DNA of 32,816 nt from an uncultured Clostridia bacterium. GTDB taxonomy: Bacteria > Bacillota > Clostridia > Christensenellales > Aristaeellaceae. The notes under the pieces were generated by a model. It was given only the letters and a program-made list of their open reading frames with translations, did no database searches and was not told the DNA's origin. This document shows positions 1 through 32,816 of this stretch, piece after piece. Numbering within the stretch: the stretch's first letter is position 1; each line of letters begins with the position of its first letter. The DNA lies in NCBI GenBank assembly GCA_904420265.1, contig CAJFUU010000191.1:1-32816 (forward strand), in the 5' to 3' direction. Made by a program: the position numbers and the translations under genes.

Positions 1-1185
1 GAAACGGCCGCGGCTCAAATTGAAAATTTGAGGTGCGGCGGGCGGGGAGAGATACCCCCCGTCCGTCAGCTTGACAAAAAACTTTCCGGGGAAGAAGGCC
101 GCGCAGAGTTCCTGTGGCCGCAGGAAAGCAGTAAAAAACGGTCATTATCGGAGATGTGGCCTCGAAAACGGCGCTTCCCCCGGCGAAAAGGCCGGCAATT
201 TCGCAAAGAACCGAAGCCCTTCCGCCAGGCAATGCTTGAAATAGCAGTTTTGCCACTCTTTTGACAAGCTGCGGGCCGAATGATGTCCGGCCCTTTCTCC
301 GGCGGTGAGAACGTTGATTTTTCGGGCGTATGCGCCGCCAATGCAAACCTGTCGTTCCGCCGCGCCTTTGCTTGCGGCACCCGGCCCGCCCCGGGGAAGG
401 CGCTAACGGGCCGATGTTTTCGGCTGTATATCCGTGCGCTCGCAGGCGCCGCTACGGGTTTGGGCTTTGGCGTCCAGACCTCTTTGAAACCCGCTTTAAC
501 GGCGTCAGACGCTTCGCGCCTCGCGCCTTCAGGCCGGGGGGATGCGCGTATTTTCGCCACCGAATTCCCGATGCGGCAATGTCTCGGATGCTTCATGTTT
601 CAGGCCCCGTTGCTGGCGGGCGCGGGGGAGCGACAAAACGCAAGCCCACCGTGCATCCAGGCGATGTGCCGGCAAAATCCCCTGTGCGCGGCGTTCCGAT
701 AAATCTATGGGATAAATCTGGACGCATCTTTTTATCTTCGGGGCGTTGCTTTTTGTGGTGCGTTTACGGGAGCGCGCCCCGCCTTCATGGAATTTCGGAT
801 AATGGCATGGGATGCATCCCGCCGGGTGTCTTTCCTGTGCAAAAAGGCCGAACCGTGCCCGCCGGAAGGCGAAAAGAGGGCCGTCGTATATACCGGCGGG
901 ATGGTCATGGATGCCTGCATATCTGTCGTGAAACTTGCGGCGCTCTGCCGCAGGCTATGCGTTTGGCGTCGCCGTCTGCAAAATTCCAATCCAGAGGCAG
1001 GCGAACGGCCAAGGGGCGCAGATTGCTTCAAAAGGCGCGCCATGGGCCCGTTGCGCAGGCGACCTGGCCCGCCGCGACAATACGGGCCATATTCTGTAAA
1101 GTTTGCCATTTCATCCGCTCCGCGCCTTGCAAGACGGGGCTTTAAGCGGCGCCCCTGCCCTTGCAATTCTGGGCGCGCATACGCC

Positions 1186-2736
1186 CTACTTTTTTGAAAT
1201 CATTCGAAAGGCGTTTGGACTGAAGCCGGTATTGCGCTTGAATACCTTTGTAAAGTAGCTTTGGTTGGAATACCCCACCCTGGCGGCGATTTCCACAATT
1301 GGCATATGCGTATCGAGCAGGAGCGTCTTGGCCTTGTTGATTCGTACCATTTCCAGATACTCCGCAAAATTGACCTTCATATGCTTTTTGAAAAGCTGGC
1401 TCACATATGTCCTGTTTAAATATATATGCTTTGCGATGTCGTCAAGCGTTAATTTGTGATCGTAATTGACGTTGATATATTCAACCGCCGCCTGCACGGA
1501 ATCGTTCCTGGGCCTGCCCTTCGCATAGTTTTTGGAAAACATGCTCTCCAGCGCGTCTTGCACAATCCCTTCCAGTTTGTGCTGATCGCGCGCATAGCGT
1601 ATGTGTTTGGCATAGTAATTATAATTCAACAGATTTTCCGGCGTAGTCTGAAAGGAATCGTTGCGTCCCATGAGATAAAACAGCCCGCACATCGCCGCGC
1701 TTTTCACTTCTCTAGGGGCCATATAATCCTGGTGCCAGCACTGGATATGTTCAAAAAACCTGTCTGCAGAGGCCTGCAGGTCGAAGTGGCCGTCATAATC
1801 CTCCATGAGCTGTTGCAATACCCGCACGTCGTCCTCATTCAGCCTTTTCAGGCTTACCTTGTCCTTCTCGTAATTCGGGTAATACTCATAAGCGTCCAAA
1901 ATATCCGTAACCTTCATAATCGTCTGCCGAAGCTGGCCGGCGTTCTGCGCAACTTCGTAGAGGCTTACGGCAACGCTCTGATCGCTGTACTCCTCCAGAT
2001 TTCGCTTGTAGAGAAGGCTTAATTTCATCATTTCATTTTCGCGCGATTCGATACTGTCCGAGGTGTCCTTGAGGAGCATCACAATTCGCTCTCCCTCATA
2101 GACGACAAACGAGAGGCCGGAGCGTTGTTCGCCTTCGCGGGTTTTTTCCGCGATTCTCTGCGCTATGAGCAATTCGTCAATGGATACCGCTTGCCGCTGC
2201 AGATAGAATGCGATTACGGCAATTTGGTCGGCCATATCGCAATCCATATGCATGCAAATCTCTTCCGCCTGCGCATCGTCGCCCTCCAGATACAATTCCA
2301 GCAGGGTGTTGATTTCCCGCAGATTGTCCACCTCGTCCCTGGGAGGGACGACATTATAGGAAATGGAAGAAAAAGATTCGACCTTGTCCAGCAGCGAAAT
2401 AATATCTTCCAATTTCATTTCTGATTTGAGTATATAGTCCAGCACGCCAAGTTTGAGGGCCTTGCGAATGTATTCATAGTCGTCATAGGCGCTCAGGCAG
2501 GCGATTTGTATTTCCGGATGCTTTTTGCGCAACAGGCGTATCAATTCCAAACCGCTGCGGTTTGGCATCTTGATATCGGTAATGACCAAGTCCACCGGCC
2601 TTTCATCGCAAAGCGCCTCTGCCTCATCTGCGCTTGAAGCGCCGGCAACCGTGCCCGTGAAATCGTCAATCTGTTTGATCAACATGGAGAGCAGGTTCCG
2701 GATGGTTATATCATCATCGACAATCAGTATGTTCAT
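1186..2736 (-). CDS. Two-component response regulator, CheY-like receiver + AraC-type HTH output (YesN-like)
   Basis: 516-aa ORF. N-terminal receiver (MNILIVDDD...DLVITDIKMP). C-terminal AraC/XylS HTH (LNRTYVSQLFKK...GYSNQSYFTKVFKRNTGFSPNAFR). GGGGAGG RBS lies upstream of the ATG at 2736. Overlaps the 3' end of the kinase gene by 23 nt. Confidence 0.9.
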   Translation of the reverse strand: MNILIVDDDITIRNLLSMLIKQIDDFTGTVAGASSADEAEALCDERPVDLVITDIKMPNRSGLELIRLLRKKHPEIQIACLSAYDDYEYIRKALKLGVLDYILKSEMKLEDIISLLDKVESFSSISYNVVPPRDEVDNLREINTLLELYLEGDDAQAEEICMHMDCDMADQIAVIAFYLQRQAVSIDELLIAQRIAEKTREGEQRSGLSFVVYEGERIVMLLKDTSDSIESRENEMMKLSLLYKRNLEEYSDQSVAVSLYEVAQNAGQLRQTIMKVTDILDAYEYYPNYEKDKVSLKRLNEDDVRVLQQLMEDYDGHFDLQASADRFFEHIQCWHQDYMAPREVKSAAMCGLFYLMGRNDSFQTTPENLLNYNYYAKHIRYARDQHKLEGIVQDALESMFSKNYAKGRPRNDSVQAAVEYINVNYDHKLTLDDIAKHIYLNRTYVSQLFKKHMKVNFAEYLEMVRINKAKTLLLDTHMPIVEIAARVGYSNQSYFTKVFKRNTGFSPNAFRMISKK

Positions 2737-4501
2737 TGATCAAAACCTCCCCATCTTCCTTTTTTATGATTGGAAGAATGATGATCGCCTCCGTGCCCTC
2801 GCGGAACCCCTCTCGAAGGCTTCTGTACGATACGCCGTATTTCTCCCCATAGTAGAGTTTGATGCGCTGATTGACGTTGTCAATACCGATGCTTCTTTGG
2901 TTAAAGTCCTCTTTGGGCGCGCCTGATTTCTGCGTGTCAAACCCCGGGCCGTTGTCCCAAATGGTTATGATCAAGTCCTTTCCGGTTATGCGGGAAACAA
3001 TCCTCAATTTGGGCTCCGTCGCACATCTTTTCAGCCCATGGAACACGGCGTTTTCAACGATTGGCTGAATGAGCATTCTTACGATCAGAAGATCGCCGGT
3101 GCCCTCTTCGAGGTCATAGATTACTTCAACGGGTTTTTCCATAGAGCAGTTTACAATGACAAGGTAATCCCGCACCCATTCCAATGCCCTGTTGAGCGTA
3201 ACGAATTGTCCGTTGCTGGAAAGCGCGTACCGCAGGATGCCGTTGAACGCCAATATGATCGCGTCCGCCTGTTCCTTGTTGCAGCTTAAAACCGTGTAGC
3301 GCAACAAAGTGAGCGTATTATAGATAAAGTGGGGGTTGATCTGCGACTGCAAAAATCGAATATCCGACGCCCGCTTCTCCTCCGATTTTTTTTGATTCAA
3401 TTCAATCAGGTGGTTGATATGATCCAGCATGTCGTTGAACTGTAAGGTCAATTCCCCGATTTCATCCCTGGAAGAAGGCTTCAGACGAACGCTGAAATTT
3501 CCATCCCGCACCAATTTCATGTGATTGTTGAGTTCCACCACTGGCCGCATGAACCGTTTGGAAAAGCGGAAAGCCAGAAGGAAGGATATGACCAGGCATA
3601 TCACCACGGCCAGAAGCAGGTTCTGGATGTGCGTTTGCTTCAGTTCGTTTATGTTATCCATGTTGGTTATGGTGATGAGGTTCCAGTTGCTCCTGGCAAT
3701 GGAGTATTCTGCCACGACGCAATTCATGCCGCCGACGGTCTTTTCCAAACTCAGGTCTTTGTATATATCGACGTTTTCGGCGTCTATCCATTGCTCCAGG
3801 CTGTCTTCTATATCCAGATCGTCAAGCACGACAATTGGGCGGCCGGAACTGTTTGCGATGACGACGGTTTGATCGCCGTACATGTTGGGCAGTATACAAC
3901 TGGAAAGCGCGCTTACCCGCAGCTGCAACACCACCGTTGCAACCGTTTTGAAGGTATTGCTGTCGCGCATGGCAAGAATTAAATACAAACAATCTGAATG
4001 CTTGTATTCATCGAGCAAAAAAGCCTCTGAATCGCTCGTCCACTTTATATTTTGATTGGTTTCGTAAAGCGTTTGAATTTCGCCGAGGAATTCCGGGCGA
4101 TCGAGCACGCCGCCGGCGAGGCTGTCGCCGAATATATCGTTCTCGCTCGTAATCAAGGCAATTTTGGGAAGCAACGACGAGGCCAGAAAAGACGTATTCT
4201 CATAGTCGAGCAAGTATTGGTCCAGCGCGATGGACGTTTGCGCATAGTCCGCCAAACCGTCCAGATAGTCGTTGAGCGCGGTTTTTATCTTGTTATCGGA
4301 TATGATCATGCGGCCAACGGACAACAGGCTTCCAACTTCCGCATCCAGCATTCTTGCAAGCTGCTGTGTTTCGGCGCTCAGCGTATATACATAACGGCTT
4401 CTGGTCTGATTGATAAGAAGGTTCGAGGAAAAAACGGTGATGATTGTGATTGGCACGACAATAATCATCACCACGATTGCAAACAGACGAATCTGTGACA
4501 T
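2714..4501 (-). CDS. Sensor histidine kinase, LytS/YesM family (extracytoplasmic sensor domain, HAMP, His_kinase, HATPase)
   Basis: The ORF track gives 2714..4642. I prefer the internal ATG at 4501, which starts with a TM helix (MSQIRLFAIVVMIIVVPITIITVF). A second TM plus HAMP follows (RFSKRFMRPVVELNNHM...DEIGELTLQFNDML). PF06580-type phosphoacceptor box FLQSQINPHFIYNTL. ATPase box ITIWDNGPGF. The start codon is uncertain because there is no good RBS at 4501. Confidence 0.85.
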   Translation of the reverse strand: MSQIRLFAIVVMIIVVPITIITVFSSNLLINQTRSRYVYTLSAETQQLARMLDAEVGSLLSVGRMIISDNKIKTALNDYLDGLADYAQTSIALDQYLLDYENTSFLASSLLPKIALITSENDIFGDSLAGGVLDRPEFLGEIQTLYETNQNIKWTSDSEAFLLDEYKHSDCLYLILAMRDSNTFKTVATVVLQLRVSALSSCILPNMYGDQTVVIANSSGRPIVVLDDLDIEDSLEQWIDAENVDIYKDLSLEKTVGGMNCVVAEYSIARSNWNLITITNMDNINELKQTHIQNLLLAVVICLVISFLLAFRFSKRFMRPVVELNNHMKLVRDGNFSVRLKPSSRDEIGELTLQFNDMLDHINHLIELNQKKSEEKRASDIRFLQSQINPHFIYNTLTLLRYTVLSCNKEQADAIILAFNGILRYALSSNGQFVTLNRALEWVRDYLVIVNCSMEKPVEVIYDLEEGTGDLLIVRMLIQPIVENAVFHGLKRCATEPKLRIVSRITGKDLIITIWDNGPGFDTQKSGAPKEDFNQRSIGIDNVNQRIKLYYGEKYGVSYRSLREGFREGTEAIIILPIIKKEDGEVLINEHTDCR

Positions 4502-4666
4502 CTTTGCTATATTATTGAACTTCTCCTGAATCAGAGCAGCACAGTTTTTCACCGCCGGCCGTATGTGTCTCTCCCTCCTTTGTAAAGCGAATCCCCTCGG
4601 GCGTTGAACCGGGTCAAAGGGGAAAGGCTCATGTCTTGGCAAAATGGAGCGCGTTTAAGGAGGCGT

Positions 4667-5872
4667 TTACCGGATTGCCCCCTTATAGATATTATACATA
4701 TCTTCGCAATCCAGAACCCGGAGTTTTCCAAATTTCCTCTTGTTTCCGTAAGAGGCCGTAAGGGCCATATCGCGCAGCATATCGTCTGTGATTTCGCGCT
4801 GCAACAGCTCTGTCAGGTTTACGGGCAGGCCGAGCGCCCTGAACCATTCCACCGTGGCGTCGATTGCATGGAGCGCGAGTTCTTCATCGTTTCCAGACAG
4901 GCCGAGCACATGCCGCGCATACCCGGAGAATCTTTCCACGTTATTTTTGTACCCGTATAGGGCCCAGCTTTTCCAAATCGCCGTCATGGATGGGCCATGC
5001 GTCACATTGTAAAGCGCGCCGAGCGCCATGCCCAGTTGATGGCAGGACCAGTCGCCCTCTCGTCCCCAATTTGCGCCGGCGCCAAGCCCGGTGAGCGAGT
5101 TGTGGGAAATACTGCTCGTCCACATGATTTCCGACATGGCCTCTTCGTTCGCCGGATTGGAAACCCCGATTGGCCCCCACTTGATGATATTGCGCATAAC
5201 GCCCTCCGCAATTTCATCCGTGAGATGGTTTCCTTCGGACTGCTTATCTATAAAATATCGCTCGGATGTATGCAGCCAAATATCTGCCGCGCCGCTTGCA
5301 ATTTGATATTTCGGCGTGGTATATGTCAACGCGGGGTCCATAATCGCCCAAATACAGCGGTTGAGGTCAGAGGCAGAGCTGATCTTCAGGCCGCCCTGCA
5401 AATCGTTGGTCAGCACGGCGTTGTTGCTCATCTCGCTGCCGGCCGCGCTGATGGTTGTGATGGCTCCGACGGGAATTCGCCGGGTAAGTTTGATTTTGCC
5501 AAGATAAAACGCCCAAATATCCACATCTGGGTTTGCAAGTATGAGGCCGACGGTTTTTGCGGTATCCAAAACGCTCCCGCCGCCGATGCCGACAATGCAA
5601 TCCGGCTCAAACGCCCTTGCCCGCTCTGCGATTTCGAGCGCTTTTGAAAGAAGCGGATTTGGAACGACGCCGCCAATGCTCAAACACTTTAAACCTTCGC
5701 CAAGAATGCTGCTTTCTATTTCTCCCAGAAGGCCGTCGGCAACAATCCGGTCGCTGCCATAAACAATCAATACCTTCTGCGCGCCGCACTCTTTGCAGAG
5801 CGGGCCGGCCTGGTCCTTTGTCCCTTTGCCAAATACCACCTTTGTGGGAACATAATAAGTAAACCGATTCAT
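4667..5872 (-). CDS. Iron-containing (group III) alcohol dehydrogenase
   Basis: 401-aa ORF. Starts MNRFTYYVPTKVVFGKG. Has the GIGGGSVLDTAK dinucleotide loop and the C-terminal His-containing metal-site region (SISHNSLTG, CHQLGMALGALYNVTHG). GGAGGAG RBS. Starts 15 nt after the stop of the upstream aroE-like gene, so probably co-transcribed. Confidence 0.88.
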   Translation of the reverse strand: MNRFTYYVPTKVVFGKGTKDQAGPLCKECGAQKVLIVYGSDRIVADGLLGEIESSILGEGLKCLSIGGVVPNPLLSKALEIAERARAFEPDCIVGIGGGSVLDTAKTVGLILANPDVDIWAFYLGKIKLTRRIPVGAITTISAAGSEMSNNAVLTNDLQGGLKISSASDLNRCIWAIMDPALTYTTPKYQIASGAADIWLHTSERYFIDKQSEGNHLTDEIAEGVMRNIIKWGPIGVSNPANEEAMSEIMWTSSISHNSLTGLGAGANWGREGDWSCHQLGMALGALYNVTHGPSMTAIWKSWALYGYKNNVERFSGYARHVLGLSGNDEELALHAIDATVEWFRALGLPVNLTELLQREITDDMLRDMALTASYGNKRKFGKLRVLDCEDMYNIYKGAIR

Positions 5873-5887
5873 GCTTCGTCTCCTCCG

Positions 5888-6805
5888 CTATGCGCGCGTT
5901 TTTTGCGCGCGGTCGCGCATGGCGCGAATAATTGTGGAAGCGGCTTCGTATTTGCCGCCGACGCCAAGATCAATGCCGAAGTAAAACGCGATGATGGCGG
6001 TCATCTGGTTCGCCAGCATGCTGATGCCATTGATTGTTGTAAGGCCCGCGGCGGCTCCCGCTTTCAATATAGACGTTTGAAGCGGGTTGAAAATGGCGTC
6101 CTCTATAACGGCGTCCTTGGGCAGCTTTTCGACAAAGCCCAGATATTCGAAATCCGCTGCGTGCCCGTTCAGGCCAAGCGACGTGCACTGCGCGACGATT
6201 TGCGAATCGGGCGCCGCGCGATCCAGGGCTTCTTTGGTCAATGGGCCGGCCACCGCTTCTATTCCCGTATAATCATGCAACTGCTGAGCGACCTTTTCCG
6301 CCTTTTCCGCCGTACGGTTGAGAATAACAACCTTCGCCGCGCCTCTTTTGACGAACTCATACGCCGTAATGCCGCTGATGCCCCCGGCGCCAAGAATCAA
6401 TACCTGCTTGCCTTTGATCGAGCAGCCAGCTTCCTCAAGGGCCTGGCCCATGCCATAGCCATCGTAAGAAACGCCGGTTCTGCGGCCGTCCTCTTCTATT
6501 TTCACATTGTTGACGCATCCAAATACGCGGCACTCTTCAGGGCAAGCGTCGATATAGGGAATCAGGCGCGTTTTATACGGCATGGTCACGCTGAAGCCCA
6601 GAACATGAAAAACATCAATGGCGTCAAAAAAGCGGTCAAGGTTTCCGGGCTTGTCCTCCACTTCCATGGGAATAAATATCGCGTTTATATTCCCCCACTG
6701 ATACATAGCGTTGTGGACAATGGACGTCACGCTGTGTCCAAGCGGATACCCCAGCATGCCCAGAAGTTTGGTTTCCGTGTTATACTTCACATTTGTAGTA
6801 ATCAT
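5888..6805 (-). CDS. Shikimate/quinate 5-dehydrogenase family protein (AroE/YdiB-like paralog)
   Basis: 305-aa ORF. Substrate-domain motifs GYPLGHSVTSIVHN and FSVTMPYK. Rossmann loop LILGAGGISGI followed by VVILNRT. AAGGAAG RBS upstream of the ATG at 6805. Confidence 0.85.
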   Translation of the reverse strand: MITTNVKYNTETKLLGMLGYPLGHSVTSIVHNAMYQWGNINAIFIPMEVEDKPGNLDRFFDAIDVFHVLGFSVTMPYKTRLIPYIDACPEECRVFGCVNNVKIEEDGRRTGVSYDGYGMGQALEEAGCSIKGKQVLILGAGGISGITAYEFVKRGAAKVVILNRTAEKAEKVAQQLHDYTGIEAVAGPLTKEALDRAAPDSQIVAQCTSLGLNGHAADFEYLGFVEKLPKDAVIEDAIFNPLQTSILKAGAAAGLTTINGISMLANQMTAIIAFYFGIDLGVGGKYEAASTIIRAMRDRAQKTRA

Positions 6806-7543
6806 AATTGCACTTCCTTTTACAAATAGCCCATAAATTGCAAATCAATATGTAATATACGCTATAATTATTACATTCACATTATATATTGCGCCGCCGG
6901 TGAAATCAAGCCGGCAAGTATAAATATATTCTGCTGATTTTTCAAAAATGTTATGGACTTGCGGCGGCGAACCGCACCGGGCCACGCTATGGCTATTTAA
7001 CCGCTGCGCCTTGCTGCAACAAGAGGTTTGAGGACTCCGCCAAGGCAAGCAGACCGCGCATCCAGGGCGGCAAATGCATGGTTGGACGGCTCCAACCCCC
7101 AAAAATTGGCAAAGGATTGATTTGACGCGAAATGCAGAAGGGCATGTCAAAAATACGGTTATTGCAGAATAGCCTCGGCAAGATATTTTCCGCCGGCAGG
7201 CCACGACTATCTTCTTGAGAACATCAGCAACGCGGATGCGCTTTGTATGCCGTACGCTTCCGGAATGCGAAACCGAAGAATGCGTCGTACGCTGCAAGCC
7301 GGACGCAGTTTCAGCATCGGGCTTGCGATGTAACCGCCCGGCAACGCGTCTGAATACATCTTTCCTGCGGCGGCTGCCTGGTGTGAGGGATGATTTCTTA
7401 CATTGCGCCGGTGGATGCGTATTGCAAGAGCAAGCGCTTTTGCTGACGCCGCACGAGCGGTTTAAGCGCGTGCGCCGTATTTGACATTCGTGCCTGGATC
7501 GCCACCGGAAGGGAACCGTGCCGCGAATGCTGAATACTGAGAC

Positions 7544-7578
7544 AAAGCGCCCCGTCCGTGTGCGGAACGGGGCGCTTT
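7544..7578 (-). terminator. GC-rich hairpin flanked by AAA/TTT; putative bidirectional intrinsic terminator after the AraC regulator gene
   Basis: GCGCCCCGT (7547-7555) pairs with ACGGGGCGC (7567-7575), with an inner CC/GG extension. It starts 12 nt downstream of the TAG stop at 7590-7592 on the minus strand. The T tracts are short on both strands (TTTGT / TTTGC). Confidence 0.5.
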
Positions 7579-7589
7579 GCATTGCAGGA

Positions 7590-8474
7590 CTACCTGCGCA
7601 GGGAGTCAACAAAGTGGCGCGGTGTACATCCGCGTATTTCCTTAAAGCATTTGATGAAGTAGCTCATATTCTCAAAGCCGCTTTCGTATCCTGCCGCATA
7701 GACGGGCTTGCCCATCATCAGCAGTTTGCTGGCGCTGTATATGCGTACGCGCTTGACGTATTGGATGTAGTTCAACCCAGTTTGCTGCTTGAACCATTTG
7801 CAGAAATAGTGCTTGCTAAAGCCCACCACTGCGGCGGCGGCATCCAGGGTGATGCGGCTGGAGTGGTGTTCATGCGTCCAGGAAATGAGCGCTCTGAGTT
7901 CCTCTTTGGTACTGGAGAGGCGCTCGACGCCGCCGTGCGAAGGAGCGATATGGCGCGCGATGATTTCGATGATGCTCAGTATCGCAATATTGCGCTTAAA
8001 GACGTTGTCGTCATTTTCAAAAAGCACATTCATAAGCGCGCGCATATCGTTATAATCGGGTATGATCATGGGCGCGTTGCAAAGCTGCAGACCGTTTTCA
8101 GCCAGAAAATTGTCAATATTGATATAGTGGCGCATGGACTCAAGCGAGATTTGCAGGCAGTGAATCGCGCCCATTTCGCCCGTGACCCAGCCGCCATGTA
8201 CCAACAGCGGCGGCACGACGACGACGGTGTTGCCGCTGATATGCTGATGACGGCCGTCGCATACCACGCTGCCGACTACGTTCTCATACAATACGATTTC
8301 CAGGGTAGACGCATAGTGCAGAGGCACATCGTCGTTGCCCAGAACGCCGCGAGTGGTCAGGCGATAGGGCACGCTTGCGGAAAGCGGCAGCGTTTCGTTT
8401 AAAAAAAGCGGCCGGCGCGCCTCGTCACCAATGCGATGGACCGCCCAGAAGTTTGTGATAGAAGCGTCGCTCAT
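7590..8474 (-). CDS. AraC family transcriptional regulator (cupin-like sensor + HTH), divergent from the GRE operon
   Basis: 294-aa ORF. C-terminal AraC HTH (FSKHYFCKWFKQQTGLNYIQYVKRVRI...GYESGFENMSYFIKCFKEIRGCTPRHF). The N-terminal ~150 aa look like an AraC ligand-binding/cupin domain. AAGGAAG RBS before the ATG at 8474. Confidence 0.9.
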   Translation of the reverse strand: MSDASITNFWAVHRIGDEARRPLFLNETLPLSASVPYRLTTRGVLGNDDVPLHYASTLEIVLYENVVGSVVCDGRHQHISGNTVVVVPPLLVHGGWVTGEMGAIHCLQISLESMRHYINIDNFLAENGLQLCNAPMIIPDYNDMRALMNVLFENDDNVFKRNIAILSIIEIIARHIAPSHGGVERLSSTKEELRALISWTHEHHSSRITLDAAAAVVGFSKHYFCKWFKQQTGLNYIQYVKRVRIYSASKLLMMGKPVYAAGYESGFENMSYFIKCFKEIRGCTPRHFVDSLRR

Positions 8475-8490
8475 GGAAATCTTCCTTTTG

Positions 8491-8524
8491 ACAATATTGT
8501 TGTATCATTCACCAATATATTGGT
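8491..8524. promoter_or_regulatory. Two perfect palindromes sharing the CAATAT half-site (candidate operators) in the divergent intergenic region
   Basis: ACAATATTGT (8491-8500) and ACCAATATATTGGT (8511-8524) are both exact palindromes. Their centres are 22 bp apart, about two helical turns. The second one abuts the putative -35 of the plus-strand operon. Confidence 0.4.
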
Positions 8525-8552
8525 TGCATTTGTGAGTGCAAACGCGCATAAT
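8524..8552 (+). promoter_or_regulatory. Putative sigma-A type promoter for the GRE operon
   Basis: TTGCAT (8524-8529), 17-nt spacer, CATAAT (8547-8552), about 80 nt upstream of the ATG at 8634. Sequence pattern only. Confidence 0.35.
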
Positions 8553-8633
8553 AATAACAAATTTATTATAACACAAAATTGTCCGCCCTGGGGAGAAATG
8601 GTGGAAATTAACAAATGCGGTGGAGGGAAAGCA

Positions 8634-10115
8634 ATGAAGTTGCTGTGGGGGGATATACACAATCACTGCGCGATTACTTACGGCCTTGGCAGTCTGGACA
8701 ATGCCCTGGAGGTCGCCCGCAGACATCTGGACTTTGTTAGCGTTACGCCGCATGCCTTCTGGCCGGACATTCCCCCGCGGGAACCGCGCACAGAATTTCT
8801 GGTCGACTTTCACGAAGAGGGATTTGCCAAGATTGCGCGCAATTGGAAGGCGGTTCGCCAGGCAATTGATGACGCCGACAATCCAGGTGCGTTTTCAACG
8901 CTGTTCAGCTTTGAGATGCACTCCAGCCGCTATGGCGATCACCACTTTGTTTCGCCCGATTCCACCCTGGAAATCGCCCGGCGCGACACGCCGCGAGAGG
9001 TAATTCTGGCCAACGCTGCCCGCGCGATTGCCGTGCCGCACCACATCGGCTATACGCCCGGCTATCGCGGCATTGACTGGGAGGCGTTTGATGAAAAGAT
9101 TACCCCTGTGGTGGAGGTCGTTTCCAAACATGGCTGCGCCATGCACGAAAACAGCGGCTTTCCCTATTACCACGACATGGGGCCGCTGGATTCGCGCAAC
9201 ACGGCTTTTTCCGGGCTGCGTCAGGGCAAACGCTTTGGCTTTGTGGGCTCGACCGACCACCATGCGGGCTTTCCCGGTTCTTTTGGCGATGGCAAGGTTG
9301 CGGTACTGGCGCGCGCCAACACGCGCGAGGATATCTTTGACGCGTTGAAAAGGCGCAATTGTTATGCTGTAACGGGTAGCCGCATCCGGTGCTCTTTTTC
9401 CCTCAATGACGCCATCATGGGCGAAGAGATTGCCGCAAGGGACAGCTACGACCTGGCCTACGCTGTGGAGGCCAGCGCTGCAATCGACCGCATGGTGATT
9501 TTCCGCAACCTTGAGCCGATGCATATTGTCGATGGCTGGAAACTCCCCGCGCGCGGCGGGCGTTACAAGTTGCGCCTGGAACTGGGATGGGGCGACAATG
9601 GCGAAGAAAGCTACCCTTGGCATGTGCGCCTGCGCGTGGACGGCGGCCGGCTATGCGGCAGCGAGATTGGCGTGCGCGGCAGGAGCGTGATTTCGCCAAC
9701 GCAGCGCATGCAGGGCGGCGAGGAGATTAACCGCCCGCGTTTTACGCCGGTGGAAATGGAGGGGCAGGAGGCACACTTCTTCTGCGAGACATTCCGCAAC
9801 AATTCCACCCTCAGCCCGTCCACGGCGCTGATGATCTGCGAAGTGGAAGGTATGCCGTCCACGCGCGTACTCTATGAAATTAATGGCCGCCGCGTAGAGG
9901 CTACAATTGCGCAGCTTTTGCAAAACGGCTTGTCGGAACAGGTCATGCCCTACAATTCGCAGGCGTTCAAGATACACACGGCCGTGCCCTGCGGGAAATA
10001 CGCCATTGAGGGCGCGCTGCATTTTCCGGACGACGGCGCGGGATTCTATCACATGGAAGTTCGTCAGTTTGATGGGGATGCCGCGTATGTCTCCCCGATA
10101 TTTATCAAGCGCTGA
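8634..10115 (+). CDS. DUF3604 / PHP-superfamily metal-dependent hydrolase-like protein
   Basis: The ORF track starts at 8436, inside the divergent promoter. I prefer the ATG at 8634, which has a GGAGGG RBS 7 nt upstream (MKLLWGDIHNHC...). His/Asp-rich metal-ligand motifs typical of PHP/DUF3604: GDIHNHC, TPHAF, EMHSSRYGDHH, VPHHIGY, GSTDHHAG. Then ALKRRNCYAVTGSRI. An in-frame ATG at 8598 is an alternative start. Confidence 0.7.
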   Translation: MKLLWGDIHNHCAITYGLGSLDNALEVARRHLDFVSVTPHAFWPDIPPREPRTEFLVDFHEEGFAKIARNWKAVRQAIDDADNPGAFSTLFSFEMHSSRYGDHHFVSPDSTLEIARRDTPREVILANAARAIAVPHHIGYTPGYRGIDWEAFDEKITPVVEVVSKHGCAMHENSGFPYYHDMGPLDSRNTAFSGLRQGKRFGFVGSTDHHAGFPGSFGDGKVAVLARANTREDIFDALKRRNCYAVTGSRIRCSFSLNDAIMGEEIAARDSYDLAYAVEASAAIDRMVIFRNLEPMHIVDGWKLPARGGRYKLRLELGWGDNGEESYPWHVRLRVDGGRLCGSEIGVRGRSVISPTQRMQGGEEINRPRFTPVEMEGQEAHFFCETFRNNSTLSPSTALMICEVEGMPSTRVLYEINGRRVEATIAQLLQNGLSEQVMPYNSQAFKIHTAVPCGKYAIEGALHFPDDGAGFYHMEVRQFDGDAAYVSPIFIKR

Positions 10116-10128
10116 AGGAGGAGAGGCG

Positions 10129-10959
10129 ATGGAAGTGGTGCTCGTTGGGAACTGCGCGCCGGCGCAGGAGTTGTTTCTCGTCGGAGAGGCCGAGGGGCTG
10201 CGGCGTGGCGAGACGGCGGGACAAGGACAGACCGCATTTTTGTGCTGCGAGGCCGAGGAACTTGAATCGCGCGCGACAGCATTGGCGCGCGACGGGGCGG
10301 ATGTCGTCCTGCCTGGCTGGATGGCGGCGTGTAGTGCGGCGCTTCTCCGCCTGGACGCTGCGTTCTCCGACTATGGCCGCAAGCTGCGAGTGCTATTCCT
10401 GGAACGCTATTTGAGCGATGTGCGCGATGTTGCACGCATGCTTGCACGGGGAAACATGGGTAGAATCGGCATGGTTGACTTTCTGCGCGCTTGGCCATGT
10501 GCGAAGCAGAACGCGCTGTATCCCCTGGCCGAGGGGTTGGGCGTGGTCACGGGTTGGTTTGGAATGCCGCAGACGGCGCGCATCTATCTCGCGCAAGAAG
10601 AGCAGACGCGCTGCGCAACGCTCACAGCGCGCTTTGCAGGCGGTGAACTTTTGAATTTGCAGGCCGTGTGTTCGCCGGCACAGCGCGGTTGGGACATGAT
10701 CTATGAACTGAGCGGCTCGCAGGGCAACCTTTGCCACGACGCATGCAGGGCGCGTTGGGTTCGCTATAGCAATGCTTCGGGCGACGCCCCGGCGGAGCGT
10801 TTTGCGCTGCTGGGCACAGGGGTATGTCCGCTGCGCGCGGCGCTGCGGGCGCTTCCTGGCTTGCTTGCGGAACAAGCGCCGGGCTTGGACGAAGAAGCGC
10901 GCGCCGTCGCGCAGGTCGTTGAACGCGCGCTTGGAGAGGAGGCTGTGACCGATGCGTAA
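10129..10959 (+). CDS. Truncated/degenerate Gfo/Idh/MocA-like protein (no glycine-rich loop, no EKP motif)
   Basis: The ATG at 10129 follows GAAGGAGGAGAGG. The ORF-track start at 9907 lies inside the previous gene. 276 aa. Only the C-terminal-domain-like part looks like the family (ARGNMGRIGMVDFLRAW..., TLTARFAGGELLNLQAV). The segment that normally carries the EKP lysine is absent. Its last 8 nt overlap the next gene. Confidence 0.55.
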   Translation: MEVVLVGNCAPAQELFLVGEAEGLRRGETAGQGQTAFLCCEAEELESRATALARDGADVVLPGWMAACSAALLRLDAAFSDYGRKLRVLFLERYLSDVRDVARMLARGNMGRIGMVDFLRAWPCAKQNALYPLAEGLGVVTGWFGMPQTARIYLAQEEQTRCATLTARFAGGELLNLQAVCSPAQRGWDMIYELSGSQGNLCHDACRARWVRYSNASGDAPAERFALLGTGVCPLRAALRALPGLLAEQAPGLDEEARAVAQVVERALGEEAVTDA

Positions 10960-11932
10960 GATCAGGGTCTGTATCCTGAGCGTGGCGCATGTACACACGC
11001 CGACCTATGTGCGTTGTCTACGGCATAATCCTGGCGCGGAGATCGTCGGTTTTTATGATGAAGATGCCGAGCGCGCACAGGCGTTTGCGCAAGAGCAAGG
11101 AGTCAAGCGTTTTTGCGATGCGCGGAAGCTTCTGGAGGAGGAAAAACCGGACGTGGCGCTGGTGTGCGCCCAGAACATGCGTCATGCCCGCTGGGTGAAA
11201 ATGGCCGCCGACGCTGGTGTGGACGTGCTGTGTGAAAAACCGCTGGGAGTGGGAGGCATGGACGCCCAGGATATGATTGACCACTGCCGGCGGCGGGGTG
11301 TGCGGCTGATGACGGCAATGTGCAACCGCTACATTCACGCCTATCGGGAGGCAGCAAACGCAGTGCGCGAAGGCAGGATTGGGCGGCTTGTCGCGGTGTT
11401 TGCCAGCAACAAAGGAACGATGCCGGGCGGATGGTTTGTCCAGCGGGAGGAGTCGGGCGGCGGCTGTATCATCGATCATACGGTACACGTGGCCGACCTG
11501 ATGAATTGCCTTGTAGGCGCGTTGCCCGAGGAGGTCTGGGCGCTTGAGGGCCACAACCTGTTTTCCATGGACGTGGAAGACTGCGCGGTGATAAACATGC
11601 GCTATCCAGGGGGCGTGCTGGTAACCCTGGACGCGAGTTGGTCGCGCACAAGGCACTTCCCCTATGGGCGGGACCTGACGCTGCGGCTGGTCGGCACCAA
11701 AGGCAATATATATGTGGACTATTTTTCTCCCAACAACGAGGTATACGCCCCCGGCGAGCGTATTTACAGCTACTACGCCGAGGACAAGGACCAGATGATG
11801 ATCGACGATTTGATTCAGTGCTATCAGGAGGGCAGGCCTTTTGGCATCACCGGAGAGGATGGCCGCGACTGTGCGCTTGTGGCGGAGGCGGCGTATCGCT
11901 CGCTCAAGGCCAAAGCGCCGGTGCGGCTATGA
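10952..11932 (+). CDS. Gfo/Idh/MocA family oxidoreductase (paralog 1)
   Basis: 326 aa. Starts KIRVCILSVAHVHTPTYV... Has VLCEKPL (EKP motif) and GGGCIIDHTVHVADLM (D..H catalytic region). 8-nt overlap with the upstream gene. Confidence 0.88.
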   Translation: MRKIRVCILSVAHVHTPTYVRCLRHNPGAEIVGFYDEDAERAQAFAQEQGVKRFCDARKLLEEEKPDVALVCAQNMRHARWVKMAADAGVDVLCEKPLGVGGMDAQDMIDHCRRRGVRLMTAMCNRYIHAYREAANAVREGRIGRLVAVFASNKGTMPGGWFVQREESGGGCIIDHTVHVADLMNCLVGALPEEVWALEGHNLFSMDVEDCAVINMRYPGGVLVTLDASWSRTRHFPYGRDLTLRLVGTKGNIYVDYFSPNNEVYAPGERIYSYYAEDKDQMMIDDLIQCYQEGRPFGITGEDGRDCALVAEAAYRSLKAKAPVRL

Positions 11933-11964
11933 GGACGGAGCAAGCATAAGGGAGGAAAAGACGC

Positions 11965-13098
11965 ATGGCGAAGGGGAAATTGAAAGTTGCGTTCATTAGC
12001 GGCGGTATGATCAGCAATGCCGCCCACATACCCGCTTATCGCAACCTGGCGGACAAGGTTGAGATCGTCGCCGTGTGCGATATTTACGAGCCGACCGCAC
12101 GCGCCACGGCGCAGCGCTGGGAAATCCCCTCTTGGTATACCGATGCTGCGGAAATGCTGGAAAGGGAAAAGCCTGATTTGGTCAGCGTATGCACATCCAA
12201 CGCCGCGCACAAGGCGATGTCGCTCCTGGCGCTGGAAAGCGGCGCCAACGTCCTGTGCGAAAAGCCGTTGGCATTTCGCTATACCGATGCCAAGGAACTG
12301 TTTGATACCGCGGCGCGACAGGGCAGGATGCTGGTAACGTGCCAATCTTCGCGCTTTACGCCGGAATATTTGGATGCGCGGGAACTGGCTGAGCACGGCT
12401 GCCTCGGCAACGTCTACTTTGCCGAAGTCAGCCGCATTCGCCGTCGCGGCGTGCCAACCTGGGGCAATTTTCACCGCAAGGACATCAATGGCGGCGGCGC
12501 GTTTTGTGACATAGGCGTGCATGTGCTCGACGCGGTGGTGTGGATCATGGGCAATCCGAAGATGAAGAGCGTTTCCGGAGCGATGAGCAGTGTGCTCACC
12601 CGCAAGGGAGAGAATCTGGTCACCAGTTTAAGCGAAGCCGGCGCGCCGCTTGGACGCTTCGGCGGTCGTTGCAGCTATACGCCCGACCAGTTCGAAACCG
12701 AGGAGTTTGCCGCCGGCAGCATTCGGTTTGAAAACGACGCCATGCTCAACTTCAAGGTTGCCTGGGCGGTCAACCTGCCCGTGAGCAACGCCATCAGCGT
12801 GGTGGGCGAGCGTGCAGGGCTCCTTTTGCCTGAATTCAGGCTGCTTTCGACCTATGACCGCTACCAGGCGGATATACTGCCCCGCCGCTTTAACGACGAG
12901 CGCAAGTATGCCGACAAAACCTTTAACGGTCACTGGCGCCTGATTGAAAACTACGTCAACGCCCTTCTGGGGTTGGAGGAGCCAATGATTCGGCCAGAGG
13001 AGACGCTCAACGTCTCGGCGATTATTGACGCCTTCTATCGCTCGGCACAGTTGGGACGCGAGGTGCGTTTTGACGAACTGACGCAATCGCCGGCCTGA
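11965..13098 (+). CDS. Gfo/Idh/MocA family oxidoreductase (paralog 2)
   Basis: 377 aa. Starts LKVAFISGGMISNAAHIPAY. Has VLCEKPLA and GGGAFCDIGVHVLDAV. AGGGAGG RBS. Confidence 0.88.
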   Translation: MAKGKLKVAFISGGMISNAAHIPAYRNLADKVEIVAVCDIYEPTARATAQRWEIPSWYTDAAEMLEREKPDLVSVCTSNAAHKAMSLLALESGANVLCEKPLAFRYTDAKELFDTAARQGRMLVTCQSSRFTPEYLDARELAEHGCLGNVYFAEVSRIRRRGVPTWGNFHRKDINGGGAFCDIGVHVLDAVVWIMGNPKMKSVSGAMSSVLTRKGENLVTSLSEAGAPLGRFGGRCSYTPDQFETEEFAAGSIRFENDAMLNFKVAWAVNLPVSNAISVVGERAGLLLPEFRLLSTYDRYQADILPRRFNDERKYADKTFNGHWRLIENYVNALLGLEEPMIRPEETLNVSAIIDAFYRSAQLGREVRFDELTQSPA

Positions 13099-13112
13099 AA
13101 GGAGGATGAGCC

Positions 13113-14246
13113 ATGGGAAGACCGCTCCGGGCCGTGGTGATCGGAGCCGCGCATGTACACATTTTGGAGGTGTGCAAGTACGTAAACGACTGCGAGGAGA
13201 TGGAATTGGCAGGCGTGGCAGACGTGGCGCCGGCCGACGCCCCGGATCTGGAGTGCGACGGGCCTTATACGCGCAGGTGGAATTTGGAGTTTGTGCGCCG
13301 TTACGGCGCGAACGTCTATGACGATTACCAGGATATGCTTGAGCAGGTACGGCCGGATTTGGCGCTGATCACCACCGAGAACTGCATGCACGTGGAGGTG
13401 GCGCACGCCTGCATTGAGCGCGGGGTGAGCGTGTGCGTGGAAAAACCCATGGCTTGCGACTTGGCCGGGGCGCTTAAGATAGCGCGCCTGGCGCGTGAGA
13501 GAGGCGTCGAAGTGTTTGTTAACTGGCCAATCGCCTGGCGCGAGTGGCTCTACCGGATGAAGGACGTGCTGGATTCCGGCCGTATGGGACCGCTGATCAA
13601 GGTGCGCTATCTTGCGGGGCAGACGGGCCCGCTCGGCCCGGGCGCGCTGCACCGGGGAACGGATGGGAAAAAGGCCGAAGAGATGGCCCCGGCGCAAAAA
13701 TCGCGGACCTGGTGGTACCAGAAGGACCACGGCGGCGGCGCGTTTCTGGATATGTGCTGCTATGGCAGCATGATGAGCGTGTGGTTGACCGGGAGCGAGT
13801 GCCAGGCCGTGTCGGCCATGTGCGGCAATTTTGCGCATGACTGGAGCGACGTGGAGGACAACGGTATAATGCTTTTGCGCTTTCCCAAAAGCGTCGCGGT
13901 CGTAGAAGGCACTTGGACGACGCCGGCGGCAGCGATCGCGCCGGGACCGGAAATCTTCTGCCGCGGCGGAGTTATCGCCTGTGAGCGGCGCGGCGCGCAA
14001 GTGGCAGTATATCTGACCGACCTGTACGGAAACGTCGAGTACCTTCCCGACATCGCGCCCGACCCGGCCCTGCGCAATATCGCCTGCGCATTTGCGGCCT
14101 ATCGCCTGCATGGGCGGGAGATGCCGCCGATCACGCGGCTGGAAAACAACCTTCGTTCGATGGCGATTCTCGACGCGGGACTGCGTTCGGTGCGCAGCGG
14201 AAAAACCGAACTGGTTGACAACGCGGTTTGGGGGAACATGGGATGA
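13113..14246 (+). CDS. Gfo/Idh/MocA family oxidoreductase (paralog 3)
   Basis: 377 aa. Starts LRAVVIGAAHVHILEV. Has VCVEKPMA. GGGAFLDMCCYGSM carries Tyr where paralogs 1 and 2 have His. AAGGAGG RBS. The stop overlaps the next start (ATGA). Confidence 0.85.
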   Translation: MGRPLRAVVIGAAHVHILEVCKYVNDCEEMELAGVADVAPADAPDLECDGPYTRRWNLEFVRRYGANVYDDYQDMLEQVRPDLALITTENCMHVEVAHACIERGVSVCVEKPMACDLAGALKIARLARERGVEVFVNWPIAWREWLYRMKDVLDSGRMGPLIKVRYLAGQTGPLGPGALHRGTDGKKAEEMAPAQKSRTWWYQKDHGGGAFLDMCCYGSMMSVWLTGSECQAVSAMCGNFAHDWSDVEDNGIMLLRFPKSVAVVEGTWTTPAAAIAPGPEIFCRGGVIACERRGAQVAVYLTDLYGNVEYLPDIAPDPALRNIACAFAAYRLHGREMPPITRLENNLRSMAILDAGLRSVRSGKTELVDNAVWGNMG

Positions 14247-15085
14247 AACGCACGGCGATGATTGCTGACATCCAGCGCAGCAGCGTGCACGATGGCCCGG
14301 GATTTCGCACAACGGTGTTTTTCAAGGGGTGCCAAATGCGTTGCGCATGGTGCCACAATCCGGAGACGATCTCCTTTCAACGGCAGATTCTTCGCTATCC
14401 TGAAAAGTGCATCGGCTGCGGGTATTGCGAGGAGGGCTGTTTTTCGGGGGCGCAGGTCGTCTGCGGACGGGAGATGTCCGTAGAGGACGTATTTGCACAG
14501 ATCGAAGAAGACCGCCCCTATTACGGCGAAGAGGGCGGCGTGACGCTTTCGGGCGGCGAACCGCTGTGCCAGGCGCAATTTGCTTTGGCGCTGATCGAGC
14601 GATGCCGTGGGGAGGGCATTGGCTGCGCGATGGAGAGTAATCTTTCAGTGGATTGGGAAGTCGCGCGACCGGTTGTGGAGCGATTATCGCTGCTGATGGC
14701 CGACCTGAAGGTCTGGGACGAGGCGTTGCACTGCCGTTATACAGGGCTGGGCAATCGCCTGGTGTGCGAAAATCTTGTCCGCACGCAGGAGACCGGCGTG
14801 CCACTGATTCTGCGCACGCCGGTCGTACCCGGCGTCAACGCCACCAACAAAGAGATCGGCGAAATCGCCGCCTTTGCCCGCGGGCTTTCCAACCTGCGCT
14901 ATTACGAATTGCTCAGCTATCATCCGCTGGGGCTTGACAAGGCGCGGGCACTGGGCCGCGAGATATGTGAATTTGATAGACCTACGCGCGAGACGATGCT
15001 TTCCTTGGCCGAAACGGCGCAGGCCATCGGCATTCCTGTGGTCATTAACGGCGTGAGACTGGAGGCTTTTCGGAAGGAAGGGTAG
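14243..15085 (+). CDS. Glycyl-radical enzyme activating enzyme (radical SAM)
   Basis: IQRSSVHDGPGFRTTVFFKGCQMRCAWCHNPE is the GRE-activase N-terminal signature with the CX3CX2C cluster. One ferredoxin-type motif, CIGCGYCEEGC. SAM-binding GGVTLSGGEPL. The ATG at 14243 overlaps the upstream stop. The ORF-track TTG at 14228 is an alternative start. Confidence 0.9.
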   Translation: MKRTAMIADIQRSSVHDGPGFRTTVFFKGCQMRCAWCHNPETISFQRQILRYPEKCIGCGYCEEGCFSGAQVVCGREMSVEDVFAQIEEDRPYYGEEGGVTLSGGEPLCQAQFALALIERCRGEGIGCAMESNLSVDWEVARPVVERLSLLMADLKVWDEALHCRYTGLGNRLVCENLVRTQETGVPLILRTPVVPGVNATNKEIGEIAAFARGLSNLRYYELLSYHPLGLDKARALGREICEFDRPTRETMLSLAETAQAIGIPVVINGVRLEAFRKEG

Positions 15086-15089
15086 ACGC

Positions 15090-17246
15090 ATGGCGGAATG
15101 GACATACCGACAGCGCATGGAGAGCCTGCGCAAGACCAAGCAGAAGCACACCTTTGCCAAGCGGGAACAGAAGGGGTATACCGACGAAGATGACTACGGA
15201 AACATACCGGTGCCGCCGGAGTTTTGTTTCCGCCCCCAGCCCAACAGCCCCAACGGAGGCATCTATGGCTACGACGGTCTTTCACGGGCGTTGGAAGGGA
15301 TGCTGGACGCCTATCCAATTTACGTCGATCCACTGGAGATGCTGTGCGGACGTTGGAGCAAGTTGTTGACCGATTACCGCGCCGACACGCGCTGGGATGA
15401 GGTGCGCTTTCCCTATGACGACCTCAAACCCCTGCAAGAGTTCTACGACATCACAAGCGGCCTGGACAACGAGGCGCACTGCACGCCGGACTTCCGTATC
15501 GGGTTGCGGCTGGGATTTGGGGGACTTTTGGAAAAGGTGCGCTTTTATCGTTGCCTTAACCCCGACCGCTCCGAATATTACGATGCCGAGGAGCGGGTGC
15601 TGTTGGCGATTCAGCGCTTCATCGGCCGTCACATCGAAAAGATCAAGGCCCTGTTGGCCGTCGAGGACCGGCCGGAGATTCGCGACAGCTTGCACCAGAT
15701 GCTCGTCGCCAATGAAAACATTGTTTCGCATCCGCCGGAGACGTTTTTGGAGGCCTGCCAGTGGACGGCATATTTTGCCAATGTCTCGCGCGCTTATAAC
15801 CGTGACGGCGCTGGCTATCAGCTCGACGTGGTGCTCACGCCGTATTACGAGCACGATGTGGCCGCGGGGACACTCGACGACGAGAAGGCGACCTTTATCC
15901 TGGCAAACCTGCTTTTAATCGACACGCGCTACTATCAGATTGCAGGGGTGGACGCCTTTGACCGGGACCAGACCTGCCGCCTGTCGTATTTGATTCTTGA
16001 GGCGGCGCACTGGCTGCGCGGCACGGCGAACCTGACGGTGCGCGTGCATGAAAACGTCTCGCGCGAGTTTTTGCGCACGGCAGTGACGTATTTGTTCCGT
16101 GACCGCTGCGCCTGGCCGCGTTTTTGCGGCGACGATGCGCTGGTCAAGGGCTTTTTGCAAAATCGCGGCGTGGACAAGCGCCTTGCCCGCGAGCGCGTCG
16201 CCTCGGGGTGTAACTGGCTGTGCGTGCCCGGGCGCGAATACTGCATCAACGACACGGTCAAAATCAACATCGCCCGCGTCTTTGACGTGGCCTTCCACGA
16301 TATGATGGACAGCCACAGCCAGCCTTCGACACAACTGCTCATGGATTACTTTCGCAGGCACCTTGAGCGCGCTGTGGACGTGACCGCGCGCGGCGTGGCG
16401 CTGCGCCTTGCGCATATCGAGCAAGTGCAGCCGGAGTTGCTGATCAACCTGCTCACCCATGGAAGCATAGAAAGCGGCACGGATATCTCGCGCTGCGCCC
16501 AGCTGCACACCATCGGCGTAGACGGCGCGGGCCTGGCCGTAGTAGCGGATTCGTTTGCCGCGCTGGAACAGCGTGTGGAGCGCGAACGGCTCGTTGGCTG
16601 GGAAGAGGTACATCAGGCGCTGCACGAGGACTTTGCCGGCATCCAGGGAGAGCGGCTGCGGCAAATGCTGGCCGCCTCCGAGCGGTACTGTCAGGGTGGA
16701 AGTCTGGGCGATCGCTGGGCGCGGCGCGTGACGGAGTGCTTTAGGCAACTGGTGCACAACCAGCCCATGCCGGAGGGCAGCCAGCTGGTGCCGGGCTGGT
16801 TCTCCTGGTCGCGCACGATTCTCTACGGCCAGCGCGTAGATGCCACGCCCAACGGCCGCCACGCTCATACGCCGATTTCCCACGGCGCCAACCCGGTTCC
16901 AGGATTTCGCAAAGACGGAGCCGTCACTGCGCAATCCACAGGCATCGCTTCGGTACAACTCAGCCTGGGCAATACCGCGCCTTTGCAACTGGAGTTCGAC
17001 CCCAGGATTTCCGAGGAGGAAGGCGGCATTGAACGCATTTTGCAACTGATTTTGCAGCATTTCCGCCTGGGAGGTACGCTGGTCAACATCAACGTGCTCG
17101 ATGGCGAGAAACTCCTGGCCGCACACAAAAACCCTGCGTTATATCCGGACTTGGTGGTGCGGGTGACGGGATTTACGGCCTATTTCGTCTCGCTTTCCAG
17201 GCAATTTCGCCAGCTCGTGGTGGATCGCTTCCTCAACGGCTTTTAG
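15090..17246 (+). CDS. Glycyl radical enzyme (PFL-like fold), short, with non-canonical Cys loop
   Basis: 718 aa. C-terminal glycyl-radical motif LVVRVTGFTAYFVSLSRQFRQLVVDR. Cys-loop region NRGVDKRLARERVASGCNWLCVPG. Other GRE-typical blocks: PETFLEACQW, DGAGYQLDVVLTPYY, HGANPVPGFRKDGAVTAQSTGIASV. Starts 4 nt after the activase stop. Confidence 0.9.
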   Translation: MAEWTYRQRMESLRKTKQKHTFAKREQKGYTDEDDYGNIPVPPEFCFRPQPNSPNGGIYGYDGLSRALEGMLDAYPIYVDPLEMLCGRWSKLLTDYRADTRWDEVRFPYDDLKPLQEFYDITSGLDNEAHCTPDFRIGLRLGFGGLLEKVRFYRCLNPDRSEYYDAEERVLLAIQRFIGRHIEKIKALLAVEDRPEIRDSLHQMLVANENIVSHPPETFLEACQWTAYFANVSRAYNRDGAGYQLDVVLTPYYEHDVAAGTLDDEKATFILANLLLIDTRYYQIAGVDAFDRDQTCRLSYLILEAAHWLRGTANLTVRVHENVSREFLRTAVTYLFRDRCAWPRFCGDDALVKGFLQNRGVDKRLARERVASGCNWLCVPGREYCINDTVKINIARVFDVAFHDMMDSHSQPSTQLLMDYFRRHLERAVDVTARGVALRLAHIEQVQPELLINLLTHGSIESGTDISRCAQLHTIGVDGAGLAVVADSFAALEQRVERERLVGWEEVHQALHEDFAGIQGERLRQMLAASERYCQGGSLGDRWARRVTECFRQLVHNQPMPEGSQLVPGWFSWSRTILYGQRVDATPNGRHAHTPISHGANPVPGFRKDGAVTAQSTGIASVQLSLGNTAPLQLEFDPRISEEEGGIERILQLILQHFRLGGTLVNINVLDGEKLLAAHKNPALYPDLVVRVTGFTAYFVSLSRQFRQLVVDRFLNGF

Positions 17247-17325
17247 ACGCGCGGAGCGGTTGGATCCGGCGATTTTTGGGTTAAAATCGTGTAATTATCA
17301 CCGCGCGATTGGATAATATTAATAC

Positions 17326-17354
17326 TTGTGTGGGGTCAAGGTTTGCGCTATAGT
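17326..17354 (+). promoter_or_regulatory. Putative sigma-A type promoter ahead of the gldA-like ABC module
   Basis: TTGTGT (17326-17331), 17-nt spacer, TATAGT (17349-17354), 47 nt upstream of the ATG at 17401. Sequence pattern only. Confidence 0.35.
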
Positions 17355-17400
17355 TAAATTACATGCAAGAACAAGAGAAAGTGGGAAAGGAGGCGTCCGC

Positions 17401-18351
17401 ATGATCGAAGTATCGGGCCTGAGCAAAAAATATGGCGACAAGACCGCGCTTGAGGACGTCAGCTTTTCCGTTGGCGAGGGCGAAATCGTCGGGCTGTTGG
17501 GGCTCAACGGCGCAGGCAAGAGCACGACCATGAACATCCTTGCCGGCTATATCGGCGCAACTTCCGGAGCGGTGCGCATTGCGGGGCTGGACATACTCGA
17601 GCAGGCGCGCGCGGTGCGGGCGCTGGTGGGCTATCTGCCCGAACAGCCGCCGCTGTATGGCGAGATGACGGTGACGGAGCAACTGCGTTTTGTCCACCGG
17701 CTCTATGGCCGGCGCGGAGACTGCGCGGCAAACATGGAAAGGGTCATGCATATGACCGGCATTTTTGAGGTGCGCGGTCGGCTCATTCGCAACCTGTCCA
17801 AGGGCTACCGCCAGCGTGTGGGCATCGCGCAGGCGATTCTGCCCCGCCCCAAAGTGCTGATTTTGGATGAGCCCAGCGTCGGGCTTGACCCGACGCAGGT
17901 CGTGGAAATGCGCGCCCTGATTCGCGAAGTGGCTCAGGACACCACGGTGATTTTGTCCTCGCACATCCTCTCAGAGGTGCAGGCGGTGTGCGGTCGGGTG
18001 TTGGTACTCAACCGCGGTCGCCTGATCGCGGACGACACGCCCGGACACCTGGCCGAGATTATGCATGGCAAACGCCGCGTTGCGGTGCGCGTATTGGGCG
18101 AAGAACAGGCCGTGCGCGCCGCTCTGGAGAGCATTGAAGCCGTGGCGTCGGTTACATGCGCGGGCCATAGAGAGCTGGGCACAGTGGATTTTGTTGTCGA
18201 AGGCGCGCAGGAGCGCGACGTGCGTGTGGATGTGTTTGAGGCGTTGGCGCGCGCTGGGCTGCCGCTTTTATGCACATACGGAAGCGAGTTATCGCTCGAG
18301 GAAGTCTTTTTGCGCCTGGTTGAAAGCGACGCGAAGGGAGGGACGGGATGA
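17401..18351 (+). CDS. ABC transporter ATP-binding protein (ABC-2/GldA-like)
   Basis: The ATG at 17401 follows GAAAGGAGG. The ORF-track start at 17326 overlaps the promoter region. Walker A GLNGAGKST, signature LSKGYRQR, Walker B VLILDEPSVGLD, H-loop SSHIL. Confidence 0.9.
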   Translation: MIEVSGLSKKYGDKTALEDVSFSVGEGEIVGLLGLNGAGKSTTMNILAGYIGATSGAVRIAGLDILEQARAVRALVGYLPEQPPLYGEMTVTEQLRFVHRLYGRRGDCAANMERVMHMTGIFEVRGRLIRNLSKGYRQRVGIAQAILPRPKVLILDEPSVGLDPTQVVEMRALIREVAQDTTVILSSHILSEVQAVCGRVLVLNRGRLIADDTPGHLAEIMHGKRRVAVRVLGEEQAVRAALESIEAVASVTCAGHRELGTVDFVVEGAQERDVRVDVFEALARAGLPLLCTYGSELSLEEVFLRLVESDAKGGTG

Positions 18352-19052
18352 GCGCGATCTTTCTGCGGGAAATCCGCGCTTATTTCAAGGCGCCGCTGGG
18401 CTATGTGTTTGTGGGCGCGACGTGTCTGTTTGCCGGACTGTACTTCTATGCCTACAACCTTTTTGGCGGGGCGGCCAGTCTCGACAGCCTGTTTTCGGCG
18501 CTATTTTCGGTGGAACTTTTTCTCATTCCCATCCTGACGATGCGCCTGCTTAGCGAGGAGCGGCGCCAGAAGACCGATCAGCTCTTGCTCACTTCTCCTG
18601 TCAGCGGTATGGGAATCATCCTGGGCAAATATCTGGCGGCAATGGCTGTGTTTGCGCTCGCGGCTGGGGTGACGCTGCTGGACGCGGCGGTTCTTGACGC
18701 GTTTGCGCGCGTGAACTGGAAATTGACGCTGGGGAGTTACGCAGGTCTGGTACTCTTTGGCGCGGCGCTGGTGGCGATCTGCCTGTTTCTCTCGTCGTTG
18801 ACCGAAAGCCAGTTAATCGCGGCAGTAAGCGGTTTTTCGGTAAGTCTGTTGGTAATTCTGCTGGATACGCTGGCGCCGATTCTGGATAACGCCGTTCTCA
18901 AGGCCCTGTGCGGCTATTTGAATTTCGCCTCCCGCTATGCGCCGTTCACCTATGGCGTGTTCGCATTGGAAAACGTGATATTCTTTCTAAGCATTGCAGG
19001 ACTGTTTCTCTACCTGACGACAGCGCGGATGGAGCGCAGGAGGTGGAGCTGA
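18348..19052 (+). CDS. ABC-2 type transporter permease (GldF-like)
   Basis: 234 aa, about six hydrophobic helices. Starts MSAIFLREIRAYFKAPLGYVF, typical of ABC-2 permeases. 4-nt overlap with the ATPase gene. Confidence 0.8.
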   Translation: MSAIFLREIRAYFKAPLGYVFVGATCLFAGLYFYAYNLFGGAASLDSLFSALFSVELFLIPILTMRLLSEERRQKTDQLLLTSPVSGMGIILGKYLAAMAVFALAAGVTLLDAAVLDAFARVNWKLTLGSYAGLVLFGAALVAICLFLSSLTESQLIAAVSGFSVSLLVILLDTLAPILDNAVLKALCGYLNFASRYAPFTYGVFALENVIFFLSIAGLFLYLTTARMERRRWS

Positions 19053-19053
19053 G

Positions 19054-20487
19054 ATGAAAAGACGCAACGCCTTTGCCCTCGCGCGCCGTCTGCACGTTTT
19101 GCAGGTGCTGCTGGCGATTCTGTTGGTCATAGCAATCAACGTAGCGGTGGCGGCGCTCGCGCGGCGGTACCCTTTGCGACTGGATCTGACGGCCAATGCC
19201 CGCTATGAGCTTTCCGAGGAAAGCCGCAGTTTTCTCTCCTCGCTGGACAAGAAAATTCATATCTACGTACTGGCCGACGAGGAGGAATATGCGCGCGCCT
19301 CGACCTACACCACTTACGCCGCCACGCTGCTTGCCCAGTATCCTCTCTACGCAGATATAGAACTCACTTACGTCGATTTTGCCGCCGATCCTACTTTTGC
19401 TGCGCGCTATCCCGAGATACAGCTCGCGCAAAACGGCATTGTGGTCGAGTGCGAAGGCAGGGCGGTGGCGCTGGAAACCAGCGACCTGTTCGAATACAGC
19501 TATTCCGCAGCCAATGAAATCCAGGTCAGCGCCGTGGGTGAAGCGCAGCTTGCCGCGGCGATCGCTGGCGTACTCAATCCGGTGCGCGCGCATGCGACAG
19601 TGCTGGTAGACAACGACGCGCAGCCGGTCGAGGCGTTCACGGAACTTTTGAGGGCCAACGGCTTTGCAGTGAGCGAGGGTTCCCTGGCGTTGGGCAACGT
19701 GGACGCAGCGTGCGACATGCTGATTTTGGTCGCGCCTATGAGCGACTTCACGCAGGAACAGGTTTCCGCGCTGGAGGCATGGCTGGTCAACGGCGGCGAG
19801 TATGGCCGCACGCTGTTTTACGCCGCCGACGTTTCGCAGCCGGAGCTTCCCAACCTGGAGAACTTCTTGCGCGAATGGGGCGTGAGCGTGGATGACGGCG
19901 CGGTGTTTGAAACTTCTGCCGAGCGCACCAGTCAGAACCAGCCCTTCTTCGCCACAGTGGAGATCGACGACGAGGCGCTTGCCGGAGAACTTGCGCAGGA
20001 AAGCATGCCCATCGTCGCGCCGATGGCGCGCCCGCTGACGGTGCGCTTTGCCTTCCAGGAAAGTTACAGCACCCAGACGATTCTCTCATTTTCCGAGACA
20101 AGCGGCGTTCGTCCCTCCGACGCGTCCCAGGACTTTTCCGCTGCGGACGCTCAGCGCCGCGGGCCGATTCCGGCGCTGGTGTGCGCCTCTTTGGCACCTG
20201 ACGGCGCAAAGGCCTCGCGCATTTATGTCAGCGGTTCGGCCTCGCTTTTGGACAGTACAATTCTTGAGGGTAACGCCTTCCTCAACCGCCGCTTTTTGTC
20301 AACGCTGCTTTCGCCGACGACGCAGGGGGCGAGCCTGCCCAACTTCGTAAGCAAGCAGATCAGCGACGAGCGCGTCTACATTCCCTCCGCAACTGCCAAT
20401 ACGCTGGGTATAGCGTTGGCGATTGTGTTGCCGCTGGCGCTGATTGCGGCGGGGTTGACATTCTTCCTGCGAAGGAGACGGCTGTAA
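19054..20487 (+). CDS. GldG-like ABC-transport auxiliary protein (ABC_transp_aux family)
   Basis: 477 aa. N-terminal and C-terminal TM anchors (LLAILLVIAINVAVAAL; LGIALAIVLPLALIAAGLTFFL). LDLTANARYELSEESRSFLSSLDKKIHIYVL matches the GldG family opening. Its position after the GldA/GldF-like genes also fits. Confidence 0.7.
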   Translation: MKRRNAFALARRLHVLQVLLAILLVIAINVAVAALARRYPLRLDLTANARYELSEESRSFLSSLDKKIHIYVLADEEEYARASTYTTYAATLLAQYPLYADIELTYVDFAADPTFAARYPEIQLAQNGIVVECEGRAVALETSDLFEYSYSAANEIQVSAVGEAQLAAAIAGVLNPVRAHATVLVDNDAQPVEAFTELLRANGFAVSEGSLALGNVDAACDMLILVAPMSDFTQEQVSALEAWLVNGGEYGRTLFYAADVSQPELPNLENFLREWGVSVDDGAVFETSAERTSQNQPFFATVEIDDEALAGELAQESMPIVAPMARPLTVRFAFQESYSTQTILSFSETSGVRPSDASQDFSAADAQRRGPIPALVCASLAPDGAKASRIYVSGSASLLDSTILEGNAFLNRRFLSTLLSPTTQGASLPNFVSKQISDERVYIPSATANTLGIALAIVLPLALIAAGLTFFLRRRRL

Positions 20488-21896
20488 TGACCAGACAGGT
20501 TCGAAGGCTGATTTTTACGGCTGCGGCATTGGTGGTCGTAGCGGCGGCGGGATGGCTGCTTTTGCGTCAGGGCGAGCAAAAACAGCAAGCAGCGCAGCCG
20601 CAAGGGCGCACGCTGGGTTTTGGCGCGGTCGAGCAGGTGCGCATAAGCAATGCGGAGGGGGAATATGTCCTCGCCTCGCAGGGCGTGGATGTGTTGCCCG
20701 AGGGACTGGCCGCGGACGAGTTGACGGCACTGACAATGGAAGCGCTCGCGTCGTTTGCGGTAGGACAGAGCATCAACGCCGATGTGGACGCGGCGCTCTA
20801 CGGCCTGGAAGAGCCAAATGTGGATGCGACGATTCTCTACGCCTCTGGGCAAAGCCTTCGCGTGCGGCTGGGGAAGCGTGAAAGCGTCAGCGGCGACTAC
20901 TACTGCCGTTTTGACGACGAGACGGAGATATACCTACTCAGCCAGGATATCGCCGAGCGGCTGTTGCTTTCGCCCGAGGATTACATTTCCCTGCAAATTA
21001 CGCCTGCTTGCCGCACACAAACTTCGCTTTCGGCGGTAACGGACGCACGCCTTTATACGCCGCAGGGAGAGATATCCATTCGCTCCTGCGCCAATCCCGA
21101 CGAAGAGACGCGCTTGGAAATGCTCTCCTTTGGCGCTGTGACCCACTTGGTCGACGGGCCGGGTATCGTACACGAAATGGATCGCACCTATGGACAGGAG
21201 ATTTTTGACGCTCTGTTTAACCTCTGCGCCACCGAGGTAGTCGCCTACGGGCTGGACGAAGCGGGGCTCGCGCAGATGGGATTTGACCAGCCGGATGCGG
21301 CGGCGGAGTTTTTCATGCGCAATGGCGAAGAGCCGGATACGCCCGAGGAGCGCTGGGTTCTGCGCGTGGTCTTTGAGGATGGAGAGAACGCCTTGATCAC
21401 AGCAAATGACAGCGGCGTGGTCTATCGCGCGCCGCGGCCGGCGTTTGCAAGCGCCCAGTACGAGCAGTTGGTGATGCGCTGGTTTGTCTCGCCTTTGATG
21501 ACGGATTTGCGCGCGCTCTGCGTAGAGATTGACGGGCTTGAGCGCGTCTACGAAATCGGCGGCAGCGCCGCGCAGCCGGAAATTTACTGTGAGGGCAAGG
21601 CGATCGACCTTACGCGGTTTCGTTCGTTTTACACGTTGGCCGTCAGCGCCGCCAGCAACGGCGACTATATGGGAATTGCGCAGCCGCAGGGTGAACCGGT
21701 GCTGACGCTGCGCTATCGCTATAAAGACGAGCAAAAGGCAGACGACGTCCTGGAGATGTACGCAATGGACGCGCGTACGTTGTTGGTGTCTGTCAATTCG
21801 GTAGCAGAATTTGCGATGCGTCGAAACTATGCCGACGTATTCATGCAGGCGATTGAGGCGCTGGAAACGGGCGGGGAGATCGCGCAGACCTGGTAA
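20487..21896 (+). CDS. DUF4340-like membrane-anchored protein
   Basis: 469 aa with a single N-terminal TM (LIFTAAALVVVAAAGWLLL). The start overlaps the gldG-like stop (TAATG). The call rests mainly on the conserved position downstream of gldG-like genes. No catalytic motif recognised. Confidence 0.5.
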   Translation: MTRQVRRLIFTAAALVVVAAAGWLLLRQGEQKQQAAQPQGRTLGFGAVEQVRISNAEGEYVLASQGVDVLPEGLAADELTALTMEALASFAVGQSINADVDAALYGLEEPNVDATILYASGQSLRVRLGKRESVSGDYYCRFDDETEIYLLSQDIAERLLLSPEDYISLQITPACRTQTSLSAVTDARLYTPQGEISIRSCANPDEETRLEMLSFGAVTHLVDGPGIVHEMDRTYGQEIFDALFNLCATEVVAYGLDEAGLAQMGFDQPDAAAEFFMRNGEEPDTPEERWVLRVVFEDGENALITANDSGVVYRAPRPAFASAQYEQLVMRWFVSPLMTDLRALCVEIDGLERVYEIGGSAAQPEIYCEGKAIDLTRFRSFYTLAVSAASNGDYMGIAQPQGEPVLTLRYRYKDEQKADDVLEMYAMDARTLLVSVNSVAEFAMRRNYADVFMQAIEALETGGEIAQTW

Positions 21897-21927
21897 AGAT
21901 ACGCAGACAAACTGGAGGGACAAAAGC

Positions 21928-22863
21928 ATGAAGGTAGGGCTGTATTCGATTTCGTATTCGGGTACCTGGTATGCCGACAAGCCGGCGTTGACAGTCGAGG
22001 AAGTGATCGACCGGGCGGCGCTGTATGGCTATGACGGCGTGGAGATCGACCTCAAGCGACCGCACGGCTCGCCCATCGACCTGGACGAGGCGCGCTGTGG
22101 GCAGATTCGCGACTACGCGCGTTCCAAGGGAATTGAAATCTGCGGCGTGGCGGCCAACAACAACTTCGCCTCGCCCGTGGCAGAGCAGATGGAAAACGAG
22201 TTGCTCATGGTCAAGGAGCAGATACGCGTCGCGCGTCAATTGGGCGCGCCGGTTCTGCGGCTGTTTGCAGCCTGGCCAGGCGTCACCTATCGCAATGGCA
22301 TTGCTACTTATGAAGAAACGCGCAAAATGCATCACTTCTATGGAAGCCTCGATTATGAAATCCGCATTCGCGTTACGCAGTGCTTCCGCGAGTGCGCCAA
22401 GTGGGCGCAGGAGGCGGGGATTATATTGGCATTGCAAAATCATGAGCCAGTAATTCGCAGCTATAACGATATGCTGGACTTTGTTCGCTGGGTGGACTCG
22501 CCCAACTTCAAGTGCTGCCTGGACGCACCCAATTGCGGGCTGAGCGAGCGCACGCAGAGCGACGAATATCTTACCCGCGCGGTGCGCGAGGTTGGCGACA
22601 AACAGATGATTACCCACGCCAACGGCGAGCTGCGCGAGGAAAACGGCCAGGTCGTCATGTTCCCCTACGAGACAAGCAATCCCATTTATCCCAACTATCG
22701 CGCCTTCATTCGCGCGCTCAAGCAAGTGGGATATCAGGGCTATATCAACTACGAATTCTGCCACATGCCTTTTTATGACGGAAAGGTGCTTGGATTTGAT
22801 TATGTAGACAATCAGGTGCGCCTGGCGCAGCGGTACTTCCGTGATTTGATTGCGCAGGCCTGA
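21928..22863 (+). CDS. Sugar phosphate isomerase/epimerase (xylose-isomerase-like TIM barrel) 1
   Basis: The ATG at 21928 follows GGAGGG. 311 aa. AP_endonuc_2-type layout: YGYDGVEIDL, GIEICGVAANNNF, LGAPVLRLFA, ILALQNHE, and the C-terminal YQGYINYEF metal-site strand. Confidence 0.8.
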   Translation: MKVGLYSISYSGTWYADKPALTVEEVIDRAALYGYDGVEIDLKRPHGSPIDLDEARCGQIRDYARSKGIEICGVAANNNFASPVAEQMENELLMVKEQIRVARQLGAPVLRLFAAWPGVTYRNGIATYEETRKMHHFYGSLDYEIRIRVTQCFRECAKWAQEAGIILALQNHEPVIRSYNDMLDFVRWVDSPNFKCCLDAPNCGLSERTQSDEYLTRAVREVGDKQMITHANGELREENGQVVMFPYETSNPIYPNYRAFIRALKQVGYQGYINYEFCHMPFYDGKVLGFDYVDNQVRLAQRYFRDLIAQA

Positions 22864-22909
22864 GGATGTACTTCAAGCGGAAATGCTTAGAAAAAAAGGA
22901 GGAACCCCA

Positions 22910-23953
22910 ATGAAGAAGATGCTTGTAACCCTGCTGGCTTGCGCGCTTATACTCTGCAGCGTTGCCGGCGCCGAATCGACCTCTGTGCGCGTCGCCTCCC
23001 ACAACGCGGTAGTGGAAGGCAACGCCTACCGCGTTCAGTACGAGCTGGACATTCAGGATGCGGCTGAGGCCGCGGCCGAGTATGGCTTTGATGTGTCCTA
23101 CTCGTCGTTTGTGGCCAACAACGACCCCTCTCTCGAAAGCCAGATGCTCGAGCAGAGCATCAACGAGGGCTATGACATCATCCTGATTGACCCCGTGGCT
23201 CCCACAGGACTCGACCCGATCATCGAGAAAGCCAGAGACGCGGGCATCTACTGGCTCAACTGCGACTGCGAGTACTACTCCGACGAGATTATCAACGTCT
23301 GCCTGGATCAGTATCAATGGGCGTATGACGGCGCGAAGTGGCTGGCCGAAGAACTGGGCGAGGGCGCAAAAATCGTCGTCTTTGACGCCACGGATGGCAA
23401 CGCCGCCAACGAGCAGCGCGAGCAGGCTTTCAATGATGTCATTGAGGAGTACAACCTCGAAGTAGTTAAGCGCGTCAACCACAACTGGAACGCGGCGCTT
23501 GCGCAGCAGCTGATGACCGAGATTATCAACTCCGGCGTCGAGTATGACGGCATCCTGTGCTCGAACCAGGCGTTCTTCATTTTCAATGCCCTGGACGAGG
23601 CGGGCGCGGACTATCCCAAGGCCATCGCCCTGGACGACCACACCGGCTGGGCGCAGAACATGCTTACCATCAACCAGGACGAGGAAGTCATGCCCTATCT
23701 GTTCATCAGCAACACGCCTGGCGTGGGCGCTATCGCGCTCAACATCGGCCTGGGTCTGCTCAGCGGCGGCGAACTGCGCGACGATATCTATGGCAATCCC
23801 GACTACAACTCCATCTACATCGCCTCAACGTTCCAGTTTTCCTATGAAAACCAGGAGGACTATCGCGACTATATGATGGCGCTGGGCACCAACAACAAGG
23901 CCACTTTCTGGTACGACTATGAAGAGTGCCAGGAACGCTACTTTGTTTCCTGA
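22910..23953 (+). CDS. Sugar ABC transporter substrate-binding protein (periplasmic-binding-protein type I, RbsB-like), secreted/lipoprotein
   Basis: The ATG at 22910 follows AAGGAGG. Signal peptide MKKMLVTLLACALILCSVAGA, with a possible LLAC lipobox. PBP-I type body (GYDIILIDPV, KARDAGIYWLN, KIVVFDATDGNAANEQRE). Confidence 0.8.
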   Translation: MKKMLVTLLACALILCSVAGAESTSVRVASHNAVVEGNAYRVQYELDIQDAAEAAAEYGFDVSYSSFVANNDPSLESQMLEQSINEGYDIILIDPVAPTGLDPIIEKARDAGIYWLNCDCEYYSDEIINVCLDQYQWAYDGAKWLAEELGEGAKIVVFDATDGNAANEQREQAFNDVIEEYNLEVVKRVNHNWNAALAQQLMTEIINSGVEYDGILCSNQAFFIFNALDEAGADYPKAIALDDHTGWAQNMLTINQDEEVMPYLFISNTPGVGAIALNIGLGLLSGGELRDDIYGNPDYNSIYIASTFQFSYENQEDYRDYMMALGTNNKATFWYDYEECQERYFVS

Positions 23954-23962
23954 AGTCAATCT

Positions 23963-23998
23963 GGCCATCCCTGCCGAAAGCCGTCGGCAGGGATGGCC
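23963..23998 (+). other. Perfect 14-bp-stem hairpin directly after the binding-protein gene (intercistronic stabiliser/attenuator candidate)
   Basis: GGCCATCCCTGCCG (23963-23976) pairs perfectly with CGGCAGGGATGGCC (23985-23998), with an 8-nt loop. No U tract follows. A weaker 7-bp hairpin (CGCCATG/CATGGCG, 24043-24059) follows, then GTGTTTG. Confidence 0.5.
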
Positions 23999-24120
23999 CC
24001 GAAGCGCGTCGCATGGCGCGAAACTGAGCGAGCAAAAATCGTCGCCATGTTCCATGGCGGTGTTTGAATACAGGATTGCAGGCGCCTTGCCTGCGCGCAG
24101 ACCAAGCGAAACGGAGAGAT

Positions 24121-25650
24121 ATGCCCATGTTTGAGATGCACAACATATCCAAGGCCTTTGATGCGGTGCAGGCGCTCAAAGGCGCGTGCGTCAGCGTCGC
24201 GCCGGGGGAAATCTGCGCGCTGCTGGGGGCAAACGGCTCGGGAAAATCCACGATGGTCAAGGTGCTCGCCGGGCTGGTGCGGCCGGACAGCGGCGAAATA
24301 CGCATCGACGGAAAGGCAGTGCGCATTCACAATTCCCTGGATTCCAAGAAGCTGGGCATCGCCACCGCGTTTCAGGATTTGAGCCTGATTCCCACCATGA
24401 ATGTGCTTGACAACATCAAACTTAACCGCGAGACGGTGGGTCGCTTTGGCACGATTGACGTCAAAAAGGATCGCCGGGACGTAGAGCAGCTCCTCGAGCG
24501 CTTCCACATCAAGTGCGACCCGGACGCCTACGCGCAGACGCTGATGCCCTCCACGCAGAGCATGCTTGAAGTTGCCAAGGCAGTATTTGCGCAGCCGCGG
24601 CTGCTTTTGCTGGACGAGACCACGGCCACGCTGCACCAGGATGAGATTGAAGTGCTGTTTTCCATCCTGCGGGAGCTGCGAAAGCAGGGCACAGCCATTA
24701 TTTATGTCACCCACCGCATGAAGGAGGTCGCGAAGCTGTGCGACAGCGCTGTGATCATGCGTAACGGCGAAAGCGTATGCAAAATTTCCGGCCAGGAATT
24801 GGCGGACATTGACCAGATTGTGTTTTATATGACGGGGATGTACCCCGAAAAGGTCGCCGCGCACGCAGCCGTCGCGCAAACCGAGGGCGAGGAGCGCGAG
24901 GTGCTCCTGGATGTGCGCGATCTCAAACTCAGCCCCAAGGTACGCGATATCAGCCTGCGCGCCTATCGCGGCGAGATTGTAGGCATCGGCGGCCTGGACG
25001 GCCAGGGGCAGTCGGAATTTATCCGCATGTTGCTGGGTGAAATGCAGCCCGAGGCAGGCTTGATTCGCTATCGTGGCAAGGATGTGCGCTTCCGCCGGCC
25101 GGCTGAGGCCGTGAAAAACGGCGTGGGCTTTATCTCCGGCGAGCGCAACCGCGAGGCCATCTTCGATAGACGCACGATTGCCGAGAACCTGTTTGTCGGC
25201 CGAACCGCCAAAGGCAAGTTGTTTGGCTATATTGGCAAAAAAACCATGAACGCCTTCTCGCGCGAGGCGGTCAAGACCTACAATATCAAAATCGGCGATC
25301 TTGGCGATGCCGCCAGTTCGCTCTCGGGCGGCAACCAGCAGAAGCTGGTCGTGGCGCGCTGGATTGCAGTAATGCCCGATCTTTTGCTGCTAGACGACCC
25401 GACCAAGGGTGTGGATATCAAGTCCCGGCGAGAGATACACGAAATTCTCAGGCAGTGCGCGCGCCAGAGGAATATGACCGTGATCGTCTCCTCCAGCGAT
25501 AACGACGAATTGATGGAGCTGGCCGAGCGCATCTATGTCTTTTACGAAGGCAAGGTTGCGGCATTGTTGGAGGGCGAGAACAAGACGCAGGAAAGTCTCG
25601 TGGCCGAAATGATGGGCATAGGCAAAGGGGAGGTGCAGGACAATGCTTGA
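24121..25650 (+). CDS. Sugar ABC transporter ATP-binding protein, duplicated ABC domains (RbsA/MglA-like)
   Basis: The ATG at 24121 follows GGAGAG. 509 aa. First Walker A GANGSGKST and Walker B LLLLDETTATL. The second cassette has signature LSGGNQQK and LLLLDDPTKGVD. Confidence 0.9.
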   Translation: MPMFEMHNISKAFDAVQALKGACVSVAPGEICALLGANGSGKSTMVKVLAGLVRPDSGEIRIDGKAVRIHNSLDSKKLGIATAFQDLSLIPTMNVLDNIKLNRETVGRFGTIDVKKDRRDVEQLLERFHIKCDPDAYAQTLMPSTQSMLEVAKAVFAQPRLLLLDETTATLHQDEIEVLFSILRELRKQGTAIIYVTHRMKEVAKLCDSAVIMRNGESVCKISGQELADIDQIVFYMTGMYPEKVAAHAAVAQTEGEEREVLLDVRDLKLSPKVRDISLRAYRGEIVGIGGLDGQGQSEFIRMLLGEMQPEAGLIRYRGKDVRFRRPAEAVKNGVGFISGERNREAIFDRRTIAENLFVGRTAKGKLFGYIGKKTMNAFSREAVKTYNIKIGDLGDAASSLSGGNQQKLVVARWIAVMPDLLLLDDPTKGVDIKSRREIHEILRQCARQRNMTVIVSSSDNDELMELAERIYVFYEGKVAALLEGENKTQESLVAEMMGIGKGEVQDNA

Positions 25651-26695
25651 GGCGTGCAAGCGAAGATGGGTATCTTTCCGCAGGCAGCCGGCCTTTACGG
25701 GCTTTTGCCTCTTCTTGGCGGCGGTGGCACTCAATATCATTATTCAGACGCCGTCAAAGTTTTTCACCGTCAGCAATTTCCGCATTCTCATCTCCAAGAA
25801 TACGCCGCTGATTCTCACCTGTATGGGACAGGCGGTGCTGATGATGTGCGGACTGCTTGATCTTTCCACGGGCATACAGCTTGCCTTTGTCAACGTCATC
25901 GCCATTATGATGCCCCAGGAGATGGGCGTACCGGTAGCGTTGGGATGGTTTATCGCGCTGCTGAGCGGAGTTGTGGTCTCGCTGTTTTGCGGGTTTTGCA
26001 TTGTCAAATTGCGCCTTCCTTCAATGCTGACTACGTTTTCGATTACGTATATCATCAAAGGCGTCAATGTGTTGATTATGAGCGTGCCGCAGGGAAAGGT
26101 GGAAAGGGTCATCTACAGAACCTACGACTCGACGCTGTTTGGATTTTTCCCGTTTGCCGCTCTGGTGATTTTGCTGGTTTTGCTGGTGTGGGGATACATC
26201 AAGCGCACGCCCTTTGGCAAGCACATTTATGCCGTGGGCAACAACCCGCGCAATGCCTATGCAGTGGGAATTGATCCCGAGCGGGTACAGATGAAGGCGT
26301 TTATAATCAAGGGATTTATCGTGGGGCTTGCGGGGCTGTGCCTGACGGCGTCGAACGCCTCGGGCAACCCCTTACAGGCCGAGGAATATGGCATTCGTTC
26401 GCTCTCGGCGTGCATGCTGGGCGGCATGAACTTCGGCGGTTGGGGCACAATCAGTTGCGGCCTGTTTGGCGCGGGATTTCTGGTAATTGTACAAAACGCG
26501 GTGTACTACCTATTTAACTTCCTCACCAGTGCCATTCCCGGCCTGATGATCAACCCCTACTGGCAGAATCTGGTCAGCGACACAATTATCTTCCTGGGTC
26601 TGCTTGCGACGATCATCACCGCCAAAGCGCAGCGCGAGACGCTCAAACAGGGCTTTATCAAGCAGTTCAAGAGGGGGGAAAAGTATGTCCGATAA
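25643..26695 (+). CDS. Sugar ABC transporter permease (RbsC/BPD_transp_2 family) 1
   Basis: 350 aa polytopic membrane protein. FGKHIYAVGNNPRNAYAVGI is the family hallmark. The start overlaps the ATPase stop (ATGCTTGA), preceded by GGGGAGG. Confidence 0.88.
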   Translation: MLEACKRRWVSFRRQPAFTGFCLFLAAVALNIIIQTPSKFFTVSNFRILISKNTPLILTCMGQAVLMMCGLLDLSTGIQLAFVNVIAIMMPQEMGVPVALGWFIALLSGVVVSLFCGFCIVKLRLPSMLTTFSITYIIKGVNVLIMSVPQGKVERVIYRTYDSTLFGFFPFAALVILLVLLVWGYIKRTPFGKHIYAVGNNPRNAYAVGIDPERVQMKAFIIKGFIVGLAGLCLTASNASGNPLQAEEYGIRSLSACMLGGMNFGGWGTISCGLFGAGFLVIVQNAVYYLFNFLTSAIPGLMINPYWQNLVSDTIIFLGLLATIITAKAQRETLKQGFIKQFKRGEKYVR

Positions 26696-27665
26696 TCGGG
26701 AAAAGAGCATGCAGATGCACCTCCGGCACTTTGCCAAGTACAACCGCCCGGGCATGGCCGCAGTGATCGCGGTAGGCTTGCTGCTGATCACGGTGATTCT
26801 CAACCCCCTGTCGCTCAACATCAATACGTTTGGTTCGATCCTGGCGCAGACGATTCTGCTCAGCTTTGCGGCGGCAGGACAGACAATGGTGGTTATCTCC
26901 GGTGGCGTGGATCTTTCGGTAGGCGCGGTGATGTCAATGGCCGCAATCATCACCACGGGCATCATGCAGGGCAGGACGGGTTACTTTGTACCGGTACTTT
27001 TGTGCGTGGCGGGCATGGGCGCGCTGGTAGGACTGGTCAACGGCGTATGCGCGGTCAAAGTGGGGCTGCCGCCAATCGTGATTACGCTGGCAGTTTCCAA
27101 TGTGGTTACGCGCTTGCAGTACGTCTTTACCGGCGGCATGCCCACCGGCCTTGTCTCCGAGGTGTTTAAAGTCACGGTGCAGTACCGCGTGTTCGGAGTA
27201 ATTCCTGCGGCGCTGATGTACGCGGTGTTTATCTGGACGCTGGCGTTTTTCCTGATGCACGGCTCGCGCTTTGGAAAGCAACTCTATCTCACAGGCAACA
27301 ACGAATCTGCGGCGCGCCTCAACGGCATCAATACGCGCAGGATACGCATACTCACCTTCGTCCTGGGCGGCGTGTTTTCGGGCATCGCAGGCATGCTGGG
27401 CGCGGGCTATATGGGCATGAGCCAGTGTCAATTGTTTGATACCTATGCCTACAATTCATTGGTGGCGGTGATTGTGGGCGGTTCGCTGTTTGTGGGCGGC
27501 GTGGGTTCCTACATTGGCAGCATTGCGGGTTCCCTGGTGATGATTGTGCTCAGCAACGGCCTGACGGTGCTCGATTTCAGCGCGCCGGTGCGCAACATCG
27601 TGCTCGGCTGCGTGATGGTGATACTGCTCACCTTCTACAACCGGGCCAAGCCGATTCGCCAATAG
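26685..27665 (+). CDS. Sugar ABC transporter permease (RbsC/BPD_transp_2 family) 2
   Basis: The ATG at 26685 overlaps the previous gene by 11 nt. 326 aa. Has FGKQLYLTGNNESAARLNGI and GGVDLSVGAVMSM. Confidence 0.88.
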   Translation: MSDNREKSMQMHLRHFAKYNRPGMAAVIAVGLLLITVILNPLSLNINTFGSILAQTILLSFAAAGQTMVVISGGVDLSVGAVMSMAAIITTGIMQGRTGYFVPVLLCVAGMGALVGLVNGVCAVKVGLPPIVITLAVSNVVTRLQYVFTGGMPTGLVSEVFKVTVQYRVFGVIPAALMYAVFIWTLAFFLMHGSRFGKQLYLTGNNESAARLNGINTRRIRILTFVLGGVFSGIAGMLGAGYMGMSQCQLFDTYAYNSLVAVIVGGSLFVGGVGSYIGSIAGSLVMIVLSNGLTVLDFSAPVRNIVLGCVMVILLTFYNRAKPIRQ

Positions 27666-27679
27666 GAAGGGGGAGCGCA

Positions 27680-28552
27680 ATGGATAAGCTGTTTAAGATT
27701 GGAACGCTTGCGGATTGGTTCGGCGTTGGGCTGATTGCGGGCATCAGGATGAGCCAGAAAGTCGGCGCCGAAGGCGTGCAACTCTATGCCAAGGGCGAGC
27801 TGGACCCGGCGACGATCACGCCTGAAGATGTAAAAGCGGTCAGGCGCACGGCGCGGGATTGCGGTCAGACGATTACGGCGCTATGCGGCGAACTGGGCGG
27901 TCACGGTCTGTGCCGCGCCGAGGAAAATCCAGACAAGCTGGAGTATCTGAAAAAGACGCTGCTGCTTGCCAAAGAGCTGGACTGCTCTATTGTCACTACA
28001 CATCTGGGCGTAATTCCCGCCCAGAAGGGCGATGAATACAAAGTGCTCCTGGACGCCTGCAACGAAATCGGCCGCTTTGCCGCGCAGATCGGCGCTTGTA
28101 TCGCCGTAGAGACAGGCCCCGAGCCAGTGGAACGGCTGCGCGATTTTTGCCTTGCCTGCGAGGCGGGCATTCGCATCAATTATGACCCGGCGAACCTGGC
28201 GATGGTTTTGCGCGCAGATCCCGTGGCGGGTGTCTATGAGGCGGGCAAACTGATCGTACACACGCACGCCAAGGATGGCGTCAGCCTTCGCCCCACCACC
28301 GGCGAGTACTACTACGGCCTGTTCGCCAAGGTGGGCATTGACGGCGTGCGCAACCTGGGCTATACGCGCCAGACGCCGCTCGGCCAAGGCGCAGTGCGCT
28401 GGGAAGCGTATTTGCAGGCGCTGGTCGACATTGGCTACGATGGTTTTCTGACCATTGAGCGTGAATCGCGTGAGGAGGCGGGTAAGGATATTGCCGACGC
28501 GGTGGCCTTCTTGCAGGCACAGATGGAAAATCTCCAAGGAGCGGCGAAATGA
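27680..28552 (+). CDS. Sugar phosphate isomerase/epimerase (xylose-isomerase-like TIM barrel) 2
   Basis: 290 aa. Has AEGVQLYA, LDCSIVTTHLG, CIAVETGPE, INYDPANL, VHTHAKDG and GYDGFLTIERE. Good RBS (GGAAGGGGGAG). Confidence 0.82.
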   Translation: MDKLFKIGTLADWFGVGLIAGIRMSQKVGAEGVQLYAKGELDPATITPEDVKAVRRTARDCGQTITALCGELGGHGLCRAEENPDKLEYLKKTLLLAKELDCSIVTTHLGVIPAQKGDEYKVLLDACNEIGRFAAQIGACIAVETGPEPVERLRDFCLACEAGIRINYDPANLAMVLRADPVAGVYEAGKLIVHTHAKDGVSLRPTTGEYYYGLFAKVGIDGVRNLGYTRQTPLGQGAVRWEAYLQALVDIGYDGFLTIERESREEAGKDIADAVAFLQAQMENLQGAAK

Positions 28553-29676
28553 AAGCGATTGTGCATGCCGGGATCGTGCTTGAGGATGGCATTCTGGAGG
28601 ACGCCGCGGTTGTCTTTGACGACAGGATTCGTCAAATTCTCCCGGATAGGGCGCCCGATTCGTGCGAAATCATCGACGCGGGAGGAAAGTACCTGCTGCC
28701 TGGGTTGATTGATATGCACATCCACGGCTACTGCGGCCGCGAGACCACTGAAGCCAGCGTGGATGCGCAGCGGGCGATGGCCGCGGCGTTGCTCAAAGAC
28801 GGTGTGACGGGTTTTTTGCCCACGCTTGGCACCGCGCCGTTGGAAACGATCGCCGGCGCGCTGGAGGCCACGCGCGCGTGCATGCGGGAAAGCGGCGGCG
28901 CAAAGGTGCATGGCGCCTATGTGGAGGGCGTGTTCATCTCCGAAAAGAAGAAAGGCGCGCACAACGCCGCGTTGCTGCTGGCGCCAGACTACGGGTTCCT
29001 CGAGCGCTATAAGGATGTAATCAAAGTGGTGATTGTGGCGCCGGAGCGGTATCCCGACCTGATCGACTGGTGTGTCGAACGCAATATTGTCAGTTCCATT
29101 GGACACACTGACGCCACTTACGAACAGGCCATGCAGGGCGTGCGGCACGGCGCGACACAGGCTACGCACCTGTTTAACGCCATGCGCGGTATCGGCCATC
29201 GCGAGCCGGGCGCAGCGGGCGCGGCACTGTTGAGCGACGGTGTGCGCGTAGAACTGATCGCTGATACCGTACATGTGGACAGGGCGCTGTTCAAGCTGGT
29301 TTACAAAGTCAAGGGCGCAGATGGGATTGTGCTGATTACCGATTCGTCAATCGCCGCGGGCCTGGGCCCAGGGATATATCGAAGCAACGAGCGCACGATC
29401 TACGTCGACGGAACGGTCGGACGGCTGGAAAACGGCACGATATCCGGCTCAGTATCGCCACTGCGGCGCAATGTGTATAATTTCCACCGCTACGGCGGCG
29501 CGCCTTTGTGGGAGGCGGTGCGCATGGCCTCGCTCAATCCCGCCCGGGCGCTGAAGATTGACGGGCGCGTAGGCAGCCTGCGTCCGGGCAAGTGCGCCGA
29601 CATGTTCCTTTGCGATGCGCAGTTGAACGTGGAGTGCACTTTCCTGGACGGTGAATGCGTGTATAGGAGGGCATAG
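28549..29676 (+). CDS. nagA: N-acetylglucosamine-6-phosphate deacetylase-like amidohydrolase
   Basis: 375 aa. NagA-type motifs in order: LLPGLIDMHIHG, FLPTL, GAYVEGVFIS..KKGAH, IVAPE, SIGHTDATYEQA, ATHLFNAM, ELIADTVHV, LITDS, GSLRPGKCADM. 4-nt overlap with the upstream gene. Confidence 0.85.
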   Translation: MKAIVHAGIVLEDGILEDAAVVFDDRIRQILPDRAPDSCEIIDAGGKYLLPGLIDMHIHGYCGRETTEASVDAQRAMAAALLKDGVTGFLPTLGTAPLETIAGALEATRACMRESGGAKVHGAYVEGVFISEKKKGAHNAALLLAPDYGFLERYKDVIKVVIVAPERYPDLIDWCVERNIVSSIGHTDATYEQAMQGVRHGATQATHLFNAMRGIGHREPGAAGAALLSDGVRVELIADTVHVDRALFKLVYKVKGADGIVLITDSSIAAGLGPGIYRSNERTIYVDGTVGRLENGTISGSVSPLRRNVYNFHRYGGAPLWEAVRMASLNPARALKIDGRVGSLRPGKCADMFLCDAQLNVECTFLDGECVYRRA

Positions 29677-29678
29677 GC

Positions 29679-30659
29679 GTGCTTCGGCTTGGATACGACA
29701 TTGGGGGCATGAGCGTGCGAGCCTGCCTTCTGGACGACCAGAGCATGCGCGTAGCGGCGCATACAAGCCGCCCATTTCCTCTAGGTAAGGACGCGCAGGC
29801 GCTGACAGAACTCATGGCGCAGATGGCGCGGGAAGTGCTTCTGCCAAACGGCCTGGATGCCTGGACGGTGGAGTCCGTAGGCGTAGGCATTCCTGGGACA
29901 GTGCGGCGCGATATGGGCGTGCTGGTGAGTGCATGCAATTTGAACCTGCGCAACGCGCCTGTAGCCGAGCTTTTGCGGCGGCATTTTCCGCATGCGGACA
30001 TCGGCATTGCCAATGATGCGGACGCAGCGGCGCTGGCCGAGGCGCGTGTGGGCGCGCTGCGCGGTTACGACTGCGCGATGCTCATTACCATTGGCACCGG
30101 AATCGGCGGCGGTCTGATCATGGACAACCGGATATTTCAGGGCGGACGCAAAATCGGCTGCGAACTTGGACATATCACCATCCAGCAGGGCGGACCGATG
30201 TGCACCTGTGGCAACCGCGGCTGCGCGGAGGCGCTGTGCTCAGCGACCTGGCTGGAGCGGGAGGGGCGTCACTGCGTGTTGGATCACCCTACCAGCCGCA
30301 TTGCGGTTCTGGCGGGAGGCGAGGTGCATAACGTTACCGCCCGCGACGTGATAGCCGCCGCCCGCGAGGGCGATGGCATTGCTGCGCAGATATTCGACGC
30401 CTATGTGGACAATCTTGCCTCTCTGGTGAGTACTTGTTGTTATCTTTTGGGAACGCCGGTGGTGGGTATCGGCGGCGGCGTGTCCAACGCCGGCGAGTTT
30501 CTCATACGGCCGCTGGAGGAGCAGGTCAAGCGGCGCGCGCGCGCCTACGCTCCGGACAGGATTGTCACGGCCGCCTTGGGCGGCGACGCGGGAATGATTG
30601 GGGCGGCCATGTTGCCGGCCGCTCAGGGGATACGTTCAACGAAGGGGATGCACGTCTGA
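29679..30659 (+). CDS. ROK family sugar kinase
   Basis: GTG start at 29679, 8 nt after AGGAGG. 326 aa. Has YDIGGMS and ITIGTGIGGGLI. ROK zinc motif GHITIQQGGPMCTCGNRGCAEALCS. Confidence 0.85.
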   Translation: MLRLGYDIGGMSVRACLLDDQSMRVAAHTSRPFPLGKDAQALTELMAQMAREVLLPNGLDAWTVESVGVGIPGTVRRDMGVLVSACNLNLRNAPVAELLRRHFPHADIGIANDADAAALAEARVGALRGYDCAMLITIGTGIGGGLIMDNRIFQGGRKIGCELGHITIQQGGPMCTCGNRGCAEALCSATWLEREGRHCVLDHPTSRIAVLAGGEVHNVTARDVIAAAREGDGIAAQIFDAYVDNLASLVSTCCYLLGTPVVGIGGGVSNAGEFLIRPLEEQVKRRARAYAPDRIVTAALGGDAGMIGAAMLPAAQGIRSTKGMHV

Positions 30660-31213
30660 TGCGGGAAATCTGGGAATTGTTTGCCACGTTCTTTCGAATC
30701 GGCATTTGTACCTTTGGCGGGGGCTATGCTATGCTGCCGATGCTGGAGCGTGAAATCGTCAACAAGAATAAATGGGCGACAATGGAGGAGTTACTGGACT
30801 ACTTTGCCATCGGACAGTGCACGCCAGGCATCATCGCCGTGAATACGGCGACGTTTGTCGGCTACAAGCGCCGCGGCGTGAGCGGTGGCATTGTCGCGAC
30901 ACTGGGCATAGTGGCGCCGTCCCTGGTGATCATTACAATGATTGCCATGTTGCTTTCCAACTTCATGGACAACCAGATCGTAATGCACGCCTTTGCCGGC
31001 ATCCGCATTGCGGTGTGTGCGATGATCGCCAAATCGGTGGTCAAATTGGCCTCTACGTCTGTGCGCAAGTGGTGGCAGATTGTGCTGGCGGTGGCGGCGT
31101 TTGCGTTGGCTGCGCTTGTGAAGATCAACACTATTTACATTGTCCTGGGCACGATTGCATGCGGCGTTGCGTACTACTTCGCACATGGCAAAAAGAGGGG
31201 GAACGGGGTATGA
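30659..31213 (+). CDS. Chromate transporter family protein, short form (half 1)
   Basis: 184 aa. MREIWELFATFFRIGICTFGGGYAMLPMLEREIV...W...QCTPGIIAVNTATFVGY is the CHR-domain signature. The ATG overlaps the ROK stop (TGATG). The ORF-track start at 30434 lies inside the ROK gene. Confidence 0.85.
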   Translation: MREIWELFATFFRIGICTFGGGYAMLPMLEREIVNKNKWATMEELLDYFAIGQCTPGIIAVNTATFVGYKRRGVSGGIVATLGIVAPSLVIITMIAMLLSNFMDNQIVMHAFAGIRIAVCAMIAKSVVKLASTSVRKWWQIVLAVAAFALAALVKINTIYIVLGTIACGVAYYFAHGKKRGNGV

Positions 31214-31764
31214 CGCTTTTGACGATGTGTGTCGAATTCTTCCTCACGGGCCTGTTTGCCATTGGCGGCGGCCTGGCGACGCTTCCGTTCCTGACACAGA
31301 TGAGCATTCGCCATCCCGAGTGGTTTACGCAGGAGATGCTGGTAAACATGGTTGCGGTCTCCGAATCGACGCCGGGGCCGTTGGGGGTAAATATGGCCAC
31401 CTACGTCGGCTATACCGTTGCGGGCATTCCCGGCGCGGTGTTGGCGACGTTTTCCCTGGTGCTGCCCTCGATCATCATAATTTTGATCATTGCGCGCGTG
31501 CTGGAAAACTATCGCAAGAGCGAACTGATCAATACTACTTTCTCTGTACTGCGGCCGGTAGTGACCGGACTGATTGCCGCTGCGGCATATTCAATCTTGA
31601 CCATGGTTCTGCTGCCGACGGCTACGGGGACGTTTTCATGGCTGAACCTTGCGATTTTGGCAGTGCTTTTTGCCTTGACGCAGATTAAGCCCACCAAAAA
31701 CCTTCACCCGATTCTCTATGTGGTCGCAGGCGCGGTGCTGGGAATCGCGCTCAAACTCAACTAA
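31210..31764 (+). CDS. Chromate transporter family protein, short form (half 2)
   Basis: 184 aa. MTLLTMCVEFFLTGLFAIGGGLATLPFL...ESTPGPLGVNMATYVGY. The ATG overlaps the previous stop (ATGA). Confidence 0.85.
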   Translation: MTLLTMCVEFFLTGLFAIGGGLATLPFLTQMSIRHPEWFTQEMLVNMVAVSESTPGPLGVNMATYVGYTVAGIPGAVLATFSLVLPSIIIILIIARVLENYRKSELINTTFSVLRPVVTGLIAAAAYSILTMVLLPTATGTFSWLNLAILAVLFALTQIKPTKNLHPILYVVAGAVLGIALKLN

Positions 31765-32189
31765 GGCCTTGGACAGCGGCGAAAGTTGATGCTTTGCGCC
31801 AAGGGGATGCCTCGACGCTTATACAGAAAAGAAGCAGGACTTTTCGCAAAAGGGAAGCTGTTTGAAAACGCGCATAGAAGCGGCAGGGTGCAAAATCGAC
31901 GCTGCTCTTATTGGTGGCGGCGTTCAGCCCCGTTGCGCTGCGGCGCGCAGGAGATCAGCCTGCGCTGAATACCCAGTCATGCCCGTGCCAAACGGTGCCG
32001 GCGGCTCCCGTCTGCTGCCGGGAAACCAGATTGCGCATTCGAAATGGTCTTTCTGTACACACTTCGCCGCTTATCTCTGCACTTGATGCTGAATTTATGC
32101 ACGTATGGAATCAGATAAAGCAGTTTGCGCGCCGGAACAGGCGTATCTTTGCCTTTGCGAAGGAGGTTGTGCCGGCCGCGATTTTCAGT

Positions 32190-32657
32190 GTCAGCCGTTG
32201 GAATCCAAAGGTATGCCCGCTGGGATTGGCGGAAGGCTGAGCCATAAACGCCCCGGGAAAGGAGATTCGTTGCCGTCAATTTTTGGGCGGGCACGGAGCG
32301 CTGAAAAGCCTGCGGCAGCGTCAGGAAGAGAACAGGAAACGGCGTCGCTATAACCACGCATGGGATGATTTCGTCTGCGTGGATGCGCAAGGGAACGTAC
32401 TGCATCCCGATTATGCGACGCACGCGCTTCCAAAGCTGTGCGCGCAATGCGGTTTGCCGGAAATACGCCTGCACGAACTTCGGCACGCGAACGTCTCAAT
32501 CCTGCTCGACCGCGGGGCGAGCAGGAAGGAGGTACAGGAATGGGCGGGTCACAGCCGCTTTTCCACGATGGCAGATACCTATGCGCATGTGTTGGCGGGA
32601 AGCAAGAACCGCCTTGCCCAGTCCATCGACAGCGCTCTGTTGGAACCGATCGGTTAG
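32190..32657 (+). pseudogene. Tyrosine recombinase (phage-type integrase) remnant: intact C-terminal catalytic part, frameshifted/absent N-terminal part
   Basis: ORF 32283..32657 carries box II and the catalytic Tyr (IRLHELRHANVSILL...WAGHSRFSTMADTYAHV). It is only 124 aa with no upstream Arg box in frame. An integrase-like piece (KRPGKGDSLPSIF) sits in another frame just upstream (ORF 32105..32353), and an in-frame stop lies at 32241-32243. The left boundary is approximate. Confidence 0.6.
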
Positions 32658-32692
32658 GCGGCGGTTAGGAAGTGGCAAGAGCGGCGCACGAC

Positions 32693-32729
32693 AAAAAAGA
32701 AAAACCTCGAAAACTCCGCGTTTTCAAGG
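32693..32729 (-). terminator. Intrinsic terminator downstream of tRNA-Ala
   Basis: On the minus strand, CCTTGAAAAC-GCGGA-GTTTTCGAGG (9 of 10 pairs) is followed by TTTTTCTTTTTTG. It begins 10 nt after the tRNA CCA end. Confidence 0.7.
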
Positions 32730-32738
32730 CTTTTCCGT

Positions 32739-32815
32739 TGGTGGAGCATACCGGACTCGAACCGGTGATCTCTACACTGCCAGTGTAGCGCGATAGCCAA
32801 CTTCGCTAATGCCCC
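32739..32815 (-). tRNA. tRNA-Ala (anticodon GGC), CCA encoded
   Basis: The reverse complement folds by hand into a cloverleaf. Acceptor GGGGCAT/ATGCTCC with the Ala-identity G3:U70 pair. D arm GCGA-AGTTGGCTA-TCGC. Anticodon arm CTACA-CTGGCAG-TGTAG (GGC at positions 34-36). T arm ACCGG-TTCGAGT-CCGGT. Then ACCA. 77 nt. Confidence 0.9.
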
Positions 32816-32816
32816 A

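Follow-up and report, generated by a model that had tools for sequence, protein, structure and literature searches.

A conserved four-gene unit, which encodes two Gfo/Idh/MocA-type proteins (GfoA and GfoB), a radical-SAM activating enzyme (activase) and a glycyl radical enzyme (GRE), was identified in the window, the whole 32,816-nucleotide stretch of DNA from an uncultured Clostridia bacterium analysed here. Judging from its sequence, the GRE represents a new clade of glycyl radical enzymes. We give about an even chance to the unit being a catabolic module in which a neutral gluco-configured carbohydrate is oxidised to its 3-keto form and then cleaved or rearranged by radical chemistry, with a substrate and an order of steps that we infer. 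The oxygen-sensitive GRE family, encoded behind two predicted sugar-oxidising dehydrogenases, suggests that anaerobic carbohydrate breakdown includes a radical reaction that has yet to be described.

Table 1. Features of the gene block and its surroundings (positions in the window)
Feature	Coordinates	Strand	Basis
AraC-family transcriptional regulator, divergent from operon	7590..8474	-	Pfam HTH_18, HTH_AraC, AraC_binding
AT-rich divergent intergenic region, 159 nt; presumed promoter and operator	8475..8633	.	sequence read
DUF3604/PHP-like metallohydrolase, 493 aa; lineage-specific accessory	8634..10115	+	Pfam DUF3604, E = 1e-12
276-aa protein, family unassigned; lineage-specific accessory	10129..10959	+	weak pairwise match to next Gfo
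Gfo/Idh/MocA oxidoreductase, 326 aa, IolG-like; accessory	10952..11932	+	three Gfo Pfam domains
GfoA, predicted DgpA-like pyranoside 3-oxidoreductase, 377 aa; core gene 1	11965..13098	+	PDB matches
GfoB, atypical Gfo/Idh/MocA protein, 377 aa; core gene 2	13113..14246	+	Gfo Pfam domains
GRE activating enzyme, radical SAM, 280 aa; core gene 3	14243..15085	+	TIGR02494
Divergent GRE, 718 aa; core gene 4	15090..17246	+	PFL-like and Gly_radical
ABC2 ATPase/ABC2 permease/DUF7088 (GldG-like)/DUF4340 four-gene module	17401..21896	+	Pfam
Xylose-isomerase-like TIM-barrel protein, 311 aa	21928..22863	+	Pfam AP_endonuc_2, E = 3e-28
CUT2-type sugar ABC importer: binding protein, double-ATPase, two permeases	22910..27665	+	Peripla_BP_4, ABC_tran x2, BPD_transp_2 x2
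Second xylose-isomerase-like TIM-barrel protein, 290 aa	27680..28552	+	Pfam AP_endonuc_2, E = 2e-26

The ORF listing and a direct reading of the junctions agree with the first-pass annotation, which had described seven tightly packed, co-directional genes (8634-17246, + strand), the activase and the GRE being the last two, behind a divergent AraC regulator. The 8-nt overlap of the 276-aa and 326-aa genes (10952/10959), the ATGA overlap of the GfoB stop with the activase start (14243-14246) and the 4-nt gap between the activase and the GRE (15086-15089) were likewise found as claimed. The remaining intergenic gaps are of 13, 32 and 14 nt, a purine-rich Shine-Dalgarno-like stretch precedes all seven starts, and no convincing intrinsic terminator was found inside the block. 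The AraC gene lies 159 nt upstream of the operon; homologues with 61-66% identity occupy the equivalent position in two related loci (L007 and L008), and many gut-clade loci have AraC regulators of other types beside the core. Because a sigma-70 consensus scan of 8475-8633 gave no strong match on the + strand, the promoter role of this region is only presumed.

The conserved unit consists of four genes, GfoA, GfoB, activase and GRE. Dozens of independent genomes share this order (GRE identity 54-77%), and the arrangement is therefore more than chance. In three homologue look-ups the core genes overlap or nearly touch with the order kept (GRE identity 57-73%), and an independent look-up of a GfoB homologue (P0278) again returned the order GfoA-GfoB-activase-GRE. 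Among the 66 related loci scored, which are those with at least 3.6 kb of upstream DNA, the GfoB type occurs in 59, directly upstream of the activase; the activase is present in 57, and the GfoA type lies upstream of GfoB in 44. Across loci, the identities of the four core proteins rise and fall together. The gene neighbourhood thus bears out the proposed coupling of the GRE to Gfo/Idh/MocA proteins, whereas the functional unit of seven genes envisaged earlier has to be reduced to the recurring core of four, the first three genes being lineage-specific.

A scan of species-representative genomes yielded 558 relatives; all the 80 that are listed come from uncultured, metagenome-derived genomes, and the family is widespread in gut and digester anaerobes. 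Source annotations call the homologues 'formate acetyltransferase' or 'pyruvate formate lyase family protein', and no homologue, whatever its identity, carries a specific functional name. A characterised GRE of this kind is described neither in the June 2026 GRE review nor in the publications covered by full-text literature searches, in agreement with the earlier statement that no known GRE system is organised around Gfo/Idh/MocA dehydrogenases.

The DUF3604 protein, the 276-aa protein and the 326-aa Gfo protein are peripheral, lineage-specific additions. The DUF3604 protein has a GDIHNHC motif at its N-terminus, scores below the cut-off of the NCBIfam CehA/McbA metallohydrolase model (36 bits, cut-off 80), has no sequence relative that could be found in the PDB and occurs in one other of the listed related loci (L008). 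The 326-aa Gfo protein, with an EKP motif and a catalytic motif of the His type, has inositol 2-dehydrogenase as its top NCBIfam model (124 bits vs a cut-off of 355); close homologues (65-71% identity) are confined to L007, L008 and L010, and four gut-clade loci give weak matches (21-27%). Homologues of the 276-aa protein are found in L007 and L008 alone (38-43% identity), and Pfam and NCBIfam searches with it returned no match. The support for calling it a truncated Gfo-like protein is weak: in a pairwise BLASTP comparison it aligns with the 326-aa Gfo protein over 69 columns in the C-terminal domain of the latter (E = 3e-5). Three full-length proteins do carry Pfam Gfo domains and, in their translations, the EKP motif; the count of four Gfo-type proteins was overstated, because the fourth is at best a remote relic of a C-terminal domain.

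The wider context of the loci is one of sugar metabolism, with a CUT2 importer, xylose-isomerase-like TIM barrels, AraC regulators and extra Gfo genes. The 311-aa TIM barrel is weakly similar to D-tagatose/psicose 3-epimerases, and its homologues (59-85% identity) adjoin the core in loci of the subclade; homologues of the 290-aa TIM barrel (48-59% identity) occur in L004, L012-L014 and L017. The CUT2 binding protein shows a distant kinship to glucose, ribose, allose and polyol binding proteins, and homologues of the importer flank the core in subclade loci. The ABC2 module adjoins the core in about 10 loci and in three arrangements, in the Christensenellales-type subclade only. In the gut-clade loci no transporter, kinase or aldolase was found that ties the module to central metabolism, which speaks against the catabolic reading.

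The earlier identification of the last two genes as a radical-SAM activase and a GRE is upheld. The activase scores 260 bits against TIGR02494 (cut-off 174), has Radical_SAM, Fer4_12 and Fer4 domains with a ferredoxin-like insert, and its CX3CX2C motif reads CQMRCAWC. The GRE has PFL-like (E = 2e-74) and Gly_radical (E = 2e-13) Pfam domains, shares about 25% identity with the closest relatives that have been characterised and falls far below every equivalog cut-off (261 bits vs 678 for TIGR01774; 62 vs 994 for the PFL model). Motif assignment places the catalytic Cys374 in GCNW and the radical Gly694 in RVTGFTAYF; the Cys loop GC[N/H]W is kept in 149 of the 153 full-length family proteins and in 82/82 locus ORFs, and RVTGFTAY in 81 of the 82. 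The family thus has Cys-Asn/His-Trp where GRE eliminases and isomerases carry Cys-X-Glu (CXE), which all of them keep according to the 2026 GRE review; GCxE stands at the aligned position in PflD, A. fulgidus PFL2, glycerol dehydratase, HypD and 8id0 (five printed PDB alignments). His130 and Asp388 align with His164 and Asp447 of glycerol dehydratase, and two invariant, family-specific motifs, RDGAG (238-242) and PGWFSW (568-573), suggest an aromatic-rich pocket. The AF2 model (pTM 0.87) gives TM scores of 0.75-0.84 against all PFL2-type GREs, and Foldseek indicates no preferred structural neighbour.

GfoA is a predicted sugar C3 oxidoreductase closely related to DgpA. It matches DgpA1 (9m3d, E = 4e-61) and DgpA (7xr9, E = 3e-51) over the full length, with the third-ranking PDB match far behind (4e-25), and the DgpA pocket residues K100, R159, W166, D182 and H186 are kept by GfoA and by at least 90% of 64 family members. 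Two further pocket residues fit less well, F223 being conserved in GfoA only approximately and E264 not at all, which counts against the preferred reading below. GfoB has family-wide motifs, namely IIGxxHMH replacing GxGxxG, EKP, and D..cYG with Tyr at the catalytic position; its top PDB matches are weak and include the sugar 3-ketoreductase KijD10 (1e-9).

In the preferred reading, the substrate may be a glycoside, an anhydro-sugar or a pyranose of closely similar structure; in this lineage the CUT2 ABC system would bring it into the cell and the AraC regulator would respond to it. GfoA, whose pocket resembles that of DgpA in sequence, would oxidise the C3 hydroxyl to give a 3-keto sugar, the activase would place a radical on Gly694 of the GRE, for which the motifs are observed, and Cys374 would abstract a hydrogen atom adjacent to the newly formed carbonyl. 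The resulting radical may drive a C-O (or C-C) cleavage or rearrangement that is not done here by ionic lyases of the DgpBC or LgdB type, and GfoB (Tyr-type, ketoreductase-like) and the TIM-barrel isomerases would turn the keto product into an ordinary sugar or a ketose. A general-base Glu is needed by GREs for non-oxidised alcohol substrates; a semidione-type (hydroxy-keto) radical gives up its proton far more readily than a simple hydroxyalkyl radical does, so that the Glu of Cys-X-Glu could be dispensable and its replacement by Trp across the family would be explained. The sole basis for placing the oxidation before the radical step is this missing Glu. The earlier suggestion that Gfo-type oxidation feeds a keto-intermediate to a radical step thus gains from the DgpA-like GfoA and the GRE without Glu, while its order of steps is our interpretation. 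Counting against the reading, 3-keto sugars readily undergo ionic beta-elimination, the route taken by DgpBC, LgdB and related enzymes, which makes the need for a radical questionable.

Alternatively, the GRE may act first, resembling YbiW/PflD or a diol dehydratase and taking as its direct substrate a polyol or 1,5-anhydro-hexitol that is not phosphorylated, with the Gfo enzymes processing the deoxy-keto product, a possible though unlikely sequence of events. Such an enzyme would require another base, which could be the invariant Asp239 of the RDGAG loop, Glu383 of the Cys loop or His130; the retention of His130 and Asp388, the rank of PflD and YbiW as top PDB sequence matches, and the inclusion of 1,5-anhydro-D-fructose reductase in the Gfo family are in its favour. 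However, every characterised eliminase or isomerase has the CXE Glu where this family has Trp, the identity to PflD and YbiW is merely 24-26%, and no structural neighbour is preferred. A cyclitol route seems quite unlikely, in which inositol-type Gfo dehydrogenases would make inosose from myo-inositol, scyllo-inositol or a related (possibly quinate-like) cyclitol and the GRE would dehydrate or open the carbocycle in place of the IolE/IolD steps of the aerobic-type pathway. Inositol 2-dehydrogenase is indeed the best or near-best NCBIfam match of all the Gfo proteins, far below the cut-off, IolE/IolI-superfamily TIM barrels are present, the binding protein is distantly akin to polyol and inositol binders, and a shikimate/quinate-type dehydrogenase is encoded 1.7 kb upstream in the window. 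Against this, the match of GfoA to DgpA exceeds that to any inositol dehydrogenase structure by 26-36 orders of magnitude and the glucose-pocket residues of DgpA are kept, homologues of IolB/C/D/J occur in none of the loci, and the shikimate dehydrogenase is not conserved beside the core.

The persistence of the ABC2 module beside the core through three rearrangements in the Christensenellales-type subclade might suggest the biosynthesis of a modified (deoxy or keto) sugar for a surface polymer or a secreted product handled by the ABC2/GldG-like system. This is very improbable, as most loci, those of the gut clade, are without the module, glycosyltransferase, nucleotidyl-transferase and polymerase genes were not found in the loci examined, and AraC regulators with a sugar importer are typical of catabolism. 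That the GRE is an ordinary pyruvate/keto-acid formate-lyase or glycerol/propanediol dehydratase lying beside sugar genes by chance, as the source annotations would have it, is extremely improbable, for it has neither the adjacent Cys-Cys pair of PFL nor the CXE Glu of the dehydratases, its model scores are all far under the cut-offs, and the neighbourhood is kept across dozens of genomes.

Among known systems, the radical-free 3-keto-glycoside pathways of levoglucosan (LgdA/B/C), Bacteroides BT2156-2160 and DfgC/D combine a Gfo/Idh/MocA 3-dehydrogenase with xylose-isomerase-like TIM barrels, the kinds of gene found here as accessory genes; they have no GRE or activase, and the proteins here score far under the cut-offs of the LevoglcsnDh, BT_2158 and BT_2159 models. 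The GRE 1,2-eliminases (glycerol and propanediol dehydratases, HypD, CutC, IslA) share with the present GRE a common fold (Foldseek E ~1e-28 to 1e-36), the Gly and Cys loops and the His and Asp equivalents named above, but differ in their defining CXE Glu and in sequence (identity 17-23%), and in contrast to them no microcompartment or aldehyde-processing genes lie near the core. Closest in sequence are E. coli YbiW and PflD (8id7/8yjn, 8yjo; E = 8e-46, and 1e-75 when the family profile is used), the 'anhydroglycolysis' isomerases. They too are GREs of the PFL2 type, are encoded next to an activase and act on sugar rings (2026 GRE review), and they have His and Asp at the same positions beside the active site. 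They retain the Glu that deprotonates the C2 hydroxyl, whereas the present family has Trp, is about 60-90 residues shorter, has a deletion within the barrel and starts with a conserved N-terminus of its own; the E. coli loci are free of Gfo genes and use a PTS together with an aldolase and a phosphatase. The dgp system for C-glycoside deglycosylation (Dorea sp. PUE, gut Lachnospiraceae; DgpA-DgpB/C, 7xr9/7xre, 9m3d) is also from gut Clostridia, lies near TIM-barrel proteins, as does the module here, and has in DgpF a second Gfo protein. No DgpB/DgpC homologue is present here, the TIM barrels weakly matching sugar epimerases or hydroxypyruvate isomerase only; the step after oxidation is carried out by a Mn-dependent ionic lyase in dgp and presumably by the GRE here.

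The ORF table recovers the seven co-directional ORFs that the first-pass annotation had placed at 8634-17246. Read directly from the sequence, the junctions also agree with that annotation on the 8 nt overlap at 10952/10959, the ATGA overlap at 14243-14246 and the 4 nt between 15085 and 15090; the other gaps in the block measure 13, 32 and 14 nt. Each start in the block is preceded by a purine-rich Shine-Dalgarno-like stretch. The consensus scan revealed no convincing terminator within the seven genes and promoter-like sites only at shuffle expectation, and the Rfam and repeat scans returned nothing in the 8634-17246 region. The label of truncated Gfo given earlier to the 276-aa protein is retained in a weakened form, as it derives from a pairwise match (69 columns, E = 3e-5) between this protein and the C-terminal domain of its neighbour.

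Features of the window discussed in the text, with their positions and the evidence for each assignment
Feature	Position	Strand	Evidence or remark
Histidine kinase and response regulator with AraC-type output domain	1186-4642	-	Upstream of the cluster
Interval from shikimate-type dehydrogenase gene to AraC gene	6845-7589		About 750 nt; no credible ORF
AraC-family gene	7590-8474	-	Divergent, 159 nt upstream of the block
DUF3604 protein	First gene of block	+	Profile E = 1e-12; PHP-like, GDIHNHC start
276-aa protein	Second gene of block	+	No family match in profile searches
326-aa Gfo/Idh/MocA protein		+	Profile searches; EKP motif
GfoA, Gfo/Idh/MocA protein (377 aa)	11965-13098	+	Profile searches; EKP motif
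GfoB, Gfo/Idh/MocA protein (377 aa)	13113-14246	+	Profile searches; EKP motif
Activase of the glycyl radical enzyme	14243-15085	+	TIGR02494, 260 bits vs cut-off 174; CX3CX2C and ferredoxin insert
Glycyl radical enzyme (718 aa)	15090-17246, last gene of block	+	PFL-like and Gly_radical domains
ABC2 ATPase, ABC2 permease, DUF7088/GldG-like and DUF4340 module	17401-21896		
NagA-type N-acetylglucosamine-6-phosphate deacetylase and ROK kinase	28549-30659		After the second TIM barrel; NagA 303 bits, above cut-off
tRNA-Ala (anticodon GGC)	32739-32815, end of window	-	ARAGORN and Rfam

Relatives of the glycyl radical enzyme (GRE) are numerous, with more than 120 among the matches listed (56-78% identity, 705-744 aa), and each of those carrying a name or label comes from a metagenome or an uncultured genome and bears a generic name. 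Look-ups for homologues with a specific name or from a cultured organism gave generic names and uncultured genomes only. In all three relatives whose neighbourhoods were inspected (GREs 73%, 63% and 57% identical to that of the window), genes for two Gfo/Idh/MocA proteins of about 375 aa each, the activase and the GRE follow one another in this order, overlapping or nearly touching, and the four-gene order was met again around one GfoB homologue looked up independently. A scan of one genome per species retrieved 558 stretches encoding a GRE relative. The best 80 of these 558 loci belong throughout to uncultured genomes, labelled mainly as Christensenellales, Acutalibacteraceae, Oscillospiraceae, Lachnospiraceae and Victivallales, and stem from digesters or from the guts of humans, ruminants, rabbits and chickens.

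Gene neighbourhoods were surveyed by tblastn with the proteins of the window and by de novo clustering of all locus ORFs, the gene counts being taken over the 66 loci in which the DNA ahead of the GRE extends for 3.6 kb or more. The activase was detected in 57 of the 66 loci, a GfoB-type gene directly upstream of the activase in 59 and a GfoA-type gene upstream of GfoB in 44, the remainder having other Gfo types or having been missed by the crude ORF calling. The tblastn identities of the four core proteins drop in parallel across the loci. The proposed coupling of a GRE to Gfo/Idh/MocA dehydrogenases is thus real, since the four-gene order recurs across the related loci: the GfoA-type oxidoreductase, the second Gfo, the activase and the GRE constitute a conserved, co-evolving cassette with a sugar-type context. 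The functional unit of seven genes suggested by the first-pass annotation was not borne out. Among the related loci, L008 alone has the DUF3604 gene, the 276-aa protein is confined to L007 and L008, and the 326-aa Gfo has close homologues (65-71% identity) in L007, L008 and L010 and in no other locus. As these three genes are confined to the nearest relatives and are not conserved like the core, the seven-gene block was ruled out as a conserved unit; the conserved unit comprises four genes, and the three accessory genes are additions of the window's lineage.

Four contigs with the same gene order (L013, L032, L010 and L056; GREs 56-71% identical) are labelled Burkholderiales, thaumarchaeote, Limnocylindria or Paludibacteraceae, probably through binning error and possibly through horizontal transfer. 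A second GRE-like ORF in L052 is a paralogue of the family (60% and 55% identity to the window's GRE), and those in L011 and L067 are 22-26% identical to it.

The glycyl motif RVTGFTAYF, with Gly694, is invariant in 23 aligned members and was found in 81 of the 82 locus ORFs, and the Pfam Gly_radical model matches the window GRE with E = 2e-13. Another invariant residue is Cys374 of the Cys loop, at the barrel finger's tip; in alignments with PflD, PFL2, glycerol dehydratase and HypD its counterpart is the catalytic Cys. Foldseek comparison of the AF2 model (pLDDT 84.8, pTM 0.87) gave TM scores of 0.75-0.84 to PFL2-type GRE structures; these structures are about equidistant, with no single nearest characterised GRE among them. 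Identity to the structures retrieved by Foldseek is 15-23%. The window GRE carries the defining features of the superfamily, namely the glycyl motif, the Cys-loop Cys, the adjacent activase and a predicted ten-stranded barrel. Residues 600-632 (window 16887-16985) form a low-confidence stretch in the AlphaFold model (pLDDT < 50); they are rich in family-invariant positions (ANP..FR.DGA.TA...G.A) and may represent a mobile element near the glycyl radical domain.

The window GRE is distant from all characterised GREs: its identity to PflD and YbiW of E. coli is 24-26%, and it scores far under the cut-off of every equivalog model, with 260.9 bits against the curated cut-off of 678 for TIGR01774 (PFL2/glycerol dehydratase subfamily) and 62 bits against 994 for TIGR01255 (pyruvate formate-lyase). 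Its Cys loop reads G-C-N-W, or in a few members G-C-H-W, a pattern seen in 82 of 82 locus ORFs and 149 of 153 full-length family proteins, and five PDB relatives with printed alignments have G-C-x-E at the aligned position. The Cys-X-Glu (CXE) motif of GRE 1,2-eliminases and isomerases is therefore absent from the window GRE family, which has Cys-Asn/His-Trp. According to a June 2026 review, CXE is kept in all of six C-O eliminases and three isomerases, where its Glu hydrogen-bonds to and deprotonates the substrate hydroxyl (PMC13450708). The replacement of this Glu by Trp is the most informative difference from the characterised GREs.

The adjacent Cys-Cys pair of PFL (C418/C419 in E. coli PflB) is absent as well, the residue preceding Cys374 being Gly. 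A second catalytic Cys further along the loop (C-N-W-L-C), allowing PFL-like two-Cys chemistry, was ruled out, position 378 being Cys, Ala or Ser across the family. Genes for the small beta/gamma subunits of X-succinate synthases were not called between or beside the core genes in any locus, and of the PDB matches to the window GRE, BSS and MASS lie among the remotest. With respect to the substrate pocket, His130 and Asp388 align with His164 and Asp447 of glycerol dehydratase, and Y282-Q283 are aligned opposite Y339-Q340. The invariant motifs R238-D-G-A-G242 and P568-G-W-F-S-W573 are specific to the family and coincide in the alignment with the H281/S282 loop and Tyr640 of glycerol dehydratase; together with Trp376 they would form an aromatic-rich pocket.

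GfoA matches the structures of DgpA over residues 4-368 (9m3d, E = 4e-61; 7xr9, E = 3e-51), the next PDB match having E = 4e-25. DgpA is an NAD(H)-bound Gfo/Idh/MocA enzyme of gut Lachnospiraceae that oxidises the glucosyl C3 of puerarin and other glycosides (PMC9939296; bioRxiv 10.1101/816074), and its glucose pocket is lined by H186, K100, D182, R159, E264, F189, F223 and W166 (PMC9939296). In pairwise alignment, K100, R159, W166, D182 and H186 are identical in the two proteins with the same numbering, and across 64 sequences of the GfoA type taken from the related loci each of the five shows conservation of 90% or more; E264 is not conserved in GfoA in this alignment. A DgpB/DgpC-like gene was found neither in the window nor in the related loci, and dgpA genes are frequently unlinked from dgpBC. 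A canonical DgpABC C-deglycosidase cluster was ruled out, DgpB/C being missing and the TIM barrels matching epimerases or hydroxypyruvate isomerase only, and weakly.

GfoB is atypical family-wide, with IIGxxHMH at the usual GxGxxG site of Gfo proteins, a retained EKP and Tyr at the catalytic D-x-x-x-H/Y position; its best PDB matches are weak and include the sugar 3-ketoreductase KijD10. In many gut-clade loci (L011, L029, L039-L041, L049, L053, L056, L058, L070, L072, L079 and L086) a second pair, consisting of a 364-aa Gfo and a GfoB-like protein, lies ahead of GfoA-GfoB. The occurrence of Gfo proteins as A/B-type pairs hints at hetero-oligomers.

Across the loci the core is accompanied by varied partners, including the second Gfo pair (18 loci), a 430-aa Gfo together with a TIM barrel resembling hydroxypyruvate isomerase (23 loci) and four kinds of AraC regulators. 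In 12 loci (e.g. L036, L045, L065, L071, L075 and L076) the gene immediately after the GRE encodes an FAD-dependent oxidoreductase of 400 aa (PF12831). Downstream in L041, L059, L069 and L073 are an AraC gene, a 337-aa protein rich in Cys, and 4Fe-4S proteins. The subclade to which the window belongs, of Christensenellales type, has a CUT2 sugar importer, two TIM barrels and the ABC2/DUF7088/DUF4340 module. The TIM barrels resemble ketose 3-epimerases or hydroxypyruvate/2-oxo-tetronate isomerases only, each below cut-off. The four-gene ABC2 module adjoins the core in about ten Christensenellales-type loci, either on the same strand, downstream or upstream of it, or on the opposite strand and upstream, and the persistence of this adjacency through three arrangements suggests a functional link to the GRE core.

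Other neighbours of the window are less constant. The NagA deacetylase and ROK kinase were rejected as part of the pathway, being represented elsewhere by single weak matches in L017 and L080; L004 has a PIG-L deacetylase at the place corresponding to NagA, and an amino-sugar link through NagA/PIG-L is possible and not conserved. A shikimate/quinate link through the upstream dehydrogenase was likewise rejected, as it is not conserved in the other loci. The interval between that dehydrogenase and the AraC gene has as its sole long ORF an Arg/Cys/Ser-rich one, the 245-aa product of the gene caller having no Pfam match, and may be the remnant of a gene or may be non-coding. L002 (3403-6745) and L009 encode a dCache kinase, a regulator of the same kind as that of the window and a binding protein directly upstream of GfoA; since kinase and regulator genes lie upstream in the window, L002 and L009, the cassette may also be under two-component control.

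A general scheme, to which we give even chances, is a 3-oxidation of a sugar by GfoA, followed by a radical step on the GRE and a return by GfoB and the TIM barrels; any specific substrate is much less assured. A pyranoside or anhydro-sugar of gluco configuration would be turned by GfoA into the 3-keto sugar, whose weakened hydrogen beside the carbonyl would be taken by a thiyl radical at Cys374. The hydroxy-keto radical formed in this way would be acidic enough to dispense with the Glu and could drive bond cleavage or rearrangement, after which GfoB and the TIM barrels would bring the product back to ordinary sugar chemistry. The main weakness of this scheme is that the requirement for a radical is unexplained, because ionic beta-elimination from 3-keto sugars is chemically easy. 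Tentatively, and with the odds against it, the GRE may be the first radical enzyme to act on a pre-oxidised 3-keto sugar supplied by a DgpA-type dehydrogenase, a radical glycoside or anhydro-sugar lyase or isomerase working without a general base and cutting a C-O or C-C bond beyond the reach of ionic 3-keto-glycoside lyases, as in unactivated C-glycosides or ether-type sugars.

The order of events might also be reversed, with the GRE taking the first step, on a polyol or anhydro-hexitol that is not oxidised, and Asp239, Glu383 or His130 serving as the base in place of the missing Glu, which we consider unlikely. A cyclitol pathway served by the same dehydrogenases is rather improbable, and a role in biosynthesis or export connected with the ABC2 module, which adjoins the core in the Christensenellales-type loci, is very improbable. 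That the enzyme is a PFL or dehydratase of the ordinary kind, lying among these genes by chance, is hardly credible, being contradicted by the motifs, the scores and the conserved synteny.

GREs catalyse reactions that are hard to achieve without oxygen, and to our knowledge every newly assigned GRE clade (choline, hydroxyproline, isethionate, anhydroglucitol) has uncovered a gut-relevant metabolic route. The GC[N/H]W clade was detected in 558 or more species-representative genomes; of the 80 listed, most come from the guts of humans, ruminants and other animals or from anaerobic digesters. Assignment of its substrate would define a new GRE reaction type, would reveal why the 3-keto-sugar strategy is supplemented with radical chemistry in anaerobes and might explain the fate of a dietary or host glycoside now unaccounted for. 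If a radical step on a 3-keto sugar does occur, it would extend the GREs by a further reaction class and give hundreds of species from guts and digesters a new route for breaking down carbohydrates or glycosides.

The 2026 review of GREs lists no such enzyme and states that entire GRE clades await experimental validation (PMC13450708). In the full-text literature searched, with subscription-only literature outside its scope, no paper links a GRE to Gfo/Idh/MocA proteins, DgpA-type chemistry or DUF3604, in agreement with the earlier view that the coupling is undescribed. The closest pathway vocabulary is that of the 3-keto-glycoside systems (DgpABC, DfgCD, levoglucosan Lgd and Bacteroides BT2156-2160), none of which contains a GRE. 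Among GREs, the nearest are YbiW and PflD, enzymes that open the ring of 1,5-anhydro-hexitol-6-phosphate and keep CXE, whereas the window GRE family has Trp instead; their loci carry PTS, aldolase and phosphatase genes and no Gfo, in contrast to the two Gfo genes of the window core. What is new here is a GRE clade with an altered catalytic loop, together with a conserved new enzymatic partnership.

Follow-up and report, generated by a model that had tools for sequence, protein, structure and literature searches.

A Glycyl Radical Enzyme with a Cys-x-Trp Loop in a Conserved Cassette with Sugar Dehydrogenase-Like Genes of Clostridia

The Gene Cassette and Its Neighborhood

The window, a stretch of 32,816 nucleotides from an uncultured Clostridia bacterium, contains a gene for a glycyl radical enzyme (GRE) at positions 15090–17246 of the + strand. 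The gene corresponds to the longest possible reading frame and codes for a protein of 718 aa, in which Pfam identifies the barrel (PF02901, PFL-like, 1.8e-74) and the C-terminal radical domain (PF01228, Gly_radical, 1.8e-13). The AlphaFold2 model is a confident and complete barrel (pLDDT 91.9, pTM 0.92), and Foldseek superimposes it with a TM of ~0.8 on more than 50 GRE chains, including all eliminases and isomerases, at 17%–22% identity. By its domains, its fold, and its two intact finger loops, the protein is a member of the GRE superfamily (PFL-like, IPR004184). The gene starts 4 nt past the stop codon of a GRE-activating radical SAM enzyme (14228–15085, + strand; a later ATG at 14243 is possible) and is preceded by the ribosome-binding site GGAAGGAAGGG; the two genes are probably translationally coupled. 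The activase has the domains Radical_SAM, Fer4_12, and Fer4, and scores 259.9 bits against TIGR02494, above the cut-off of 174. The reading frame thus apparently codes for a complete, functional GRE with its own activase directly upstream.

Two Gfo/Idh/MocA proteins are encoded upstream of the activase, both on the + strand. GFO-1 (11965–13098) is a putative DgpA-like sugar or glycoside 3-dehydrogenase, with full-length matches in the PDB to DgpA1 (9m3d, 3.7e-61) and DgpA (7xr9, 3.4e-51); it is a full-length homolog of DgpA, about as distant as the "putative DgpA" paralogs of Catenibacillus. GFO-2 (13113–14246), identified with Pfam, is divergent, and its weak PDB matches include the sugar 3-ketoreductase KijD10 (1e-9). 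It keeps the EKP motif and, in place of the D-x-x-x-H of GFO-1 and DgpA, has D-x-x-x-Y; its sequence suggests that it is probably a ketoreductase. An analogy between this pair and DfgCD was abandoned, as the latter are described in the literature, on which the comparison was made, as short proteins (150–350 aa) having O-glucosidase activity.

These genes form a conserved cassette. In about 70 of 84 loci, the gene that directly precedes the GRE is the activase, and in 62 of the 68 loci that extend far enough upstream, GFO-2 directly precedes the activase in turn. Among these 68 informative loci, 64 have at least one GFO gene directly upstream, and 47 have the complete order GFO1-GFO2-AE-GRE. 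Tandem duplications of the GFO pair are seen in ~17 loci. A third Gfo/Idh/MocA oxidoreductase, GFO-0 (10952–11932, + strand; Pfam and NCBIfam), is present in the closest relatives only (L009, L010, and L012).

Other frequent neighbors are AraC regulators, keto-sugar isomerases, and monosaccharide ABC transporters. An AraC-family regulator (7590–8474, − strand; HTH_18, HTH_AraC, and AraC_binding) is divergently transcribed, and a regulator of this type adjoins the GRE in 46 of the 84 loci. Immediately 3′ of the GRE there is an ABC-2-type transporter with GldG-like and DUF4340 auxiliary proteins (17326–21896, + strand; Pfam), a module kept beside the GRE in about 10–12 close loci. It is followed by two accessory elements on the same strand. 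One is a xylose-isomerase-like TIM barrel of the ketose epimerase/isomerase kind (21811–22863; AP_endonuc_2, 4.7e-28), co-located in ~12 loci and weakly similar to ketose 3-epimerases but not to DgpBC; a Hyi/OtnI/YcjR-like keto-sugar isomerase is found in 24 loci. The other is a CUT2-type monosaccharide ABC transporter (22850–27665; Peripla_BP_4, two ABC_tran, and two BPD_transp_2), consisting of a binding protein, a double ATPase, and two permeases. The binding protein matches CUT2 sugar-binding proteins in the PDB, weakly and generically, and for this reason the assignment of a specific ligand was dropped. In one locus, L093, the GRE shares an operon with a transporter of the same type; this locus also has a ROK protein, and GFO genes are missing. 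A rhamnosidase and other glycosidase-like genes occur near some loci. Canonical inositol catabolism was rejected, as no iolD/B/C/J-like genes are found nearby, and a paper on inositol in Dysosmobacter makes no mention of a radical or PFL-like enzyme. A scan of the operon for promoters and terminators gave counts inside the range of shuffled controls.

The Radical Loops and the Putative Active Site

The C-terminal translation of the GRE is VVRVTGFTAYFVSLSRQFRQLVVDRFLNGF. Its Gly loop, R691-V-T-G694 (17160–17171, + strand), belongs to the motif RVTGFTAYF, which is found in all 120 homologs, and in the model G694 is at the tip of a hairpin formed by strands 689–692 and 695–698. G694 is hence the predicted site of the glycyl radical. 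When RVTGFTAYFVSLSRQFRQLVVDR is compared with the fingerprint RVxG[FWY]x6-8[IL]x4Qx2[IV]x2R, all positions match except the Q, which is replaced by an arginine (R707) in 40 of 40 family members and is present in 51 of 54 CxE enzymes. The trait of aminoacyl radical enzymes (AARE), a replacement of the glycine by alanine, serine, or threonine, was not found, as G694 is invariant in all groups.

The Cys-loop region (16197–16238) translates as VASGCNWLCVPGRE, with the tip G373-C374-N375-W376 at 16206–16217 of the + strand. HMMER aligns the loop without gaps, the query sGCnWlcvPG being opposite vGCvElsiPG in PflD, iGCiEtavgG in YbiW, dGCvEiapfG in PFL2 of Archaeoglobus, and iGCvEpqkPG in glycerol dehydratase. 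MAFFT gives the same alignment of the loop and places G373-C374 opposite C418-C419 of PflB. In the model, C374 is at the tip of a hairpin (strands 370–372 and 376–378). The equivalence between this loop and the Cys loop of the GRE dehydratases, proposed in the initial annotation from the letters alone, therefore emerges from pairwise, multiple, and structure-predicted alignments alike. C374 is the predicted thiyl-radical cysteine, and alignments and translation place W376, and no CXE motif, where other enzymes have the CXE glutamate. Tryptophan occupies this position in 40 of 40 family sequences and in 18 of 18 other CxW sequences. In phenylacetate decarboxylase, the corresponding residue, two positions past the catalytic Cys482, is presumably Gln484. 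The initial annotation had attributed a conserved CxE to both eliminases and arylacetate decarboxylases. According to a GRE review of June 2026, all 1,2-eliminases and isomerases do keep CXE, and Gln484 is among the catalytically essential residues of phenylacetate decarboxylase. CxE is thus presumably not common to all arylacetate decarboxylases. In eliminases and isomerases, the CXE glutamate is hydrogen-bonded to the substrate hydroxyl and deprotonates it. None of the characterized subfamilies in the same review has a GCNW loop.

Other residues of the eliminase active site have counterparts in the query. The alignment matches C374 with Cys433, H130 with His164, and D388 with Asp447 of the B12-independent glycerol dehydratase (GDH), and Y282 is probably the equivalent of Tyr339. 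H130 and D388 are invariant in the family, and their placement in the pocket is predicted. In the CxW clade, W376, D388, and E449 are 100% conserved and E383 is found in 56 of 58 sequences; in contrast, among the CxE enzymes, D388 is found in 14 of 54, E383 in 12 of 54, and E449 in none. By this alignment, E383, D388, and E449 are acidic residues specific to the CxW clade. D239, at the position of Ser282 of GDH, is family specific, and at position 635 the family has a glutamate in place of the lysine of PflD, YbiW, and the majority of CxE enzymes. Barrel strands of the CxW clade are also rich in tryptophan in the alignment. The covariation of E383, D388, and E449 and the Trp-rich strands fit another solution for proton handling or substrate binding, in which H130, D388, E383, E449, and D239 are the candidate substitutes as acid/base residues.

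The CxW Clade and the Characterized Enzymes

The query belongs to a GCNW[M/L/V] family, a subfamily of a larger CxW clade. In a neighbor-joining tree built without bootstrap and with three labeled characterized enzymes, the CxW sequences form one clade, with the CxE enzymes as its sister group. The loops GC[N/H/S]W and RVTGFTAYF are invariant in 120 clusters of homologs with 56%–100% identity, and both loops stay invariant over the CxW clade down to ~27% identity. Species-representative genomes contain 554 confirmed CxW loci, mostly in uncultured gut Clostridia; CxW GREs are also widespread in uncultured rumen Clostridia. All CxW proteins tested stay below every curated NCBIfam cut-off. The query scores 260.9 bits against TIGR01774 (PFL2/glycerol dehydratase subfamily, cut-off 678.2), and less than 200 bits against each of the NCBIfam equivalog models, whose cut-offs are at least 1000. 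The family is described neither in the review of June 2026 nor in the literature searched, which included GRE papers since 2024. Judging from these sequences, CxW enzymes are a large uncharacterized GRE group of gut bacteria.

The initial annotation had also remarked that the protein is shorter than typical GREs, mostly at its N-terminus. This is correct relative to PflD (765 aa), since the alignment with PflD starts at query position 119 and PflD position 161, so that ~42 of the 47 absent residues are N-terminal. The remark overlooked an internal deletion of ~9–20 residues at YYQ281–283, in an active-site strand, balanced by small insertions elsewhere; HMMER and MAFFT disagree on the alignment near these residues. 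As close homologs have 705–744 aa in 120 of 120 clusters, the short length is a trait of the family and not a truncation. A truncated or mis-started gene is likewise ruled out by these lengths, the maximal reading frame, and the coupling to the activase, and an isolated mutation or a pseudogene by the family-wide conservation.

One could suppose that the loop has been read in the wrong register and that the thiyl cysteine is C378 (GCNWLC) or another one, as the query does have a second cysteine four residues past C374. This is extremely improbable. Across 40 family members the C378 position is cysteine in 24, alanine in 15, and serine in 1, a poor conservation that rules it out as the catalytic residue, whereas C374 is 100% conserved, lies at the hairpin tip, and is reached by a gapless alignment from ARE through GC to PG with four solved GREs. 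A cysteine with a canonical context at the tip of the finger loop was looked for, and the alignments and the model all gave C374. It is also very improbable that the lost glutamate and the partial N-terminus mark a degenerate GRE, either an inactive paralog or a mere radical carrier. The missing CXE glutamate, the shorter protein, and the scores far under the curated family cut-offs would all be expected of such a relic. Yet a relic would hardly keep both loops invariant over so wide a range of identities, ~170 invariant positions in a 40-sequence family alignment, a dedicated activase that almost always adjoins it, a confident and complete barrel, and 554 loci among species representatives.

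Among solved structures, the best sequence matches of the query are PflD and YbiW (7.6e-46 and 1.1e-41; 24%–26% identity). These Escherichia coli proteins are GRE isomerases that open the rings of 1,5-anhydromannitol-6-phosphate and 1,5-anhydroglucitol-6-phosphate. They share with the query the fold (TM ~0.83), the single-Cys loop, and the histidine at the position of GDH His164; the aspartate at the position of Asp447 is common to the query and PflD but not to YbiW. They differ by having CXE (Glu433 and Glu443), where the query has W376, and by their association with PTS/phosphosugar genes, whereas the query is associated with GFO dehydrogenases and ABC uptake. The geometry of barrel and loops is also like that of the B12-independent glycerol dehydratase of Clostridium butyricum (1r8w), PD, CutC, HypD, IslA, and HpsG. 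Relative to glycerol dehydratase, Glu435 is replaced by tryptophan and Ser282 by D239, and the locus has no microcompartment genes.

Other GREs are more distant. PFL/TdcE has adjacent cysteines, unlike the single cysteine of the query; PFL aligns with the query only over the C-terminal 140 residues, and the match to BSS is 1e-7. The query scores 61.7 bits against TIGR01255 (formate lyase, cut-off 994) and 85 bits against NF033715 (cut-off 1150), which was used as a test for the X-succinate synthase/HPAD type. No small-subunit genes of that type are found near the GRE, whose neighbors code for GFO proteins, for the activase, and for transporters. PhdB, PFL/TdcE, and the X-succinate synthases show that glutamate is not the only residue that the superfamily accepts near the catalytic cysteine. 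However, they belong to different clades from the query, have other partners (small subunits, CoA chemistry), and none has tryptophan there.

A Possible Radical Step in Sugar Breakdown

Levoglucosan degradation by LgdA-C, YcjQRS, and BT2156-2160 of Bacteroides are related pathways with 3-keto-glycoside intermediates. Like them, the locus has several GFO dehydrogenases together with TIM barrels of the xylose-isomerase kind, a combination that is the hallmark of a scheme in which the substrate is oxidized, undergoes elimination, and is reduced. To our knowledge, none of these three pathways includes a radical enzyme. There is none in the DgpA/DgpBC system either, whereas the query cassette has the GRE and its activase at its conserved center. 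Conversely, no DgpB/DgpC metal-dependent C-deglycosidase was found: the TIM barrels of the window and of related loci match no DgpBC/CarBC structures of the PDB and instead have their matches among ketose 3-epimerases and isomerases of hydroxypyruvate or oxo-tetronate. A search of the literature for glycyl radicals in conjunction with Gfo/Idh/MocA, DgpA, C-glycosides, 3-keto compounds, anhydroglucitol, or inositol/inosose revealed no such system.

We infer the assignment of the GCNW GRE to sugars from its gene neighborhood alone: because it stands beside sugar-oxidizing enzymes, it probably catalyzes a radical reaction of sugar degradation for which there is no description so far. The CUT2 transporter, present both in the window and in the locus L093 without GFO genes, is in line with this context. 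In our main reading, which has a probability of about one half, the enzyme uses radical chemistry to break a C–O bond of a neutral, sugar-like compound, between NAD-dependent steps of oxidation and reduction; the scaffold of the eliminases, as judged from H130, D388, and probably Y282, is kept. The substrate would be of monosaccharide size, perhaps an anhydro-sugar, a cyclitol, a deoxy-sugar, or a small glycoside, either as such or in its 3-keto form. GFO-1 would oxidize a ring hydroxyl with NAD+. The thiyl radical of C374, made from G694, would then abstract a hydrogen atom, and the C–O bond would break, either with loss of water or with opening of a ring, as happens in glycerol dehydratase and in PflD/YbiW. 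GFO-2 would reduce the keto product, making the sequence redox-neutral. The proton role of the CXE glutamate would have moved to one or more of the candidates H130, D388, E383, E449, and D239, and W376 could form, with W342, W570, W573, and Y281/Y282, an aromatic platform packing on the sugar ring. W376, D388, H130, D239, W570, and W573 are predicted to line the pocket. Two considerations speak against this scheme. The need for a radical enzyme after oxidation at C3 is not obvious, because acid-base enzymes already eliminate from 3-keto sugars. In addition, W376 should be linked to a clade-wide trait and not to sugar binding specifically, because other CxW subclades have quite different neighbors (URO-D-like proteins, nitroreductase).

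The absence of the glutamate could also mean that no leaving group is involved. If the thiyl radical abstracted and then returned a hydrogen on a sugar or 3-keto sugar, the result being an epimerization or a 1,2-shift, a catalytic glutamate would not be needed and the tryptophan would fill its space. This would account for a loss of the glutamate that extends to all of the clade and does not depend on genomic context; GFO pairs with TIM barrels similar to keto-sugar epimerases are typical of sugar interconversion, as in YcjQRS, and GRE isomerases are now a recognized class. We nevertheless regard such a base-independent isomerase or epimerase as unlikely, as the known GRE isomerases keep CXE and cleave a C–O or C–N bond, the retention of H130 and D388, like the new fixation of E383 and E449, points to continued acid-base chemistry, and the GFO and TIM-barrel enzymes already offer epimerization. 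A radical C–C lyase, cutting the C-glycosidic bond of 3-oxo-C-glycosides made by GFO-1 in replacement of the metal-dependent DgpBC, would make sense of the resemblance of GFO-1 to DgpA and the "putative DgpA" paralogs of Catenibacillus, of TIM barrels resembling ketose epimerases and hydroxypyruvate isomerase with no DgpBC-like protein, and of the glycosidase-like genes, including the rhamnosidase, near some loci; an aromatic aglycone could fit the Trp-rich pocket. But the linked transporters are of the CUT2 monosaccharide type and not of the CUT1 oligosaccharide/glycoside type, L093 combines the GRE with a sugar transporter and a ROK protein in the absence of GFO genes, and the eliminase-type histidine and aspartate are kept. 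Release of an aryl carbon by β-scission from a sugar radical should also be chemically unfavorable, and this lyase seems to us quite unlikely.

One may go further, though only tentatively and with the odds against it, and regard the CxW GREs as an eighth functional class. Bond breaking in a new anaerobic pathway for sugars or glycosides would then fall to the GCNW enzyme, placed between a DgpA-like dehydrogenase and its partner ketoreductase, and the invariant tryptophan would not be a passive filler but would act directly, either by stacking on and stabilizing the radical of the substrate or as a gate for the thiyl radical. Such a pathway might, for example, use the radical to deoxygenate a 3-keto or anhydro sugar, to open its ring, or to deglycosylate it.

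The anaerobic chemistry of GREs directly affects the host, among others through the production of trimethylamine, p-cresol, skatole, and H2S, and through the use of hydroxyproline and anhydro-sugars. Whole GRE clades nonetheless remain without assignment, as stated in the review of June 2026. The CxW clade has a simple signature, Cys-x-Trp for Cys-x-Glu, that is found at 554 loci of species-representative genomes, and the tight four-gene cassette of the GCNW family leads to a biochemical hypothesis open to immediate test. If true, it would for the first time connect radical enzymology with the logic of transient 3-oxidation known from DgpA, levoglucosan, and 3-keto-glycoside pathways, and it would show how a GRE transfers protons without the canonical glutamate.

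The Cysteine Loop and Length of the Enzyme

The gene of the glycyl radical enzyme (GRE) lies at 15090..17246 on the forward strand, where the longest available frame codes for 718 aa. It starts 4 nt past the stop codon of the radical SAM activase gene, with a GGAAGGAAGGG ribosome-binding site ahead. By Pfam, the product has PFL-like (1.8e-74) and glycine-radical (1.8e-13) domains, and direct translation gives VASGCNWLCVPGRE for the Cys-loop stretch (window 16197–16238) and VVRVTGFTAYFVSLSRQFRQLVVDRFLNGF for the C-terminus, so both features described in the initial annotation are real.

The HMMER alignment with solved GREs is gapless from the conserved AR(D/E) through GC to PG. It pairs sGCnWlcvPG of the query with vGCvElsiPG of PflD, dGCvEiapfG of Archaeoglobus PFL2, iGCiEtavgG of YbiW, and iGCvEpqkPG of glycerol dehydratase (GDH). 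A MAFFT alignment with PflD, YbiW, and PflB of E. coli K-12 agrees and places G373-C374 on C418-C419 of PflB. In a confident AlphaFold2 model made from 40 family sequences (pLDDT 91.9, pTM 0.92), C374 is the tip of a hairpin (strands 370–372 and 376–378) and G694 the tip of another (strands 689–692 and 695–698). C378, considered as an alternative catalytic residue, was ruled out, since 16 of the 40 relatives have Ala or Ser there. To the extent that sequence and a predicted structure can tell, C374 is the catalytic cysteine, and hence W376 stands where CXE enzymes have their glutamate, as the first reading by eye had it.

In phenylacetate decarboxylase, the residue at C+2 relative to the catalytic Cys is Gln484. 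This glutamine is listed as essential, PFL has CC near the catalytic Cys position, and in all 1,2-eliminases and isomerases of known structure the CXE Glu hydrogen-bonds a substrate hydroxyl, which it is proposed to deprotonate (Imrich et al., June 2026, PMC13450708). The earlier generalisation that the thiyl Cys of eliminases and arylacetate decarboxylases is followed by a conserved Glu was thus slightly too broad, as non-Glu contexts exist elsewhere. A Trp at C+2 of a GRE Cys loop is not described in the literature searched, and none of the characterised GRE classes in the June 2026 review has GCNW.

The enzyme had also been described as short, mostly through N-terminal loss. This holds for about 42 of the 47 residues missing relative to PflD (765 aa), because the HMMER alignment opens at query residue 119, equivalent to PflD 161. 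The description must be completed by an internal deletion, of about 9 residues (HMMER versus GDH) to about 20 (MAFFT versus PflD), at the strand with the invariant Y281-Y282-Q283; PFL residues F327 and W333 sit in the matching segment. Homologues in all 120 close clusters have 705–744 aa, which makes shortness a property of the family.

The CxW Clade and Its Covarying Residues

A word-indexed search retrieved at least 120 clusters with 56–100% identity, for which "formate acetyltransferase" is the most specific name; every one has GC[N/H/S]W[M/L/V] and RVTGFTAYF. With one genome per GTDB species, at least 554 loci of this family (the GCNW family) were confirmed. Among the matches listed, the closest loci (74–77% identity) are from Christensenellales, the likely origin of the window too, and nearly all hosts are uncultured Clostridia of gut, rumen, or digester (Christensenellales, Oscillospiraceae, Acutalibacteraceae, and Lachnospiraceae), with a few Victivallales. 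Four loci (L015, L034, L012, and L058; 56–71% identity) are titled as Burkholderiales, thaumarchaeote, Limnocylindria, or Paludibacteraceae MAGs and have Clostridia-like gene content; they are probably binning contaminants rather than true taxonomic spread. Some genomes in the species scan have two GRE copies, which indicates paralogue expansion. The copies may be neighbours or lie on different contigs, and a second activase accompanies some of them (loci L013, L047, L053, and L071, and the contig pairs L045/L072 and L049/L088, each from one MAG).

An exhaustive HMMER search over 1.84 billion representatives shows that Cys-x-Trp reaches far past this family, to ~27% identity, with loops such as GCHW, GCQW, GCFWY, ACPWY, and GCGWY; canonical GCVE loops are confined to sequences with ≤30% identity. 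All CxW sequences form one clade when 82 full-length sequences are placed in a neighbour-joining tree (no bootstrap, few labelled markers), and its sister is a CxE assemblage including PflD and YbiW. Neither the query nor ten diverse CxW representatives reach any curated NCBIfam cut-off, the best score with the broad PFL2/glycerol-dehydratase subfamily model being 369 bits against 678. By Foldseek, the model is equidistant (TM ~0.8, 17–22% identity) from all eliminases, isomerases, decarboxylases, and succinate synthases with solved structures.

The GCNW family (n = 40) and other CxW proteins (n = 18) were compared with non-CxW PFL2-like enzymes (n = 54). Three residues are fixed in all 58 CxW sequences: W376 (E in 43 and Q in 7 non-CxW enzymes), D388 (14/54), and E449 (0/54). 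E383 is found in 56/58 (12/54 among non-CxW), and T693 (window 17166–17168), which precedes the radical Gly in RVTG, is replaced by S or A outside CxW. Specific replacement of the Glu while other acidic residues are fixed is what would be expected if proton transfer had been relocated. Residues invariant in and specific to the GCNW family are R238-D239, W342, R344, K391, D478, W570, W573, Q633, E635, N666, and R707. R707 (window 17208–17210) replaces in all 40 members the fingerprint Gln of 51/54 CxE enzymes, and E635 (window 16992–16994) stands where 37/54 CxE enzymes, including PflD and YbiW, have Lys, a charge reversal located on an inner barrel strand. Equivalents in GDH (1r8w) are His164 for H130, His281-Ser282 for R238-D239, Cys433 for C374, Glu435 for W376, Asp447 for D388, and probably Tyr339 for Y282; those retained indicate that the eliminase scaffold is largely kept.

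Association with Gfo/Idh/MocA Genes

The window contains, in order, an AraC regulator (−), a DUF3604/PHP-like ORF, a degenerate Rossmann-like ORF, three Gfo/Idh/MocA genes, the activase, and the GRE, and then an ABC-2/GldG-like/DUF4340 transporter, a TIM barrel, a CUT2 sugar ABC transporter, a second TIM barrel, NagA, and ROK. GFO-1 (11965–13098, +) is homologous over its full length to DgpA, the glycoside 3''-oxidoreductase of the gut C-deglycosylation pathway (PDB 9m3d 3.7e-61, 7xr9 3.4e-51). GFO-2 (13113–14246, +) is divergent, keeping EKP but having D-x-x-x-Y, with weak PDB matches that include the sugar 3-ketoreductase KijD10. The activase (14228–15085) has only one complete CX2CX2CX3C ferredoxin-type motif, and 66 residues separate its radical SAM CX3CX2C from GGEP, a spacing fixed in 68 of 73 homologous activases of related loci. 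This insert is probably smaller than that of typical PFL2-type activases, which has two motifs, and larger than that of PFL-AE; it may bind a single auxiliary cluster.

The operon starts with the DUF3604/PHP-like (CehA/McbA-type) metallohydrolase ORF (8436–10115) and the Rossmann-like ORF (10129–10959, without Pfam match), both restricted to L009 and L010, the closest pair of loci. The ABC-2-type transporter directly 3' of the GRE (17326–21896; ATPase, permease, GldG-like ABC_transp_aux/DUF7088, and DUF4340) accompanies the GRE in ~10–12 close loci, at times inverted, and is an odd partner in a catabolic operon with a CUT2 importer as well. A genuine NagA (TIGR00221, 303 bits, above the cut-off of 226) lies with the ROK protein downstream at 28549–30659. 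The minus strand upstream (1186–6805) bears genes of a histidine kinase with its neighbouring AraC-type response regulator and of an Fe-alcohol dehydrogenase, plus one resembling shikimate dehydrogenase. Antisense to GFO-2 and the GRE run ORFs at 13035–14312 (−, 425 aa) and 15915–17126 (−, 403 aa), which match no family; these long ORFs are artefacts of high G+C (57% in the window, 60% in the GRE).

Of 85 related loci analysed by tblastn, 68 extend upstream for 3.6 kb or more. The exact order GFO1-GFO2-AE-GRE (AE being the activase) is found in 47 of the 68, and at least one GFO is directly upstream in 64. In ~17 loci, the whole GFO1-GFO2 pair is in tandem, in two or more copies, before a single AE-GRE. 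Pair duplications, sometimes with three pairs, are seen in loci L013, L024, L027, L029, L034, and L041, and also in L042, L054, L058, L063, L073, and L076. Because the genes are duplicated as a unit, this suggests that GFO1 and GFO2 are an obligate working pair, and that several pairs of differing specificities feed one GRE. Unbiased clustering of all flanking ORFs gave an AraC regulator in 46 loci, a PF12831 FAD oxidoreductase just 3' of the GRE in 18, and a 257-aa TIM barrel of the hydroxypyruvate isomerase/2-oxo-tetronate isomerase/3-keto-glucoside 4-epimerase type (TIGR03234 3.5e-60; PDB 3ngf, 1k77, 6wn6) in 24. The FAD-dependent oxidoreductase (~372–400 aa) occurs in many human-gut loci (e.g., L078, 12147–13346) and is absent from the window.

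A GCNWM member with 45% identity lacks GFO genes; its operon also encodes a CUT2 monosaccharide transporter and a ROK protein. In more distant CxW subclades the neighbours are unrelated, for example URO-D-like pairs or a nitroreductase. Hence, coupling to GFO is specific to the GCNW family, whereas the Trp is clade-wide. One or two URO-D-like (uroporphyrinogen decarboxylase/MtaA-like) genes flank the GRE in L089, L090 (protein P0156, GCFWY), and the contig of protein P0124 (GCHWS), one of these cases having the nitroreductase. Such neighbours point to other, unrelated functions inside the clade.

Putative Reaction and Place among GREs

The GRE is complete, has its cognate activase, is under strong selection, and is firmly tied in the genome to genes of a DgpA-like dehydrogenase and another GFO protein. 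It is highly probable that the protein is a genuine GRE, that its CxW clade is uncharacterised, and that it is coupled to GFO dehydrogenases. We propose, with a probability of about 0.5, a composite mechanism whose substrate would be a neutral carbohydrate of monosaccharide size, either as such or as the 3-keto form. In this scheme GFO-1 would oxidise the substrate, the C374 thiyl radical would take an H atom, and radical C-O cleavage (dehydration or ring opening) would follow, by analogy with GDH and PflD/YbiW. Reduction of the keto product by GFO-2 would make the sequence redox-neutral, as fermentation requires. Candidates for proton transfer are H130, D388, E383, E449, and D239, and W376 with other aromatics may pack against the sugar ring.

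A base-independent radical isomerase or epimerase is rather doubtful; the clade-wide replacement of the Glu is compatible with it, but the retained H130 and D388 and the fixed E383 and E449 speak for acid-base chemistry. A radical C-C lyase acting on 3-oxo-C-glycosides is unlikely: GFO-1 does resemble DgpA, and a DgpBC-like lyase is absent among the TIM barrels compared in the window and related loci, but the retained His and Asp of the eliminase type speak against it. A degenerate enzyme, to which the missing Glu and short body might point, is very improbable given the invariant Cys and Gly loops of the family and the nearly always adjacent activase. Most improbable of all is a mis-assigned Cys; C378 is close by, but both alignments and the model agree on C374.

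Every sequence-testable defining feature of the GRE superfamily is present in the query. It differs from the eliminase and isomerase classes in lacking the defining CXE and scoring below the curated thresholds, from formate lyases in lacking CC, from succinate synthases and HPAD in having no required small subunit at its locus, and from AAREs in lacking their non-Gly radical residue. In conclusion, the CxW proteins are a separate and widespread clade of GREs whose catalytic loop is altered and whose function is directly testable; in one of its families, GCNW, the partner enzymes form a combination that is both new and conserved.
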